A DNA stretch of 64,000 bases from a virus, in the IMG/VR virus record IMGVR_UViG_3300022555_001761; one strand, 5' to 3'. Positions 1-64,000 of this stretch are shown piece after piece. How positions within the stretch are numbered: position 1 is the first letter of the stretch; every line of letters starts with the position of its first letter. Both the position numbers and the translations under genes were made by a program. Under the pieces are notes generated by a model. The model searched no databases, had not been told where the DNA came from, and was given only the letters and a program-made list of their open reading frames with translations.

Positions 1-295
1 GAACATCTTTTAGATTTCTTTTAAGATAAATAACTTTATATTTATCAAAAACAATATCTAAATATGGTTCCATAAATTCTACTTGATGATGTGATTTACA
101 TACAATATCTTCTATATAAGAATTAACTACAATATCTTTATAAACTTGATGTTCATAATTAGATAAAGTATAAGGTATAGTATTTATTGGAATAAATCCA
201 ATGGTACGAAATTGACCAAAATTGTATTGGTTTATAATGTTGATTAGTAGATGTGTACCTGAGCGTTCGTGAGTGATTACTAATATTGGTTTCAT
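1..295 (-). CDS. sulfotransferase-like P-loop protein, N-terminal part only (gene continues past window start)
   Basis: minus-strand ORF from ATG 295..293 translating MKPILVITHERSGTHLLINIINQYNFGQF...; PILVIxxERSGT resembles the sulfotransferase PAPS-binding P-loop; absent from track because truncated by the window edge. Confidence 0.35.
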   Translation of the reverse strand, partial: MKPILVITHERSGTHLLINIINQYNFGQFRTIGFIPINTIPYTLSNYEHQVYKDIVVNSYIEDIVCKSHHQVEFMEPYLDIVFDKYKVIYLKRNLKDV

Positions 296-328
296 TCTTA
301 ATATATAAAAATGAAAGATGTTTGTTTA

Positions 329-1576
329 TTAAAAATTACAAACTCTAACAGGAGTTAATCTTTGTAATGTAGTATTATCACCCAATTGTCCATAATTATT
401 AACTCCCCAAGTCCAAACATGTCCATTATAATCTATTGCAGATGCATTATAAACACCTGCTGACAAATAACAAAATGTCTTTTTTGCACCTTGTATTGAC
501 ACTGGTGTACAAATTGATGATGTAGAATTATTACCCAAATATCCATTAACATTAGAACCCCAGCCCCATATTTGTCCATTATTATCTAAACCAAGAGTAT
601 AATGAAATTTTCCTGTTGAAATTTGACAAAATGTTTTTTTTGCACCTTTTATTGATACTGGTGTATATCTTGATACCGTTGAGTTGTCTCCCAATTCACC
701 ATATCCATTAAGACCCCAACACCATATTTGTCCATTTTTATCTATTGCCGATACATTATCATTACCCACTGATATTTGACAAAATGTCTTTTTAGCACCT
801 TGAATTGATACTGGCGTACATGTACATATTATTGAATTATTACCTAATTGACCATATTTGTTATATCCCCAACCCCAAGCTTGTCCTTTATAATCTATAC
901 CACTTGAATGATAATGAGTACCAATTGAAATTTGGCAAAATGTTTTTTTGTTACCTTGTATTGATATTGGCGTGCGTTTTGATGTTGTGGAATTATCACC
1001 TAAACAACCAAAATTATTATACCCCCAACCCCATAATATTCCATTTTTATCTATTCCAAATCCCAAATAACTACCTGCTGATATTTGGCAAAATGTTTTT
1101 TTGTTACCTTGTATTGATACAGGTGTACATTTTGATGTTGTGGAATTATTACCTAACATTCCATAATAATTATACCCCCAACCCCATATTTGCCCATTTT
1201 TATCTATTCCAAAAGAATATTGTTCCGAAGAACTTGTGTATACCTTACAAAAAGTTTTTTTAGCACCCTGTATTGATACTGGTATACAAGTTGATACAGT
1301 AGAATTATTACCTAATTGACCTTTTGTATTATACCCCCAAGCCCAAGTTTGTCCACTCTTCAATAATATATTGCCAAATCCAGAACTAATCATCATAGCG
1401 ACCCCCCAAGGTGCTGGTGCTGTATAGACCCAATTACTATAATATCCCATACTTGTGAGCCAAGTTTGAGCAGATAAAGCATTAGGTAAATTGGTATGAA
1501 ATGCTCTATTAACAACAGTTAAAAAAGCAGCATCAGATTTACCAATAGAACGCCAGAAAGAAGGTTGAATTGACAT
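329..1576 (-). CDS. RCC1-repeat (beta-propeller) protein, eukaryote-like
   Basis: 415 aa with about 7 tandem repeats of the pattern GQIWGWGYNxxGxLGxNSTxSxxTPVSIQGxKKTFCQIS, the RCC1 signature WGxNxxGQLG. Confidence 0.8.
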   Translation of the reverse strand: MSIQPSFWRSIGKSDAAFLTVVNRAFHTNLPNALSAQTWLTSMGYYSNWVYTAPAPWGVAMMISSGFGNILLKSGQTWAWGYNTKGQLGNNSTVSTCIPVSIQGAKKTFCKVYTSSSEQYSFGIDKNGQIWGWGYNYYGMLGNNSTTSKCTPVSIQGNKKTFCQISAGSYLGFGIDKNGILWGWGYNNFGCLGDNSTTSKRTPISIQGNKKTFCQISIGTHYHSSGIDYKGQAWGWGYNKYGQLGNNSIICTCTPVSIQGAKKTFCQISVGNDNVSAIDKNGQIWCWGLNGYGELGDNSTVSRYTPVSIKGAKKTFCQISTGKFHYTLGLDNNGQIWGWGSNVNGYLGNNSTSSICTPVSIQGAKKTFCYLSAGVYNASAIDYNGHVWTWGVNNYGQLGDNTTLQRLTPVRVCNF

Positions 1577-1657
1577 TTATAAAAATTTTAGTTTTAATAT
1601 ATATAAAAAATAGAGTGCATATTTTTTTATTTCAGATATTGTTCTTATATTTGTTGT

Positions 1658-1850
1658 GCCGATGTAGCTCAGTTGGAATAAGAGCGCCACCTTCGAAGGT
1701 GGAACATTGAAGTAGATGAATATCAGTTGCAAATGATATAAAATTTATGAATATGTAGAGGTTGAGATCGAAAGTTTGTGTAAGATGCATATAAGCAAAC
1801 ATATAGGTTAATACTGAAGGGTCACAGGTTCGAGTCCTGTCATTGGAGCA
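1658..1850 (+). tRNA. tRNA-like gene, anticodon loop TTCGAAG (anticodon CGA, Ser-type), interrupted by a ~116-nt insertion at the variable-arm position
   Basis: 5' part 1658..1702 has acceptor GCCGATG, D arm GCTC/GAGC and a perfect anticodon arm CCACC-TTCGAAG-GGTGG; 3' part 1819..1850 has variable GGGTC, T arm ACAGG-TTCGAGT-CCTGT and acceptor strand CATTGGA pairing 6/7 with the 5' acceptor; the two halves are separated by 1703..1818. Confidence 0.5.
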
Positions 1851-1851
1851 A

Positions 1852-2466
1852 TTTTAAGTTCTTTGAAAATATTAAAATGTTGTGAATTATAACCAGTAGA
1901 TAAGGGCGCAATCGGACTCTTTAAACATCGTGGGAATGCGTCTCTCCCAATGAGGCTGGAGTAATTCACAGTAAATGGGCTAAACATTGAGCCTTTGTGA
2001 AAAAATTGTGTAGTGAAAACGGAGGGGATGGCAATCCCACAAGATAGGAGTATAAATTTGTCCCTGCTCAGGTCCGCAAGACAATTCTTTGAGTAGAATC
2101 GGCAGAAAACCGAGAACCATGCGCCGTGCCTATCACGCAAAAATTTCACATAAAGATGATAATCCAGTAAATGGATGTTGGATATCAAGACGTCTTGATT
2201 TGAAAAGTAAACGCACCTAACGATTCAGAAATGAACCGAGGACAAAATTCTTAGGTCACCAACGGAGAAATCCTATACGTATCGTTACCATTGAGCAAGG
2301 TAAAACGGAACAGATGCTATGTCTGAAACAAGTACAATAAAAGTACAGTGATTTGATTTATCAAATCTAGGAAAACCGTCCAGACGATACGAATGAGTGC
2401 TCAGCCAAACCCTACTTACTATGTGGGAGTTTTCCGTCAGGGTAATTTCCAATCAGGTTAGAAGAG
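1852..2466. ncRNA. GC-richer noncoding block of about 600 nt with hairpins and GNRA-like loops; candidate structured RNA of unknown class
   Basis: no convincing ORF (track ORF 1808..2188 minus looks spurious); local GC clearly above the surroundings; motifs such as GGGATGGCAATCCC and CAGGTCCGCAAGAC; lies immediately downstream of the tRNA-like gene. Confidence 0.2.
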
Positions 2467-2467
2467 G

Positions 2468-2677
2468 GTGCTAAAATTAAAAATTAAAGAAATGGTAACA
2501 TTATTTTGGATAATTTGGTATATTTTGGGTATATTAGGCGCATTAATTTATAATTCGTTTATGAAATATGAGAACACATTTCTAAAATATATTTGGAATG
2601 CTATTGTAGCATGTAGTGGTGGATTTGGATTTCTTATTTCAATTCTACATTGGATAGGTGTTAAATTTATAAAATAA
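2468..2677 (+). CDS. small membrane protein (2 TM)
   Basis: track ORF 69 aa, hydrophobic helices. Confidence 0.45.
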   Translation: MLKLKIKEMVTLFWIIWYILGILGALIYNSFMKYENTFLKYIWNAIVACSGGFGFLISILHWIGVKFIK

Positions 2678-2800
2678 ATATTTTTTATTATCAAAAAAAA
2701 TGCACTATTATCAGTCAAATGATATCCTAGATATAATACAAAAGAAACAAAAGAAACAAAAGAAAAAAGAAAATCGACATTTTTAGAAAATGGATTTCCT

Positions 2801-3055
2801 ATGAAAAATAAAAAACATAGTGAAGAAACCAAACATAAGATAAGTGAAAGTAAAATTGGTCGCAAAGTATCAGAAGAAACTAAAAAGAAAATGAGTGATA
2901 CGAAACAGAACGTATCAGAAGAAACTAGAAATAAATTAAGAAAAGCGAAAAAAGGAATATCTATGAGAAAAATAAATTGTCCATATTGTAATAAAATTGG
3001 TGGTATATCACAAATGAGGCAATGGCATTTTGAAAATTGTAAAGATAAAAAATAA
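2801..3055 (+). CDS. standalone NUMOD3-repeat plus zinc-finger DNA-binding protein (homing-endonuclease-associated module)
   Basis: repeats HSEETKHKISESKIG / VSEETKKKMSDTK / VSEETRNKLRKAKKG followed by CPYCN...HFENC. Confidence 0.6.
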   Translation: MKNKKHSEETKHKISESKIGRKVSEETKKKMSDTKQNVSEETRNKLRKAKKGISMRKINCPYCNKIGGISQMRQWHFENCKDKK

Positions 3056-3056
3056 T

Positions 3057-3728
3057 ATGAATATCACATTTTTGTCGGATACACACAGCAAACATAAACA
3101 ATTGCTCAATCATCTTCCTGGAGGTGATTTAATTGTCCACGCGGGAGACTTAACCTCAGTTGGTTTCAAACATGAAATTGAAGATTTTTGTAAATGGTTT
3201 GAAAAATTAAAATATTCCAATAAAGTATTTATTGCTGGTAATCATGATCACGGATTTGAAAGAGATCATAATAGTGCATATGAAATTGTTAAAAAATATA
3301 AAATAAACTATCTTCAAGATAGTATGATTGAAATTGATGGAATTAATATATGGGGGTCACCTTGGCAACCAGAATTTTGTAATTGGGCATTCAATTTACC
3401 AAGAAACGGTTGGCAACTTGCAGAAAAATGGAACTATATACCAGAAGATACTGACATTTTAATTACTCACGGTCCACCATTTGGATGTTTAGATATTGTA
3501 AATGGTAGAAAAGAAAATATAGGATGTGAGTTATTAACTGAACGTCTTAAAATAGTTAAACCTAAAATTCATGTTTATGGACATATACATTCTGGATATG
3601 GTTATAAGTTCGATGGTAATACACATTATTTTAATGCTTCTGTATTAAATGAAAAATATGAATATACTAATAAGCCATTGACAATTGATTGGAATAAAGA
3701 AACAAATGAAATAACATTTTTAAAATGA
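3057..3728 (+). CDS. calcineurin-like metallophosphoesterase
   Basis: MNITFLSDTHSKH...GDLIVHAGDL...IAGNHDH...GHIHSGYG metallophosphatase motifs; track start 3030 is a TTG, so the first ATG is at 3057. Confidence 0.75.
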   Translation: MNITFLSDTHSKHKQLLNHLPGGDLIVHAGDLTSVGFKHEIEDFCKWFEKLKYSNKVFIAGNHDHGFERDHNSAYEIVKKYKINYLQDSMIEIDGINIWGSPWQPEFCNWAFNLPRNGWQLAEKWNYIPEDTDILITHGPPFGCLDIVNGRKENIGCELLTERLKIVKPKIHVYGHIHSGYGYKFDGNTHYFNASVLNEKYEYTNKPLTIDWNKETNEITFLK

Positions 3729-3997
3729 ATGAAGAATATAAAAAAGTTTGGAAAGAATATTTGACTGAATATTTAAAAGACTACACAGTAAAAGATAATA
3801 AAAGTATTTATAGTCATTATAATGGTTATAATGATGATTACAAATTAAAGATTGTGGATTACACTCAAATGTTGAAAGAGAAAAAAGAAGATCCTAAAGT
3901 AGCAAATGAAAAAATTTTAGAAAAAATACCTATTGCTGAAATTGAAAAATTCTTACGTAAAAAGAAATTAGAAAATTTAAAAAATAAAGAAGAATGA
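3725..3997 (+). CDS. family-B small protein (C-terminal FLRKKKLENLKNKEE tail)
   Basis: track ORF 90 aa; conserved C-terminal motif; ATGA overlap with the next gene. Confidence 0.55.
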   Translation: MNEEYKKVWKEYLTEYLKDYTVKDNKSIYSHYNGYNDDYKLKIVDYTQMLKEKKEDPKVANEKILEKIPIAEIEKFLRKKKLENLKNKEE

Positions 3998-4212
3998 ATT
4001 ATTCATTAGAAGATATTATGAAAGATATCTCAATTATAAAATATAGAAATCAATTTGAATGTGACTTTAATGACCATGAATATGAATATCAAAGGGAGTA
4101 TCGTAGAATGGAAGTTGAATGGAAAGAAAAATTGGATAATATTGATATTAAGTACATTGAAAAGTATTTGAGAAAAAAGAAATTAGAAAAATTAGAAAAA
4201 ATAAATCAATAA
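3994..4212 (+). CDS. family-B small protein (C-terminal YLRKKKLEKLEKINQ tail)
   Basis: track ORF 72 aa; conserved C-terminal motif. Confidence 0.55.
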   Translation: MNYSLEDIMKDISIIKYRNQFECDFNDHEYEYQREYRRMEVEWKEKLDNIDIKYIEKYLRKKKLEKLEKINQ

Positions 4213-4434
4213 ATGAGCAAAACAACAAAAAATGGAAGTAGTTTATCAGTAACTATATTTCTTATATTTTTAATCTTAAAACTTACTGGTACAATAACTT
4301 GGTCATGGTTGTGGGTGACTAGTCCATTATGGTTAGGCGTTGCACTATTTTTTGTAGGTGCATTTTTAATGTTACTATTTACTACTATAATAGTAGTATT
4401 AGGCACAATATTTGGAAGTAAAAATAATTTTTAA
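4213..4434 (+). CDS. small membrane protein (2 TM)
   Basis: track ORF 73 aa, hydrophobic. Confidence 0.45.
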   Translation: MSKTTKNGSSLSVTIFLIFLILKLTGTITWSWLWVTSPLWLGVALFFVGAFLMLLFTTIIVVLGTIFGSKNNF

Positions 4435-4436
4435 TT

Positions 4437-4694
4437 ATGAAACAAGACGTTTATCCTGAGATTAACCTTTCTCAAAGAATCATTTATGCTCTTAATGAAA
4501 CTTATCAACAAGGTGAAAAAGTTTATTATGATAATGGCTCAATTAGTGGATTTGGCACTGTATGTGGGCAATCATCTAATCCAGTTATATTTGTTGGTGC
4601 AACATATATTATTAGACCTGATGTTCCATTTGATCCTGCTGTGTATAATTTTACACATTTTGCCATACAACAACTTTATATGAAAAAACTTTAA
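4437..4694 (+). CDS. hypothetical protein
   Basis: track ORF 85 aa. Confidence 0.4.
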   Translation: MKQDVYPEINLSQRIIYALNETYQQGEKVYYDNGSISGFGTVCGQSSNPVIFVGATYIIRPDVPFDPAVYNFTHFAIQQLYMKKL

Positions 4695-4724
4695 AATTAA
4701 TTTGTTTATTCAAAAATTTAGTTT

Positions 4725-4735
4725 TACTTTTGTAC
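4725..4735 (+). promoter_or_regulatory. Bacteroidota-type sigma-A -7 box TACTTTTGTAC, with TTTG about 21 nt upstream
   Basis: matches the TAnnTTTG consensus; identical box at 11319; positioned about 22 nt upstream of ORF 4758. Confidence 0.45.
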
Positions 4736-4757
4736 AGTAAACTTAAAACAAACAATT

Positions 4758-4868
4758 ATGAAACGCATTGGTAATAAATTAGTAGTTTTTGACGCAGGAG
4801 AATACACAGTAATTGGTACTTTCAAAAAGGACTCTAATGGACAAGAATACGTAGAGTATTCTATCTAA
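4758..4868 (+). CDS. small ORF (36 aa) MKRIGNKLVVFDAGEYTVIGTFKKDSNGQEYVEYSI
   Basis: ATG shortly after the promoter box and followed by a strong terminator; below the track length cutoff. Confidence 0.35.
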   Translation: MKRIGNKLVVFDAGEYTVIGTFKKDSNGQEYVEYSI

Positions 4869-4901
4869 GATTTTCCGTTGACTTACGAAATCAACACCTC
4901 C

Positions 4902-4942
4902 AGACCCTTTCACAATTTGCAGAGTGAAAGGGTCTTTTCTTG
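4902..4942 (+). terminator. rho-independent terminator
   Basis: AGACCCTTTCAC-aatttgcaga-GTGAAAGGGTCT followed by TTTTCTTG. Confidence 0.7.
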
Positions 4943-5230
4943 TTATAAACTATTATGAATTGTATTTAACATTTCAATAGCGTCTTCAATATTATCAGAT
5001 TGATACAGAATATTTGGTTTATATAAACTATCAGTCATATCATCGTCACCAATTATAAGGGTATTGTTAAAGTAATATCTAATTACGATAGTGTTTATAT
5101 AATCAACTTCAGTATTAATGACTTTGTGTAATTCGATATACTTAAAATTATTACAATTTCTAACTATATTTTTAACAATAATATAATCATCAACTTCATT
5201 GATAACTGTTTGTTCAAATTTATGTTTCAT
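4943..5230 (-). CDS. hypothetical protein
   Basis: track ORF 95 aa. Confidence 0.4.
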   Translation of the reverse strand: MKHKFEQTVINEVDDYIIVKNIVRNCNNFKYIELHKVINTEVDYINTIVIRYYFNNTLIIGDDDMTDSLYKPNILYQSDNIEDAIEMLNTIHNSL

Positions 5231-5478
5231 TAAATTTTTAGTGAATTATATGTTTGAATCTCTTCTATTGTCAATAATCTAATTATTTCATTTTCACTTA
5301 TCCACAAGGATCTAAGACCAATTGTTGAACACAAATATTGATTTGTTACATCTATATCTACTATTTTACAATAATACGACTCAATTGTTGTATAATCTTG
5401 TGGATAATAAATTAAAACATAATCATTTACAACATATAAAAGGCTGGGGTTAAAATAGTCTTCATGAATTTTTTCCAT
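5230..5478 (-). CDS. hypothetical protein
   Basis: track ORF 82 aa. Confidence 0.4.
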   Translation of the reverse strand: MEKIHEDYFNPSLLYVVNDYVLIYYPQDYTTIESYYCKIVDIDVTNQYLCSTIGLRSLWISENEIIRLLTIEEIQTYNSLKI

Positions 5479-5500
5479 ATATTATATATTATTTTTTTAA

Positions 5501-5806
5501 TTGAAGTATTTTTCATATCTTTGTTCCTTATTAAATAAAAAGGCAATGGACAATACAACTAAATGGTATAATTCAAATTATGATTGTTACGGTAATCCAC
5601 TAGGATATATTCAAGATGATATTCAAATAGGGGACACAGTTGAATATGCTTATGCAGATAACCATATGTCTGATGAAAGTGGTAGACCAAAAAGTAAAAG
5701 AGTAACTGTTAAAGTACAAGGTGTATGGGATGGTGAAAAGGCTTGTTTTAATGACAAAAAAAACGTTGTAGTAAGAGCTAAAGCCTGGTTAAAACTTGTT
5801 AAATAA
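5501..5806 (+). CDS. hypothetical protein
   Basis: track ORF 101 aa. Confidence 0.4.
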   Translation: MKYFSYLCSLLNKKAMDNTTKWYNSNYDCYGNPLGYIQDDIQIGDTVEYAYADNHMSDESGRPKSKRVTVKVQGVWDGEKACFNDKKNVVVRAKAWLKLVK

Positions 5807-6255
5807 TGGAAAAGGAAATTAAAAGGCTTGAGGAACAGATTGCTAAATGTGATGTTAAATTATCAAATAGTTCTTTTGTTGATAAAGCACCAAAAGATAT
5901 TATTTTAAAAGAACAACAAAAAAAGAAAGACTTTACAGCACAATTAGAAATTATAAGAAAACAATTAGAAAATTCTAAATCAGTTAGTAAAGATTACTAT
6001 GACGATGAAATTTGTCAATTCACAGTTGGCACAACTGTTTCCTATTTTAAGATACCAAGAACAGAAAGAAAAAAAGAATTTCTAATTTCTAAATTAGATA
6101 GTGTAGAAAAAATAAATTGGCATATTCAATATTTACGTGAACAAAAGACTAATATTGAAATATACAGTGAAGAATGGTATAACTTTATTTATAATGAGGA
6201 AATCACATCTAATGAAATAAATGAATTATTTGAAATTTTTAGGAAATTTGTATGA
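5806..6255 (+). CDS. hypothetical coiled-coil protein
   Basis: track ORF 149 aa. Confidence 0.4.
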   Translation: MEKEIKRLEEQIAKCDVKLSNSSFVDKAPKDIILKEQQKKKDFTAQLEIIRKQLENSKSVSKDYYDDEICQFTVGTTVSYFKIPRTERKKEFLISKLDSVEKINWHIQYLREQKTNIEIYSEEWYNFIYNEEITSNEINELFEIFRKFV

Positions 6256-6653
6256 AAGATATTCTGAGAAAAATAATATATGGTGCAGAAATAACAATTG
6301 TAAATGACACTGATGCATATTTGAATAAATATAGAAATGCTTCTCAAAAAATTGATATTTCTTATGCTAATATTCTACTATTCTTAAAAATAATAGGCTT
6401 TGATAGTGGAAATTTTGAAACTGGTGAAAGACATTATAGATTAGAAGAACCATTTTATTCTGTTAAAGATAAAATTAAAACTATTCATCTTGGAAAAATT
6501 GGAGAATGTATTGAAAGTCATAAACCAGCATACTATGTTACATATCCAGTATTTAAAGAATTAGAAAAAGCATATAATGATTTGAGAAATCAATTATTAC
6601 GAAAAGAAAAATTAAAAAAAATAGAAAATTATGGGAGTAATGAGTTGCTATAG
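6252..6653 (+). CDS. family-B small protein (tail LLRKEKLKKIENYGSNELL)
   Basis: track ORF 133 aa; C-terminal motif. Confidence 0.5.
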   Translation: MKDILRKIIYGAEITIVNDTDAYLNKYRNASQKIDISYANILLFLKIIGFDSGNFETGERHYRLEEPFYSVKDKIKTIHLGKIGECIESHKPAYYVTYPVFKELEKAYNDLRNQLLRKEKLKKIENYGSNELL

Positions 6654-6888
6654 AAATAATTGTGAAAATATAATGTGTGATATATATGTTAATGGTATTG
6701 GTTATGTTTGTTACGAATGTCAGAGTGAGTTTAAAGAATATTTAGCATCAAACGGAATTGTAGTAGAAACAGAAGGAGAAATAAAAAGAGAGTTACAAAA
6801 ATTTATGGAGTCTGAAAAAGATGCATACACAAAAGGAAAAAATATGAGTGTTGACGAATTTTTTAATGAATATAGAAAAGATTATTGA
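6631..6888 (+). CDS. Cys4 zinc-finger small protein
   Basis: CYRNNCENIMC...CYEC. Confidence 0.45.
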   Translation: MGVMSCYRNNCENIMCDIYVNGIGYVCYECQSEFKEYLASNGIVVETEGEIKRELQKFMESEKDAYTKGKNMSVDEFFNEYRKDY

Positions 6889-6889
6889 T

Positions 6890-7054
6890 ATGATATTAGT
6901 AATTTTAATTATAATAGTATTTATTGATATGAATATCATTAATATGATAAGATTTTTTGTTTCAAAAAAATACTTTGATACATTTTTTATCACTCAAAAA
7001 CAATTAAGAAAACTTAAATTAATTAAAATACAAAAAAATAGTGAAAACTTGTAA
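6890..7054 (+). CDS. family-B small membrane protein (tail QLRKLKLIKIQKNSENL)
   Basis: ATG 6890 in frame with track ORF 6848; one TM helix then the conserved tail. Confidence 0.45.
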   Translation: MILVILIIIVFIDMNIINMIRFFVSKKYFDTFFITQKQLRKLKLIKIQKNSENL

Positions 7055-7274
7055 AAAGATTTCAACTGGAGAGATATTTGAATATGAACAATGTGTTTCT
7101 TATCCTGTATTTGATAGAACTCGAAATAACGGCACAATATATTTTGAATTAATTTCAAAAGGTAAGTTTGTTCTGGGTAAGTATATTGGTGAGGACGAAT
7201 TTTATGATGAATATATTGATATTAAAAAAGAAAGAAGACTTAAATTAGAAAAATTAAATCAAATTCTCCAATAA
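7041..7274 (+). CDS. family-B small protein (tail KKERRLKLEKLNQILQ)
   Basis: track ORF 77 aa. Confidence 0.5.
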   Translation: MKTCKKISTGEIFEYEQCVSYPVFDRTRNNGTIYFELISKGKFVLGKYIGEDEFYDEYIDIKKERRLKLEKLNQILQ

Positions 7275-8197
7275 AACCCTTTATATTTAGTATTTTTTGC
7301 TATCGCCTTTCTTAAGTTTTGAATACATATTTCATTATAATTTTTTATTTCCTTAATATTATTCCAAATCCTAACTATACTTCCTTTTTCGTCTATTTGT
7401 TTAATGTTAGTATATTCTCTCGTATTTAAATTTAATTTTTTAATATTATTCTCAATTTCGGCTTTTTCTAAAAAGTTTAATGAATAATAATAATTTTTAG
7501 CATGCCTACATCTATCTTGTAAAACGAAACTTATAGAACGTGGATTAACATTCATTTCTCTTGAGCATTCTTTTATACTGTTAAATTTTTTTATATAATT
7601 TCCAAACATATCATATTGATATATCTCTATGTTTGTACATTTATTTTTATTATCTCTTATTGGTATATTATTTTCTTTTAATATTTTAGTAATAGTTTCT
7701 CTATCAATTTTTAATTCTATTGATATTTTTTTAATTGATAATTTATTAAAATATAATTCTTTAACTACATCAAGATATTTGCTCCTTTTTAATTTGTATG
7801 CTTTTGATACATTATTTCTATGTTCGTTTGTCCATTTCAATTCTAAATTTGTTGCCGCAAATGCTCTAGAATTATATCCATTTTTATAAGAGTTATATTC
7901 ATCAATATAATACTGTTCTCTTTTTATGCAACTATCACGATCACACTCTTCAATTATTTCAAATATTATATTATCAATTCCATACTTATTGACCGCATTT
8001 TGTAAAGAAGGTGAGTTAGATATATTTTTTGATAGTTTTAAAATATGACTGAGCCATCTTTTATGAAACCCATTTTTATTAGAAGTACTACCAATATAAA
8101 CTTTACCATTATTGTTAATAAAACTTATCTTATATACACCAATACTTTTAGGGAATATTTTTTTATCATTTATCGTATATTTCATTTTATATTTCAT
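7259..8197 (-). CDS. GIY-YIG homing endonuclease
   Basis: IGVYKISFINNNGKVYIGSTSN...R...H...EQYYIDEYNSYKNGYNSR GIY-YIG motifs plus C-terminal DNA-binding region. Confidence 0.85.
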   Translation of the reverse strand: MKYKMKYTINDKKIFPKSIGVYKISFINNNGKVYIGSTSNKNGFHKRWLSHILKLSKNISNSPSLQNAVNKYGIDNIIFEIIEECDRDSCIKREQYYIDEYNSYKNGYNSRAFAATNLELKWTNEHRNNVSKAYKLKRSKYLDVVKELYFNKLSIKKISIELKIDRETITKILKENNIPIRDNKNKCTNIEIYQYDMFGNYIKKFNSIKECSREMNVNPRSISFVLQDRCRHAKNYYYSLNFLEKAEIENNIKKLNLNTREYTNIKQIDEKGSIVRIWNNIKEIKNYNEICIQNLRKAIAKNTKYKGFYWRI

Positions 8198-8199
8198 TT

Positions 8200-8370
8200 T
8201 TATAAAATAACATTATCTGTATTTATATTATTGTTATGAAGATATTCTAATATTATATATTCTATCAATCGGCTTTTATTTGTAGATAATTCATCAATTC
8301 TTTTTAAAATTTCACGATTTATAGTGATATTTATTTTTCTTTTCAGTTTTTTATTTGTAATATTGTCCAT
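8200..8370 (-). CDS. ribbon-helix-helix (CopG/Arc-like) small protein immediately upstream of the GIY-YIG gene
   Basis: minus ORF MDNITNKKLKRKINITINREILKRIDELSTNKSRLIEYIILEYL...; beta-strand plus two helices typical of RHH; stop 2 nt before the endonuclease start. Confidence 0.45.
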   Translation of the reverse strand: MDNITNKKLKRKINITINREILKRIDELSTNKSRLIEYIILEYLHNNNINTDNVIL

Positions 8371-8440
8371 AATTAAAATGTTTTTATTTATATATAAATA
8401 TTTAAAAATGAAAAAGTGTGATTTCTATACACATTTTATA

Positions 8441-8470
8441 AAATTAACATAAATTAACATAAATTAACAA
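8441..8470. repeat. perfect 10-bp tandem repeat AAATTAACAT x3, candidate operator
   Basis: three head-to-tail copies ending 8 nt before the RHH start codon. Confidence 0.6.
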
Positions 8471-8477
8471 TAAGAAT

Positions 8478-8648
8478 ATGCCTAGAAAAAAAATGCCAGA
8501 CGAAGAAAAAAAAACAAGATTAACATTAAAAATAAATGATAATCTACTTCATAAATTTGATAGCCTATTAAAATTAGATGATAAAAAAAGATCAACTAAA
8601 ATTGAAGAATTATTACAAGAATATATTAATAAAAGAAATAATGACTGA
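8478..8648 (+). CDS. ribbon-helix-helix DNA-binding protein (antitoxin-like)
   Basis: 56 aa MPRKKMPDEEKKTRLTLKINDNLLHKFDSLLKLDDKKRSTKIEELLQEYINKRNND; stop TGA overlaps the ATG of the nucleotidyltransferase (ATGACTGA). Confidence 0.55.
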   Translation: MPRKKMPDEEKKTRLTLKINDNLLHKFDSLLKLDDKKRSTKIEELLQEYINKRNND

Positions 8649-9252
8649 AGCAGAGAAAATATGTGATGAATTAAATATAGATTACTCTAAAGTTTTGAAC
8701 ATCTACATGTATGGTTCGAAAATTTACGGTACTAATGATGAGTTTTCTGATAGTGATTATATCATTGTTTTTAAATCGTCGTTGCTTCCAAGCGGCGCAT
8801 TTAGAGATAATGCTATTTCATCTGTGGATTATAGCACGCAAGCCGTTTGTTATTCAAGATCAGGCTTCATTGATGCAATAAACAACTACGAAATTGGTGC
8901 TTTAGAATGTATTTTCTTACCAGAAGATAAGATAGTTCAGAAGAAAATGAACTTTGGTATTACAAAATACAACGACAAAGAATTATCAAAAAAAATTATT
9001 CAAAAGGCATCTGCAAGTTGGCACTTTGCAACTTTAGCACACAAAGATGATAATATGGAATCTTGTGCTAAGAATGTTTTTCATGCTTTGAGAATTTTAG
9101 ATTTTGGTATTCAAGTTAAAAGAAACAAAACAATTGTCGATTATTCAAGTATGAATAAAATACAGGCTGAAATAATGAACAACTTTAATTATTTTAATCC
9201 ATATGATTATTATGATATGTTTATAAATTTAAGTGAGGAAATTAAGAAATGA
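8641..9252 (+). CDS. minimal nucleotidyltransferase (MNT/KNTase-like, pol-beta superfamily)
   Basis: IYMYGSKIYGTNDEFSDSDYIIV matches the GS-x(9-13)-[DE]h[DE] NTase motif (compare ANT(4') IGVYGSLGRQTDGPYSDIEMMCV); helical C-terminal half. Confidence 0.6.
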   Translation: MTEAEKICDELNIDYSKVLNIYMYGSKIYGTNDEFSDSDYIIVFKSSLLPSGAFRDNAISSVDYSTQAVCYSRSGFIDAINNYEIGALECIFLPEDKIVQKKMNFGITKYNDKELSKKIIQKASASWHFATLAHKDDNMESCAKNVFHALRILDFGIQVKRNKTIVDYSSMNKIQAEIMNNFNYFNPYDYYDMFINLSEEIKK

Positions 9253-9449
9253 TAACACTATTTATTAATATTAAAAATATATTTAAGTATGCTAAAAAAG
9301 AATTAGTGTACACTTGGATATTCTTTTTATTTTTGGGATTAGCAAGTAAATCACCACACAATTTTTTTGAAAATGTAATACTAAGTGGACTAATGACAAT
9401 TTGTATGGTGATAATAGCAGGAATAATGAAAACTCTTAAATTATTATGA
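9249..9449 (+). CDS. small membrane protein
   Basis: track ORF 66 aa, 2 TM. Confidence 0.4.
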   Translation: MITLFINIKNIFKYAKKELVYTWIFFLFLGLASKSPHNFFENVILSGLMTICMVIIAGIMKTLKLL

Positions 9450-10057
9450 AACCAATAATTTCACCAGTAATTCATATGTTAAATATGAATCAAGTCAGAG
9501 ATAATATTAATACTTGTTTAAGTGTTGGTATTGATCATGTTTTTATTATTAATCATGTTACAGGAGTCCCAGAATTGATTACTTGTACATTAAAAATGAG
9601 GGAAGAATTTCCTGATCTTTGGATAGGAATGAATGCGCTTGGTTATTATCCTTGGCAAGCACTTAATTTTGATTTAGATATTAATGCGCTTTGGATTGAT
9701 GAAACAATAACTACGGAAGAAAGAAATTTCAAAGGACTTGTTTTTGGTGGGCTTGCATTCAAATATCAAAAACAACCAAGTGATATAGAATTAGCTTGTA
9801 AAGATGCAATTAAATTTACTAATGTGGCTTGTACAAGTGGGCCTGGCACTGGAAAAGCACCAGCTATTGAAAAAATAAAAACATTAAGACATTATCTTGG
9901 TGATCACCCATTAGCTATTGCTTCAGGTGTTTCAGTTGATAATGTTCATTTGTATTCAGAATATGTTGATTATTTGATGGTTGCATCTAGCATAACAGAT
10001 AAAAATGAAATGATTAATAAAGATAAATTATATCACTTGTATGAAAGAATTATGTGA
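9446..10057 (+). CDS. predicted TIM-barrel protein, BtpA/SgcQ-like (tentative)
   Basis: N-terminus PIISPVIHML resembles BtpA family PliGvvHL; GPGTGKAP and IASGVS glycine-rich segments. Confidence 0.3.
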   Translation: MKPIISPVIHMLNMNQVRDNINTCLSVGIDHVFIINHVTGVPELITCTLKMREEFPDLWIGMNALGYYPWQALNFDLDINALWIDETITTEERNFKGLVFGGLAFKYQKQPSDIELACKDAIKFTNVACTSGPGTGKAPAIEKIKTLRHYLGDHPLAIASGVSVDNVHLYSEYVDYLMVASSITDKNEMINKDKLYHLYERIM

Positions 10058-10301
10058 TTGTGGTAAAATTGCAATTTGGTTTTATGCGCCAGTAACTGAT
10101 ATTAAGAGAAATCCTTACTATTGTGATGGTTGTGTGCCAAGAGGTTGCTCTTGTAATCATTATCATGTAGATGAAAATGTACATTCTGAAGAAGATCAAC
10201 CTATAAAATGGATAGAAGAAGATAAAGTTTGGTGTAGTGTTGATGAACAAGGTAGAGAATATCCTTGTTGTGAATATTGGTATGATGAATATGGATGGTA
10301 A
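10041..10301 (+). CDS. Cys-rich small protein
   Basis: track ORF 86 aa with multiple CxxC pairs. Confidence 0.4.
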   Translation: MKELCDCGKIAIWFYAPVTDIKRNPYYCDGCVPRGCSCNHYHVDENVHSEEDQPIKWIEEDKVWCSVDEQGREYPCCEYWYDEYGW

Positions 10302-10350
10302 GTTGAAGAATAAAAAAAGCCTCAAAGATGGATGGGAAGTTGAAGAATAA

Positions 10351-10380
10351 AAAAAGCCTCAAATTTTGAGGCTTTTTTTA
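10351..10380. terminator. bidirectional rho-independent terminator
   Basis: AAAAAGCCTCAAA-TTTTGAGGCTTTTTTT between convergent genes. Confidence 0.7.
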
Positions 10381-10803
10381 TTTGTTATCTCTATTTTTAC
10401 CTAGATGATATCCATCACAGTAAATACATTTATACACTGAAAAATGTTTATCCATTTTTTTCGCCATACTATCTGCAGCTTTCTTTGCTGTTTCCTTAGT
10501 ATTATACATCACCTTTAGTTTACCATCCTCTCTCTGGTGACTTCTAATACTAAATAGACCCATTGCGTTGCCTGTAATAAAAAAGTTCTTAAAGGCTCTC
10601 TTTAATGGTAATTGTTCTTTAAGTCCAAGAAACAAATTTTCAACTTTAATTTTCTTATATTTTAATAATAAGTCAATTGCAATCCACAAAATTGCTAATA
10701 TACTACAAATAGCGCCAAACCACAAATAAAATTGGTGTATATGGTAAATAACTAACCATACACTAAGTAACAATATAAATAACGGATATTTTAATGTTTT
10801 CAT
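10378..10803 (-). CDS. membrane protein with C-terminal zinc ribbon
   Basis: track ORF 141 aa; 2 TM; CIYCDGYH. Confidence 0.45.
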   Translation of the reverse strand: MKTLKYPLFILLLSVWLVIYHIHQFYLWFGAICSILAILWIAIDLLLKYKKIKVENLFLGLKEQLPLKRAFKNFFITGNAMGLFSIRSHQREDGKLKVMYNTKETAKKAADSMAKKMDKHFSVYKCIYCDGYHLGKNRDNK

Positions 10804-11087
10804 TTTAATAATCTTAATTTTTCTAGTTTTTGTTTTCTGATATTTTGAATTTTTTTCATTTCAAATAATTTGATATCATATTCTGTAAATATGTCTTTAA
10901 TTGATTGTGTTGAGTCTATGTAAGTATATAATAATTTATTTTTTAAAAATATTTGTTTTTTATTTGTGCCTAATTTTTTTAAAATATTTTTAAAGAAATT
11001 GAACCCAAGTAAAAGGTAAAAAATCATAAATATAGAACATATAAATGATATAAAAAATAGTATTATTAATATTAAAACATCTAGCAT
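10800..11087 (-). CDS. family-B small membrane protein (tail IRKQKLEKLRLLK)
   Basis: track ORF 95 aa; the only minus-strand family-B member. Confidence 0.5.
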   Translation of the reverse strand: MLDVLILIILFFISFICSIFMIFYLLLGFNFFKNILKKLGTNKKQIFLKNKLLYTYIDSTQSIKDIFTEYDIKLFEMKKIQNIRKQKLEKLRLLK

Positions 11088-11108
11088 TGTAATTTAGAAT
11101 TTAATTTT

Positions 11109-11118
11109 CACAAAGATA
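11109..11118 (-). promoter_or_regulatory. -7 box TATCTTTGTG (minus strand) for 10800..11087
   Basis: reverse complement of CACAAAGATA, 21 nt upstream of the start. Confidence 0.4.
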
Positions 11119-11124
11119 ATAAAA

Positions 11125-11203
11125 AATATCATAAGTGATACTTTTTTTAAGTAATTATATAAAAATATTTCACCTAGATAGTAAAAGTATCATAGGTGAT
11201 ACT
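11125..11203. promoter_or_regulatory. two copies of an 18-bp palindrome (AATATCAtaagTGATACT 11125..11142; AGTATCAtaggTGATACT 11186..11203), candidate operator pair
   Basis: near-identical inverted repeats about 61 bp apart in a divergent intergenic region. Confidence 0.5.
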
Positions 11204-11318
11204 TTATATTTTGTTTATATATAACTAATTAATATACATATTTGTCCAGTTATTTTTGTTAAAAAGATGACATTTTTATTTTTTTACATCATTCCTTGTT
11301 TATATGAAGTTTTTTTTG

Positions 11319-11329
11319 TACTTTTGTAC
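11319..11329 (+). promoter_or_regulatory. -7 box TACTTTTGTAC
   Basis: identical to the box at 4725; 21 nt upstream of ORF 11350. Confidence 0.45.
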
Positions 11330-11349
11330 CATTAAATAAAAACTATTTT

Positions 11350-11607
11350 ATGGAACTGAAATATCAATTAGACAAAGAGACATTAGATATGTTCTCAGCA
11401 AAAGTAAACAGAAGTAAAAACCAGACTCAATTTTTATTTAACCTAGTTGATGGTGATTTTGAAAAATTGAAACAACTTGAAATGCAATTGTACAATTGCT
11501 TTGTTTGTTCTTGTCCAGGTGATAAAGAAGAAGTTGAAGAAGTTATGAAATTGGTTCCTAAAAAACAACATTTGGTTTTAGAAGAACCAGATTTTTTGAA
11601 TCAGTAA
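11350..11607 (+). CDS. hypothetical protein
   Basis: track ORF 85 aa. Confidence 0.4.
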   Translation: MELKYQLDKETLDMFSAKVNRSKNQTQFLFNLVDGDFEKLKQLEMQLYNCFVCSCPGDKEEVEEVMKLVPKKQHLVLEEPDFLNQ

Positions 11608-11623
11608 ATTTATAAAAAGTATA

Positions 11624-11878
11624 ATGAAAGAAAAAATATTATGTGCTGCAGTTAATTTCAATGGAGTTATAATTCCTGGTTTTAGGCATGTGGATTGTTA
11701 TGATGTACTAATAAAATTGGGTATTAAGTATGTTGATGAAGAACAAGGATTTCTAACTTCATATAATAGATTTGTTAGTAGGAGAGAAGCATGGATAATT
11801 GCCAAGAAAAATAACCAAATCAGTCCTGAAATATTGAAACAAGATTATTTAGAATTAATTAGTGAAGATTTATATTAA
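11624..11878 (+). CDS. hypothetical protein
   Basis: track ORF 84 aa. Confidence 0.4.
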   Translation: MKEKILCAAVNFNGVIIPGFRHVDCYDVLIKLGIKYVDEEQGFLTSYNRFVSRREAWIIAKKNNQISPEILKQDYLELISEDLY

Positions 11879-12158
11879 AATTATGAAATATTTAACTTTA
11901 GAACATTTAGGTACATTACCTACACCAAGATTACTTACTTACTATAAAATAGTTAGAAGGAAAATTAGAAGGCATCAGAATTCATTATATTGTGAGTGTT
12001 GTGGCACACCTGTTTATCAATTATATGGTAAATTAAATACAAAAGAAGAAAATGAAAAATTGAAACTAGAATTTGAAACTGATCTTCATGATAGTGAAAA
12101 CTATCTTGAATCAATAAAAACATTATTAAACACAAGAGAACACGTAAAACGAAAATGA
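11862..12158 (+). CDS. hypothetical protein with CxxCC zinc motif
   Basis: track ORF 98 aa. Confidence 0.4.
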   Translation: MKIYIKIMKYLTLEHLGTLPTPRLLTYYKIVRRKIRRHQNSLYCECCGTPVYQLYGKLNTKEENEKLKLEFETDLHDSENYLESIKTLLNTREHVKRK

Positions 12159-12829
12159 AACATTACGATAGTTTTGAGAATATTAAGTACGACCAACTTT
12201 TGTTGGGTGAAGAAATCTGGGCATCAAATAAAATTGATGGTCAGAATTTTTGTGCTAAATATTCACCGAGACAAAAAGAATTTACTATGTTTGGATCTAA
12301 AAATCAAAATGTAGATGAAACAAGTGAGCAATTTGGTAAAGCAGTTTTGTATTTCAAACAAAATATGGCTGATACTCTAAAACAAATCATCATAAACAAT
12401 TCAAAAAAAGGTGGAGTATTTACTGGCGTTGAAGAAATTACAGTATTTTGTGAGTGGTACGGTGAGAACACTTTTAGTGGATTTCATGTGCCTGGCGAAG
12501 AATTAAAATTATGTCTAATAGATGTGTTCTTGAAAAAGAAAGGCTACATTGAACCAAAAATATTCTATAAACTCTTTGATGGCTACAGTAATATTGAAGT
12601 ACCAGAACTCATATATAGTGGCAAACTAACAAAGGATTTCATCAATTCTATTGTGAATAATGATTGGACTAAGCCTGGTTGTTTATATCCAACTGTTAAA
12701 GAAGGTGTAGTTTGTAAACGATCAACTTTAATGAAAGGTCAAAGAATGCCAAAGGCAAAAATAAAAACTGGATGGTGGTTAAATAAATTGACAGAATTAT
12801 ATCCTGATAGATGGAAAGAATTAGAATGA
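12155..12829 (+). CDS. Rnl2-family RNA ligase-like nucleotidyltransferase domain protein
   Basis: KHYDSFENIKYDQLLLGEEIWASNKIDGQNF aligns with T4 Rnl2 KKYSSLENHYNS...EWVAREKIHGTNF, including the KxDG adenylation motif. Confidence 0.55.
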   Translation: MKHYDSFENIKYDQLLLGEEIWASNKIDGQNFCAKYSPRQKEFTMFGSKNQNVDETSEQFGKAVLYFKQNMADTLKQIIINNSKKGGVFTGVEEITVFCEWYGENTFSGFHVPGEELKLCLIDVFLKKKGYIEPKIFYKLFDGYSNIEVPELIYSGKLTKDFINSIVNNDWTKPGCLYPTVKEGVVCKRSTLMKGQRMPKAKIKTGWWLNKLTELYPDRWKELE

Positions 12830-12833
12830 ACTA

Positions 12834-14042
12834 CTAAGTAGTTTCCTTACAAAGATTATACTTTATAAGAACTTTAGATAAATCTAAAGGCTCGTTCATA
12901 GAAGCAAAGTGATTTCCGAACCACCTATTCAATATATTTATGGCTGAATTTAAATCACGGTCTATAATTATGGTGTCTGATAACTGAACTTCCCTATTAC
13001 CAAGACTTATTTTATCTTTAAATAGTTTTCCAGTTAGACAGTTAATTTGTGTTGTCCATTTTTCATCAATTTTCACCAAGTTGGTATTTTTTGCTTGACA
13101 CTTATATGTAAGGAATTGTAGAAACATATTGATATTAGATTGACTAAATGACTTTCTAATACCTTTTTTATTCTCATTCACTCCTTCTGTTGACATTAGC
13201 CTCTTAACTGTTAGATCACCAACTACAATTGTATTGTAGTTCATATTCGATAACTTTTTACTCTGAATATGAAGAGTTTGTTTTATTTGTTCGTTCTTTT
13301 TATGATAACATTTATTTAATGTTTTTTTCAATAATAAGTTTCTATTTGATCCTTTTGTTGTTTTACTCCTTTTGTTTTGTATTTTTGCTATTTGTTTCTG
13401 ATAATAATCATTAATTTTTTTAGATTTATTTTTTAATACAATCATACCACCTTTATTATCTATTCCTGTTCCTAATTTACTTAACCCCAAATCAATAGCA
13501 AGAACTTTAGTTTTAACATTAACATCATTAAAATATTCTATTTTATCGTCAATCACCAAATCACACAACCATTTATGTCTAATAAATTTAATTCTTATTT
13601 CTTTTATTTTTAAATCTTTAATATTTAAATTTGATTTATATTCAAATGGAATTTGATTTAGAAAGAACAATCCTTTTTTTATCATCCATCCTGATTGATT
13701 AAAAGAAATAGTATGAAAATAATTATTTTCTATTTTTCTTGGTGGTTTAGCATTTTTATCTTTTTTTATCAAATTAAAAAATGACCTATAAGATCCATAT
13801 AATTCTGTTGCTATTGTTTGAATTGCCTTTGAATTTAATTTCTTCCAATCTGGATATTCTTCTTTTAATAATGGTAATAAATTATTTAACTTGAATTTAT
13901 CTAAAATTATTTTATCTGTTTCATATTTATCTTGTTGTATATCAAGCAATTTATTCCATATATCTTTACGAATATCAGATAATTCTTGTAATTCAAGAAT
14001 TTGTTCTTTTGATGGAAATAATCTTATTTGATACGTCTTCAT
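12834..14042 (-). CDS. tnpB: IS605-family TnpB-like protein with degenerate zinc finger
   Basis: 402 aa; RuvC-III DRDLNSAINI retained, but the CxxC...CxxC zinc finger is replaced by NCLTGK...QLSDT; no tnpA adjacent. Confidence 0.75.
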   Translation of the reverse strand: MKTYQIRLFPSKEQILELQELSDIRKDIWNKLLDIQQDKYETDKIILDKFKLNNLLPLLKEEYPDWKKLNSKAIQTIATELYGSYRSFFNLIKKDKNAKPPRKIENNYFHTISFNQSGWMIKKGLFFLNQIPFEYKSNLNIKDLKIKEIRIKFIRHKWLCDLVIDDKIEYFNDVNVKTKVLAIDLGLSKLGTGIDNKGGMIVLKNKSKKINDYYQKQIAKIQNKRSKTTKGSNRNLLLKKTLNKCYHKKNEQIKQTLHIQSKKLSNMNYNTIVVGDLTVKRLMSTEGVNENKKGIRKSFSQSNINMFLQFLTYKCQAKNTNLVKIDEKWTTQINCLTGKLFKDKISLGNREVQLSDTIIIDRDLNSAINILNRWFGNHFASMNEPLDLSKVLIKYNLCKETT

Positions 14043-14114
14043 TTTACTTATACAACATTTTTTATACTATTATATATAAATATAATAAAATCAAAAAGGC
14101 TATTTTAGTGTCTT

Positions 14115-14144
14115 TTAACATTATTTAACATTAAATTAACATTA
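14115..14144. repeat. TTAACATTA x3 at about 10-bp periodicity
   Basis: same TTAACAT core as the 8441 repeat; located between the tnpB start and the NADAR gene. Confidence 0.5.
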
Positions 14145-14161
14145 AATATAAACAAATATTA

Positions 14162-14171
14162 TATATTTGTA
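14162..14171 (+). promoter_or_regulatory. -7 box TATATTTGTA
   Basis: identical decamer at 29816 and 36242; about 33 nt upstream of 14204. Confidence 0.4.
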
Positions 14172-14203
14172 TAAATCTTGTAAGCAAACGAATAAAAATA
14201 AAT

Positions 14204-14662
14204 ATGGAAAAGAAATATACATTTTTTTGGAATGGAGTTTTTAGTAACTGGCATAGAGCGATATTCAAAGTGGATGGTGTTACATTTAGTTCTGGGGAAC
14301 AGTACTTCATGTACAAAAAGGCTATTGTGTTTCACGATTTTGACTCTGCAGAAAAGATTATGAATGAAGAACATCCAAGAAGGCAAAAGGCTTTAGGAAA
14401 ATTAGTAAAGAATTTTAACAAAAAAACTTGGGATGATCTTTGTTATGATATAGTTAAGGATGGATTACGTGAAAAGTTTAAGCAAAATCCTGATATGAAA
14501 GAATATCTAATTAGTTGTAAAGACACTATTATTGTTGAAGCATCACCAGAGGATAGAATTTGGGGAATTGGATACGGAGAATGGGAAGCACTTGAAAATA
14601 TTGATGATTGGGGTCAAAATCTGTTAGGTAAAATATGTACTGAATTGGCTAATGAACTATGA
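14204..14662 (+). CDS. NADAR (YbiA-like) domain protein
   Basis: FFWNGVFSNWHRA...FSSGEQYFMYKKA...ASPEDRIWGIG NADAR signature. Confidence 0.8.
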   Translation: MEKKYTFFWNGVFSNWHRAIFKVDGVTFSSGEQYFMYKKAIVFHDFDSAEKIMNEEHPRRQKALGKLVKNFNKKTWDDLCYDIVKDGLREKFKQNPDMKEYLISCKDTIIVEASPEDRIWGIGYGEWEALENIDDWGQNLLGKICTELANEL

Positions 14663-14877
14663 AAAAATATTTTGTAATTAAAAACCGTGGTTGGGGTGCA
14701 TTAAAAGAAGGAGACGTGGTTGGTATAACCACTAATGAAGAATATGCAAAATCAAGAGTGGAATGGGCAACTTATTACGAAGAAGTTAAAATGCTTGATT
14801 TTCCAGATTCAATTAAAAAGATTAGAAAAAAGAAATTAAAAAAAATAAATAAAAATGGAAAAGAAATTACCAATTGA
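14659..14877 (+). CDS. family-B small protein (tail IRKKKLKKINKNGKEITN)
   Basis: track ORF 72 aa. Confidence 0.5.
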   Translation: MKKYFVIKNRGWGALKEGDVVGITTNEEYAKSRVEWATYYEEVKMLDFPDSIKKIRKKKLKKINKNGKEITN

Positions 14878-15205
14878 ACTTTTAATCTGTGCTTGTCATA
14901 ACACAGAACATCAACTTATTCTATCACATGAATATGATGAAGATATAAAATTAGATGCTGATGGTAATGAAATGAAGGATGCAAATGGCAAATTTATCTA
15001 CGATAAAAAGTATCCTATTTGTTATGCTCATGTTCATCTTAAAAAACATTATTTTTGGAGTAGACTTAAATATGCTATTAAACATATTTTTGGCTATCAG
15101 TGTAGATATGGAGCTTTTGATGAATTTATTTTTAAGCCAGAAGATGCTCCAAGATTACAGCAGTTAGTTGATCATCTAAATGAACAAATAAAATCAGAAG
15201 AATAA
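14855..15205 (+). CDS. hypothetical protein
   Basis: track ORF 116 aa. Confidence 0.4.
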   Translation: MEKKLPIELLICACHNTEHQLILSHEYDEDIKLDADGNEMKDANGKFIYDKKYPICYAHVHLKKHYFWSRLKYAIKHIFGYQCRYGAFDEFIFKPEDAPRLQQLVDHLNEQIKSEE

Positions 15206-15267
15206 ATAATAAATTTGGTGGTCTCATATAAAAGCAGTATCTTTGTTCTACACTTAAAAACAATAAT

Positions 15268-15618
15268 ATGAACTACTCAGAGATCAAAATGTTAGAAGGT
15301 TCAATCAAAAATGAACTTCAGAAAAGGTTTCCTTATTCATCTACAAAGGTTTCCACATTAGGAGGTGAAAGTAAAGCAACAATCTTTTTCACTTTTAGTC
15401 TTGACAAATCAAGCACTTGGGAAAATGGCATCATGCAGAACAGTCGTTATTTTATCTTCAGTGTAACATACAAAGGTGAAGTAGAATGTATCAGTAAGTC
15501 AGTTAAAGAAGTGAACGTAAGAAAATTCACAATTGAAAATACTGAAAAGTTATTGATCAAGATTTCTAAAGTATTGGATGAAGTTAAAACTAAGGCAAAT
15601 AAAAAAGTTACTGCATAA
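15268..15618 (+). CDS. hypothetical protein
   Basis: track ORF 116 aa. Confidence 0.4.
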   Translation: MNYSEIKMLEGSIKNELQKRFPYSSTKVSTLGGESKATIFFTFSLDKSSTWENGIMQNSRYFIFSVTYKGEVECISKSVKEVNVRKFTIENTEKLLIKISKVLDEVKTKANKKVTA

Positions 15619-15623
15619 TGAAA

Positions 15624-16079
15624 TTAAAATTTAGAGAGCAATTTTTGTTCTCTAAATTTTTTCATAGAATTTGAGATTTTATTTTTTTGTTCCTCACTAA
15701 GTTTAGTATAAACTCTTCCATTTCTTGCAGATTGTATATGTTCAACTGACTTCTTTTTACCCTTTGATGCCTTAGACATTTTTTCTCTTGTCTCTACTGA
15801 AAATATCCTACCAGTGCAACCTTTTCTTATTTTTTCTTTTCTATCATTTGATAACTTGGTACCTGTTAATGTTTTTGATATTTTTTCTTTAGTTTCATCA
15901 CTTAATGGTCCTTTTAGTACACCCTTTAATCTTTTTGACATTTTTTCTTTTGATTCTTCACTCATTTTTTGACCCTTATGTGACTCTGAATTTTTTAATG
16001 TGTGTTCAATTGATTTTTTCTTACCCTTTAATGCAGCAGACATCTTCAATTTTGTTTCTTCAGTATGATGATATCCCAT
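15624..16079 (-). CDS. standalone NUMOD3-repeat DNA-binding protein (homing-endonuclease remnant without nuclease domain)
   Basis: at least five repeats of the xSEETKEKISKxLKG type; no GIY-YIG or HNH domain. Confidence 0.55.
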   Translation of the reverse strand: MGYHHTEETKLKMSAALKGKKKSIEHTLKNSESHKGQKMSEESKEKMSKRLKGVLKGPLSDETKEKISKTLTGTKLSNDRKEKIRKGCTGRIFSVETREKMSKASKGKKKSVEHIQSARNGRVYTKLSEEQKNKISNSMKKFREQKLLSKF

Positions 16080-16186
16080 TATTGTATCGCCACCAATAGT
16101 TAAATTATAACTTGCATACTTATTAAAAATATTTTTTTATTTGCTAAATTTTTTGTATATTTGCACTAACAATAAAAAAATAAATT

Positions 16187-16660
16187 ATGGATATAGGATC
16201 AGGGAAAGAGTACCCATCAAATGCTCTTAGTAATTTCGCACCACATCCATTTATATTTGATGGTGTAGATGTTTCTTCAATGGAAGGACTCCTACAGTCG
16301 TTTAAATATAAGAATTTTGATATGCAGAAAGAAATATGTAAACTCGTGGGGAAAGCAGCAAAATTCAAAGGTAAAAAGAAAAACTGGTACACAGATCAGA
16401 AGCTATATTGGAATGGTGCTGTATATGAAAGAGAATCAAAGGAATATCAATCTTTGTTAGATAGAGCCTTCGATGCTTTGGCTGAGAACACAGGATTTCA
16501 AAAAGCATTAATTGCATCTGGAAAATCAGTATTAACACACGAAATTGGAAAATCAAAAGAAAGTGAAACTGTTTTAACAAAAAGAGAATTCATTTCAAGG
16601 CTAAACAAAATTCGTGAGAGACTATTCAAAGAAAAAACTGGATTTAAATTTTCAGAATAA
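16187..16660 (+). CDS. second NADAR-like domain protein
   Basis: ALSNFAPHPFIFDGVDVSSMEGLLQSFKY matches the NADAR N-terminal LSNFxPxPFxxDG core. Confidence 0.55.
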   Translation: MDIGSGKEYPSNALSNFAPHPFIFDGVDVSSMEGLLQSFKYKNFDMQKEICKLVGKAAKFKGKKKNWYTDQKLYWNGAVYERESKEYQSLLDRAFDALAENTGFQKALIASGKSVLTHEIGKSKESETVLTKREFISRLNKIRERLFKEKTGFKFSE

Positions 16661-16663
16661 AAT

Positions 16664-16696
16664 AAAAAAAGAGGACTTTTCAGTCCTCTTTTTTTA
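16664..16696. terminator. bidirectional rho-independent terminator
   Basis: AAAAAAAGAGGACT-tttc-AGTCCTCTTTTTTT. Confidence 0.7.
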
Positions 16697-17159
16697 TATT
16701 TGCCTTTGTCCATTCTTCTGAAATCTTTCTTAAAGATGTACCTTTTACTAATTTATGATCAAAAAATCTAAACCTTAAAGGTATATGTTTTAATACTTTA
16801 ATAACCTTATATGGTAGGTTGACATTTTCTTTTATCCATTCAAATATTTCTTCATGTTCTTTTGGTATAATAAAAATTCTTTCACCTTCTGCATCTGATT
16901 GTAATATACCAAATCTTTCTTCTAACTCTTCATAGGCACAGGACAAACCGTCTCCAAAATATTTTAATCTCCAGTCACGTTGTGTAATACCTATAAATTT
17001 TTCAAATAATTGCCAAAAGAAAACATGGTATTGCATTGCTCTTTCACTGTGTTGTTCAGGTAAAGGCAGATTATTTTTATCTGATTTATCTAATAGATAT
17101 TTACTTGCATAAACTCTAATTTTTATTATGTAATAATCTTTACAATTAAATTTTTTCAT
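16680..17159 (-). CDS. hypothetical protein
   Basis: track ORF 159 aa. Confidence 0.4.
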   Translation of the reverse strand: MKKFNCKDYYIIKIRVYASKYLLDKSDKNNLPLPEQHSERAMQYHVFFWQLFEKFIGITQRDWRLKYFGDGLSCAYEELEERFGILQSDAEGERIFIIPKEHEEIFEWIKENVNLPYKVIKVLKHIPLRFRFFDHKLVKGTSLRKISEEWTKANIKKED

Positions 17160-17881
17160 TCTACTAATTTTTTAAGAACTGAATATTCATTTTTTTTCTT
17201 ATCAAGCATTTCAATCATTAACTGTAGATGATCATTATTTTTAGTACTGAACAAATGCCTATTGTTTTCTGTATGTTCTATAAATTTCCAAGCATCTTCT
17301 ATTAAATCATTTCTAAATTTTGAAAATTGCTCAACTTTATGTTTTGGTATATAAACATCTTTTGAAGATAGAAATCTAAGTCTATCAGGAAGAAAACCAT
17401 CTCTCCCACCATGATCACAAATAACTCTCATAATTTCTAGAACATCTGCATCTTGTACAATTTGTTTATTTATACTCCAATCACCATGTTTTTCAATAAA
17501 TCTGGAAACATGATATGAATATTCTTCATTTAATCCATTAGATCCCAAATAACTATAACACAAATCTGCGCTATCACTTTCCCAAAGATCAATACCATTT
17601 CCTTGTCTGCCAGAATCGTGAAATGCAATTGCGTGTCTTATTCCGTTAAAATCAACATCTAATCCAAGATCATTGTAGAACCTTGCCATAAGTTCTGAAA
17701 ACAACACAGCTCTTGTAATATGTCTTCTACCGTGAATACCATAAGGGTCGAATGTAGCTTCGTGATTCTGGTAATGTGGTAATATATGTATTTCTAAATC
17801 TTTTGTAAAATTATTCCAACCTTCAATATTTCTAATCATTCTTTTTATTATTTTTATCTTCTGCTCTATATTTTTCTGCAA
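17156..17881 (-). CDS. HD-domain phosphohydrolase-like protein
   Basis: HITRAV...IAFHDSGR H...HD metal-binding motif. Confidence 0.5.
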   Translation of the reverse strand: MQKNIEQKIKIIKRMIRNIEGWNNFTKDLEIHILPHYQNHEATFDPYGIHGRRHITRAVLFSELMARFYNDLGLDVDFNGIRHAIAFHDSGRQGNGIDLWESDSADLCYSYLGSNGLNEEYSYHVSRFIEKHGDWSINKQIVQDADVLEIMRVICDHGGRDGFLPDRLRFLSSKDVYIPKHKVEQFSKFRNDLIEDAWKFIEHTENNRHLFSTKNNDHLQLMIEMLDKKKNEYSVLKKLVE

Positions 17882-18215
17882 GAAGTTCTATGAAAATTTT
17901 TCTTTCTCTTAATTCTTCTGGAGTTAATGTGCATAATTCCTTATTAATGAATTCTTTAACCTTATTAATATTTTCTTCATTCCAAATAGTACCAGGTAAA
18001 TATTCAGCATTATCAATATACCAAGCGCCAAATTTATCTCTCCAAAGTGTATCAGACATACCACATTCATAAGCTTCATGCTTTAATTCTGATGGTAATT
18101 GCTTAAATATTTCTTTAAGTTCTTTTTTTGAACAATTTAGTTTTGTAGTATCCCAAGTTATATCGAGTATGCAATCGTGCATATGATCCCAATCATTCTT
18201 TGTAAATTTTTTCAA
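17832..18215 (-). CDS. hypothetical protein
   Basis: track ORF 127 aa. Confidence 0.4.
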   Translation of the reverse strand: MKKFTKNDWDHMHDCILDITWDTTKLNCSKKELKEIFKQLPSELKHEAYECGMSDTLWRDKFGAWYIDNAEYLPGTIWNEENINKVKEFINKELCTLTPEELRERKIFIELLAEKYRAEDKNNKKND

Positions 18216-18499
18216 TTTTCTTCTTTTTGTTTATAAACTATATATCTTTCTTCTATTGGAATGTTTTTATCAGTTATAAAATATATCCATTCTTCTTTAA
18301 CAATAGACCAATAAGGATCGTACTGAATTTCACCCATCCATAAATATTTATCATGAATGCATACTATATCTCCTTGATCATATTTTGGCTGTTTCGATAA
18401 AAATTCTTCAAATAATAATTTATAGTATCTGCTATCACCATTTTTTAAATGATTATTATTTATTAACCATCTACCAAATCTTATTGAGGCATTTTCCAT
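18212..18499 (-). CDS. hypothetical protein
   Basis: track ORF 95 aa. Confidence 0.4.
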   Translation of the reverse strand: MENASIRFGRWLINNNHLKNGDSRYYKLLFEEFLSKQPKYDQGDIVCIHDKYLWMGEIQYDPYWSIVKEEWIYFITDKNIPIEERYIVYKQKEEN

Positions 18500-18500
18500 T

Positions 18501-18707
18501 TTATATACAGTTATTCATTATTTCAATAATTTTATCTTTATCTATTATTGTACATTTTTCAATTTGTTTATAAATTCTAGATGAGAATTTATCAGTTAAA
18601 ATAACAGCATCTGGTGATTTGAAATATCTATAAAAATTTTCAAAATCACCAGATGTTGCTATTAATCTAATTGAATCTTCAGATATGTATCTTTTATTGA
18701 ATCCCAT
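18501..18707 (-). CDS. hypothetical protein
   Basis: track ORF 68 aa. Confidence 0.35.
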   Translation of the reverse strand: MGFNKRYISEDSIRLIATSGDFENFYRYFKSPDAVILTDKFSSRIYKQIEKCTIIDKDKIIEIMNNCI

Positions 18708-18921
18708 TTATTCTATCTTGTATTTGTTCTAAAACATGCTCAGACGCTTCACCATAATCATATGGTTCTTTATTCATATGATCAATATCATATGAGATAC
18801 CTTTGATACATTTTTTTAATGTATTCAATTCAGTTCTTAATTCCTGTATTTCTCTTTTGTATTCTAATTCTTTTTCTTTATTCATTTCCATTTGTTTGAC
18901 CCAATCTATTTTTAAGTTCAA
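18694..18921 (-). CDS. coiled-coil small protein
   Basis: track ORF 75 aa. Confidence 0.4.
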   Translation of the reverse strand: MNLKIDWVKQMEMNKEKELEYKREIQELRTELNTLKKCIKGISYDIDHMNKEPYDYGEASEHVLEQIQDRINGIQ

Positions 18922-19363
18922 TGAGCTGATTTTTTATACTATCAATACTCATTGAATTAATATTTTCAATCATATAATCAATATCTTCACATGCTATTCT
19001 TTTTAGTTTAGCTTTCCTTTCAAGTTTCAACTTTCTAGCACTATTTAGAACAATTGGTGCTGAATTTCCACTTACACTTGCATATGGCTTAATATAACCT
19101 CCACCACCCCAAGTATAAAATCCACTCATTTCATTTGCAGCATATTCAAGAACATCTTTAAATGTACCTTCAACATTACCTAAAAATGGATTAGAGTGAG
19201 ATCCACCCATATCACAATTATGGTCTTCTCCATAAACAGAATAAACAGTATAGCCAGCATCAACAGATGAATAGGCACTATACCTTAGATCATCAAATTT
19301 CTTTTTAGTTTTCATTTCTTTCAATATATGGTTTAACAATATTCCAAGCAAGAATCCAACCAC
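18878..19363 (-). CDS. hypothetical protein
   Basis: track ORF 161 aa. Confidence 0.4.
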   Translation of the reverse strand: MVGFLLGILLNHILKEMKTKKKFDDLRYSAYSSVDAGYTVYSVYGEDHNCDMGGSHSNPFLGNVEGTFKDVLEYAANEMSGFYTWGGGGYIKPYASVSGNSAPIVLNSARKLKLERKAKLKRIACEDIDYMIENINSMSIDSIKNQLIELKNRLGQTNGNE

Positions 19364-19478
19364 CTATAACGCATAACATCATTGATAATGTACCATTAGC
19401 TAAAACACCAAAAATTAATATTTATTTTTTTATGTTAATATTTTTTAATACTTTTGATTAAAATATTATATAAGTAAT

Positions 19479-19662
19479 ATGGCAACAAAATTTTATGGTG
19501 ATTTGTGGGAAATAGAAGATAGTGGCGTTTGATAAGACTAAGGCATTGGATTTAAATAATGGAATAACATTATGTGAAAAGTGTCACAAATTATTTCATA
19601 AAAATTATGGTAAAAAAGAAAATAATATAGAACAATTAAATGAATTTTTAAATGAAAAATAA
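19479..19662 (+). pseudogene. HNH endonuclease remnant (C-terminal HNH half only, frame-broken)
   Basis: short ORF MATKFYGDLWEIEDSGV then, in another frame, FDKTKALDLNNGITLCEKCHKLFHKNYG (the N..LC..CH...H part of the HNH motif) with no DH catalytic half. Confidence 0.45.
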
Positions 19663-20665
19663 ATTAGAAGAAATAGGTTTTTATACATTAAGTGACAAAA
19701 GAGCAGAAAATGTTTCTATGGAATCACAAATGAAAAGATGTGAAATGATCATAACAGAGTACTGCAATTTTTCTTGCGGTTATTGTAGAGGGTTAAAACC
19801 TGAAATATACGGCAATAGAAAGATAAAAGAATTATCTTTTGATGAAGTATGTAGGAATATTGATCTTTGGTGTGAAAACCAGCCATTAGAAAATATTAGG
19901 TTTTCTGGTGGTGAGCCAACATTACATAAAAATATTGTTGAGATAATATCTTATGCTAAAAGTAAAGGTATTAAAAGAATTGCAATTTCAACAAATGGTA
20001 GCAATAAAATGGAGTTATATACAGCATTAATTAACGCTGGATGTAATGACTTTTCTATATCATTAGATGCTTGTTGTTCTGATGATGGTGATAAAATGGC
20101 AGGTAATATTAATGGTTCTTGGAATGTTGTTGTAAAAAATATAGAAGAAATATCAAAATTAACTTACGTTACTGTTGGTGTTGTTTTAACACCAGATAAT
20201 ATTGATAAAACTATTGATACTATTAGATTTGCGCATAAGTTAGGTGTTGCAGATATTAGAATTATCAGCGCAGCACAATGGAACCAGCCAATACCAAGAT
20301 TAAATGAGGTTGAAGATTATATTAAAGATTCTCATCCAATCTTAAAATATAGAATTAACCACTTCTCAGAAGGAATTAATGTGAGAGGTCTTGTTGATAG
20401 CGACAGTAAAAAGTGCGCTATTGTGTTGGATGATAGCATAATAGGAGGAGAATATTTCTTTCCTTGCGTAATTTACATGAGAGAACAAGGTGAATCTATC
20501 GGAAAAGTTGGTCCAAATATGAGAAAAGAAAGATTTGAATGGTTTAAAACTCATAACACTCACACAGATGATATTTGCAAAAATAATTGTCTTGATGTTT
20601 GTCGGGATATAAATAATAAGATAAGAGATACAAATAAAAAATTAGCAGAATTTTACAATGATTAG
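19652..20665 (+). CDS. radical SAM enzyme (MoaA/viperin-like core; family unresolved)
   Basis: CNFSCGYCRG CxxxCxxC cluster, IRFSGGEPTL and AISTNGS motifs; extra Cys-rich C-terminal region; the true start may be an internal Met (MESQMKRCEM). Confidence 0.7.
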   Translation: MKNKLEEIGFYTLSDKRAENVSMESQMKRCEMIITEYCNFSCGYCRGLKPEIYGNRKIKELSFDEVCRNIDLWCENQPLENIRFSGGEPTLHKNIVEIISYAKSKGIKRIAISTNGSNKMELYTALINAGCNDFSISLDACCSDDGDKMAGNINGSWNVVVKNIEEISKLTYVTVGVVLTPDNIDKTIDTIRFAHKLGVADIRIISAAQWNQPIPRLNEVEDYIKDSHPILKYRINHFSEGINVRGLVDSDSKKCAIVLDDSIIGGEYFFPCVIYMREQGESIGKVGPNMRKERFEWFKTHNTHTDDICKNNCLDVCRDINNKIRDTNKKLAEFYND

Positions 20666-20933
20666 AAGAATACCAGCAGTCCAATTTACTTATGATCTAT
20701 GGAGAGCAGGTTCACTCAATGAATTAGGAATAAGGCATAGAGAATGGGCAATAACTGAAAGAAGTAGATTCATAAGGAAAATGGCTATTGGTTTTACTGA
20801 AGGTGAAAAACTACTGCTTAGAAGAAAAGAAAATCATATTGCAGTAATGTTTTATGATACAAATTTGAAACACTTTTGGACACACTTAACACTTAGAGAA
20901 TTTTACATATGTTTTCCAGAGTTACAAAAATAA
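20658..20933 (+). CDS. hypothetical protein
   Basis: track ORF 91 aa, overlaps its neighbours. Confidence 0.4.
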   Translation: MIRRIPAVQFTYDLWRAGSLNELGIRHREWAITERSRFIRKMAIGFTEGEKLLLRRKENHIAVMFYDTNLKHFWTHLTLREFYICFPELQK

Positions 20934-21334
20934 TAAGAGAATTTAAGGAATGGAAGTATCTTGCTTATCACGACTCATTAACTGGGTTATTAAACAGGAA
21001 CTGGCTTAATGCTTATAAAATGAGCATTAAGAATCCTTACGTTTATTTTATTGATATAAATAACTTGACTAAAATTAACAAAATGGGTCATACTGTTGGT
21101 GATATGCACATTATAAATGTTGTTAAGCACATTCCACAAGTTGATGGAGACTATTTAGTTCGTTATGCTGGAGATGAATTTATTTTATTCTCTAATTCTG
21201 AAAATTTAATTAGTACCAACAAATTATATTCTGTTGGTATGTCAATAAATATAGGTGATTTATCAAACTCTATTATGGAAGCTGACATTAAAATGATAGA
21301 ATCTAAAAAAAGATTTAAGAATGAGAACATTTAA
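20909..21334 (+). CDS. compact GGDEF-domain protein with degenerate AGDEF motif
   Basis: YHDSLTGLLNRNWL ... FIDINNLTKINKMGHTVGDMHI ... RYAGDEFILF. Confidence 0.65.
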   Translation: MFSRVTKIIREFKEWKYLAYHDSLTGLLNRNWLNAYKMSIKNPYVYFIDINNLTKINKMGHTVGDMHIINVVKHIPQVDGDYLVRYAGDEFILFSNSENLISTNKLYSVGMSINIGDLSNSIMEADIKMIESKKRFKNENI

Positions 21335-21566
21335 AGAAGGTGACAAATTGCTATGTTGTAAAAAATTTGATCATTTAAAAATTGGAAAATATTATGAAAT
21401 TATTTTATGCGGTTCATACCGACCATCTAATTGTTTTAATATAAGCGGATTTTGGTTTTCATTAAATAAAACATCATCAGTATACCCATATGTTTATGAA
21501 TATTTCTTTACTGAAAAAGAAGAAAGAAAATTAAAATTACAAATACTTAAATTAAAATCTATATGA
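21321..21566 (+). CDS. family-B small protein (tail EERKLKLQILKLKSI)
   Basis: track ORF 81 aa. Confidence 0.45.
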   Translation: MRTFKEGDKLLCCKKFDHLKIGKYYEIILCGSYRPSNCFNISGFWFSLNKTSSVYPYVYEYFFTEKEERKLKLQILKLKSI

Positions 21567-21853
21567 AAAATAAATGGCTCTGGTCAATGGTCATAGTAAA
21601 TATGTCAATTGTTATAGGTAGTGTTATACTAAATATTTTCACTAAAAATTATGTTGCTCTAACAGCTTGGGTCAACACTGGATTGTGGATATTTATTACA
21701 TTTATGACTCAAAAAAAAATGTACAAACAACAGGAAGAAATAGGTGATATGTGGACTGAAAATATTGAGTTTATTTTAGGTAGATTTAAAATCGATGAAA
21801 TTCAAAAATGGTTACGTAAAAAGAAATTAGAAAATTTAAAAAACAAAGAATAA
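21563..21853 (+). CDS. family-B small membrane protein (tail WLRKKKLENLKNKE)
   Basis: track ORF 96 aa; 2 TM; the tail matches 3725..3997 at peptide level. Confidence 0.55.
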   Translation: MKNKWLWSMVIVNMSIVIGSVILNIFTKNYVALTAWVNTGLWIFITFMTQKKMYKQQEEIGDMWTENIEFILGRFKIDEIQKWLRKKKLENLKNKE

Positions 21854-21856
21854 AAA

Positions 21857-22330
21857 ATGAAGGTACTACTTATTGACATGGATGGTGTTGTAGTTGATTT
21901 ACAACAAAATATAACTGATTGGTTTGAAAAACATCCACATTTACATTCTAAATATGAACATTGTCCAGATCATATACCTGGAATATTTAGAAATCCTAAA
22001 CCTTATCCTGGAGCAATAGAAGCAATTAATAAGCTCTATGAATCAGGCAAATATGATATGTATATTGCAACTGCCGCACCTTGGGGTAATCCTGATGCAG
22101 CAACAGATAAAAGATATTGGATAGAAACTTACTTTGAAAATATGTTTCACAAAAGATTAATTCTTACACATAGAAAAGATATGTTAAAAGGAGACATATT
22201 AATTGATGATAGAGAAAAGAATGGAGCTGCTGAATTTGAAGGTGAACTAATAAGGTTTGGTTATAATCATATGACAGATAGTATGAATGAATATGAAGAT
22301 TGGAATGCAGTATTAGAACATTTATTATGA
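21857..22330 (+). CDS. HAD-family 5'(3')-deoxyribonucleotidase
   Basis: VLLIDMDGVVVDL DxDGV motif; deoxyribonucleotidase-like length and layout. Confidence 0.7.
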   Translation: MKVLLIDMDGVVVDLQQNITDWFEKHPHLHSKYEHCPDHIPGIFRNPKPYPGAIEAINKLYESGKYDMYIATAAPWGNPDAATDKRYWIETYFENMFHKRLILTHRKDMLKGDILIDDREKNGAAEFEGELIRFGYNHMTDSMNEYEDWNAVLEHLL

Positions 22331-22488
22331 TAGAAGAGAAAGATATAACAGAAAAACTTAGAGAAAGTATAGTTCTGTCACTAGATTTTGTGTGGGACTA
22401 TAAAATAGATCCATCACTTATTAAAATCGAAAGAACTAAAGGTATTGGGATATTGCAGTTATATTATATCCTCTTGCCAAATTATTAA
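22327..22488 (+). CDS. hypothetical small protein
   Basis: internal ATG of track ORF 22300, ATGA overlap with the upstream stop. Confidence 0.3.
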   Translation: MIEEKDITEKLRESIVLSLDFVWDYKIDPSLIKIERTKGIGILQLYYILLPNY

Positions 22489-22490
22489 AA

Positions 22491-22706
22491 ATGCCTTTAG
22501 ATGATTTTAGTTATATTTTAGGTGATTGTATTCTTTTTTATATGCCAGAAATATCTAAATATGAAATTATTAAAGGCTTCTTAAATTTAAAAATAAGTGA
22601 TGCTTATTTAATTTCAAGATTATTTTATGTTCAAAAATATTGTGAAGAATTAGAAAGAAGGTCGAAAGAAAATATATATACTCCAAAAAAAGAAGATGAA
22701 GCATAG
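22491..22706 (+). CDS. hypothetical protein
   Basis: track ORF 71 aa. Confidence 0.4.
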   Translation: MPLDDFSYILGDCILFYMPEISKYEIIKGFLNLKISDAYLISRLFYVQKYCEELERRSKENIYTPKKEDEA

Positions 22707-22863
22707 AAATATAAATTCAGAACTTGAGGAATTAAAAGATCAAATAAAATTATTAGAAGAAGAAAACGAAAAATTAAAAAACGAAATAAGAGGTTATTTA
22801 ATAAGTGAAAATGAATTGAAAGCTCAAATAACCACAGAAAGATGTATGAAAAGGAATTATTAA
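22696..22863 (+). CDS. small coiled-coil protein (55 aa)
   Basis: MKHRNINSELEELKDQIKLLEEENEKLKNEIRGYLISENELKAQITTERCMKRNY; stop immediately precedes ATG 22864. Confidence 0.35.
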   Translation: MKHRNINSELEELKDQIKLLEEENEKLKNEIRGYLISENELKAQITTERCMKRNY

Positions 22864-23421
22864 ATGAAGATATATACAAAAACTGGTGATAAAGGCACAA
22901 CATCTTTAATAGGAGGAACTAGAGTATCTAAATATGATGAAAGAGTTGAAGCATATGGAACTTTAGATGAATTGAATTCTTTTTTAGGTTTAATAAGAGA
23001 TTATGATATTGATCAAAAAACTAAAAATCTAATTATTGAAATTCAAGATAGAATATTTACAGCAGAATCTTTGCTTGCGGTAGATCCAGAAAAAATAGTA
23101 AGAAATCTACCAGTGTTATTAGAATATGATATTGAGCTTTTAGAAATTGAAATTGATAAGATGAATGTTGAATTGCCAGAAATATCAAATTTCATCCTAC
23201 CTGGAGGACATAAGGTCGTATCAATTTGTCACATAGCAAGAACTATATGTAGAAGGGGTGAGAGATGTGTCATAAAACTAGTAGAGCATCAACCAAAAAC
23301 AATACAGTCAGAAATGATACTTAAATACTTAAATAGACTATCTGACTTTTTATTTGTGTTATCAAGAAAACTTTCAAAGGATTTTAATGCTACTGAGACT
23401 CCTTGGTCTCCGAAGTATTAA
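22864..23421 (+). CDS. PduO-type ATP:cob(I)alamin adenosyltransferase
   Basis: MKIYTKTGDKGTTSLIGGTRVSKYDERVEAYGTLDELNSFLGL matches the Cob_adeno_trans N-terminal consensus. Confidence 0.8.
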   Translation: MKIYTKTGDKGTTSLIGGTRVSKYDERVEAYGTLDELNSFLGLIRDYDIDQKTKNLIIEIQDRIFTAESLLAVDPEKIVRNLPVLLEYDIELLEIEIDKMNVELPEISNFILPGGHKVVSICHIARTICRRGERCVIKLVEHQPKTIQSEMILKYLNRLSDFLFVLSRKLSKDFNATETPWSPKY

Positions 23422-23554
23422 TTTCTTTTTCCTCTTTTTCTTCCTCTTTCGTTATTTTAATTCCTTTACCACCACAATCATTACATCTAGCTTTAGTTTC
23501 ACGAATATAACCACTGGCATCACACGTGAGACAAATTTTATAGGTATATCCCAT
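23390..23554 (-). CDS. zinc-ribbon small protein (54 aa)
   Basis: minus ORF MGYTYKICLTCDASGYIRETKARCNDCGGKG...; CxxC...CxxC; TAATG junction with the upstream minus gene. Confidence 0.35.
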   Translation of the reverse strand: MGYTYKICLTCDASGYIRETKARCNDCGGKGIKITKEEEKEEKEINTSETKESQ

Positions 23555-24021
23555 TAGATATTATATTTTTCTCTATTTTTTATCACTTCTAACTTTTGAG
23601 CTAATAAACCTTCAACATAATTATATACTCTAACTTTAAATTTAGGTGAAGCATTCTCATTTTTATATTCAATAAACAATGAGTGCCATTTATCATCAGC
23701 ATCTATTTTTACTAAAATGTCAGAATCATGATATTTAGGATTTTCAAATGTAATATCTTTACACACTCCTATAATATTATGTTTTTTGTTTTTCTCATTA
23801 GAAAAATCAGACAAATAACACCAATAGCATTGAAATGCTATTTTTTTATCTAATACAATTTCTTTAACCAAATCATAAAAGCTAATATCATATTTTCTAC
23901 AATCTGACTTTAAATCCTTCAAAATAAATGATTTATAATTTACATCCTTCATTTTTGAAAATTCATCTCTAACTGGTTGATCTCTATGAACAAATATTTC
24001 ATATAATTGTAGATGTATCAT
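23554..24021 (-). CDS. family-A protein (divergent N-terminus; C-terminal KYNI)
   Basis: track ORF 155 aa ending REKYNI. Confidence 0.5.
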   Translation of the reverse strand: MIHLQLYEIFVHRDQPVRDEFSKMKDVNYKSFILKDLKSDCRKYDISFYDLVKEIVLDKKIAFQCYWCYLSDFSNEKNKKHNIIGVCKDITFENPKYHDSDILVKIDADDKWHSLFIEYKNENASPKFKVRVYNYVEGLLAQKLEVIKNREKYNI

Positions 24022-24497
24022 ATATTATATTTTTCTGTTTCTTTCTTTAATTTTACCATTTTATGTAATGGTTTAGTATCAGCATCATAACCATCAATTA
24101 ATATTGCTGTGTTATTTTTAATTAAAAACCATTCGTCATTTGTATTATCATAATCAATAAATTCTTTATTTTTTTGAATTTTTGGATTTTCTAATTTTAC
24201 TTTAACAAAAAATTCATCTTTATATGAAAAATAGTCAACTTCTGTAATTTTACCTTTAACTGTTGGGTGTTTAAAAATCTTATTTTCACTCTGAAATATA
24301 ATACTTTTATTCATAAGTACTTCATCAAAAAATTCCATAATATTATCAATATACGGACTTTCTGGTATAGATTGATCCATAATATCAGAATCTGCTTTCA
24401 GATATTTCATAATATCGTTTATAAAGAACATATTATTTCCAGGAAACATATACCAGTTATTCGTATATTTTTCGAATATTTTAAAATTTGTTATCAT
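24018..24497 (-). CDS. family-A protein (MITNFKIFEKY...TEKYNI)
   Basis: track ORF 159 aa. Confidence 0.5.
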   Translation of the reverse strand: MITNFKIFEKYTNNWYMFPGNNMFFINDIMKYLKADSDIMDQSIPESPYIDNIMEFFDEVLMNKSIIFQSENKIFKHPTVKGKITEVDYFSYKDEFFVKVKLENPKIQKNKEFIDYDNTNDEWFLIKNNTAILIDGYDADTKPLHKMVKLKKETEKYNI

Positions 24498-24865
24498 TTA
24501 TTTCTCTTTTTTGTATCTTTAACAGCATCTCTTTTAACATACAATAGATACTCACCTTTAGTCGTTGTTAGATTATAAACAAACTGACCCTCATTAATAG
24601 CACTTATTATTTCAAGATACTCATCAATTTCATCTTTAGATAATTGACTACACTTTGATAGTTCTTGTAATGCCATTTCTTTGGTAATTTCTTCAGATTT
24701 TATTATCTCTGTCTTTTTCATAGTTGGTAAACTTATATTTTGTATAATAAACCTTATTAGTTTATTATCATAAATTGTATTTATCATTCTCTTTTTTAAG
24801 ATTATATCTCTCAAATTGTTTAGGATATTTTTCTTGTAACTCTTTAACTTTATCTTCGTCTCCAT
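24494..24865 (-). CDS. hypothetical protein (start uncertain)
   Basis: track ORF overlaps about 100 nt with 24768..25499; an internal Met is possible. Confidence 0.3.
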   Translation of the reverse strand: METKIKLKSYKKNILNNLRDIILKKRMINTIYDNKLIRFIIQNISLPTMKKTEIIKSEEITKEMALQELSKCSQLSKDEIDEYLEIISAINEGQFVYNLTTTKGEYLLYVKRDAVKDTKKRNK

Positions 24866-25499
24866 TATTTATCAAATAATCTATGAAATCATCCCCATTT
24901 TCATCTTTAAAATTCCAATCTGCTCCCAACTCTATTAATTTATCTACAACACTATAATAATTATAAACTTTATATCTAATATGTGTAGCAAACATTAAAG
25001 CTGTTCTTTTAGTATAGGATTGCGCATCTAAATCCGCACCATATTTTAATAATAATTCAATGACTTTAGTTACTTTTGATGGTGTAAATTTCAAATTAGT
25101 AATGGCATTCATTATTGGAGTTTTATTTACACCATTTCTTACATTTGGATCTGCGCCTTGATTCAATAAGTCTTCTATCTTATCCAAATTTAAATTTCTT
25201 ATAGCTCCAAATAATTCTTTACTATTAACTGTATTTGACTCAGATATGTTATTTTTTTTTATAAAATTCTTATGAACTAAATATTTCAAATAATTATACA
25301 TCTCTTTAGAATTTGTTAAATCTACACCATAGTTATTAAATAAATAATGATTTATAAATTCTAAAACATGATCCTCAGTCACTGATTCATGTAAATCTTT
25401 AATATTTTTAATGGATTTTTTATATAGCGCGGGAAATAAACTTGTTATAAGTTTAAGATTAACGTTAATTCCCTCATATACTTTAAATTTAGTTATCAT
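24768..25499 (-). CDS. ankyrin-repeat protein with family-A termini (MITKFKVYEG...NDKYNL)
   Basis: LLKYGADLDAQSYTKRTALMFATH and LIELGADWNFKDENGDD ankyrin repeats. Confidence 0.75.
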   Translation of the reverse strand: MITKFKVYEGINVNLKLITSLFPALYKKSIKNIKDLHESVTEDHVLEFINHYLFNNYGVDLTNSKEMYNYLKYLVHKNFIKKNNISESNTVNSKELFGAIRNLNLDKIEDLLNQGADPNVRNGVNKTPIMNAITNLKFTPSKVTKVIELLLKYGADLDAQSYTKRTALMFATHIRYKVYNYYSVVDKLIELGADWNFKDENGDDFIDYLINNGDEDKVKELQEKYPKQFERYNLKKENDKYNL

Positions 25500-25966
25500 T
25501 CATAAATTAAATTTAGTTCTAAGTTTATATTGTTCAGTATCTTCATCTGAATGCACTATTACTTCATCATCTATTGAAGCATCATCTTCTAAACTATCCA
25601 ATGAAATATGAATATGTTCTATATTAAAAGTATTTTCTGGTTTAGCTTCAAATCCACCATTAAAAATAACATCTTTACATATTCCAGTTAGATTTTTACC
25701 ATAATCCTCACTATCAAATGTTATAAGTTTGCCAACTAATAATTTTTTAACAAATCTAATATATTCTTCTTCTTTATCTTTTACTATGTTTTTATCATCA
25801 GGTATATAATATCCACCTCTTACAAATTTTTTAGTTTCTCTTTCATTATTAGCAGATTCTCCATTTCATTAGCAAGTTTATACAAACTAATATATAGATT
25901 CCCATCTTTTTCAACTATGCCATTCCACTTAAACCTATATTCTTCATATGTTTTTAGATATTTCAT
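25500..25966 (-). pseudogene. family-A gene disrupted by a frameshift
   Basis: minus reading MKYLKTYEEYRFKWNG...KEKLKNL stops after 49 codons; another frame continues ...HIHISLDSLEDD...EQYKLRTKFNL and ends in the family C-terminus; no track ORF. Confidence 0.5.
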
Positions 25967-26292
25967 AGATTATATTTTTTAATTCTTTCTACTTGCTTGT
26001 CAAATTCTTCTTCATTTTCAATAAGATTACCATTACCATCACATAGTTCATATTGATAATGATTAGCACCCTCACCTGATTCATTAAGCCACTCTTCTAT
26101 TCCATAAGTAATACACTCTGATCTGTTCCTTTCGGAAGATGCAGATCCTGTGTTATAATACTTATTAAAATATTCAGTATCTTCTATTTTTTTTAATGGA
26201 ACATCAAGACTACCACTGAAAGTAACTTTCAAAATTTTTTCAGTAGGATCATATTTTTTATTTAAGGATTCGTTAAATCTTTTAATTTTCAT
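25963..26292 (-). CDS. family-A protein (MKIKRFNESL...IKKYNL)
   Basis: track ORF 109 aa. Confidence 0.5.
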   Translation of the reverse strand: MKIKRFNESLNKKYDPTEKILKVTFSGSLDVPLKKIEDTEYFNKYYNTGSASSERNRSECITYGIEEWLNESGEGANHYQYELCDGNGNLIENEEEFDKQVERIKKYNL

Positions 26293-26395
26293 ATTCTATA
26301 TATTATTTTTTAAAATAAAAAAACCTCAGAGGTTTTCACTTTGAAAATGTTAAAATACGACTTATTTATATTTATATATACATATAAAACTTTGT

Positions 26396-26539
26396 ATGAA
26401 AATTCAAAAAACATTCACAATTGAAGAAGATATTTCTAAGGAATTTGATAAAATATCAAAAGAGAAATCAATTAATAAATCTTTATTTTTAGAAAATGCA
26501 ATGAAAGATTTTATTGAAAAAAATAAGAAAGAAAAATGA
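26396..26539 (+). CDS. ribbon-helix-helix small protein upstream of the GIY-YIG gene
   Basis: 47 aa MKIQKTFTIEEDISKEFDKISKEKSINKSLFLENAMKDFIEKNKKEK; ATGA overlap with 26536. Confidence 0.5.
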   Translation: MKIQKTFTIEEDISKEFDKISKEKSINKSLFLENAMKDFIEKNKKEK

Positions 26540-27186
26540 TAGGTATATACAAAATTACAAATATTATAAATAATAAATGTTATATAGGTTCATCAGTAGA
26601 TATTGTAGGTAGATGGTATCATCATAAAACAACATTAAAATTTAATAAACATCATTCAATAAAATTACAAAGATCCTATAATAAATACGGTTCAGATAAT
26701 TTTAAGTATGAAATTGTAGAAGAATGTGAAACAGAATTATTATTAATTAGAGAAGAATACTATATCAACTTATTTGATTGTTATAATAATGGATATAATT
26801 TTTCAATACCATCGAATTGTGTTATGCTTGGCAGACATCATAGTGAAGAAACAAAAGAAATACTTAGAGAAAAAAGTAAGGGTAATAAAAATAGATTAAA
26901 TATGACATTTAGTGATGAATCTAAAAAGAAAATAAGTGACAAATTAAAAGGACGGAAATTGTCAGATGAAACTAAACTAAATATGAGCAAAGGACAGAAG
27001 AATAGAATTTATTCAGACGAAGACTTGAAAAAAATTACTGAAATAAATAAATCTAGAATAGGAATACCGTTATCAGATGAGCATAAACTTAAATTAAGTT
27101 TAGCAAAAGTAGGAAAGAAACAAAGTCCAGAAACTATTGCAAAAAGAGTACAAAAAAACACTGGTCAAAAAAGAAAAAAAACTTAA
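26536..27186 (+). CDS. GIY-YIG homing endonuclease with NUMOD3 repeats
   Basis: IGIYKITNIINNKCYIGSSVDIVGRWYHHK...REEYYINLF...NGYN plus HSEETKEILREKSKG repeats. Confidence 0.85.
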   Translation: MIGIYKITNIINNKCYIGSSVDIVGRWYHHKTTLKFNKHHSIKLQRSYNKYGSDNFKYEIVEECETELLLIREEYYINLFDCYNNGYNFSIPSNCVMLGRHHSEETKEILREKSKGNKNRLNMTFSDESKKKISDKLKGRKLSDETKLNMSKGQKNRIYSDEDLKKITEINKSRIGIPLSDEHKLKLSLAKVGKKQSPETIAKRVQKNTGQKRKKT

Positions 27187-27249
27187 TTATTTTTATTACT
27201 ATATAGTATGTGGAATTTTCCGCAAATAAAAATAAATAATAAATTAAAA

Positions 27250-27447
27250 ATGAGTAAATTGAATGGAAAAGTCAAATTTTTTTCTGATAAAGGATTTGGC
27301 TTCATCGTTGAAAATCAAACAGGTGTAGAAGTATTCGTACACGCTACAGGTTTGCTTGATGAAATCAGAGAGAATGACGAAGTTGAGTATGAAGTTGTGC
27401 CAGGTAAAAAAGGCAACAATGCAGTGAATGTTAGAGTTTTAAACTAA
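27250..27447 (+). CDS. cold-shock protein (CspA family)
   Basis: MSKLNGKVKFFSDKGFGFIVENQTGVEVFVHATGL; track start 27208 is upstream and in frame. Confidence 0.85.
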   Translation: MSKLNGKVKFFSDKGFGFIVENQTGVEVFVHATGLLDEIRENDEVEYEVVPGKKGNNAVNVRVLN

Positions 27448-27472
27448 GATATTTTAATCATATTGTCTAATA

Positions 27473-27502
27473 AAAGAGCCTCAAAAATGAGGCTCTTTTT
27501 AT
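27473..27502 (+). terminator. rho-independent terminator
   Basis: AAAGAGCCTCA-aaaa-TGAGGCTCTTTTTAT. Confidence 0.7.
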
Positions 27503-27690
27503 TTAACAAACATCCAGCCATCAACTATCGTCACATAACATTTACAGTTCATACCTCTAACACCCGTGCTTACTTCAATTGGCATTGATTTAGCTCCAAC
27601 GATGAAGAATTTCAAAATCAGCATCCTCTAATTTTTCTGCAAATATTGCATGTAACTGATTCGTAAAAACACAATTTCTTGATACAGAAA

Positions 27691-28098
27691 TCATTTCTGG
27701 TAATATAGTTCTTTGATTTGCCATTGTCTAATAATTATTTTTTGGTTTTGATTAATAAATAAAGCGTCACATAACCTATCTTTACTCTTTATATCTCTTT
27801 TAATATTCCATTCAACAAACTTTCTTTTTGTTAAAAACTTAATGTTGTGTATTTCTTCTATTTTAGTGATGTCTTTGAAATATTCATCATTTAGATAATA
27901 AACATCTTGAAAATCAGTATTATCAAATACAAAAATTAGCTTACTATCTAAGTGATTTCTTAGAATGTCAGCTAATTTCCAGTTTTTATTTTGTCTTGTA
28001 AGTTTCCTAATTTCTAGGACTTCATCAACACATAATTTACATAATACATCATCAGTATCTGTACGTTCAAAACAAGAATATATAAATTCTAAATTCAT
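27691..28098 (-). CDS. hypothetical protein
   Basis: track ORF 135 aa. Confidence 0.4.
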   Translation of the reverse strand: MNLEFIYSCFERTDTDDVLCKLCVDEVLEIRKLTRQNKNWKLADILRNHLDSKLIFVFDNTDFQDVYYLNDEYFKDITKIEEIHNIKFLTKRKFVEWNIKRDIKSKDRLCDALFINQNQKIIIRQWQIKELYYQK

Positions 28099-28325
28099 TT
28101 TAAAGATTCTTTAATATAAGGTCTCAATTTTTTCATAACATAACCTTCCATTGCAAATTGCTTAGATGATGTCCATTCTAATTTAGATTCATCCCAATAT
28201 AAAGTTACGTCTTCAACTTCACCGCAAGAACTACCATGATTTGGTGCACGAAAACTTTCAACTTTACTTTTTAAAACACCACTTGCAGTAAGTTCTTTAA
28301 TCAAGTCTAAAAATTCTGGTTTCAT
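28095..28325 (-). CDS. hypothetical protein
   Basis: track ORF 76 aa. Confidence 0.4.
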   Translation of the reverse strand: MKPEFLDLIKELTASGVLKSKVESFRAPNHGSSCGEVEDVTLYWDESKLEWTSSKQFAMEGYVMKKLRPYIKESLK

Positions 28326-28348
28326 ATCTGATAGTTTTTAATTTGATA

Positions 28349-28358
28349 TACAAAGATA
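28349..28358 (-). promoter_or_regulatory. -7 box TATCTTTGTA (minus strand)
   Basis: reverse complement of TACAAAGATA, 24 nt upstream of start 28325; same box at 28959, 37832 and 38595. Confidence 0.45.
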
Positions 28359-28374
28359 CAAAAAGTAATTGATA

Positions 28375-28749
28375 TTACCTAATTCCAATACCAATATTTA
28401 CATTATTATTAAAATACCTAGATTCTTCTATTCTCGAAATTTCTTTTCCTTTAACTTTTAAGGTGGCTCTATTTAACCTATTTTCTGGCATACCAATATC
28501 TGAATGCATTACTTGATATGAAACTTCTCCAGTTGATTTAATAATTTTTTTACCATAGTAAACTATTCCATATCTCATTTGAAATCCAATGCTAGTAATA
28601 ACATAATAAGAATCAATGGATGTACCTAAGTTACAAGTAACAACATCACCAATTTTAAGATTTGCATTTTCAGAAACATATTTTTCAATGTTAGATTTCA
28701 ACTCTAAAAATGATGTGTTAATTTTTTGTTCTAATTCTTGAAAGTTCAT
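28375..28749 (-). CDS. hypothetical protein
   Basis: track ORF 124 aa. Confidence 0.4.
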   Translation of the reverse strand: MNFQELEQKINTSFLELKSNIEKYVSENANLKIGDVVTCNLGTSIDSYYVITSIGFQMRYGIVYYGKKIIKSTGEVSYQVMHSDIGMPENRLNRATLKVKGKEISRIEESRYFNNNVNIGIGIR

Positions 28750-28751
28750 AT

Positions 28752-28937
28752 TTATTTTTTTAAATGTAAATCATATTCAGCATTATAATCTTCTTCCTCA
28801 ACATCACCAACAATGTTTTGTTCCCATATTTGACTAATTTCACCAAATATATTTTCTGCAACACTAATATCACTTGATTTACGAAGTATTTCTACTATTT
28901 CAAGTGTTAATTTTCTAACTTCATCAGGCTTTACCAT
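28752..28937 (-). CDS. hypothetical acidic small protein
   Basis: track ORF 61 aa. Confidence 0.4.
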   Translation of the reverse strand: MVKPDEVRKLTLEIVEILRKSSDISVAENIFGEISQIWEQNIVGDVEEEDYNAEYDLHLKK

Positions 28938-28957
28938 TTATCACATTTTTAATTAGA

Positions 28958-29170
28958 CTACAAAGATACAAAAAATAAATTAAAAAAACAAGAAAGGAAG
29001 TAACATTTTTTAATATATAACATCCAGTTATATGACACTTCATATAATTCTAAATAGTCTTTGATATAGAAAATTTTATTAATAATATTTTTTAATCTTC
29101 TTGCTACTTTATTGCCTTCCTTTTCTTCTGGCTTTAATTTTATATCTTCAAATGCCTTAATATGTTTCAT
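28958..29170 (-). CDS. family-A-like small protein (MKHIKAFEDIK N-terminus; C-terminus atypical)
   Basis: track ORF 70 aa. Confidence 0.4.
   Translation of the reverse strand: MKHIKAFEDIKLKPEEKEGNKVARRLKNIINKIFYIKDYLELYEVSYNWMLYIKKCYFLSCFFNLFFVSL
28959..28968 (-). promoter_or_regulatory. -7 box TATCTTTGTA (minus strand)
   Basis: 22 nt upstream of start 28937; embedded in a 35-bp stretch repeated at 28331..28370. Confidence 0.45.
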
Positions 29171-29769
29171 ATGTTAAATTTTATTGAATCATTTTTTGCA
29201 TTTTGCGCTTCTATTTCTTCTGGTGTTGCAAATCTAAAATACTTTTTAAAAGAAGTTAATTGCATTTTATCATCAAGTATATAGCCATTTTCTGGACTAT
29301 TTGAATTGATACCATATTTAATTTTAATCATTTTTTCTGATGAACTGACTACTTCTCCAACATTGTTAGTTACAAAGTTCTTTTGTGCAGTATGACCATC
29401 TGAAATAAACGTTGGTAATCCAATCACAAAATCTTCAGATTCAAAATCTTGAAATGTTGGAGAGTAATTTTGTTGGATAGAATGCTCTAAATAATTTTCT
29501 TTAACAGGATTATCTTTTAAATACTGGGCTTGCTTTATAGTTTTGAAACTTATATCTCTTAACTTATTTATTTTATGATTTTTATCATTATTTAACTTTG
29601 TTCTCTTATGTGAATCTTTTTCTTTTTCTAATCTTTTTCTATCACTTTTAATACCTTTTTGTAAATATACCGCATTCTTCAACAGCCCTTTTTTTACTTT
29701 GAAAGGCTTTGCTGAATTGATTGTTATTGGTTTAAAATCCTCAAATGTCTTAATATGTTTCATACTCAT
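29167..29769 (-). CDS. family-A protein (MSMKHIKTFEDF...SIKFNI)
   Basis: track ORF 200 aa. Confidence 0.5.
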   Translation of the reverse strand: MSMKHIKTFEDFKPITINSAKPFKVKKGLLKNAVYLQKGIKSDRKRLEKEKDSHKRTKLNNDKNHKINKLRDISFKTIKQAQYLKDNPVKENYLEHSIQQNYSPTFQDFESEDFVIGLPTFISDGHTAQKNFVTNNVGEVVSSSEKMIKIKYGINSNSPENGYILDDKMQLTSFKKYFRFATPEEIEAQNAKNDSIKFNI

Positions 29770-29815
29770 TATATATAAAAAAATCAGGTCAATTTTTTTT
29801 TATCCATAAATATTA

Positions 29816-29825
29816 TATATTTGTA
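29816..29825 (+). promoter_or_regulatory. -7 box TATATTTGTA
   Basis: same 12-mer TATATTTGTAGT as at 36242; upstream of 29879. Confidence 0.4.
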
Positions 29826-29878
29826 GTAGAGTTGAAAACTTTTAGTACCAGACTCACTAAATAAAAATAAAATTAATA

Positions 29879-30283
29879 ATGAAAATTCGTAGTGGTTTTG
29901 TAAGTAACTCATCTTCAAGTAGTTTTGTTATACTTAGAGATGCTATATCTAATAATCAATTAGATATGATAATAAACATGGATTATTGGATTCGTGAGTT
30001 TATTAACAGGGATGAAAATAATGGTGGATCAGAAAATTTAATGGATAAATTTTGTTATTATGAATCAGATCCTTGGTCAATTGAAGTAAATGATGATTAT
30101 GTCTTTGGTGAAACATCTATGGATAATTTTAGTATTGGTGATTATTTTGAATATATAAAAGTCGACATGAGTTTTGTAAAGTGGGATGATGGATATGTTT
30201 ATTCACCAACTGACGAACAACTTGAATTTATTGAAGAAAAGAAAAAACTTATTCAAAAACCTAATAATTTTATTGATTTATGA
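29879..30283 (+). CDS. hypothetical protein
   Basis: track ORF 134 aa. Confidence 0.4.
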   Translation: MKIRSGFVSNSSSSSFVILRDAISNNQLDMIINMDYWIREFINRDENNGGSENLMDKFCYYESDPWSIEVNDDYVFGETSMDNFSIGDYFEYIKVDMSFVKWDDGYVYSPTDEQLEFIEEKKKLIQKPNNFIDL

Positions 30284-30663
30284 TCTCAGAAATTCCACTA
30301 TTTGCAGTACTTATTTTGTGTAACGCTTTCTTTATACTTAAATATCTTAAATTAAAAAAAGCCATAAGGTCTTATGAAAGAATAGGAACTGGAAGATATG
30401 GTTTTTACAAATATATAGGAACATATAGTCATTATAGTGCTTATGTATATGTAAATGAAATTGATAGATATACAGATGGTTATTCAAAAATTAGAATTGA
30501 TAGAATTGAAGCTTTCACCAAATCAAGTGAAAGTGATGCAATTGAAAAATCAACAAATGCTTTTCTATCATTGAAACTAACAAATGAAATTGAATGGTTA
30601 GAGAGTGAAGATAATATAAAAAGAATTAGAAAAGAAAAATTAGAACAAATAGCTAAATTATAA
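30280..30663 (+). CDS. family-B membrane protein, paralog of 39619..40119
   Basis: N-terminal TM; EIDRYTDGYSKI ... NEIEWLESEDNIKRIRKEKLEQIAKL shared with 39619 (ELDRYTNGMSKI ... TEIEWLESEETIKELRKQKLKKIAEL). Confidence 0.55.
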   Translation: MISEIPLFAVLILCNAFFILKYLKLKKAIRSYERIGTGRYGFYKYIGTYSHYSAYVYVNEIDRYTDGYSKIRIDRIEAFTKSSESDAIEKSTNAFLSLKLTNEIEWLESEDNIKRIRKEKLEQIAKL

Positions 30664-30684
30664 TATTTAGCAAAAATCCTAAAT

Positions 30685-30714
30685 TAGCCACTATCTAGTG
30701 GCTTTTTTATTTTA
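30685..30714 (+). terminator. rho-independent terminator
   Basis: AGCCACTA-tc-TAGTGGCTTTTTTATTTT. Confidence 0.7.
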
Positions 30715-30797
30715 AATTTTTTAAACTATTTGAAAATTTTTATCTATAGTCTTTACAGAATATAAAATTTTCATAGTATAAATCAAAAAACTAAATT

Positions 30798-33209
30798 ATG
30801 GGTTACGAAAACAAAAGAGGGGATTTAATTCTTCCACAAGGCACCTTTGTATATATACAAGACGGTGCTGCAGGTACAGTGCAAGTTGCAGTTGGACCTT
30901 ACAAAGAAAGCATTGGTGAGATTGACAAAATCGTTGTATTTGATGAAAAATCAAGAAAATTCATTCAAGTAAACGAGTTTAACGATGCAATCCAAGTTGC
31001 TAGATCAGCCGATGAAGGTCAATACATTGTGCTGATAAATCCAGCAGAGCCAAAAGACAATGAACAGAAATTCCCACAAAGAGGAAAGAATTCAACAATG
31101 GCAACTCTAAAAACAGGAAGCAAGGTAAATATTCCAGGTCCTGCTACATTTCCACTTTGGCCAGGTCAAATTGGTAAAGTATTAGACGGTCACAATCTTA
31201 AATACAATGAATATCTTATTGTAAGGGTTTACAACGAAGAACAAGCAAAGAAAAACCTTTCTAATGCTATTGTTAAAACTGCCGCATCAGATGATAAATC
31301 TAAATCACTGATCGCAAAAGAAGATTTAGTAACAGGCAAATTACTTGTTATTAAAGGTACAGATGTATCTTTTTACATTCCACCTACTGGTATTGAAGTT
31401 GTTTCTGAAAACGGAAACTATGTTCGTAAATCTGTCACATTAGAGAGATTAGAATATTGTATTCTATTAGATCAAAATGGTGACAAGAGGTACGAAAAAG
31501 GACCAGCAGTTGTTTTCCCTAAACCAACTGAAGAATTCCTTGAACAAGATGGTAAAAAGAAATTCAAAGCACTTGAATTGAATGACAATATGGGTATTTA
31601 CCTTAAAGTCATTGCTGATTATGAAGAAGATGGTCGTCAGTATAAAACTGGTGAAGAACTCTTTCTTACTGGCAAAGAACAAAAAATCTACTTCCCAAGA
31701 GAAGAACACGCTATTATCAAATATGATGATAGGGCTATGCATTATGCAGTTGCGATCACTGGTGGTGAAGCTCGCTATGTCCTTAACAAAGACACAGGTA
31801 GTATTTCATTATTTGTTGGTCCAAAAATGTTCATTCCAGACCCACGAAAAGAAGTAATCGTTAAGAGAATTCTTGATGAAAAAACTATCAAATTGTGGTT
31901 CCCTGATAGTATTGATGCACTTCAGCACAATAAAATATTAGAAGCTGAAATGAGTCAAAATGATTTTTCTGATCTTGGTTACAGAAGTAGTGCATATGTT
32001 GCTGAAAGAGGCGGATTCTCAAAACAAGTAAAAAGCTCATCTTTGAATATGGCAGATGAAATGAGTAGGAAAAACGCATTCACAAAACCAAGAACTTTGA
32101 CAATGGATAACAAGTACGAAGGTGCTGTTACTATCAATGTTTGGCCTGGTTATGCAGTTCAAATAGTTAAGAAAACTGGTGAACGTGAAGTTGTTGTTGG
32201 ACCAAAAGTTAGATTGCTTGAATTTGACGAAACACTTGAAGTTCTTGAACTTTCAACTGGTAAACCAAAAACAGACAATGTTTTAATGAAAACTGTCTAT
32301 CTTCAGACTGAAAACAATGTTGTATCAGACATTATTGATGCTGAAACAAAAGACTTAGTTAATGTTAAAATCCGTTTGTCTTACAGAGTTAACTTCACTG
32401 GAGATAATAAGAAATGGTTCAATGTTTCTAATTATGTGAAATTGATGACTCAACACCTTCGTTCACTTGTTCGTAACAGAGTGAAGAAAATCAACATCGA
32501 AGACTTTAATAGTGATCCTGCTGATATTCTTCGTGATACTGTATTAGGACCAGCAGAAGAAGGCAAGAAAAGGGTAGGTAAAACTTTCTCTGAGAATGGA
32601 ATGCATGTTTATGATATTGAAGTTCTTGATATTATCATTGGTGACAATGAAATCTCATACTTCCTTAAAGATTATCAGAAACATATTGTTAAACAGAATT
32701 TAGAAATGAATAAGCTTCAGAAAGATTTGGATAATACCAAAAAAGAAGAAGATATAACAAGACAAATTCTTGAAGAAAAAGCAAAAACAGAGGATATTCG
32801 TGTTACAATTAACAAATCTAAGATTGAAACTGCAAATTCTATTGAACTGTTGAAAGTAAATGCTGAAAAAGAAAGACAAGTAATTCTTGATGAAATTTCA
32901 AAAATGATTCTTGAAGTTAATAAACTTAAAGATGAACACAAACTTGAAGTTGATAAAGAAAGCTCTGATATTCGTACGGCAGAATATGAAAAACAGATGG
33001 CATCTATTCAGCCTAGATTGATTGAAGCAATGATTACACTTGGTGGTGTTAAAACTACTGAAATCCTTGCCAGAAATCTTAAAGAACAAGGTAATGATTG
33101 GACTAATATGTTCAAAAAAGGCGGAATTGACGGATTATTAGAAACAGTTAAAGGTACTCCTTTATATGATAATTTGATGGCGGTTCTTAATCCTGAAAAA
33201 CCAAAGTAA
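30798..33209 (+). CDS. major vault protein (MVP) homolog
   Basis: 803 aa; N-terminal MVP-repeat region ([80 protein letters not shown]), shoulder region alignable with vertebrate MVP ([26 protein letters not shown] vs [43 protein letters not shown] vs FDDFHKNSARIIRTAV) and a long C-terminal coiled coil (cap-helix equivalent). Confidence 0.8.
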   Translation: [803 protein letters not shown]

Positions 33210-33211
33210 TT

Positions 33212-33445
33212 ATGGAAAGTAGAAGTGAATTAATGACAGTTAGCCAATTGTATGAAGTTTTAACAAAATGTGTTAATAATGGATATGGTGATAAATTTAT
33301 TCAAGTAAATGAATATTTTGTTGGCTATGAAGAAGAAGATGAAGAACAATTTGGTATAGGTGAAGATCAAATATTATTGTCCGCAATTCATGTTCAAGAT
33401 ATTATTGAATATGGAGAAGAAACTGGTGATGAAATTGATTGCTAA
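33212..33445 (+). CDS. small highly acidic protein downstream of MVP
   Basis: track ORF 77 aa, EEEDEEQFGIGED; 2-nt gap after the MVP stop. Confidence 0.45.
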   Translation: MESRSELMTVSQLYEVLTKCVNNGYGDKFIQVNEYFVGYEEEDEEQFGIGEDQILLSAIHVQDIIEYGEETGDEIDC

Positions 33446-33448
33446 TTT

Positions 33449-33637
33449 ATGAAAAAGAAATTCAGAGAATTAGATTTAGATGGTCATAAATATGGCTGGA
33501 TCGTAAAAGATGACGATGATGGAAATTCATTACGCATATATAAAGATAAAAAAATAATTTATGACGAAGTAATATCAGGTGATATTGACATTACTCCAAA
33601 AATAGTAGCCGATATTATTTTTAAAGAAACTAAATAA
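33449..33637 (+). CDS. hypothetical small protein
   Basis: track ORF 62 aa. Confidence 0.4.
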   Translation: MKKKFRELDLDGHKYGWIVKDDDDGNSLRIYKDKKIIYDEVISGDIDITPKIVADIIFKETK

Positions 33638-33660
33638 ATATTTTTTGAATTAGAAAAAGA

Positions 33661-33697
33661 AAATGAGAAGTATTCACATACTTCTCATTTTTTATTT
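33661..33697 (+). terminator. rho-independent terminator closing the MVP operon
   Basis: AAATGAGAAGTAT-tcac-ATACTTCTCATTTTTTATTT. Confidence 0.7.
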
Positions 33698-33771
33698 AAA
33701 ACTTTTCCGTATATTTGTAAAAAATTGTACAATAATGTATATTTAGTTGATGTTGTTTTTATATATACAAT

Positions 33772-34542
33772 ATGGAAAAACGACAAAAAATATGTGGTGT
33801 TTATAAGATAACCAACACATTAACTAAAAAGTATTATATTGGAAGTGCAGTTGATCTAAAAAATAGATTTAAATGTCACAAACAATTATTAAAAAATAAT
33901 AAACATTATAATAGTCACTTACAATCATCATATAATAAATATGGTAAAGAAAATTTTATTTATGAAATCATAGAAACCAATGACAATAAAGAAAATATAA
34001 TAGAAAGAGAACAGTATTGGATTAATTTTTTAGATGCTAATAATACTAAAAAAGGGTATAATAAAAGAATAATTGCCACATCAAATTTAGGAATTAAATC
34101 TTCAGAAAAAACAAAAGAAAAATTAAGACTTTCTCATTTGGGGCATAAACAAAGTGAAGAATCAAAAATAAAAATATCAGAATCACAATATAAAAAAGTT
34201 TGTCAATTTGATAAAAATGGTAATCATATTAATACATTTAATTCTTTTAAAGAAGCTTCTGAAAAAACAAATATTGTAGAACCTGGGATATCAATGGTAA
34301 TAAATAAAAAATTAAAAAGCACAGGTGGTTTTTATTGGTGTTTATTAGAAAATATAAATGAGTTTTCTATTCCAGTTTATAGAATAGATAAAAAACATAA
34401 AAAAATAAAAATAACTTGCTTAGAATCTAATGAAACATTTAATTTTGATTCTATACCAGAAGCAAGTAATAAATTAAACATATCAAAAACATTATTATAC
34501 ACAAAGAATAAAAATAAAAAATATAAATGGGAAAGAATTTAA
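33772..34542 (+). CDS. GIY-YIG homing endonuclease
   Basis: CGVYKITNTLTKKYYIGSAVDLKNRFKCHK ... REQYWINFLD ... GYN plus SEKTKEKLRLSHLG NUMOD-like repeats. Confidence 0.85.
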   Translation: MEKRQKICGVYKITNTLTKKYYIGSAVDLKNRFKCHKQLLKNNKHYNSHLQSSYNKYGKENFIYEIIETNDNKENIIEREQYWINFLDANNTKKGYNKRIIATSNLGIKSSEKTKEKLRLSHLGHKQSEESKIKISESQYKKVCQFDKNGNHINTFNSFKEASEKTNIVEPGISMVINKKLKSTGGFYWCLLENINEFSIPVYRIDKKHKKIKITCLESNETFNFDSIPEASNKLNISKTLLYTKNKNKKYKWERI

Positions 34543-34895
34543 AAAATATTTACCTTGACGACTTGAGAACACCATATGAAGATAAGTGGATAATTGTTAG
34601 AGGGTTCTATCAATTTATTGAAACTGTAGAATCAATTGGCTTAGAAAATATTGGTGCAATTTCATTAGATCATGATCTTGGAATATTTGTAGGTGAAGAA
34701 GAAAAAACTGGTTACGATTGTGCTAAATGGTTAGTCAATTTATCTATGGACAAAGGTATTAATCTTCCACAAATTTATGTTCACTCCGCTAATACAGTAG
34801 GATTACTGAATATTATAAACTATGTAAATAATTATTTACATTTTTGTGAGCAACCAGAAACTTGTTCTATTGGTTATACGGCATTTAAAATTTAA
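34527..34895 (+). CDS. hypothetical protein
   Basis: track ORF 122 aa. Confidence 0.4.
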   Translation: MGKNLKNIYLDDLRTPYEDKWIIVRGFYQFIETVESIGLENIGAISLDHDLGIFVGEEEKTGYDCAKWLVNLSMDKGINLPQIYVHSANTVGLLNIINYVNNYLHFCEQPETCSIGYTAFKI

Positions 34896-34904
34896 AAATA
34901 AAAT

Positions 34905-35099
34905 ATGAGAAATTTATTTAATTGTAAATATGTTATTAATAATGTAGTTAATGGATATAAACTACGTAGAAAAATTACTTTTTTTGGACTAACATTTCAT
35001 GAAACTCTTGATATATGTAGTAACAAAAAAATATTAGATGAATCATTAAAAATACTTGGCATTGATTCATGTAAATGTAAAAATTATCCTGAAAATTAA
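34905..35099 (+). CDS. hypothetical small protein
   Basis: track ORF 64 aa. Confidence 0.35.
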   Translation: MRNLFNCKYVINNVVNGYKLRRKITFFGLTFHETLDICSNKKILDESLKILGIDSCKCKNYPEN

Positions 35100-35100
35100 A

Positions 35101-35128
35101 AAAGTGGCAATTGCCACTTTTTTTTATA
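35101..35128. terminator. bidirectional rho-independent terminator
   Basis: AAAGTGGCAATTGCCACTTTTTTTT palindromic hairpin between convergent genes. Confidence 0.7.
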
Positions 35129-35654
35129 AATTAAATTTTTTTATATTTAATAATAAATTAAATTTTTCTATTGATATTTGATTAATTAAATCTTCTATAT
35201 TATCTAAATTTATAACGTAAGTATAAGACATCGAACTTTTATAAGTATTTTCTAAATTTTCTAAATTGCTAAAATAGTATAATATATTATCAATAAGAGT
35301 ATTTAAATCTGAACCTTTTTTTATTTTTAATAACATAAATACACCACCTGTTTTATTTCGGCTTTCAGATATATAAATTTCAAATTTAAATGAGTATGGT
35401 GATAATATGTTTTTTGATGATTTAAATTCTGTATCATAGTGATATGTATTACAATTACATTTTGTATTTATATCACTATATACATCATCATCAATATTAT
35501 AAAATTTAGTTTCATATCTATATTTAAACCCTTCACCAAAAACCTCACATAAATGATTTGTTAATCTAATTGCATCAGATTTTAACTTATTAAGTAATAT
35601 TTCTTTTTTTTGATTCAAAGTAACATATTTATCAAATATATTTATATATCTCAT
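35124..35654 (-). CDS. family-A protein (MRYINIFDKY...NIKKFNL) co-oriented directly downstream of the endolysin gene
   Basis: track ORF 176 aa. Confidence 0.5.
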   Translation of the reverse strand: MRYINIFDKYVTLNQKKEILLNKLKSDAIRLTNHLCEVFGEGFKYRYETKFYNIDDDVYSDINTKCNCNTYHYDTEFKSSKNILSPYSFKFEIYISESRNKTGGVFMLLKIKKGSDLNTLIDNILYYFSNLENLENTYKSSMSYTYVINLDNIEDLINQISIEKFNLLLNIKKFNL

Positions 35655-35657
35655 ACT

Positions 35658-36191
35658 TTAGACATTAAGGATTCCGCTTATTCTATTACAAATTGATGTA
35701 AGTGTTTGTGCGTAGTTCGGATCCGTAGCATACCCCGCAAGAGAAATTGCATTTATAAATGCAATAGGATCTTCTTTAACTTCCAATGCTGCAGAATATC
35801 TTGGATTTCTAATAAGAAAATTGGCGTGATCAGTAAAACATTCTTCAGGTGATTCATATTTTCTAAAATAATCTTTAACAACATATTTGAAATATTTTTG
35901 TCCATTTCTCACTGTTGGTGTTACTGATATTATTTGAGGAAATTTTAAATCTGCTCTACGGCTATATTCTGTAGTTGTTAGTAGTTGTTCATTTCCATTG
36001 ATTCCATCAGTGTCTTTTACACCGAAATAAGCCCAACCTGGAGAAGATGAATTCCAACCGCTTTCTAATGCGGCTTGTGCCAAAATTGCTATTGCTGATA
36101 TACCAGTTTCATTTTGTGTTGATTCTGCAAAAGGATAAAGTAGTCCAACAAAGTCTTCTGGCTTTAATTTAGTGCTAGGTGTTAGTTCCAT
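35658..36191 (-). CDS. glucosaminidase-domain peptidoglycan hydrolase (endolysin/FlgJ-like)
   Basis: AQAALESGWNSSSPGWAYFGVK ... LAGYATDPNYAQTL glucosaminidase motifs. Confidence 0.7.
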   Translation of the reverse strand: MELTPSTKLKPEDFVGLLYPFAESTQNETGISAIAILAQAALESGWNSSSPGWAYFGVKDTDGINGNEQLLTTTEYSRRADLKFPQIISVTPTVRNGQKYFKYVVKDYFRKYESPEECFTDHANFLIRNPRYSAALEVKEDPIAFINAISLAGYATDPNYAQTLTSICNRISGILNV

Positions 36192-36241
36192 AATTTATTT
36201 TTTTAATTATATATTAATTTTTTATTCTGAATAAAAGGAGT

Positions 36242-36251
36242 TATATTTGTA
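36242..36251 (+). promoter_or_regulatory. -7 box TATATTTGTA
   Basis: 24 nt upstream of ATG 36275. Confidence 0.45.
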
Positions 36252-36274
36252 GTCTAATTAAAAAAATAATTAAT

Positions 36275-36598
36275 ATGGCATATCCTAAAAAAGCGACAAA
36301 ACCAAAATCTTCAAAACATGTTTGTTCAGGATGTATTGAATTTTTTGATGCAAAAGATTTATTTGTTGCACAAGTACCAGATAGAGATTATACTACTATA
36401 TATTGTGCTGAATGTCTTAAAGAGTTAGGTATCAAAGAATCTAGACCTTACCACAAAGTTGCAGAAAGAAAACCTAAAGCTGAAAAAGCAACAACTACTA
36501 AAAAGAGTACAGCATCAAAAACTAAAAAAGGTGTATCTAAAAAAACAGAATCTGTTGTAGAAAAACCTAAAAGAAAATATGTAAGAAAAACGAAATAA
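36275..36598 (+). CDS. zinc-ribbon protein with Lys-rich histone-like tail
   Basis: CSGC...CAEC then KPKAEKATTTKKSTASKTKKGVSKK. Confidence 0.5.
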   Translation: MAYPKKATKPKSSKHVCSGCIEFFDAKDLFVAQVPDRDYTTIYCAECLKELGIKESRPYHKVAERKPKAEKATTTKKSTASKTKKGVSKKTESVVEKPKRKYVRKTK

Positions 36599-36599
36599 C

Positions 36600-37103
36600 A
36601 TGGGACTTTTAAAATTCATTGATAAGAAACTATCATCAAATGAACAATTAAATTATTTAAAAGGTTATTTGTTTTTTGGTGCGCCTTTAGGAATTACACT
36701 AGTTGAAGGATTCAAATATTTTTTTGTGCCAACTTATCATTTTAGTGTTGTTAATTTAATATGTATTATTATTACTGATACTTTATTTGCTTCACCACTT
36801 ATTATTAATTACTTTAAGCATAAAAATAAATATAAAAGACTGGTTGAAAAAATCAGAAATAATGAAAAATTAGATAAAGTTAAAGCTATATTTGATTACA
36901 AATATTTTGAAAAAGGAAAAATATATAACTTGGACACCTCATATTTTGAATATGGAACTAAAATTTATGTGACAGCATCTAGTACTAATTTTCGTGTTGG
37001 AGTATGTAATTTGAAAGATGTTATAAACAAATTTGATTTAGATGATATAAGAGAAGAAAGATTAAAAAAATTAAAAAGATTGAATAAAATATGGAAGAAT
37101 TAA
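36600..37103 (+). CDS. family-B membrane protein (tail REERLKKLKRLNKIWKN)
   Basis: track ORF 167 aa, 2 TM. Confidence 0.5.
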   Translation: MGLLKFIDKKLSSNEQLNYLKGYLFFGAPLGITLVEGFKYFFVPTYHFSVVNLICIIITDTLFASPLIINYFKHKNKYKRLVEKIRNNEKLDKVKAIFDYKYFEKGKIYNLDTSYFEYGTKIYVTASSTNFRVGVCNLKDVINKFDLDDIREERLKKLKRLNKIWKN

Positions 37104-37249
37104 AAAAAATACAAAAAGATCATCACTATATTGTAGATTGGCACATACCAAAAAAGAAAGAAGATATGAAAGATATTCAATCAAAACAAGTTAAACCAGT
37201 TTCTGAAAAAGTATTTATAGATTATGGAGACTATACAAAAAAGGATTAA
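37091..37249 (+). CDS. possible small ORF (52 aa) overlapping both neighbours
   Basis: MEELKKIQKDHHYIVDWHIPKKKED...; overlaps the gmhA start by 26 nt, so doubtful. Confidence 0.2.
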   Translation: MEELKKIQKDHHYIVDWHIPKKKEDMKDIQSKQVKPVSEKVFIDYGDYTKKD

Positions 37250-37808
37250 AAATGTAATTCAAAACTCAATCGATGTTAAACAATTAATCTATTCTGATGA
37301 TAGATTAATTAAAACTATTGAAAATGTAGTGAGTTTAATTAATAATTGTTATTTTTATAATGGCAAAGTTCTTTTTTGTGGTAACGGCGGTAGTGCCGCA
37401 GATGCTCAACATCTTGCTGCTGAACTGTCTGGTAGATTTTATTTTGATAGACCACCACTATATGCAGAAGCATTACATGTAAATACATCTTATGTAACTT
37501 CAGTCGCCAATGACTACTCTTATGATGTAATATACTCTCGTCTTGTGCAAGCAATGGGTATGGAAGATGATATACTAATAGGTCTATCTACGTCTGGTAA
37601 TTCTACAAATATCATTAAAGCCTTTGAAACTGCAAAAGGTAGAGGTATGAGAACAGTTGCTTTTACTGGAGAAAATGGAGGTAAATTAAAAGAATTGTCT
37701 GATTATGTAATAAATGTTCCATCTAATGACACGCCAAGAATTCAAGAATGCCACATTATGATTGGTCATATTATTTGTGAATTGGTTGAAGAAAAAGTGT
37801 TCAAATAA
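37224..37808 (+). CDS. gmhA: SIS-domain phosphoheptose isomerase (GmhA/DiaA family)
   Basis: GKVLFCGNGGSAADAQHLAAELSGRF ... GLSTSGNS ... matches GmhA along its length. Confidence 0.8.
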   Translation: METIQKRIKNVIQNSIDVKQLIYSDDRLIKTIENVVSLINNCYFYNGKVLFCGNGGSAADAQHLAAELSGRFYFDRPPLYAEALHVNTSYVTSVANDYSYDVIYSRLVQAMGMEDDILIGLSTSGNSTNIIKAFETAKGRGMRTVAFTGENGGKLKELSDYVINVPSNDTPRIQECHIMIGHIICELVEEKVFK

Positions 37809-37831
37809 TTTGGTATATCAAAAGTTTTCCT

Positions 37832-37842
37832 TATCTTTGTAC
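37832..37842 (+). promoter_or_regulatory. -7 box TATCTTTGTAC within the conserved TTCCTTATCTTTGTACT
   Basis: TTG 21 nt upstream; identical 17-mer at 38589..38605. Confidence 0.45.
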
Positions 37843-37905
37843 TGTTAAACAAATAAACACTTAGAAAATAGAGTATTAAATAATGATCCAATTGAATTAT
37901 AAATT

Positions 37906-38388
37906 ATGAATGCAACAGAAAAAAGAAGTGTAAAATTACTTGCAAAACTTTGGTCTTTAGCAAGTTGGTTATGTATAATTAACTTTTGTTTGTTATCATT
38001 AGGCTGGGGATTTTTAAACATCACAGATTCTACATCTTTTTCAGATCATATTATATTGCTTGTTGGTGCTGGGATTATGGCTGTGACTGGGCTAGTAACA
38101 GATGGTCTTAAAGAAGGCAATATTCATAAACTTAATCTATACAAAGAACAGATTAATGAATATAGATTACGTAAAAATGTAATCAAAGTATTTGAATTTA
38201 TTGATAATAAAGAATTTGATGAAGCTGAAAAATATTACAAAACATATATAACTGATAAAATTGCCACAAACTTTTTAACTCCTTATATTCTTGGAATTTT
38301 AACTACCAATGAAGATAAAAAAGAAATTGTCAAAGGTTATATTGATGGAATGAAAAATATCTATGACCCTAATAAAATATTCAAATGA
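37906..38388 (+). CDS. membrane protein
   Basis: track ORF 160 aa, 2 to 3 TM. Confidence 0.45.
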   Translation: MNATEKRSVKLLAKLWSLASWLCIINFCLLSLGWGFLNITDSTSFSDHIILLVGAGIMAVTGLVTDGLKEGNIHKLNLYKEQINEYRLRKNVIKVFEFIDNKEFDEAEKYYKTYITDKIATNFLTPYILGILTTNEDKKEIVKGYIDGMKNIYDPNKIFK

Positions 38389-38567
38389 AAAATCTAAACT
38401 TAGAAGTAATTATAAGAAAAATTGCAACTTTAATTGTATTTATTATATTACTTTTTAGTCCATTTACAATAATTGAAATTATTTTATATTCTCTAAGATA
38501 TATATTATATAACATATCATTTCCAAAACAACCATATTGTTTTGAATTATTCTCAAAAATGTGGTAA
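38385..38567 (+). CDS. small membrane protein
   Basis: track ORF 60 aa, ATGA overlap with the upstream gene. Confidence 0.35.
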   Translation: MKNLNLEVIIRKIATLIVFIILLFSPFTIIEIILYSLRYILYNISFPKQPYCFELFSKMW

Positions 38568-38594
38568 ATATTTGTGTAATTCAATTATATTCCT

Positions 38595-38605
38595 TATCTT
38601 TGTAC
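38595..38605 (+). promoter_or_regulatory. -7 box TATCTTTGTAC, with TTTG at 38571
   Basis: 19 nt upstream of ATG 38624. Confidence 0.5.
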
Positions 38606-38623
38606 TATTAAAATAGAGATATT

Positions 38624-39382
38624 ATGAAAGTTTCACAAGAAGTTATTGAAAAACTTAAGCCACTTAAAGGTATTAACCTTGACGTGGCTTTTCGTATTTT
38701 TAAGTCAAAGAAGCTTGATGTTAAAGCCGCAGGGTTTGTAGAAAATCTTATCGCTCTCTTACTTGATAGGGAATTACCTAAAAATGAGCGTGGTATGGAC
38801 TTCAAAGGTCTTTTTGAAGTTAAAGAAATCAAAGTACATTTTACAAAAAGTGGACAAATGAGAACTGGTGGTGACACAAATATTAGTTCTTATTTGAATT
38901 CTGAGCCAAACTTTTTTGAATCAAATATTTGGGACAAAACAAGCAAAATCCTAATTGTTTGTGTTGATGAAAATAGGGTCATTGTTGATGTTAGATTCTT
39001 TGATGGTGAGCCTTTTGCAGAACAAATGAAACAAGATTATGAAGCAATCAAAACAGCCAGAAATCTTTGTCGTCAGAATAATAAAATCCTAGTTTTTAAG
39101 ACTGGTTTCAATTCAATTATGCTTAAAGGTAATTGTGCTATTGATATGAGCGAAAGTATCATTGAAGATGAAAACGAAATTGAAAACCAAGATTCTTACA
39201 TTCGTGGTCTTTTTGATCATAAGTTTCAATCTTATCAGGAAAAATTAAAAACTATTGTTGATAGTATTTTAGCACTTATGAACAGTGCATCTCTGAAAGA
39301 TTTGCAATTGATTATGAAAATGGCTGAAGCTAGAATGAAAGAAAGTGTTGGATTTGATGCAAATGTTGAAATGCCTTTTTAA
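38624..39382 (+). CDS. MutH/Sau3AI-family endonuclease-like protein
   Basis: AGFVENLIALLLDRELPKNERGMDFKGLFEVKEIKVHFTKSGQMR parallels MutH [43 protein letters not shown], including D...E-x-K. Confidence 0.45.
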   Translation: MKVSQEVIEKLKPLKGINLDVAFRIFKSKKLDVKAAGFVENLIALLLDRELPKNERGMDFKGLFEVKEIKVHFTKSGQMRTGGDTNISSYLNSEPNFFESNIWDKTSKILIVCVDENRVIVDVRFFDGEPFAEQMKQDYEAIKTARNLCRQNNKILVFKTGFNSIMLKGNCAIDMSESIIEDENEIENQDSYIRGLFDHKFQSYQEKLKTIVDSILALMNSASLKDLQLIMKMAEARMKESVGFDANVEMPF

Positions 39383-39399
39383 TTAAATAAAATAAATAT

Positions 39400-39543
39400 A
39401 TGAAAACAGTAGAAAGTATCAAGAATGAATGTAATATTAAGCAAGAAAAATGCACACTATTATTGGAACAAAAACGAGAATTTGAAAAACAAATTTCTTT
39501 TTGGAGTTCTATTTATGTCATTTTTTTTATTCTCAATTTATAA
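39400..39543 (+). CDS. small tail-anchored membrane ORF (47 aa)
   Basis: MKTVESIKNECNIKQEKCTLLLEQKREFEKQISFWSSIYVIFFILNL; below the track cutoff. Confidence 0.3.
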   Translation: MKTVESIKNECNIKQEKCTLLLEQKREFEKQISFWSSIYVIFFILNL

Positions 39544-39618
39544 AACAGCAAGATATGAAAAAAATAAACTTGATTAGTATTTTTTAATATAATTATTTGA
39601 ATCATTAAAAAATATCAT

Positions 39619-40119
39619 ATGCAAATTTTAATTTTAATAGCCTTGGGAGTATTCTTTTTAACAAGCATACTCTTTCTTGTTTTATACTTAAAGATGAAAG
39701 AAAAGTGTTCTAAAATTGACTTAGAACTAGAAAAATCACAATCAAACTACTCAACATTATCAAATTACTATGTAGAATTAAAAAATCTATCTAATAGAAA
39801 AGGATTTTATGAAAGTACATTAAATCTTATGAGTCCAGAAGAAAAAGAAAAAGGCTCAAAAGGTGAGCCATATACTTGCATTATTCATGTAAAAGAATTA
39901 GATAGATATACTAATGGTATGTCAAAAATTGAATTAACTAATGTAGAATTGATAGCTGGATTTGACAATTCACAATTTGATCATGTTAAAAATTCAATGA
40001 GAATTAAATTTTCTTCACTTAAGAAAACTACAGAAATAGAATGGCTTGAGAGTGAAGAAACTATAAAAGAATTAAGAAAGCAAAAACTTAAAAAAATAGC
40101 TGAACTTGAAAAAAATTGA
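39619..40119 (+). CDS. family-B membrane protein, paralog of 30280..30663
   Basis: track ORF 166 aa; tail IKELRKQKLKKIAELEKN. Confidence 0.55.
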   Translation: MQILILIALGVFFLTSILFLVLYLKMKEKCSKIDLELEKSQSNYSTLSNYYVELKNLSNRKGFYESTLNLMSPEEKEKGSKGEPYTCIIHVKELDRYTNGMSKIELTNVELIAGFDNSQFDHVKNSMRIKFSSLKKTTEIEWLESEETIKELRKQKLKKIAELEKN

Positions 40120-40417
40120 ATTTAAAATTGATGAAACTGTTCTTTGTAAGAAAAATTATGTTTATATATCCAATTCAAGATTGGTAAAAGATGATCCAAA
40201 TAAAGTATCATTTCTTAAAAATAAAAATTACAAAATATCAGATTTTTCTTACTGGGATGATGAAAATAAAATAATTATGTATCAAATTAATAATTGGTCA
40301 TTCGTTTCAACAAATGAAGTCCATAATTTATTCGTGCCAAGATTTGAAGATTATTTTTATACTAAAAAGGAAATTAGAAAATTGAAACTAAATAAAATAG
40401 AAAATGAAAGAGATTGA
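40106..40417 (+). CDS. family-B small protein (tail EIRKLKLNKIENERD)
   Basis: track ORF 103 aa. Confidence 0.5.
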   Translation: MKKIEFKIDETVLCKKNYVYISNSRLVKDDPNKVSFLKNKNYKISDFSYWDDENKIIMYQINNWSFVSTNEVHNLFVPRFEDYFYTKKEIRKLKLNKIENERD

Positions 40418-40880
40418 AAGAAAGTTTTTAGTTGATAAATATAAACTTTTATCTAATATTAAGTCAACTGATATAATTGAGGATTTTAATATAGAACAAG
40501 GTTATCTTTGTAAAGAAGATGGAATAACAGTCAGAATAAGAATACAAGATGATACTGGTTTCATTACAATTAAAGGTAAAACTGAAAACATTTCTAGAGA
40601 TGAGTATGAATATGAAATACCACTTCAGGATGCAAAGGATCTACTTAAAATGTGTGATAAAACAATAATTAAAGAACGATTAGTTATTGAATATTGTAAA
40701 AAAAATTGGTATGTTGATATATTTGATGGTAATAATATTGGTCTTGTAGTTGCTGAAATTGAACTAAAAAATGAAGATGAGGAATTTTCATCACCAGATT
40801 GGGTACTAAAAGAAGTTAGTGATGATGCAAGATACTACAATTCCAATTTGATAAGTAATCCATTCAATACTTGGAAATGA
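40404..40880 (+). CDS. CYTH-domain (triphosphate tunnel metalloenzyme) protein
   Basis: N-terminal EIERKFLV (ExExK) signature; about 158 aa, typical CYTH size. Confidence 0.7.
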   Translation: MKEIERKFLVDKYKLLSNIKSTDIIEDFNIEQGYLCKEDGITVRIRIQDDTGFITIKGKTENISRDEYEYEIPLQDAKDLLKMCDKTIIKERLVIEYCKKNWYVDIFDGNNIGLVVAEIELKNEDEEFSSPDWVLKEVSDDARYYNSNLISNPFNTWK

Positions 40881-41206
40881 GTTTTCTTAGTAGAATATTA
40901 TTTAAACCAGAAAAATTTGATATTGTATGTCATAACGAAAAAGAATGGAATGATATGCAACTTTTTTTATTTGAAAGAGGATACTATTGGGAAAATTATG
41001 GTAAAAATTTAATGTTTGAATTTAAATGGTGTTTTCCAAGAATATTGAAAAATTATAGAACTGGTGATATATTTGGAAGTAAAATACTAATTATAGAAAG
41101 TTATGAATTTGTAATGAAAAGAAAAGAACTAGGGTTCTATAAAAATGTAACTCCAATAAATGCAATTTCTTATATGAGAAAATTGAAATTAAAAAAAATA
41201 AAATGA
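40871..41206 (+). CDS. family-B small protein (tail YMRKLKLKKIK)
   Basis: track ORF 111 aa. Confidence 0.5.
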   Translation: MEMSFLSRILFKPEKFDIVCHNEKEWNDMQLFLFERGYYWENYGKNLMFEFKWCFPRILKNYRTGDIFGSKILIIESYEFVMKRKELGFYKNVTPINAISYMRKLKLKKIK

Positions 41207-41469
41207 GTACAGTAGTATATGCTAAATATAATTTTGTTGAATATAAATCTTCTGGTGAAGTAAAAAAATATTATGACAAAGAAAATGTATTTGCTCTATA
41301 TATTTTCAAATCTGGTTGGGAACATTTGCATCATTGTATTTTAGAATCAGGTGATTTTGAAACTGTAGATTATTATACTTACACATCTGAACAAATACAT
41401 AAAACATTTGGTATTAAATCATTTTCAAGAAAAGAAAAATTAAATAAGATAAATGCAAGCACTTTGTAA
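41203..41469 (+). CDS. family-B small protein (tail SRKEKLNKINASTL)
   Basis: track ORF 88 aa. Confidence 0.5.
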   Translation: MSTVVYAKYNFVEYKSSGEVKKYYDKENVFALYIFKSGWEHLHHCILESGDFETVDYYTYTSEQIHKTFGIKSFSRKEKLNKINASTL

Positions 41470-41716
41470 AAAAAATTATCATTTTTTTGAAAAAGGAAAG
41501 TATTATAAAATTGATAATATACATTCTGTATTTCAAAAAGATGATTTTATAAGTCTCAATTATGGTAACGATTTATTCAGATTTAGATTAAATCGTTCAT
41601 TAGAATGTATTGAAGGATTTATTGGTGAATTTGAAGTGTACTTTTATGACTATTTCTACAACGTTCAAGACCAAAGAAAAGCTAAATTAGAAAAATTATC
41701 AAATGTAAATTCATGA
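41453..41716 (+). CDS. family-B small protein (tail QRKAKLEKLSNVNS)
   Basis: track ORF 87 aa; its 3' end converges on the tnpB 3' end. Confidence 0.5.
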   Translation: MQALCKKNYHFFEKGKYYKIDNIHSVFQKDDFISLNYGNDLFRFRLNRSLECIEGFIGEFEVYFYDYFYNVQDQRKAKLEKLSNVNS

Positions 41717-41756
41717 ATATATAATAATGAAATACTATTACATTTCTGTAATAGTT

Positions 41757-42944
41757 TCAGGAAACAAGTTCCTTCTTTTTAAGCGTTTCGTTGCTTGTGC
41801 CAATCGAAATTGGTCTTATTTTTGCTCCACGCTCGTAATCAGACGTTCCATCTGATATATTTTTTCTATATCCTTCATTAAGAATATTTATTGATGCATT
41901 TATATCTCTATCATGTTTTCCACCACATTTAGGACAAATCCAAGTTCTATCATTTAAGGTTAAATTGTTGTTAATCCAACCACATTTAGAACAGGTTTTA
42001 GATGAAGGAAAAAGCCTATCTATATGAATGACTTGTTTATCATTCCAAAGTGCTTTATATTCTAAAACATCTATAAATCTACCCCAACTAACATCTGAAA
42101 TTGCTTTTGATAGTTTATGATTTTTCATCATTCCTTTAATATTTAAGTCTTCCAAATAAATTATATCAAAATCATGAATTAGTTTATTAATTGTTTTATG
42201 AATTAAATCCATTCGTGAGTTAGTTATTTTTTCATGAATTCTAGCAACTTTTAATCTTTGCTTTTCATATCTATTTGATCCTTTTGTTTTCCTTGATAGA
42301 TATTTCTGATTTAAGGATAATTTTTTTTCATAATTATTTAGAAATCTGTGGTTCTTGATTTTCGTTCCATCAGATAACACTAAAAAGTCTTTTATTCCTA
42401 AATCTATTCCTACTGATTGATTTGTTTTTTTATTTGGTTGATATTCTTGCTCTGTTAAAATTGATACAAAATATTTTCCAGTAGGAGTTTTTGATATAAC
42501 ACAATGCCTTATATTGCCTTTAATTTGTCTTTCCATTATCATTTCTATACCATCAAGGAACTTTGGAACAAACAATTTAGTTCCGTTGTATCTTACATTC
42601 TGTGGTATAGTAAATGAATTTTTATTTCTTTTTGATTTGAAATTAGGAAATTTAGTTCTTTTATTAAAAAATCCTTGGTATGCCATATCTAAGCATTTCA
42701 AAGAGTATTGTAATGTTTGTGAGTTTATTTCTTTCAACCAAGTATTAATTTTCTTTATTTGTGTTAATTCTCCTGCTTGATCATAATAATTTACTGATTT
42801 TTTATTATTTAAATATTCCTCTTTACGTTGGTTTAAAAAATAATTATAAGTCCATCTAACAGAGCCAAAGTGTTTATTTAATAACACTTGTTGAATTTCT
42901 GTTGGTTCTAACCTGAATTTATATGTGTATTTAATTATTCTCAT
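41757..42944 (-). CDS. tnpB: IS605/IS1341-family TnpB (intact zinc finger and RuvC motifs), no tnpA
   Basis: 395 aa; GIDLGIKDF (RuvC-I), TSKTCSKCG...ICPKCGGKHDRDINASINI (zinc finger plus RuvC-III). Confidence 0.85.
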   Translation of the reverse strand: MRIIKYTYKFRLEPTEIQQVLLNKHFGSVRWTYNYFLNQRKEEYLNNKKSVNYYDQAGELTQIKKINTWLKEINSQTLQYSLKCLDMAYQGFFNKRTKFPNFKSKRNKNSFTIPQNVRYNGTKLFVPKFLDGIEMIMERQIKGNIRHCVISKTPTGKYFVSILTEQEYQPNKKTNQSVGIDLGIKDFLVLSDGTKIKNHRFLNNYEKKLSLNQKYLSRKTKGSNRYEKQRLKVARIHEKITNSRMDLIHKTINKLIHDFDIIYLEDLNIKGMMKNHKLSKAISDVSWGRFIDVLEYKALWNDKQVIHIDRLFPSSKTCSKCGWINNNLTLNDRTWICPKCGGKHDRDINASINILNEGYRKNISDGTSDYERGAKIRPISIGTSNETLKKKELVS

Positions 42945-43106
42945 TTATGAAAAATATGATGTTTTTGTATAAGTATATATAAATAAAATAAAGTCATATT
43001 TTTTTATTTTTGTAATAATTTTGTAATTTTAAAGTAACCATAACTTAACAGAAATTTATGATCTTTTTACTTCTATTATAACTATATAATAATAAAAAAA
43101 TATTCT

Positions 43107-43538
43107 ATGAAATACACATTTTTATTTATATTCATTCTATCATTTCTTTCAATAAAAGCTCAAACTACATCATTACTTTTAGGAAGAGTATTAGATGAAA
43201 AAACAAATACACCAATTGAAAATGTAAATGTTAAAATAACTTATTCTCCTTGGAATATATCAAAAACAACAATTTCTGATAAAAAAGGAATTTTCTCAGT
43301 ATCAAATCTTTCACCAGGAGGACCTTACATTGTGAAATTCTCTTGTAGTGAATATGAAGATCAAATTAGAGAATTATCATCATTGGATCTTGGAAGTAAT
43401 AATTTGTCTTTACATATGAGAAAAACAAAGATTGATGAATTAGCAAATGTAGATAAACAAATATTAGAATTTCGTACTAAAGAATCAATTCTATTATTAG
43501 AAATGATAAAAATAGTAAAAAATGATTGTATGAAATAA
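43107..43538 (+). CDS. secreted CarboxypepD_reg-like domain protein
   Basis: signal peptide ending SIKAQ; LLGRVLDEKTNTPIENVNVKI...SDKKGIFSVSNLSPGGPYIVKFS. Confidence 0.55.
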   Translation: MKYTFLFIFILSFLSIKAQTTSLLLGRVLDEKTNTPIENVNVKITYSPWNISKTTISDKKGIFSVSNLSPGGPYIVKFSCSEYEDQIRELSSLDLGSNNLSLHMRKTKIDELANVDKQILEFRTKESILLLEMIKIVKNDCMK

Positions 43539-44239
43539 TGGGAATTATAATGACATTAAGCATAGTAATTCCAGCTAAAAATGAAGAAAAGAATATTGTA
43601 AATTTATTAGACTGTTTAGATAAACAGACTTTTAAAAACTTTGATATAATAATTGCGGATGCAAATTCAATTGATTTTACAATACTTAATGCTCTATCAC
43701 ACAAATTATCATATAAAATAAAAATAGTTAAAGGTGGCTTACCTGGTGTTGGTAGAAACAATGGTGCAAGAACTAGTAAATCTAAATTTATACTATTTAT
43801 AGATGCCGACACAACAATAAATGATAACAATTTATTACAAAAATCAATAGACTTAATAACTAGCAAAAATTTAGATTTAGTAACCACTAACATTTCTTGT
43901 AGAAATAGTAATATTGCTAAATTTATTTATATGTTGAATAACACATTTCAAGTCTTATCTAAATTTGACATGCCATTCGCGACTGGTATGTATTTTTTTA
44001 TTAGAAAAAGTAAATTTGATGAATTAAATGGATTTAATGAAGAAGATCAATTTGCGGAAGATTACAATTTAAGTAGAAAAATAGACAGAAAAAAATTTGA
44101 TATAGTAAAATCTTTTGTATATTCAGATGATAGGAGATTCAAAAAAACTGGTTATTTTGGTATGATGAAGTTATTTTACAAAACAATGAAAAATAAAAAA
44201 AATGAATCTTATTATAAGGAAAAAATAAGTTATTTCTAA
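43538..44239 (+). CDS. family-2 glycosyltransferase
   Basis: LSIVIPAKNEEKNIVNLLDCLDKQTFKNFDIIIADANSID ... FIDADT; track start 43526 is TTG; first ATG at 43538 overlaps the upstream stop. Confidence 0.7.
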   Translation: MGIIMTLSIVIPAKNEEKNIVNLLDCLDKQTFKNFDIIIADANSIDFTILNALSHKLSYKIKIVKGGLPGVGRNNGARTSKSKFILFIDADTTINDNNLLQKSIDLITSKNLDLVTTNISCRNSNIAKFIYMLNNTFQVLSKFDMPFATGMYFFIRKSKFDELNGFNEEDQFAEDYNLSRKIDRKKFDIVKSFVYSDDRRFKKTGYFGMMKLFYKTMKNKKNESYYKEKISYF

Positions 44240-45102
44240 TGTTAAAACATTTTTTATGCATTATATTTTTATTTTTTTCTATATTACTCAATGCACAAGA
44301 ATTGAATATATTATCTTGGAATATTGGGGATCTACCAATAATAGAAAAACTCAAAAATAATAATAATCGTATAATTTCTATATCTAATTCTTTGGATAAT
44401 AGTAAATTTGACATAATTATTTTAGAAGAAGCATTTATATACAAATCAAGAGAAATTATAAAAAACAAATTAAAAAATTATTCATTTGAATATGGTCCAG
44501 TAAATAATAAAAATAATATTCTTAGATTTAACGGTGGCATCTGGATATTGAGTAAAATACCATTAAAAGTCATAAAAGAAATAACTTTCAAAAATTCAGT
44601 TGGATTAGATTATTTAAGTAAAAAAGGTGCAATTTTATTAGAAGGTGAAATTAATAATGAAAAATTTCAATTAATTGCAACACATTTACAATCTAGTAAA
44701 TCACAAAATATTCAAATTAAACAATTAACTGAAATATACGAAAATTTAGTTGAGCCATATTCAAATACGGAAATACCTCAAATAATATGTGGTGATTTTA
44801 ATTTGAATATTCATTCTAAATATTATTATTCAATATTAAATTTATTAAATTTATCAATAAATAAAAATGATGTAATAAAAGGTGTAACATTTGATGATAT
44901 AAATAACGATGTTTATAAGTCAAGAAATGAGCCTTCTATGATAGATTATATTTTACTTAGAAACTCAAATAATATCAATAATATTAATCGTAATGTTGTG
45001 GTATTTAAAAATAAATGGAAAAAAGGTATTTATTTATCAGATCATAATGCAATAGAAGCCAATATAAAACTAAAAAATATAGAATTACTTACTAAAAAAT
45101 GA
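44239..45102 (+). CDS. secreted endonuclease/exonuclease/phosphatase (EEP) family protein
   Basis: signal peptide ...LLNAQE; LNILSWNIGDLP ... DIIILEE ... SDHNAI motifs. Confidence 0.6.
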   Translation: MLKHFLCIIFLFFSILLNAQELNILSWNIGDLPIIEKLKNNNNRIISISNSLDNSKFDIIILEEAFIYKSREIIKNKLKNYSFEYGPVNNKNNILRFNGGIWILSKIPLKVIKEITFKNSVGLDYLSKKGAILLEGEINNEKFQLIATHLQSSKSQNIQIKQLTEIYENLVEPYSNTEIPQIICGDFNLNIHSKYYYSILNLLNLSINKNDVIKGVTFDDINNDVYKSRNEPSMIDYILLRNSNNINNINRNVVVFKNKWKKGIYLSDHNAIEANIKLKNIELLTKK

Positions 45103-45830
45103 AAGAGAAAATAAAAGTAAAATCTTTATTTATAAGTGATTTACACTTAGGAAATTATAATTCTCAAGCAGATAAAGTTTTAGATGTATTTAAAAAATAT
45201 GAATTTGAAAATCTTTTTTTAGTTGGTGATATTATAGATATGACATATATGAAAAGAAAAAAATTTAGTTGGCATGAAAAGCATTTAGAAGTAATACAAA
45301 AAATTCTGAAATATTCTAAGGATGTAAATATCTATTATATAATCGGCAATCATGATATGTATATAAGAAATATAATAGATAATACTAATATTTATCTTGG
45401 TAAAATATTAATTTGTGATGATTATGTCTATGAAACTAAGAATGAAAGAATATATATAACTCATGGTGATCAATTCGATGGATTTATTAGAATTCATCCA
45501 TTTATATATTGGCTTGGTGATAACGCATATGAATTAGCAATTAAAATTAATAAAGTATATAATTTTTTCAGAAAAATATGTGGCTTCGAATATTGGAGTC
45601 TTTCTTCACATTTAAAATCAAAAGTAAAAAATGCTATAGAATATATTAATGAATATGAAAAAATTTCAAAACAAAAACTAAAAGAATTAAATTGTGATTC
45701 TATTTTAATGGGTCATACACATTCTCCTAAAATAATTAAAAATGAATATTACAACACAGGAGATTTTATTGAAAGTTGTAGTTATATAATAGAAGATTAT
45801 AATAGTGATTTAATTTTAAATTACATATAG
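45099..45830 (+). CDS. LpxH-like calcineurin-type metallophosphoesterase
   Basis: LFISDLHLGNYNSQADKVL...FLVGDIIDM...GNHD resembles LpxH LFIADLHL...ILGDLFE. Confidence 0.6.
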   Translation: MKEKIKVKSLFISDLHLGNYNSQADKVLDVFKKYEFENLFLVGDIIDMTYMKRKKFSWHEKHLEVIQKILKYSKDVNIYYIIGNHDMYIRNIIDNTNIYLGKILICDDYVYETKNERIYITHGDQFDGFIRIHPFIYWLGDNAYELAIKINKVYNFFRKICGFEYWSLSSHLKSKVKNAIEYINEYEKISKQKLKELNCDSILMGHTHSPKIIKNEYYNTGDFIESCSYIIEDYNSDLILNYI

Positions 45831-45850
45831 TTTTTTATATATATAGCTTT

Positions 45851-46426
45851 ATGAAGTATATTAAAAAATATGAAGATTATGGTATTGAATACGAATTTCC
45901 TGGTATGTTTGCTTCAAGAAAACCAGAAGATGAGCCTCAAAACGTACCTGGATTTGAAAGTGGCACAATAGATCCTGATGATGATGAAGTATATGATATT
46001 GAGGGATTTAGTGAAATGTCTGGAAAAGAAGGATATGAAAAAAAGTTTTTAAAAATCATAAAAGAACGAAATTTTGAAGAGACTCAAACAGAAATCAAAA
46101 TAAACGTTCATAGAATTGGCCAAGATTATTGTATGTCAATATATCAACCAACCCTTCATATTAATAAATTTTTAAATGATGAACTAAAAGGCATGTATAT
46201 CACAAAAGGTTTCATCAATGTAATGGAAAAGGATGTTACTGATGTTAATAATTATACATTTATAGAAGGCATAATAGAGAAAGTTAAAGTGACATATTAT
46301 AATGATAAATGTGATGCATTCTTCAATCTAAAACTTAAAGGTAAGCCTTATTCAGAAGATACATTGTGTAATAATACAATAGTTATTGATAAATTAAAAA
46401 CAGATGCAAATAAATATAATATTTAA
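45851..46426 (+). CDS. family-A protein (MKYIKKYEDY...ANKYNI), only plus-strand member
   Basis: track ORF 191 aa. Confidence 0.5.
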   Translation: MKYIKKYEDYGIEYEFPGMFASRKPEDEPQNVPGFESGTIDPDDDEVYDIEGFSEMSGKEGYEKKFLKIIKERNFEETQTEIKINVHRIGQDYCMSIYQPTLHINKFLNDELKGMYITKGFINVMEKDVTDVNNYTFIEGIIEKVKVTYYNDKCDAFFNLKLKGKPYSEDTLCNNTIVIDKLKTDANKYNI

Positions 46427-46623
46427 GGTTTACCTTTAAATGATATTACATCTTTTGTATGATTAGGTGGAACTACAACTGGCTCAATTTCACCAACTCT
46501 CTTTCTTTTCTTCTTCTTAACATCATTTTTATATGATGGATGCTCTCTACTGGGAGCAACAAATTCTACTGGATTAACCTCATTTGGTGCAATCATTTGT
46601 TCAAATGTTTTTAAGTGTTTCAT
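46423..46623 (-). CDS. family-A-like small protein (MKHLKTFEQM N-terminus, Lys-rich, no KYNI end)
   Basis: track ORF 66 aa. Confidence 0.4.
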   Translation of the reverse strand: MKHLKTFEQMIAPNEVNPVEFVAPSREHPSYKNDVKKKKRKRVGEIEPVVVPPNHTKDVISFKGKP

Positions 46624-46626
46624 AAT

Positions 46627-46968
46627 TCAAATATTAAATTTGTCAGTATCTATTTCAATTTTGCTAACTTTAACTTTACCCATAAATTTAAATTCACCTT
46701 TAAATTCTGATATATTACTAGTATAAAACCACCAAAAATCATTATCGTCTGTTATACCTTTTCCAATATAAATATGATCAAATAATCTACCAAGTTTAAA
46801 ATCTCTTATAATATCATCATAACATTGTTCATCAGGTGTTAATCCAATTTTTTTCAATGACACAACAATAGATGGTAAAGATTTACATTCTATCCTCCAG
46901 TAAACATTATAATCTAAGTTAATCAAACTGCTTGGATAACTAATTTCAAATGTTTTTAAGTATTTCAT
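46627..46968 (-). CDS. family-A protein (MKYLKTFEIS...TDKFNI)
   Basis: track ORF 113 aa. Confidence 0.5.
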   Translation of the reverse strand: MKYLKTFEISYPSSLINLDYNVYWRIECKSLPSIVVSLKKIGLTPDEQCYDDIIRDFKLGRLFDHIYIGKGITDDNDFWWFYTSNISEFKGEFKFMGKVKVSKIEIDTDKFNI

Positions 46969-47276
46969 AAGTTATATTTATTTGCATCAAATTCTGTATC
47001 AGACTTAAATCTTGTTGATTCCCATCCTTTAGTTATTTCTCCAGTTTCTAAATTTTCAACATCAACTCTTCTATATGTTATTTTTAGATATTTATCTTCT
47101 AGGTTATTATATATTCTCAAAACTTTATATTTAGCGCCATCTATTAATGGATTATGTTTAAATGCCTTAAGATTAGGTATTTTATCATCAGAACAAATTA
47201 CAGTATCACCTTCACCATAATCTAATGCTTGTCCTGTTTCTGTATTAAAAAATTCGAATGTTTTTAAGTATTTCAT
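46965..47276 (-). CDS. family-A protein (MKYLKTFEFF...ANKYNL)
   Basis: track ORF 103 aa; ATGA junction. Confidence 0.5.
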   Translation of the reverse strand: MKYLKTFEFFNTETGQALDYGEGDTVICSDDKIPNLKAFKHNPLIDGAKYKVLRIYNNLEDKYLKITYRRVDVENLETGEITKGWESTRFKSDTEFDANKYNL

Positions 47277-47716
47277 ATGTTAAATTTTTTTCTATCTGCT
47301 TTTAATTCAAAATCTTTTATTGATATTTGATCAATTATATTATCAACATTATCAACAATTTCAAATTGTGTATTAAAAAAACCTGGATTTTCACTATACA
47401 ATTTTAATCCAGATATAGTCTTCAAGTAATCAGGAATAAACTCTACTAACTCATCATCTACACTTGCAATTCTCATAGTCACTGATAAAAATATCAAGGA
47501 ATTAGAAAATTCACCATCTATATCAAACGCTCTTCTATCAAAATTATTTTTAAAATCTTGATTATAAAAATTATTTACGTATTGATATTCATCATAGTGC
47601 GCTTGATGTCCATATCCAAGTTCTTTAAACATAGACACAAAATGACTTAACAACTTTTTAAGTTCATCTAATCTAGAATTTGGATTTACACTTTCATATT
47701 TTTTAATATACTTCAT
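47273..47716 (-). CDS. family-A protein (MKYIKKYESV...RKKFNI)
   Basis: track ORF 147 aa. Confidence 0.5.
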   Translation of the reverse strand: MKYIKKYESVNPNSRLDELKKLLSHFVSMFKELGYGHQAHYDEYQYVNNFYNQDFKNNFDRRAFDIDGEFSNSLIFLSVTMRIASVDDELVEFIPDYLKTISGLKLYSENPGFFNTQFEIVDNVDNIIDQISIKDFELKADRKKFNI

Positions 47717-48018
47717 AGATTAAATTTTAATTGCTTCATTTTTAATTCTAATTCTTCTATTGTAGGTGCAAATGCTACTATATCATTTAAACTCATTGAT
47801 ACTCTTTTAGATGGTAATATTTTTACAGGAGCATCGTCATAATATATCATATATTTGTTTTTTGATAATGAAGGATAATTAGGATTAATTATTCTAAATT
47901 GACCAATGTTATCATTTACAACACTTCTATATATGTTATCTGGCTCAGCATAACAATACACATAATCACCAATTTGTGGCTTATTTTCAAAATTCTCAAA
48001 TAATCTCAAATGCTTCAT
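47713..48018 (-). CDS. family-A protein (MKHLRLFENF...QLKFNL)
   Basis: track ORF 101 aa. Confidence 0.5.
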   Translation of the reverse strand: MKHLRLFENFENKPQIGDYVYCYAEPDNIYRSVVNDNIGQFRIINPNYPSLSKNKYMIYYDDAPVKILPSKRVSMSLNDIVAFAPTIEELELKMKQLKFNL

Positions 48019-48638
48019 TGACCAATTCTAGTTATTAATTTTGTTATTAAATACTTGCTAATCAAATCATTATTAACTATACTATTAACATCACCAACTG
48101 AAACTCTAATACATTTTGATAATTTTTCAACTTTAGAACCATCTGTTGGTGGTTTAATCTGGCGATAAGAATTCACTGGTAGTTCTAATAAGCAAACCCA
48201 AATTTGGCTAGTATTATATTTATCAACAAAATACGGTCCTTCAACTTCAAATGGATATAAATTGTTAAGAAGTAATCCACTTTCTTCGTATAATTCTCTT
48301 CTAATAGTTTTGTCTGGTGTTTCACCATCTTCTATAGCTCCTGTAATAACTGTTAAATAATTTGTAATTCTTTTAAGGTTAGATTTATCCATATTTTTAT
48401 ATTGATAGGCTGGTAAATATTCTAATCTCATCAAAAATGTTGCTTCATCTCTAAAATAAGGTAGTATTGCAACTTTATCTTTAACTTGTAGAATTTCTGT
48501 CTCTTTATAATTAATAATATCTAAAAACTTTCCATTAAATAATGATACTTCATCAGGTACAAGCGGCTTATCTTCAATTTGTGTAAATTTTTCCATTAAG
48601 AAACTTTTTTCTTTATATATTAAAAAACAAAAATACAT
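48015..48638 (-). CDS. Nudix hydrolase
   Basis: Nudix box GAIEDGETPDKTIRRELYEESGL (Gx5Ex7REUxEExGU). Confidence 0.75.
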   Translation of the reverse strand: MYFCFLIYKEKSFLMEKFTQIEDKPLVPDEVSLFNGKFLDIINYKETEILQVKDKVAILPYFRDEATFLMRLEYLPAYQYKNMDKSNLKRITNYLTVITGAIEDGETPDKTIRRELYEESGLLLNNLYPFEVEGPYFVDKYNTSQIWVCLLELPVNSYRQIKPPTDGSKVEKLSKCIRVSVGDVNSIVNNDLISKYLITKLITRIGQ

Positions 48639-48672
48639 TTTAAGAATATACTATTAAAAATAATTCTAAATA

Positions 48673-49533
48673 GTGATTCAAAAAATTAAAATAGAACTTT
48701 TTGATAATAAGTTCTATTCAGTAACTAAAGTCAATGCTCAACAAGTAAATATATCATATATAGATTTCTATACCACTCCAGCACCAACACCTTTAGGTAT
48801 GGCAACAATATCACCAAATGTTTATAACAAAGTTGTTAAATTAAAAAAGTTAGATATTTCAATTCCAAATAATTATGGTTATAATGATGATATGAGAGAA
48901 ACATATTTTTTATACAATTGTATAAAAAATTCAATAGATGCTGAATTCTTTATTAAAGTCTCAGAACTTGGTGAATTAAATAGAGTAAATGCTCCTATGA
49001 ATTTTTTAGATTTTAATATTAAAAAAATGAAAATAGGAGTTGATTCATCAGAATTATCAAGAAAAATCATATCTAAATTTGTAACTGTCTCAAATTATAT
49101 AGCTTCTGATGGTAGAATTGGTCCTTCACAATGGATAGTTTCAAATAGTCAAACATATAAGTATATTTTAGATAACTTAGATTCTCCATCTATAATTTAT
49201 GACAGTAACAATAATTATATCTTATTTGGTAATTCAGCATTTATTATTAATGATTCAATAAAAGATGACATAATATTACTTGGTCGTAAAAACAATAACC
49301 AACAATCTGGTGCTCATTGTTTTATATTAGCTGACAATGATGGTAATATTATTACTCAAGAATTTGCACAATTTGGAGGATTAACTCATAATAAAATAAT
49401 ATCAATCTATTACTCAATAGAAGAGATTGGAATTAAACCACAATCACAGTTTTTGGCATTAAAAACCAGAAGTATAGGATATTATAGAGCTAAAAAACTA
49501 CAAAGAATTAAAGAGTTATATGGTGAAGATTGA
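48673..49533 (+). CDS. hypothetical protein with family-B-like C-terminus (YYRAKKLQRIKELYGED)
   Basis: track ORF 286 aa. Confidence 0.4.
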   Translation: MIQKIKIELFDNKFYSVTKVNAQQVNISYIDFYTTPAPTPLGMATISPNVYNKVVKLKKLDISIPNNYGYNDDMRETYFLYNCIKNSIDAEFFIKVSELGELNRVNAPMNFLDFNIKKMKIGVDSSELSRKIISKFVTVSNYIASDGRIGPSQWIVSNSQTYKYILDNLDSPSIIYDSNNNYILFGNSAFIINDSIKDDIILLGRKNNNQQSGAHCFILADNDGNIITQEFAQFGGLTHNKIISIYYSIEEIGIKPQSQFLALKTRSIGYYRAKKLQRIKELYGED

Positions 49534-49643
49534 ATTCATATTCAAATGGTATGATTTTTGGGTTGGTATTTTTTATGACAAGAAGAAGAATTGGATCTAC
49601 ATATTACCATTACCAATGATTGGTATAATAATAAAATTAAAAA

Positions 49644-49895
49644 ATGGATTATAGTAAGATTATAGAAATAATAGAAAAAGATTGTAATCCTCCTTGGACA
49701 CATGGTGCATGGGGAATTGCTGGAGTATATGGCACAGTGTTAAAAACAGAAAAAAAGATAAATGATCACAATTATTATTATGAACTAGTAGCTAGTCAAC
49801 ACGGTGGAACTAGGGTAAAATATATTACTTGCACAGATATAAAATTTATAAGAAAAGAGAAATTAGAAAAAATAAACAATATTACAAATGAATGA
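49644..49895 (+). CDS. family-B small protein (tail FIRKEKLEKINNITNE)
   Basis: track ORF 83 aa. Confidence 0.5.
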   Translation: MDYSKIIEIIEKDCNPPWTHGAWGIAGVYGTVLKTEKKINDHNYYYELVASQHGGTRVKYITCTDIKFIRKEKLEKINNITNE

Positions 49896-52218
49896 TTTTT
49901 TTATACAAGCCCACACAAGTTTTATTGGGCAGACAGGATATAATGCTCATGCAAGAGATTTCTTCACAGCATTAAGTTATAAAAATCCATTAAGAATTAG
50001 AAATTTTACTGTAGGAAAAACTTGGGATGGATTAGGTCCAATGAACTCAAATGGTAGATATAATGATCCTCATGCAAATGAGTCATACATAACTGATTAC
50101 CAGAGAAAACTAATAAATATTCAGACATTATATTGTGGACTAGGTTCTCAAAACAGATATGGAAGTGGACTTTGTGACAGTGATGTTAATAGCGAAACAA
50201 AATATTTAAATGTACCAAAAGTAGATTTGATTTTAAGTGAAACCAATCATCATTATTATCATTGTCTCGAAAAATATACTGGTTTAAAAATTGCATATAA
50301 TGTTTGGGAATCAACAAAATATGAAGATGGATTTTTTGAAATACTTAAAAAGTTTGATCAATTCTGGTGTCCATCAAAATGGCAGAAACAATGTATTGTA
50401 AATCAAGGTTATCCAGAAAATAAAGTTTTTGTTGTACCTGAAGCTGTTGATGGATCTATTTTCAATCCAGACTTCTTCAATTACAATTTAGATATGTATA
50501 AAGATAATAGATTCAAATTTATATTATTTGGAAGATGGGAATATAGAAAAGCAACAACAGAAATTATTGATACTTTTATAAAAACATTTAGAAAAGAAGA
50601 GCCAGTTGATTTAATATTGGCAGTTGACAATTCAGATTATTCTAATGATGGAATGAAAACAACTGAAGAAAGATTAAATCATTATAATTTTAATGATAAT
50701 AGATTGAAAGTCTTGCATTTTGTTGATAGAAAAGATTATGTAAATTATCTTAAAAATGGTCATGTATTTTTATCTTGTGCAAGATCAGAAGGATGGAACT
50801 TACCATTGTGTGTTCCTTCTGGAAAATTAATATTTGGTAATAATAATTTCATTCCAATAGAATCAATAAAAGAAAATGATATAGTTATTAGTCACATTGG
50901 AAGAGAACAGAAAGTATTAAAAAAATTTAAAAATAAATATAATGGCGACATAATAAATATAAATTTGTATAACGATTTTGAAATGTTAAAATTAACACCT
51001 GAGCATCCAGTTTATGGTATTAAAAGAGAATCTTTTATAACAAAAAAAGGTAAATTTAATAATATTCAAAATATTAAGCCAGAATGGATAAAATCAAAAA
51101 ATATTAAAAAAGGTGATATAATACTGAGAACAACATTACCTCAAAAATATTTTAATAATGAAATAATTGATTTATTAACATTAGATAATACATTATTATT
51201 TGATGATGATAAAGTTTGGTATAAAACTGGATTTAATTATAAAAGTGAGCAACTTAAATATAATAGATTTGTTAATTTACATGATTTATCTTTTTTATTC
51301 GGATGGTATATTTCTGAAGGCACAGATGGTATATCAAAATTAATATTTTCATTAAATTATCAGAAAGAAATGCCAATTGCTGAAAAAATTATATTTGAAA
51401 TAAATAAAATATTTGGTGCTATTGGTAATTATGATATTAAAGGAAATAGGTTAATTGTAACTTTTAATTCCACTTTACTATGTAAATTTTTTACATTTTT
51501 TTGTAATAAAATGTCTTACAATAAAATAATACCAGAAAAAATTCTTTTAGGACCATTAAATATTTTAGATGAATTAATTAAAAATATGGTTTTAGGTGAT
51601 GGTTGTTATTCCAATGAAAGATTCAATTATACAACAGTATCATACTTACTAACTAGGCAATTGATGTTCGCAAATCAGCGATTAAACAAAAAAACTTCTT
51701 TACAACTCAATAAAAGAAAAAAAATTGGTAAACGTCCATGTTATACTCTATCATGGAGTATAAATAATGAAAATAATAGGCATAGTAATAAATCTTGGTG
51801 GCATCCAGAAGGATTAGCAATATTAGTTAAGAATTCTATATCAGAAAATTATAATGATTATGTTTACAATTTAGAAGTAGAAAATGATAATTCTTACTTA
51901 TTATCAAATGCAACTGTACACAATTGCGAAGCAATGGCTTGTGGTACGCCATCAATTTATTCTAATTGTAGTGGTCAGTTAGAATTCGCAGAAGGAAAAG
52001 GTCATCCAGTTAAAATAGTAAATGAAAAACCAATTCCAAATGGAGTAGGAAATTATTACGAACCTGATTTTGGTGATTTATCAAAAGTAATGAGAGATGT
52101 TTACACAAATTATTGGAAATATAAGAAAAAGGCATTAGAAGATTCTGAATTACTAATAAATGAATTCTCTTGGGATAATGCAGCTAATAAAGCACTTGCT
52201 ATATTAAAAAATATTTAA
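49888..52218 (+). CDS. GT4-family glycosyltransferase interrupted by an in-frame intein (404 aa after splicing)
   Basis: exteins ...FLSCARSEGWNLPL | intein | CEAMACGTPSIYS... together rebuild the GT4 EX7E motif (EGWNLPLCE) and the EAMAxGxP nucleotide-sugar binding signature. Confidence 0.8.
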   Translation: MNDFFIQAHTSFIGQTGYNAHARDFFTALSYKNPLRIRNFTVGKTWDGLGPMNSNGRYNDPHANESYITDYQRKLINIQTLYCGLGSQNRYGSGLCDSDVNSETKYLNVPKVDLILSETNHHYYHCLEKYTGLKIAYNVWESTKYEDGFFEILKKFDQFWCPSKWQKQCIVNQGYPENKVFVVPEAVDGSIFNPDFFNYNLDMYKDNRFKFILFGRWEYRKATTEIIDTFIKTFRKEEPVDLILAVDNSDYSNDGMKTTEERLNHYNFNDNRLKVLHFVDRKDYVNYLKNGHVFLSCARSEGWNLPLCVPSGKLIFGNNNFIPIESIKENDIVISHIGREQKVLKKFKNKYNGDIININLYNDFEMLKLTPEHPVYGIKRESFITKKGKFNNIQNIKPEWIKSKNIKKGDIILRTTLPQKYFNNEIIDLLTLDNTLLFDDDKVWYKTGFNYKSEQLKYNRFVNLHDLSFLFGWYISEGTDGISKLIFSLNYQKEMPIAEKIIFEINKIFGAIGNYDIKGNRLIVTFNSTLLCKFFTFFCNKMSYNKIIPEKILLGPLNILDELIKNMVLGDGCYSNERFNYTTVSYLLTRQLMFANQRLNKKTSLQLNKRKKIGKRPCYTLSWSINNENNRHSNKSWWHPEGLAILVKNSISENYNDYVYNLEVENDNSYLLSNATVHNCEAMACGTPSIYSNCSGQLEFAEGKGHPVKIVNEKPIPNGVGNYYEPDFGDLSKVMRDVYTNYWKYKKKALEDSELLINEFSWDNAANKALAILKNI
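50809..51924 (+). mobile_element. intein (372 aa) with LAGLIDADG homing endonuclease
   Basis: begins CVPSGKLIFGNNNFIPIESI (block A, Cys1); ends VYNLEVENDNSYLLSNATVHN followed by extein Cys+1 (blocks F/G); internal LSFLFGWYISEGTDG and ELIKNMVLGDGCYS LAGLIDADG motifs. Confidence 0.8.
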
Positions 52219-52223
52219 AATGA

Positions 52224-52481
52224 ATGGAAGGTCCTATACTATTAAGGATTTTTAGTTGTAAAGAGTGTGAACACTTAAAAAAAGCAACACTTTTTATAAA
52301 TGGTTCACCATATACTTGTTTTCATAATAATGTAATTAAAGGAATGAATGGCGTACAATTAATATCTGGAAGTATAGGTAAAGATAAAGTAACACCTGAA
52401 TTTTGCCCTTTTTTATTTAAAAGAGAAAGAGTTGAAAAATTGAAATTGTTACAAAATTATGACGAAGATGTTAAAAAATGA
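52224..52481 (+). CDS. family-B small Cys-containing protein (tail RERVEKLKLLQNYDEDVKK)
   Basis: track ORF 85 aa. Confidence 0.45.
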   Translation: MEGPILLRIFSCKECEHLKKATLFINGSPYTCFHNNVIKGMNGVQLISGSIGKDKVTPEFCPFLFKRERVEKLKLLQNYDEDVKK

Positions 52482-52659
52482 ATAAAAATAATAATATTTA
52501 TAAACTTTTATAAAATAAATTAGTAAAATAATCTATGAAAAAATATAATCAAAGTATAAAAGTTCGTCAAGAGTAGGTGTAGTTGTCAAATAACTATACC
52601 TATTTTTTTTATATAAATCAATAAATAAATAAATTTAAAAAAAACAAAAAAAAACTAGT

Positions 52660-55600
52660 ATGGAAAAATTAAAAAGAGTGATGTTCGTGATTATGTTATT
52701 ATTGTTCTCAATCGTAGCAAGATCACAAGAAACTACTTCTGAAATTTCAGGAACAATTTTAGAAGGTAAATCTCCGTTACCAAATGTTATCGTAACGGCA
52801 GTCCACGTTCCAACAGGTACTAAGTATATGACAACGACACGGTCAGATGGTCGTTACAATTTGCCAAACGTTAAAATTGGCGGACCATATACTTTGACAA
52901 CTTCGTTTGTAGGATACAAACCAGAAACAAGAGGTGATATATTCTTGAATTTGGGTCAGGTATACAAAGAAGATTTTTTACTAACAGATGCCGCTACTCT
53001 ATTAGGTGAGGTTGTTGTCAAGTCTACAAATGATAAGAACTTCAATAGTTCAAGAATGGGCTCACAGGAGTTAATTACTAGAAGTCAAGTTGATCGTTTA
53101 CCAACAATTAATAGATCAATTCAAGATTTTGTGAAATTAGAACCAACATCAAATGGTTTGAATGTCGGAGGTAGAAGCAACCAGTATAATAACATGACAG
53201 TTGACGGTGCGAATTTTAATAATTCATTTGGTTTATCTTCTATATTAGGGGGTCAAACATCAGCACAACCAATTTCATTAGACGCTATTGAAGAAATACA
53301 AGTTAACGTGTCACCATATGATGTTAAACAAGGTGGATTCGCTGGCGCTGGTATTAATACTGTAACTAAAAGTGGTACAAACAAATTCAAAGGTAGTATT
53401 TACCAATACTCAAGAAACGAAAATTATTTAGGCTATAATGTCGGACCAACAACAGTTGTTAAAACACCTTTTGATTATAAAATCAAAGGATTTAGTATAG
53501 GTGGTCCAATTATTGAAAATAAATTATTCTTCTTTGTAAGTGCTGAGCAAGTAAGACAAGATGCTCCAGCAACTTCAATGTTAACATCAGATGCTTCTCA
53601 TGCTGCTGGTGGAAATTATTCACAAGCAAATTCAGACACTCTAACCGTTTTATCTAATTTCTTGAAAAGTAAATATGGATATGATCCAGGCGAATTTCAA
53701 GGTTACACTTTCAAAACTTATTCTGATAAGATTACAGCAAAATTAGATTGGAATATTAATGCTAAAAATACTTTTACATTAAAATACAATTACCTTAAAT
53801 CTTCTGCGGATCAATATGCATCAACATCTAGACCAGGTAGTGGTCAAGTAACTGGTGGTCAACCAGGTACATATTCTATGCCTTTCTTTGGTAGTGGCTA
53901 TGTTATCAACAACAACTTTAATATTTTAATTGCAGAATTAAATACTCGTTTTAGTAATAAGTTGTCAAATAAATTACAAGTTGGTTATACAGAATTAAAA
54001 GACTTCCGTTCTCCACACTCAAGTAGTGAAACATTACCATTAGTTGATATTCTAAACAATGGTAATATTTATACATCTTTTGGTTATGAAATGTACACTT
54101 ATAATAATAAATTAAATACAACAGTTTATCAATTAAACGATATTTTAACTTATTATAAAGGTGCACACGAACTAACTATTGGTACTCAAAATTCACTTAA
54201 GAAATATCAGAATGCATTTGCACCTGGTTATCAAGGTGTTTATCAATTTAATAGTTTAACTGATTTCTATAATTCAGCAAAATATGGAACAGCAAATGCT
54301 AAATCATATTACTTGCAATATTCTGCATTACCTGGTGGCGAATTCCCTTGGGCATATGCTGGATCAACTGAATTATCACAATTTGTACAAGATAAATGGA
54401 AAGTTTCAAATAACTTCACATTAACTTATGGATTGAGAATTGACGAAACTATCTACAAACAAGCAATGACCGATAATCCTTACTTTGATGCATTAAAATT
54501 CAAAGATGGCGTAACATACAATATTGGTGATGCTCCTATGAATAATGTTATTGTATCACCAAGATTAGGTTTCAACTGGAATCCTAGAGGTGACAAATCA
54601 TTACAAGTTAGAGGTGGAACAGGTATTTTTGCAGGACCTCCACCGTTTGTTTGGATTTCTAATCAAGCGTCAAATAATGGTATTCAATTTGGATCATTTA
54701 CAAATAGTAAAGTAGCATTCAATGTTGACCCAAATGCGTATAGACCAACTGCTGGTGCAGCAAATACATCTTATAGTACAGCATTAGTATCTAACAACTT
54801 CAAATACCCAACAGCATGGAAATCATCTTTAGCAGTTGATAAAAGATTAACTGGAGGTTGGATTCTAGGTGCTGAATATACATACACAAAGGATATTAAC
54901 GCAGTTTATTATTCCAATGTAAACTTGAACGAAACTAATGGATTTAATTTAGCAGGGGTAGACAATAGAACTCGTTTCTTAACATCTGTTGCAAATACCA
55001 ACAAATACTATTATGGATCAACATTAGCTAATCCTAACCTTGGTAATGCAATTTTAATGAGTAACACAAATCAAGGTTATGTTTACACTTTAACTTTCAA
55101 AGTTCAAAGGAATACTGCAAATCTTGCATATGGTATAGCATATACACACTCAGTATCTAAAAATACAGCAGAAGGTGGGTCTACAGCATCTTCATTGTGG
55201 AGTGCGGCATCAGTTTCAAATCAAGATCCAAACTCAGCTAACTTAGGATATGCATCTTATTATCAACCAAATAGAATTATTGCAAACTTCGCTTATAAAA
55301 TTAACGAAGGCAAACACCTTGCAACAACAATTGGTGCAATTTACGAATTGGCTAATAACGGTGTAAACTCTTATGTTTACAATGGTGACTTAAATGGTGA
55401 TGGTAATTCAGGTAATGACTTGATTTACATTCCAAAAACAGCATCTGATATTAACTTGGTAAAAGTTGGGTCTGGTGGTTTAGGTACTCTAACATCAACA
55501 GACACAAGAACAGCGGCACAAATATGGTCACAAGTAGATGCATTTATCTCTAATTCAACCTACTTGAATACACATAGGGGTGAATATGCTGGAAGAAATG

Positions 55601-55926
55601 CAACTGTTGCGCCATACTTTAGCAAATTAGACTTGAATCTTACACAAGATGTAAATCTAAAATTTGGTAAAGATGCACACACTGTTAAATTCTCATTGGA
55701 TGTTATAAATGCTGGAAACCTAATAAACAGAGATTGGGGAGCAGTTAAAATTCCTACAGTTACAAACTTCTTAAAATATGAAGGATTAGCTGCAGACGGA
55801 AAAACTCCATCATTCTCTTATCCATTTCAAACAGGAACAACACCATTTGTACAACCTTACCAGAACTCAACTGGTCTTAGTTCAAGATGGCAAATGATGT
55901 TTGGTATCAAATACCTTTTTAATTAA
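52660..55926 (+). CDS. TonB-dependent outer-membrane receptor, SusC/RagA-like with N-terminal CarboxypepD_reg domain
   Basis: signal peptide; GTILEGKSPLPNVIVTAV...TTRSDGRYNL (CarbopepD_reg); plug domain ending YDVKQGGFAGAGINTVTKSGTN; about 1000 aa beta-barrel; C-terminal aromatic ...KYLFN. Confidence 0.85.
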   Translation: MEKLKRVMFVIMLLLFSIVARSQETTSEISGTILEGKSPLPNVIVTAVHVPTGTKYMTTTRSDGRYNLPNVKIGGPYTLTTSFVGYKPETRGDIFLNLGQVYKEDFLLTDAATLLGEVVVKSTNDKNFNSSRMGSQELITRSQVDRLPTINRSIQDFVKLEPTSNGLNVGGRSNQYNNMTVDGANFNNSFGLSSILGGQTSAQPISLDAIEEIQVNVSPYDVKQGGFAGAGINTVTKSGTNKFKGSIYQYSRNENYLGYNVGPTTVVKTPFDYKIKGFSIGGPIIENKLFFFVSAEQVRQDAPATSMLTSDASHAAGGNYSQANSDTLTVLSNFLKSKYGYDPGEFQGYTFKTYSDKITAKLDWNINAKNTFTLKYNYLKSSADQYASTSRPGSGQVTGGQPGTYSMPFFGSGYVINNNFNILIAELNTRFSNKLSNKLQVGYTELKDFRSPHSSSETLPLVDILNNGNIYTSFGYEMYTYNNKLNTTVYQLNDILTYYKGAHELTIGTQNSLKKYQNAFAPGYQGVYQFNSLTDFYNSAKYGTANAKSYYLQYSALPGGEFPWAYAGSTELSQFVQDKWKVSNNFTLTYGLRIDETIYKQAMTDNPYFDALKFKDGVTYNIGDAPMNNVIVSPRLGFNWNPRGDKSLQVRGGTGIFAGPPPFVWISNQASNNGIQFGSFTNSKVAFNVDPNAYRPTAGAANTSYSTALVSNNFKYPTAWKSSLAVDKRLTGGWILGAEYTYTKDINAVYYSNVNLNETNGFNLAGVDNRTRFLTSVANTNKYYYGSTLANPNLGNAILMSNTNQGYVYTLTFKVQRNTANLAYGIAYTHSVSKNTAEGGSTASSLWSAASVSNQDPNSANLGYASYYQPNRIIANFAYKINEGKHLATTIGAIYELANNGVNSYVYNGDLNGDGNSGNDLIYIPKTASDINLVKVGSGGLGTLTSTDTRTAAQIWSQVDAFISNSTYLNTHRGEYAGRNATVAPYFSKLDLNLTQDVNLKFGKDAHTVKFSLDVINAGNLINRDWGAVKIPTVTNFLKYEGLAADGKTPSFSYPFQTGTTPFVQPYQNSTGLSSRWQMMFGIKYLFN

Positions 55927-55942
55927 TCTTAATTAATCATAG

Positions 55943-55977
55943 AAAAAAGAGATCATCTAAAAAATGATCTTTTTTTA
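55943..55977 (+). terminator. rho-independent terminator
   Basis: AAAAAAGAGATCAT-ctaaaaa-ATGATCTTTTTTTATTT. Confidence 0.7.
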
Positions 55978-56031
55978 TTTTAAACATTTTGAGTATTATT
56001 TTCTATACTATTTAGAATAAATATAAATAAT

Positions 56032-56796
56032 ATGAGAGGAATAAACACAATTTATAATGAAGACAATTTAACAACTATGAGTAAAATGCCAGATCATTTT
56101 ATATCTGGAATTATAACTTCACCACCCTACAATATGGGAAGAAATCCTAATCATCGTAGAAAAGATCAAGATGATTTTCATTTATATGAAAATGATGTAG
56201 ATAATCTTACAACTGAGCAATATTTAGAATTAAGATTAAAAGAATTCAAAGAATTTCAAAGAATACTTAAACCAGATGGTGTTATATGTTATAACATGTC
56301 ATATTCTGGAGACAATCCAATACTACCAACTTTACTTTTAAATAAGATTCATACTGAAACTGATTTAACTCTTACTGATATTATAATATGGAAAAAGAAC
56401 TCAGCAAGTCCATTTCAAACAAGTCCAAATAAACTAACAAGAATATCAGAATTGATTTATATAATTGTAAATAAGAAATATCTAAATACTTTCAAGGCAA
56501 ATAAAGAAGTTAGTACAATCAATGAAAAAACAAATCAAAAGTTTTATAAAAACTACACAAATTTAATAGAAGCTAAAAATAATGATGGATTCAAAACAAA
56601 ATTAAAAGCAACCTACTCAAGTGAATTAGTTGAAAAATTAATTCATATCTATTTTCCTGAAAAATCACTAATATATGATCCATTTATGGGAATTGGTACA
56701 ACAGCAAAAGGTTGTATTAATAAAAATTGCAACTATATTGGTAGTGAAAGAGTTGAAGAATTTTATAATGATACTAAAATGAATATAAATAAATGA
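56032..56796 (+). CDS. beta-class DNA N6-adenine/N4-cytosine methyltransferase, solo
   Basis: motif IV IITSPPYNMG near the N-terminus and motif I DPFMGIGTT near the C-terminus (PF01555 order); no adjacent restriction enzyme. Confidence 0.7.
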   Translation: MRGINTIYNEDNLTTMSKMPDHFISGIITSPPYNMGRNPNHRRKDQDDFHLYENDVDNLTTEQYLELRLKEFKEFQRILKPDGVICYNMSYSGDNPILPTLLLNKIHTETDLTLTDIIIWKKNSASPFQTSPNKLTRISELIYIIVNKKYLNTFKANKEVSTINEKTNQKFYKNYTNLIEAKNNDGFKTKLKATYSSELVEKLIHIYFPEKSLIYDPFMGIGTTAKGCINKNCNYIGSERVEEFYNDTKMNINK

Positions 56797-59480
56797 TATA
56801 CAAAGATAGGGAAGAATTTCTTAAACTAATAAATGAATTAAATCTTAAAATTGGTTGTGATATTGGTGTTTATAAAGGAGATTATAGCATTAAAATATTA
56901 GAAAAAACAAATTTATCAAAATTATATTTAATTGATTCTTGGCAACATTTAGATAATTACAACGATATTTCAAATCATAGCAATCCAGAATTTGATTTTA
57001 TATTACAAGGAGTTAAAAACAAAATATCAAATCATAAAGAACGAGTTGAAATAATTAAAGGATTATCTGAAAATATAGTTAATAATTTTGAAGATGATTA
57101 CTTTGATTTTTTATACTTAGATGCAGATCACTCTTATTCAGCGTCTAAAAAAGATGTTAGCTTATGGTATAGTAAAGTTAAACCTGGTGGCATATTTTCT
57201 GGACATGATTATTTAAATGGTAGCCTACCTCAAGGTGAATTTGGTGTAAAGCAATCAATAGATGAATTTGTTAAACAAAATAATCTAGAATTACACGTTA
57301 CAGGAGAAGATCAATGGAAATCTTGGTTTATAATTAAACCTAATAAATTGGACACTGTAATATATTGTACAGAAAATTATTATGAAACTTCAGTAAACTT
57401 AATTAATACATTAAATTTATTTCATGATAACCTTAATATTCATTTATATGAAATAAATTTCAACAAAAATCCTCATATAAATAATGTAAATATCATAAAT
57501 TTAGAAGATAAAAGAATAGGTGATATTCAATTTGAAGGTGATAGAAATAATATGAATAATCATAATATGTTTAGAGCTATATTCTTAAAAAGTAAAGTTA
57601 TTTTACATTCAATAAAAGAATTAAAATTAAAAAAAGTTTTATACTTAGATGCAGACATTTTACCAAACAGCAAATTGGACTTATTATTTGAAAAATTTAA
57701 AGATATTACAAATTATCCATTAATTCAAAAAGGACCAGCAGAATATATATTTTTTACTGATTTTAATCCTGATAGTACTATTAAAGGTATAAGAGGTAAT
57801 CCTTATGAAAATGGTTATTTTGAACCAACTAAAATATTAGAATATCCAATATGTCAACAATTAGGAATTCCTATTGAAAATAGAATTTGTTATGCGAATG
57901 CATCTATTGTTTTATATAATTCAAATTGTCTAGAATTTATTGAAGAATATGATAAAATAAATGAATCAACATTTAATTTAAGTTTAGACGAAATTAGACA
58001 TTATTACCCATTTGCGGATGAAACCACTATAAATATTCTTTTGTGGAAGTATAAATATAATAATAGACTACCATTTGTTCAAGTAAATATAAATAATATA
58101 GATGAAGTAAAAGAATTTTATTACTCTTATTATAATGAAGAAAAAATATATTCAACATTTACAAAAATACCATCAGATTTAGAAAAACCGAACAAATACA
58201 TATTTCATGGAGTAAAAAATAAAACATCCAAAGAAACATCAGATTTTATTAAGAATTTTTATTTTAATAATAAAAACTTTAATATAAGATGCAATTTAGA
58301 TGAAAATAGAACATATATCTATTGTAACTCAAAATTGAAAGTTAAAGTTAATTTATATGAATGGAATTCATACTATGATAGCAATACATTATTATATAGC
58401 ACATTATCATTCTTTAATAATAACGAATTATGGTATTCTACAACAAATTTAAATAATATAAAAGGATTAAAAGTTGAAATAACATATGATAATGTTATAT
58501 TGAAAGAACAACATTTTAATTTCAAAAATATACACAATCAAAAAATAAAAAAACAAGTTTTGGTTTTACATTCTCAAGTTGGCATTGGAGATAATTTATC
58601 AGCAACACCAACAATAAAAAAAATGTCAGAAATATATAATCAAAAAGTTACAATACTAACATATATACCATCAGCATTTATTAATAACCCTTACATAGAT
58701 CAAATTATACCAATAAATAACAATTTAGATCAATTGCTAAATTCATTTAATATTCAAAATTTTGATATACACCATTTATTTAATCTTATTGGTACAAATT
58801 GGAGATTAATTGATCACAAACAAATTTGTGCATATAATTGTGGTTTTCAGTTAAAATCAAATGAACTTGATATGGAGTTTTACCCAGATGAATTTGAAAA
58901 AATAGAAAATTTACCTGAAAACTTTATATGCATAAATCCATCTGAAACAGAACCTGAAAGAACCTGGGGTTATAAAAATTGGCAGGATTTTATAGATTTA
59001 ATACAAGAACATATTCCAGTAGTTGCAATTGGAAAAGAAACATTTTTAGATGTGAATCTAAATAAAAAATTTTCTAATATTCAAATAAAAAATGGTTTAA
59101 ATCTATTAAATAATCCTTGTCAGAATACTATATCACAAGCTTATCATATAATAAGTAAAAGCAAAACATTTGTAACCATGAACAATGGATTATATATTCT
59201 ATCTCTTTGTAATTTAGATAATCATATAACAGAACTATCAACATCTTGGAACACATATTTTTATAGAATAAGAAAAGGTGTTGAAAATTATAATTTAGAT
59301 TATGTAAGGGGTGAATGTAAAGTGGAATGTTTGGCTAATCCAAAAATTTGTATAGATCAATCATGCACTACACAAATTCTAAAATCTGGTATTTGTTACC
59401 TAAATAAACCTACATATGAGTGTCACCCAACACCAGAACAAGTTTGTAATTCTATATTAAAATCATTAAATATAAAATGA
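56793..59480 (+). CDS. tri-domain glycan-modifying protein: TylF/MycF-like class I SAM O-methyltransferase plus GT8-like DxD glycosyltransferase plus GT9 (heptosyltransferase)-like domain
   Basis: N-terminal GCDIGVYKGDYS...LYLDADHSYSASKKDVSLWYSKVKPGGIFSGHDY; middle VLYLDADILPNSKLD (DxD); C-terminal LHSQVGIGDNLSATPTIKKM. Confidence 0.55.
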   Translation: MIYKDREEFLKLINELNLKIGCDIGVYKGDYSIKILEKTNLSKLYLIDSWQHLDNYNDISNHSNPEFDFILQGVKNKISNHKERVEIIKGLSENIVNNFEDDYFDFLYLDADHSYSASKKDVSLWYSKVKPGGIFSGHDYLNGSLPQGEFGVKQSIDEFVKQNNLELHVTGEDQWKSWFIIKPNKLDTVIYCTENYYETSVNLINTLNLFHDNLNIHLYEINFNKNPHINNVNIINLEDKRIGDIQFEGDRNNMNNHNMFRAIFLKSKVILHSIKELKLKKVLYLDADILPNSKLDLLFEKFKDITNYPLIQKGPAEYIFFTDFNPDSTIKGIRGNPYENGYFEPTKILEYPICQQLGIPIENRICYANASIVLYNSNCLEFIEEYDKINESTFNLSLDEIRHYYPFADETTINILLWKYKYNNRLPFVQVNINNIDEVKEFYYSYYNEEKIYSTFTKIPSDLEKPNKYIFHGVKNKTSKETSDFIKNFYFNNKNFNIRCNLDENRTYIYCNSKLKVKVNLYEWNSYYDSNTLLYSTLSFFNNNELWYSTTNLNNIKGLKVEITYDNVILKEQHFNFKNIHNQKIKKQVLVLHSQVGIGDNLSATPTIKKMSEIYNQKVTILTYIPSAFINNPYIDQIIPINNNLDQLLNSFNIQNFDIHHLFNLIGTNWRLIDHKQICAYNCGFQLKSNELDMEFYPDEFEKIENLPENFICINPSETEPERTWGYKNWQDFIDLIQEHIPVVAIGKETFLDVNLNKKFSNIQIKNGLNLLNNPCQNTISQAYHIISKSKTFVTMNNGLYILSLCNLDNHITELSTSWNTYFYRIRKGVENYNLDYVRGECKVECLANPKICIDQSCTTQILKSGICYLNKPTYECHPTPEQVCNSILKSLNIK

Positions 59481-60637
59481 AAACATTATATTTTACTAAT
59501 TTTAATTGTCATAATGGTGATTTGCATTATTATAGGGAATTTATAAAAGATATAATAAATAAAACTGATTTTGATAACTATTATTTATTAGAAAAAAAAT
59601 CATCATCAAAATTATTATTAGATATACCTAAAATTAATTTTGGGGAGTTAAATGAAAATTGTTTCATAGATCAAACATACTATAAAATAAATCAAGATGT
59701 TTATATAAATATTCATTTTGTAAGAACAAATCCTTTGTACTATTTTGCATTAAAAGACAATGAATGGCTATTATATAAGTCATTACTTGAAGCATACTAT
59801 AAATACTATTCTTTCATTTATAATAAGCTTAATATTCAATTAAGTGAAAAAAACCTATACATACCAGAAATAGATTATTCAAAATATGAAATTTCAAATA
59901 TAGATAACTATATTCAGCAAAATGACAAATTCAAAGTTTTAATCTGCAATGGCAAAGTTTTATCAGCTCAGTCAGATATTTCACTTGATGAAATAATTAT
60001 AAATTTATCTGATTTACATCCAAATATTGATTTTATACTAACTAAAAAAATAGACACAATAAAAGAAAACATATTGTTTACAGATGATATTATAAAATGT
60101 CAATTGCCAGATTTAAATGAAATATCTTACTTATCTACCTATTGCAATATAATTGTTGGTAGAGCATCTGGACCATATTGTTACACATTAACAAAAAGTA
60201 ATTTTAATGATCCATATAAAACATTTATAGCTATAACAACTAGTTATATTATGGCTTTTTATTCAGAGTTTAGTAAATCTGATAGAATATTAATCACTAA
60301 TGACAATAGTGATAATATCTTTAATGTTATTAATGAAGAAGTTATAAAAAAATACAAATTATTTTCAAATAAAAGAAATGTTACAAAATTAAATATATCC
60401 AAAGAAAATAATAAAATACAATTTAATTGCACAGAAGATTTATATAATATTTCAATTCAATCTTTTATAGATTTAAATAATGATGGCAATTTCGATAGAT
60501 CATATGGACTATCATATGAAAGAATTACAAAAAATACGGGCTATTTTTTCATTATAAGTAGGATAGTTCTAAACGGAAGTAAAGTAAAATTACAATTTAT
60601 ACACTTTCATGAAATATTATATGAAGTGATATTATAA
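59477..60637 (+). CDS. hypothetical protein in the glycosylation cluster
   Basis: track ORF 386 aa, no recognisable motif. Confidence 0.4.
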   Translation: MKTLYFTNFNCHNGDLHYYREFIKDIINKTDFDNYYLLEKKSSSKLLLDIPKINFGELNENCFIDQTYYKINQDVYINIHFVRTNPLYYFALKDNEWLLYKSLLEAYYKYYSFIYNKLNIQLSEKNLYIPEIDYSKYEISNIDNYIQQNDKFKVLICNGKVLSAQSDISLDEIIINLSDLHPNIDFILTKKIDTIKENILFTDDIIKCQLPDLNEISYLSTYCNIIVGRASGPYCYTLTKSNFNDPYKTFIAITTSYIMAFYSEFSKSDRILITNDNSDNIFNVINEEVIKKYKLFSNKRNVTKLNISKENNKIQFNCTEDLYNISIQSFIDLNNDGNFDRSYGLSYERITKNTGYFFIISRIVLNGSKVKLQFIHFHEILYEVIL

Positions 60638-60650
60638 AAACAAATAAAAA

Positions 60651-61424
60651 ATGAAAAATTTAGTAATAGGCAACACATCACAATTATCTTATTATTTTCC
60701 AGATGATTATGAAAAAATATCATCCAGAGATATATTTTTCACAGAAGAACTTTATGATAGAGTTTATATTTGCTTTGCTGAGCAAAGAACTTATATTCAA
60801 GATAATAGAGATATTTTTTTAAATACAAATATTGATTACACACTCAAAATAATAGATCATTTTAGTAAGTATTCTAATAAAATTATAATATATGGCACGA
60901 GTGAATTATGGAACAATTGTAATGGAACTATAGATATAACTACACCATATAATTATAAATCAACAAATTATATAGATTCTAAAAAAATAATGATTGAAAA
61001 AATAAAAGATAAATATGAAAAAGTTATAGTTCTTTATCCATTTAATTTCAATTCTATTTACAGAAAAGAAGGTTTTTTATTTTCTAAAATTTTTGATTCA
61101 ATTATTAATGAAAAGAAGATAACTATTGGAAACACATATTTTTACAGAGAATTAATACATCCAAAATTTGTTGTAGATCAATCTATAAAAGCTCAATCAG
61201 ATGATATAATTGGATCTGGAAGATTAATATTTGTTAATGATTTTATTAGAAGTTTATATTCTCATTTTAATATGAATTATGATGACTTTGTTACAGAGAG
61301 TTATAAAGAAAATATAACATCAGATGAAAGAATTTTTTATTTAAAATCTAAACAAGTGTTATATAATGATCTATATAATGATACTATTTCTGAAATAGAA
61401 AAAATAAAAGTAATAAATGGATAG
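60651..61424 (+). CDS. hypothetical protein, possibly a degenerate Rossmann/epimerase-like fold
   Basis: N-terminal LVIGNTSQLS resembles a degraded GxxGxxG; tentative. Confidence 0.3.
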   Translation: MKNLVIGNTSQLSYYFPDDYEKISSRDIFFTEELYDRVYICFAEQRTYIQDNRDIFLNTNIDYTLKIIDHFSKYSNKIIIYGTSELWNNCNGTIDITTPYNYKSTNYIDSKKIMIEKIKDKYEKVIVLYPFNFNSIYRKEGFLFSKIFDSIINEKKITIGNTYFYRELIHPKFVVDQSIKAQSDDIIGSGRLIFVNDFIRSLYSHFNMNYDDFVTESYKENITSDERIFYLKSKQVLYNDLYNDTISEIEKIKVING

Positions 61425-62574
61425 AATTACACTAGTTAAGGATACTATTGATACTAATGATATTAGTTTATTAATAGAATGGTTAAAAACAAACCCAATA
61501 CTCACCAAAAATAAACTTACTATAGAATTTGAAGAGAAATTTTCTAAATATCAAAATAGAAAATATTCGGTATACGTCAATTCTGGATCATCAGCTAACC
61601 TTGCTATGATTTATAGTTTATTAATTTCTGGTAAATTAAAAAACAAAAATATTATACTGCCTGCAGTCTCATGGACAACAACTGTTGCTCCAATTATTCA
61701 AGTAGGATTAAATCCTATATTATGTGATTGTGATAAAGAAACACTTGGGTTAGATATTGATGATCTAAAAAGATTAATAAAAGAACATAGTCCATCTGTT
61801 GTAATGTTAGTTCATGTACTTGGATTTCCAAATAAAATGAAAGAAATAATTGACTTATGCTTAGAAAATGACATTATTTTATTAGAAGATTCTTGTGAAA
61901 GTATTGGTTCAACATATAATGGTATAAAAACTGGTTCATTTGGTTTAATGAGTTCATTTTCATTTTATTTCGGTCATCATTTATCAACAATAGAAGGTGG
62001 TATGATCACAACAGATGATTACGAATTATATAGCATATTAAAATCAATAAGAGCGCATGGCTGGGATAGAGATTTAGATGAACCATTTAAATCTGAATTA
62101 AAAAAGGGATTTGAAGTTGATGAATTCGAAGATTTATATAAATTTTATTATCCTGGGTTCAATTTAAGATCAACAGACTTACAAGCATTCATTGGAATAC
62201 ATCAAATGGATAAAATTGATAGGGTAGTTCACACCAGGCAATTTAATTATTTTTATTACAATGAATTAATTAAAAATGATTATTGGAAAATTACTGATTT
62301 TCCAAATACATATATTTCAAATTTTGCCTATCCTATAATTCATCCAAATAGGAAAAAAATTGCAGAAGAATTAAATAAAGGAGGTGTTGACTGTAGACCA
62401 TTAATTTGTGGGTCTATTGGAAATCAGCCTTATTGGGTAAAATTATACGGTAAACAATCTTTTAACTTTGCTGATATAGTAGATAAATATGGATTGTATG
62501 TGCCAAATAATCCAGATATAGGACTAGAAGAAGTAGAGTATATCTGTGATATAATAAATAAAAATGTAATATGA
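61417..62574 (+). CDS. colD: GDP-4-keto-6-deoxy-D-mannose 3-dehydratase (ColD; PLP/PMP enzyme with His in place of the Schiff-base Lys)
   Basis: PAVSWTTT, ILLEDSCESIGSTYNGIKTGSFGLMSSFSFYFGHHLSTIEGGMITTDDYELYSILKSIRAHGWDRD, YPGFNLR align closely with E. coli O55 ColD (PAVSWSTT; ILLEDNCESMGATFNNKCAGTFGLMGTFSSFYSHHIATMEGGCIVTDDEEIYHILLCIRAHGWTRN). Confidence 0.85.
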   Translation: MDRITLVKDTIDTNDISLLIEWLKTNPILTKNKLTIEFEEKFSKYQNRKYSVYVNSGSSANLAMIYSLLISGKLKNKNIILPAVSWTTTVAPIIQVGLNPILCDCDKETLGLDIDDLKRLIKEHSPSVVMLVHVLGFPNKMKEIIDLCLENDIILLEDSCESIGSTYNGIKTGSFGLMSSFSFYFGHHLSTIEGGMITTDDYELYSILKSIRAHGWDRDLDEPFKSELKKGFEVDEFEDLYKFYYPGFNLRSTDLQAFIGIHQMDKIDRVVHTRQFNYFYYNELIKNDYWKITDFPNTYISNFAYPIIHPNRKKIAEELNKGGVDCRPLICGSIGNQPYWVKLYGKQSFNFADIVDKYGLYVPNNPDIGLEEVEYICDIINKNVI

Positions 62575-62915
62575 TAGGTGAAAGAATAGAAGATATCATT
62601 AAAACAACAATTAATAATACATTAAATAAATCAACAAATGTGGATATGCCATCTGATATTATTGAAACTGATAATATTGGTGAAGTAATAGAAAAATTAT
62701 CAATACTACATTGTAGAATGTGGTATTTAGAAGATGCAATTGGATTATCAACTTCAGATGCAGAAATTGCTGATTTGAAAAGGAAAATTGACATTTGTTT
62801 TAAACAAAAAAGACCAAAATATGTTGAGGCGATTAACAGAATGATGGAAAAATCAATTATAGAAGGAAAATCTTTAATTGAAGATTCTGTAAAACTTTAT
62901 AAAGGTCACGAATAA
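62571..62915 (+). CDS. hypothetical protein between colD and colC
   Basis: track ORF 114 aa. Confidence 0.4.
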   Translation: MIGERIEDIIKTTINNTLNKSTNVDMPSDIIETDNIGEVIEKLSILHCRMWYLEDAIGLSTSDAEIADLKRKIDICFKQKRPKYVEAINRMMEKSIIEGKSLIEDSVKLYKGHE

Positions 62916-62930
62916 AAATAATTAATATGA

Positions 62931-63860
62931 ATGGAATTAAATAGTAAAATTTTTGTAGCTGGACATAATGGAATGGTCGGTAGTGCAATAGTTAGAAAAT
63001 TAAAAAATGAAGGTTATACTAATATAATTACTGCTAGTCATCAAGAGCTTGATCTTACAAATCAATCTAGAACTTATAATTATTTTAAGAACGAAAAACC
63101 AGATTATGTATTTTTAGCCGCAGCAAAAGTTGGTGGAATTATGGCTAATAATCTATATCCTGCTGAATATATTTATCAAAATCTAATGATTGAAACAAAT
63201 GTGATAAACTCTTGTTTCAATTTTGATGTTAAAAAATTGCTTTTATTAGGATCAAGTTGTATCTATCCTAGAGAATGTCCACAGCCAATTAAGGAAGAAT
63301 ATTTATTGTCAGGATATTTAGAGCAAACAAATGATGCATACGCAATAGCAAAAATTGCTGGTATTAAAATGTGTCAATCATATAATAAACAATATAATAC
63401 AAATTATATTTCTGTAATGCCAACAAATCTTTATGGACCTAACGATTCATATCATCTTGAAAATTCACACGTGTTTCCAGCAATGATAAGGAAAATTCAC
63501 GAAGCAAAAGTAAGAGGTGATAAATCTATCACTCTTTGGGGTACTGGATCACCTTATAGAGAATTCTTACATGTTTATGATTTAGCGGATGCTTGTTTGT
63601 TTTTAATGGAAAATTATAACCAAAATGAAATAATCAATATAGGTAGTGGTAAAGATTTAACAATAAAAGATTTAGCACTATTAATGAAAAAGATTATAGA
63701 ATTTGAAGGAGAAATATATTTTGATTCATCTAAACCAGATGGAACACCAAAGAAACTTTTAGATGTTTCTAAACTACATTCATTAGGATGGAATCATACT
63801 ATTGAATTAGAAGAAGGTATAAAAGAAACTTATAAAAATTATCTAACTACGTTAGAATAA
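62931..63860 (+). CDS. fcl: GDP-L-colitose synthase / GDP-L-fucose synthase family (ColC or Fcl)
   Basis: FVAGHNGMVGSAI...YVFLAAAKVGGIMANN.YPAE.IYQNLMIE.N...LLLLGSSCIYP...YAIAKIAGIKMCQSYN.QY...SVMPTNLYGPND...NSHV.PA...GTPKKLLDVSKLHSLGW closely parallels E. coli Fcl. Confidence 0.85.
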   Translation: MELNSKIFVAGHNGMVGSAIVRKLKNEGYTNIITASHQELDLTNQSRTYNYFKNEKPDYVFLAAAKVGGIMANNLYPAEYIYQNLMIETNVINSCFNFDVKKLLLLGSSCIYPRECPQPIKEEYLLSGYLEQTNDAYAIAKIAGIKMCQSYNKQYNTNYISVMPTNLYGPNDSYHLENSHVFPAMIRKIHEAKVRGDKSITLWGTGSPYREFLHVYDLADACLFLMENYNQNEIINIGSGKDLTIKDLALLMKKIIEFEGEIYFDSSKPDGTPKKLLDVSKLHSLGWNHTIELEEGIKETYKNYLTTLE

Positions 63861-63876
63861 AAATAATTATTAATAA

Positions 63877-64000
<124 letters not shown>

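What the first reader, a model, noticed from the sequence alone, without database searches (positions are those of the whole stretch)
49888..52218. LAGLIDADG intein inserted precisely in the EX7E catalytic motif of a GT4 glycosyltransferase
Translation shows a 372-aa insert beginning with Cys (CVPSGKLIFG..., block A) and ending VYNLEVENDNSYLLSNATVHN, followed by an extein Cys, with two LAGLIDADG motifs in between. Removing it joins ...SEGWNLPL to CEAMACGTPSI, which recreates the GT-B EX7E and EAMAxGxP signature. Inteins sit almost always in replication and repair proteins. One in a sugar-transferase active site, in a glycosylation cluster, is unusual and would be a new insertion site.
Basis: seen in the sequence. 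Interest (0 to 1): 0.75.

Follow-up and report, generated by a model that had tools for sequence, protein, structure and literature searches.

The report
Homing intein splitting a phage glycosyltransferase
A large phage's sugar-transferase gene is interrupted, inside its nucleotide-sugar-binding EX7E motif, by a canonical self-splicing intein carrying a homing endonuclease; this is an unusual host protein for an intein, but public metagenomes hold dozens of similar cases.

Summary
ORF 49888-52218 (+) encodes 776 aa. Residues 308-679 (nt 50809-51924, 372 aa) form a clean insertion between SEGWNLPL and CEAMACGTPS. More than 100 intein-free homologues of about 404 aa (up to 87% identity) align without a gap across the junction.

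The insert has all class-1 intein residues: Cys1, TxxH, block-F Asp, His-Asn and a +1 Cys. It also has two LAGLIDADG motifs with intact acidic residues. Its AlphaFold2 model (pLDDT 93) matches solved endonuclease-bearing inteins (TliVMA, PI-PkoII, PI-SceI). dN/dS against a sister allele is 0.19.

The host gene is a GT-B/GT4-like glycosyltransferase of a large bacteriophage, not a cellular genome. A sister allele (L010) has a near-isogenic intein-free partner. Their flanks are 98.7-99.8% identical, and the mismatches cluster within 129 bp of the junction, which is the footprint of homing.

The site is not unique. At least 75 of the 142 closest intein relatives that carry a complete intein sit in GT-B glycosyltransferases, mostly in or beside EX7E, in phage-like contigs and DPANN-type archaeal GT4s. 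I found no published description.

Verdict: a real, probably active intein and a new member of a known kind, at an apparently undescribed but recurrent niche. Splicing and cleavage are untested.

The parts
49888..52218 (+). Precursor gene: a GT-B/GT4-like glycosyltransferase interrupted by an intein (776 aa, about 90.6 kDa; end coordinate includes the stop codon)
   Evidence: ORF list. Pfam hits to Intein_splicing and Glycos_transf_1. The identical protein was found on 6 independent contigs.
49888..50808 (+). N-extein (aa 1-307). It holds the GT-B N-domain and most of the C-domain, and ends ...SCARSEGWNLPL with E301, the first Glu of EX7E (nt 50788-50790).
   Evidence: Alignments A1 and A3. 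86% identical to the intein-free P0001. dN/dS is 0.13 against L003.
50809..51924 (+). Intein: 372 aa, about 43.6 kDa, class 1, with a nested LAGLIDADG homing endonuclease. GC is 0.221, against 0.28 and 0.31 in the two exteins.
   Evidence: Boundaries. Residues invariant across 24 relatives: C1, T63, H66, G263-D264-G265, D360, H371, N372. AlphaFold2 pLDDT 93.2. Foldseek match to TliVMA, PI-PkoII and PI-SceI inteins, E down to 1e-20. dN/dS 0.185. GC content.
50809..50811 (+). Cys1 of the intein (block A), the nucleophile for the N-S acyl shift
   Evidence: Invariant in alignment A2.
50995..51006 (+). Block B TxxH motif (T63-P-E-H66)
   Evidence: T63 and H66 are invariant in A2. Coordinates.
51292..51321 (+). 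First LAGLIDADG motif (LFGWYISEGT), with catalytic Glu170
   Evidence: G165 and G171 are invariant and E170 is at least 90% conserved. It aligns to block C of PI-PkoII.
51577..51603 (+). Second LAGLIDADG motif (IKNMVLGDG), with catalytic Asp264
   Evidence: G263, D264 and G265 are invariant. It aligns to block E of PI-PkoII.
51862..51924 (+). C-terminal splicing blocks F and G (VYNLEVENDNSY...NATVHN), with Asp360, His371 and Asn372
   Evidence: N354, V357, D360, Y363, H371 and N372 are invariant. This segment is 93.6% identical to the L007 allele, with dN/dS 0.058.
51925..52218 (+). C-extein (aa 680-776 plus the stop codon). It begins with the +1 Cys (nt 51925-51927, position X7 of EX7E), then E681 (the second Glu of EX7E, nt 51928-51930) and AMACGTPS.
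   Evidence: In 120 intein-free homologues, X7 is Ile in 103 and Cys in 9.

Best explanation
**What it is.** The gene encodes a 776-aa precursor in which a canonical class-1 intein, with a nested two-motif LAGLIDADG homing endonuclease, interrupts a phage GT-B (GT4-like) glycosyltransferase. The break lies inside the helix that carries the EX7E nucleotide-sugar-binding motif.

**Splicing (inferred from established intein chemistry).**
1. After translation the HINT domain folds.
2. Cys1 attacks the Leu307 carbonyl (N-S acyl shift).
3. The thioester is passed to the +1 Cys680.
4. Asn372 cyclises and releases the 43.6-kDa intein.
5. An S-N shift leaves a normal Leu-Cys peptide bond.

This produces a 404-aa, 47-kDa enzyme with EX7E restored. 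The unspliced precursor should be inactive, because the motif is split.

**Homing (inferred).** The freed intein probably acts as a site-specific DNA endonuclease. When an intein-free relative co-infects the same cell, the endonuclease would cut the intact ...GGWTGGAAYTTRCCAYTD|NNNGAAGCWATGGCWTGTGG... site. Recombinational repair would then copy the intein into that allele, together with about 100 bp of flank and the Cys codon.

**Why it persists (inferred).** The target is an invariant active-site motif of a gene conserved across this phage family. An imprecise deletion would therefore destroy the enzyme.

**Shown here.** The anatomy, the fold, residue conservation, purifying selection, the precise insertion, and a presence/absence polymorphism with a co-conversion-like tract in a sister allele.

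**Not shown.** Actual splicing, endonuclease activity, and the donor and acceptor of the transferase.
For: - **Clean insertion.** A 372-aa insertion relative to more than 100 intein-free homologues at up to 87% identity and 100% coverage.
- **Restored extein.** The spliced product scores 46 bits on Glycos_transf_1 against 26 bits unspliced.
- **Splicing and endonuclease residues.** All are present and invariant or nearly invariant in 24 relatives.
- **Sequence match.** PI-PkoII (PDB 2cw7) matches over both LAGLIDADG blocks and block F.
- **Fold.** AlphaFold2 gives pLDDT 93.2 and pTM 0.91. Foldseek's best hits are endonuclease-bearing inteins at E 1e-20 to 1e-12, and the endonuclease core matches I-DmoI.
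- **Selection.** dN/dS is 0.185 over the intein, 0.19 over the endonuclease part and 0.058 over the C-terminal splicing blocks. The exteins give 0.13-0.25.
- **Real allele.** The identical protein was found on 6 contigs; the 4 places listed come from 4 samples.
- **Sporadic distribution.** The nearest relatives of the window's extein are intein-free (86-87%), whereas the intein-bearing L007 allele is only 67.5% identical in extein but 78.8% in intein.
- **Near-isogenic pair.** L010 (intein present) and L090/L091/L092 (intein absent) have flanks 98.7-99.8% identical and differ by exactly the 1134-bp intein. Fifteen of the 19 upstream mismatches lie within 129 bp of the junction (binomial P about 3e-13).
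- **Host protein fold.** The intein-free homologue P0001 models as GT-B (pLDDT 90.4). Its best structural matches are GT4 enzymes (GlgM, sucrose-phosphate synthase, MshA, PimA, BshA), and residues 305-312 form the EX7E helix.
- **Phage context.** T4 gp30.3, a glucosaminidase endolysin, RNA ligase and several free-standing homing endonucleases.
Against: - No experiment was done, so splicing and DNA cleavage are inferred only.
- Curated models score below their cut-offs. Pfam Intein_splicing reaches 32.5 bits on the excised intein (28.9 on the whole ORF) against a cut-off of 35.8. LAGLIDADG_3 gives 14 bits against 22.5. NCBIfam intein_Nterm and intein_Cterm are also below cut-off. The family assignment therefore rests on residue anatomy, fold and relatives.
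- For the window's own allele, the closest intein-free relative is only about 86% identical. The direct homing footprint therefore comes from a sister allele (L010), whose intein is 61% identical to the window's.
- The intein-versus-extein identity comparison is near saturation at synonymous sites (dS 0.7-1.1), so it is weak evidence for recent transfer.
- One related allele (L009) has an in-frame TGA inside the intein. Some copies may therefore be decaying.
Confidence: 0.88

Rival explanations
1. The intein splices, but its endonuclease is inactive. It would be a fixed, vertically inherited passenger that persists only because imprecise loss would kill the enzyme.
For: Many endonuclease-bearing inteins are known to have lost cleavage activity (established knowledge; see also PMC8966425, listed). 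The window's own nearest intein-free relative is 14% diverged, so nothing shows recent movement of this particular copy.
Against: Both catalytic acidic residues (E170, D264) and the surrounding Gly residues are conserved. The endonuclease segment has dN/dS 0.19, no higher than the splicing domain. The L010 versus L090 presence/absence pair with a junction-proximal mismatch tract indicates ongoing mobility in the same intein lineage.
Confidence: 0.25
2. The intein serves as a conditional switch. Splicing, and so glycosyltransferase activity, would be gated by redox state or another infection-stage cue, for example through a Cys1/Cys+1 disulfide. The element would then be partly domesticated rather than purely selfish.
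For: Both splice nucleophiles are Cys, and the insertion disables a catalytic motif until splicing occurs. Conditional splicing of this type has been reported for other inteins (for example the mycobacterial DnaB intein, PMC6195587, listed). Related inteins recur at several neighbouring positions of the same motif in many GT-B proteins.
Against: Nothing here tests regulation. Most homologues work without any intein. The sporadic distribution and the homing footprint fit a selfish element. Clustering in conserved motifs is also what selfish persistence predicts.
Confidence: 0.1
3. The intein is splicing-dead, so the glycosyltransferase gene is a pseudogene in this phage.
For: Curated intein models score below their cut-offs. 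One related allele carries an in-frame stop inside the intein.
Against: Every residue needed for splicing is present and conserved. The frame is open for 776 codons in 22-30% GC DNA; chance probability for the insert alone is about 3e-18. Both the exteins and the intein are under purifying selection. The identical sequence recurs in several samples.
Confidence: 0.05
4. The insert is an assembly chimera, or a normal conserved domain of this glycosyltransferase family.
For: None found.
Against: Six independent contigs encode the identical protein. Three further alleles carry the same insert at the same site. More than 100 homologues lack it entirely, with a gap-free junction.
Confidence: 0.01

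Closest known systems
Archaeal endonuclease-bearing class-1 inteins: TliVMA and PhoVMA (PDB 7qsu, 7qss, 7qst), PI-PkoII (2cw7), PI-PfuI (1dq3) and yeast PI-SceI (1vde)
   Same: The architecture is the same: a HINT splicing domain split by a two-motif LAGLIDADG endonuclease, with Cys1, TxxH, His-Asn and a +1 Cys. These are the best structural matches (E 1e-20 to 1e-13, TM about 0.55-0.72). PI-PkoII is the only PDB hit by sequence.
   Different: Sequence identity is only 11-17%. Those inteins sit in V-ATPase, DNA polymerase or ribonucleotide reductase. This one sits in a glycosyltransferase. It is also compact (372 aa) and has no large extra DNA-recognition region.
Fungal chitin synthase (CHS) inteins (Green, Novikova and Belfort 2018, PMC5784728)
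   Same: An intein inside a glycosyltransferase, that is, outside the nucleic-acid and ATPase host proteins that dominate intein hosts.
   Different: By my own knowledge, chitin synthase is a GT2, GT-A-fold, membrane-bound processive enzyme of eukaryotic nuclear genomes. The host here is a soluble GT-B/GT4-like enzyme of a phage, the site is the EX7E motif, and the inteins are unrelated in lineage as far as tested.
Phage inteins surveyed so far, in mycobacteriophages and actinobacteriophages (Kelley 2016, PMC5050341; bioRxiv 10.1101/2025.01.02.630785)
   Same: A phage-borne, mobile intein with a sporadic distribution, inserted in the active centre of a conserved protein.
   Different: Kelley et al. 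report that all mycobacteriophage intein hosts bind nucleic acid. The word 'glycosyl' appears in neither survey. In 50,697 GenBank phage records, the relatives of this intein (at most 30% identity) lie under genes annotated as DNA methyltransferases, ribonucleotide reductase, thymidylate synthase, DNA polymerase or a tRNA synthetase, or as hypothetical or unannotated; none lies under a gene annotated as a glycosyltransferase.
Unannotated metagenomic GT-B inteins: P0122-P0129, P0130-P0161 and others, plus the DPANN-type GT4 alleles P0139 and P0281-P0286
   Same: The same intein clade (30-78% identity) and the same host fold, with insertion in or beside the same motif. P0121-P0129, P0136, P0147, P0150, P0161, P0262 and L010 use exactly the window's position, after X6.
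   Different: Other members use positions after X2, X4 or X5, just before the first Glu, or after EAMA. Some hosts are ordinary GT4 enzymes 65-91% identical to proteins named as from Woesearchaeota, Pacearchaeota or Nanoarchaeota rather than phages. None carries a name or a description.

Membership tests
Class-1 intein (HINT domain protein-splicing element) | N-terminal Cys or Ser nucleophile (block A) | tested here: met
   Cys308 (intein residue 1), invariant in 24 relatives.
Class-1 intein (HINT domain protein-splicing element) | Block B TxxH motif | tested here: met
   T63-P-E-H66; T63 and H66 are invariant.
Class-1 intein (HINT domain protein-splicing element) | C-terminal His-Asn followed by a +1 Cys, Ser or Thr, plus the block F Asp | tested here: met
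   H371, N372 and D360 are invariant. The +1 residue is Cys680.
Class-1 intein (HINT domain protein-splicing element) | HINT fold | tested here: met
   AlphaFold2 model with pLDDT 93.2. Foldseek's top 16 hits are all solved inteins.
Class-1 intein (HINT domain protein-splicing element) | Precise in-frame insertion relative to intein-free homologues, restoring a conserved host motif when removed | tested here: met
   At the DNA level, the sister pair L010 and L090 differ by exactly the 1134-bp intein.
Class-1 intein (HINT domain protein-splicing element) | Score at or above the curated cut-off of the family models (Pfam PF14890; NCBIfam TIGR01445 and TIGR01443) | tested here: not met
   PF14890 scores 32.5 bits on the excised intein against a cut-off of 35.8. 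TIGR01445 scores 16.5 against 24.5, and TIGR01443 scores 14.7 against 15.6. All are significant or borderline by E-value but sub-threshold. The intein is divergent and the nested endonuclease splits the match.
Class-1 intein (HINT domain protein-splicing element) | Demonstrated protein splicing | not testable with these tools
   Requires expression with SDS-PAGE and mass spectrometry.
LAGLIDADG homing endonuclease (monomeric, two-motif) | Two LAGLIDADG motifs, each ending in a catalytic acidic residue | tested here: met
   LFGWYISEG (E170) and IKNMVLGDG (D264). G165, G171 and G263-D264-G265 are invariant, and E170 is at least 90% conserved.
LAGLIDADG homing endonuclease (monomeric, two-motif) | Pseudo-symmetric alpha-beta-beta-alpha-beta-beta-alpha fold | tested here: met
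   Model helices 157-170 and 250-264 are each followed by beta-hairpins. Foldseek matches I-DmoI over about 175 residues at E about 1e-7.
LAGLIDADG homing endonuclease (monomeric, two-motif) | Site-specific cleavage of the intein-free allele (homing) | not testable with these tools
   Indirect evidence only: the presence/absence pair with a co-conversion-like tract, the sporadic distribution, and dN/dS 0.19 over the endonuclease part.
GT-B retaining glycosyltransferase, CAZy GT4-like (Pfam Glycos_transf_1) | Pfam Glycos_transf_1 or Glyco_trans_1_4 above the gathering score | tested here: met
   The spliced product scores 46.2 and 46.1 bits against cut-offs of 26.4 and 27.
GT-B retaining glycosyltransferase, CAZy GT4-like (Pfam Glycos_transf_1) | E-X7-E motif followed by AMAxGxP | tested here: met
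   E301-GWNLPLC-E309-AMACGTPS in the spliced product. Both Glu residues are invariant in 30 homologues. The motif aligns to EGFGLPALEAMA and EPFGLVAIEAMACGTP of solved GT4 enzymes.
GT-B retaining glycosyltransferase, CAZy GT4-like (Pfam Glycos_transf_1) | Two-Rossmann-domain GT-B fold | tested here: met
   Tested on P0001, the 86%-identical intein-free homologue: pLDDT 90.4. The Foldseek best hits are GlgM, sucrose-phosphate synthase, MshA, PimA, PimB', BshA and PglA.
GT-B retaining glycosyltransferase, CAZy GT4-like (Pfam Glycos_transf_1) | Formal CAZy family assignment, and the identity of donor and acceptor | tested here: inconclusive
   The nearest solved structures are GT4 enzymes, but identities are 11-17% and glycogen synthases also match. 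The Pfam N-domain model Glyco_transf_4 is sub-threshold (18.2 bits against 28.5). No CAZy or dbCAN tool was available. Substrates are unknown.

The most novel reading that the evidence does not exclude
The EX7E nucleotide-sugar-binding helix of GT-B glycosyltransferases may be a major, so far undescribed intein niche. On this reading, a whole clade of LAGLIDADG inteins specialises on it, using at least five neighbouring insertion positions, sometimes with a second or third intein in the same enzyme. The clade would circulate among large phages and DPANN-type archaea. That would extend the rule that inteins target nucleic-acid or ATP-binding motifs to nucleotide-sugar sites. A bolder extension is that splicing gates the timing of glycosylation during infection.
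Probability: 0.45. Interest if true: 0.65.

Novelty: new member of a known kind. Interest (0 to 1): 0.5.

Why it matters
- **A different kind of host protein.** Surveys place inteins overwhelmingly in replication, repair and other nucleic-acid or ATP-binding proteins. Kelley 2016 reports all mycobacteriophage hosts and 85% of bacterial hosts in that class. This intein sits in the donor-binding motif of a sugar transferase and belongs to a lineage that mostly lives in such motifs. That suggests the real requirement is an invariant, indispensable ligand-binding motif, not DNA metabolism as such.
- **An annotation problem.** Pipelines report these genes as 'hypothetical' or give weak glycosyltransferase calls. 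Glycosylation genes of phages and DPANN archaea are therefore under-called.
- **A natural test system for homing.** The near-isogenic pair with and without the intein (L010 and L090) offers a natural test of homing and co-conversion in uncultured phages.
- **Possible tools.** The family provides compact (about 370 aa) Cys/Cys inteins from very AT-rich genomes, and possibly new LAGLIDADG specificities.
- **Limits.** This is not a new mechanism.

Tried and rejected
- **Giant-virus origin.** RCC1, ankyrin and major-vault-protein domains with 25% GC suggested a giant virus. I rejected this in favour of a large bacteriophage. The window has T4 gp30.3, a glucosaminidase endolysin, and runs of short genes whose coordinates overlap by 4 bp. 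Relatives carry CHAP and PTH2 domains on contigs of 400-531 kb.
- **Chimera or prophage edge at 52.6 kb.** The GC jump and a TonB-receptor-like gene raised this possibility. I rejected it because the same gene sits at the same place in related contigs, and GC returns to 0.24 afterwards.
- **Word-indexed search with the intein.** It found only one relative. The exhaustive HMMER search was needed and found 3806.
- **Single-sequence PDB search of the spliced extein.** It found nothing. A 30-sequence profile was needed.
- **Scans of GTDB species genomes.** A scan for close relatives of the extein found none. A scan with the intein profile found 168 relatives, of which the 80 kept were examined. 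Only one (L010) was in a glycosyltransferase. The rest have flanks I read, from motif recall only, as IMP dehydrogenase-, PHP-type-, NuoI-like- and C5-methyltransferase-like.
- **Rfam and tRNA scans of the window.** Both were empty.
- **Literature.** Eight full-text searches and targeted reading of six surveys or reviews gave no report of a GT4 or EX7E intein. InBase itself could not be consulted.
- **Final word-indexed search.** The search with an alignment of intein-bearing GT4s was dominated by one DPANN family, so it gave no global count.
Full report
**1. The observation.** ORF 49888-52218 (+) is 776 aa. The insert is residues 308-679, nt 50809-51924, exactly 372 aa. It begins CVPSGKLIFG and ends ...VYNLEVENDNSYLLSNATVHN, and Cys680 follows. 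It contains LFGWYISEG and IKNMVLGDG. Excising it gives a 404-aa product reading ...SCARSEGWNLPL|CEAMACGTPSIYS. With the insert's own base composition (A 0.43, T 0.35), a 372-codon open frame has probability about 3e-18. The identical 776-aa protein was found on 6 contigs, and the 4 places listed come from 4 different samples (ERZ27245625, ERZ1426824, SRR5754711, ERZ1426734). It is therefore neither chance nor a misassembly.

**2. It is an insertion, not a domain.** A search with the spliced product returned 302 proteins. The best 60 or so are 392-421 aa long, up to 87% identical and cover about 100% of the query. In an alignment of the full ORF with 12 of them, the insert is one 372-column gap. 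There is no other indel between ...SEGWNLPL and (I/C/N)EAMACGTPS. Pfam Glycos_transf_1 rises from 26.4 bits on the unspliced protein (two fragments) to 46.2 bits on the spliced one (a single match, 206-328, across the junction). E301 and E309 are invariant in 30 homologues. The intein lies between X6 (Leu307) and X7 of E-X7-E. X7 is Ile in 103 of 120 intein-free homologues and Cys in 9, so Cys is tolerated there.

**3. It is an intein with a homing endonuclease.** Curated models are sub-threshold but significant. Pfam Intein_splicing gives E 9e-8 and 32.5 bits against a cut-off of 35.8, and LAGLIDADG_3 and the NCBIfam intein N- and C-terminal models are weak. An exhaustive HMMER search found 3806 relatives at E<=1e-3, 47 of them at E<=1e-30.

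In an alignment of 24 excised relatives, the invariant residues are the canonical ones:
- Cys1
- T63 and H66 (block B, TxxH)
- G165, E170 (at least 90%) and G171 (first LAGLIDADG motif)
- G263-D264-G265 (second LAGLIDADG motif)
- N354, V357, D360 and Y363 (block F)
- H371-N372 (block G)

The only PDB sequence hit is PI-PkoII, which aligns over both LAGLIDADG blocks and block F. The AlphaFold2 model built from that alignment has pLDDT 93.2 and pTM 0.91. Its best Foldseek matches in the PDB are endonuclease-bearing inteins: TliVMA 7qsu (E 1e-20), 7qss, PI-PkoII 2cw7, PI-SceI 1vde and PI-PfuI 1dq3. The central 175 residues match I-DmoI.

**4. Selection.** I compared the window with the sister allele in L007 (781 aa, intein at the same site). 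dN/dS is 0.185 over the intein, 0.23 over the N-splicing part, 0.19 over the endonuclease part and 0.058 over the C-splicing part. The exteins give 0.25 and 0.16. Both functions of the intein therefore appear to be maintained. The intein is more AT-rich (GC 0.221) than the exteins (0.28 and 0.31).

**5. Mobility.** Alleles carrying the intein are not each other's closest relatives.
- The window's extein is 86-87% identical to the intein-free P0001 and P0002. It is only 67.5% identical to L007 and 69.4% to L010, both of which carry the intein.
- Intein identities to those two alleles are 78.8% and 61.0%.
- More distant hosts show intein identity above extein identity. P0126, for example, has extein 21% and intein 45%.

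The clearest evidence comes from L010 (780 aa, intein at the same site, in a contig syntenic with the window). Its extein is 98.5% identical to the intein-free P0055. At the DNA level, L010 and L090/L092 are 98.7% identical over the 1503 bp up to the junction. L010 and L091 are 99.8% identical over the 1501 bp after it. They differ by exactly the 1134-bp intein. Fifteen of the 19 upstream mismatches lie within 129 bp of the junction (binomial P about 3e-13). The downstream flank has no mismatch for more than 600 bp. This is what gene conversion from a diverged donor during homing would leave. Precise loss by conversion from an intein-free allele is the mirror alternative. Either way the element moves as a unit. 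The intein-free partner already has Cys at X7.

**6. The host protein.** A profile of 30 homologues hits solved GT4 enzymes, with the motif aligned as seGWnlPliealaCGtP to EGFGLPALEAMA and EPFGLVAIEAMACGTP (5i45, 6kih, 7qsg, 2r60, 5d00, 2jjm, 3mbo). The AlphaFold2 model of P0001 (pLDDT 90.4) is a GT-B fold. Strand 293-296 is followed by a loop (CARSEGWN) and then helix 305-312 (LPLIEAMA). The intein therefore interrupts the first turn of the EX7E helix. The best structural matches are GlgM, sucrose-phosphate synthase, MshA, PimA, PimB', BshA, PglA, HepE and a chlorovirus glycosyltransferase. Donor and acceptor are unknown.

**7. The genome.** The window is about 25% GC and is packed with short genes, many with coordinates that overlap by 4 bp.
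- It encodes T4 gp30.3, a glucosaminidase endolysin, RNA ligase, a 5'-nucleotidase and DNA methyltransferases.
- It has several free-standing GIY-YIG/NUMOD homing endonucleases and two TnpB genes.
- Relatives of the transferase sit on contigs of 400 and 531 kb, next to CHAP, PTH2, Dam and RNA-ligase genes.

I conclude it is a large (possibly huge) bacteriophage. The RCC1, ankyrin and vault-protein domains had first suggested a giant virus.

The GC rise at 52.6 kb is a phage-borne 1088-aa CarboxypepD_reg/outer-membrane-barrel gene that is conserved in synteny. It is not a chimera. Sugar-related neighbours are a GT2 (43526-44236), an epimerase-like gene (60651-61424), a DegT aminotransferase (61417-62574) and an epimerase/dehydratase (62931-63860). 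'Glycosylation cluster' is therefore loosely right.

**8. How unusual is it?**
- **In the literature I could search, very.** No paper links inteins with GT4, EX7E or glycosyltransferase hosts. The surveys of Novikova 2016, Kelley 2016, Green 2018, the Anaeramoeba study and the 2025 actinophage preprint do not mention glycosyltransferases as hosts, with one exception. Fungal chitin synthase is that exception. It is a GT2 enzyme by my own knowledge (PMC5784728).
- **In 50,697 GenBank phage records, also unusual.** Relatives of this intein (at most 30% identity) lie under genes annotated as methyltransferases, ribonucleotide reductase, thymidylate synthase, DNA polymerase or a tRNA synthetase, or as hypothetical or unannotated. 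None lies under a gene annotated as a glycosyltransferase.
- **In raw metagenomic proteins, common.**
  - Of the 142 proteins with a complete intein among the 150 best relatives, 75 give spliced products that match the transferase-family HMM.
  - 61 junctions lie in or beside an EX7E-like string.
  - Eight of eight spliced products tested pass Pfam Glycos_transf_1.
  - The positions used include after X6 (the window's site), X5, X4 and X2, just before the first Glu, and after EAMA. Some enzymes carry two or three inteins.
  - One ordinary GT4 family, whose intein-free members are named as Woesearchaeota, Pacearchaeota or Nanoarchaeota proteins, has about eight intein-bearing alleles.
  - None of the ten such clusters whose members were looked up is named as intein-containing.

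**9. Verdict.** The element is a canonical class-1 LAGLIDADG intein, very probably splicing-competent and plausibly still homing. It sits in the EX7E helix of a phage GT-B glycosyltransferase. It is a new member of a known kind. The host class and site appear undescribed, but they are recurrent in nature. That raises the general interest of the niche and lowers the singularity of this locus. Splicing, cleavage and transferase specificity remain to be shown experimentally.

Noticed in passing
window 52660-55926 (+); also 43107-43538 (+): A phage-encoded 1088-aa protein with CarboxypepD_reg and OMP_b-brl_4 domains (TonB-dependent-receptor-like outer-membrane barrel). Its GC is 0.333, against 0.26 and 0.24 on either side. 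It is conserved at the same position in related contigs L003 and L004, so it is not a chimera. A small CarboxypepD_reg protein lies upstream. This suggests capture from a Bacteroidota-like host.
   Followed up: partly
window 30798-33209 (+): An 803-aa protein with Major Vault Protein shoulder, Vault_3 repeat and SPFH/Band-7 domains in a phage genome.
   Followed up: no
window 329-1576 (-), 24768-25499 (-): An RCC1-repeat protein and an ankyrin-repeat protein. These are eukaryote-like repeat families in what otherwise looks like a bacteriophage.
   Followed up: no
window 7259-8197 (-), 33772-34542 (+), 12834-14042 (-), 41757-42944 (-); L003 7264-8478: A dense mobilome. There are two GIY-YIG/NUMOD1 homing endonucleases, two further NUMOD3 proteins whose positions were not located, and two IS605-type TnpB genes. 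The related contig L003 has a TnpB between the NUDIX gene and the 286-aa gene, where the window has none.
   Followed up: partly
L009 1990-2001 (allele P0121): An in-frame TGA inside the intein (..KIPYN*YVYNIVVENDNSY..), at the column where relatives have Gly or Asp. The reading frame continues through HN|CEAMACGTPS. It could be a nonsense mutation, a sequencing error or a recoded stop.
   Followed up: no
L010 (JAFGOA010000025.1, 'Promethearchaeota archaeon' MAG): The contig carries the same glycosyltransferase with intein, and the same flanking small genes as the window's phage family. It is probably a phage contig mis-binned into an Asgard MAG.
   Followed up: partly
P0146, P0152, P0165, P0178, P0193, P0198, P0217, P0223; P0138: A GT-like family of about 540 aa carries two inteins. 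One is at VCLDFKPDIV|C.IRD.WM in the N-terminal half, and one lies immediately before the EX7E Glu (YIQYS.|CEGFGIP). After one intein was removed, P0138 (1488 aa) still contains two more LAGLIDADG-type inserts.
   Followed up: partly
L010 1372-1500 versus L090 2790-2918: Fifteen of the 19 mismatches between otherwise 98.7%-identical phage contigs cluster in the 129 bp upstream of the intein junction. There are none in the first 600 bp downstream. This looks like a one-sided co-conversion tract.
   Followed up: yes
window, ORFs not individually located (set scanned): The same window also holds GGDEF, cREC_REC, NADAR, cobalamin adenosyltransferase, SIS and Val_tRNA-synt_C domains, an unusual auxiliary gene set for a phage. 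CYTH is at 40404-40880.
   Followed up: no
L091 1205-2008 (homologue of window 48673-49533): The conserved gene immediately upstream of the glycosyltransferase has a weak precomputed Pfam Gp23 hit (T4 major capsid protein family) in one relative. The window copy has no Pfam hit, and weak tblastn hits to 634-642 kb uncultured huge phages.
   Followed up: no
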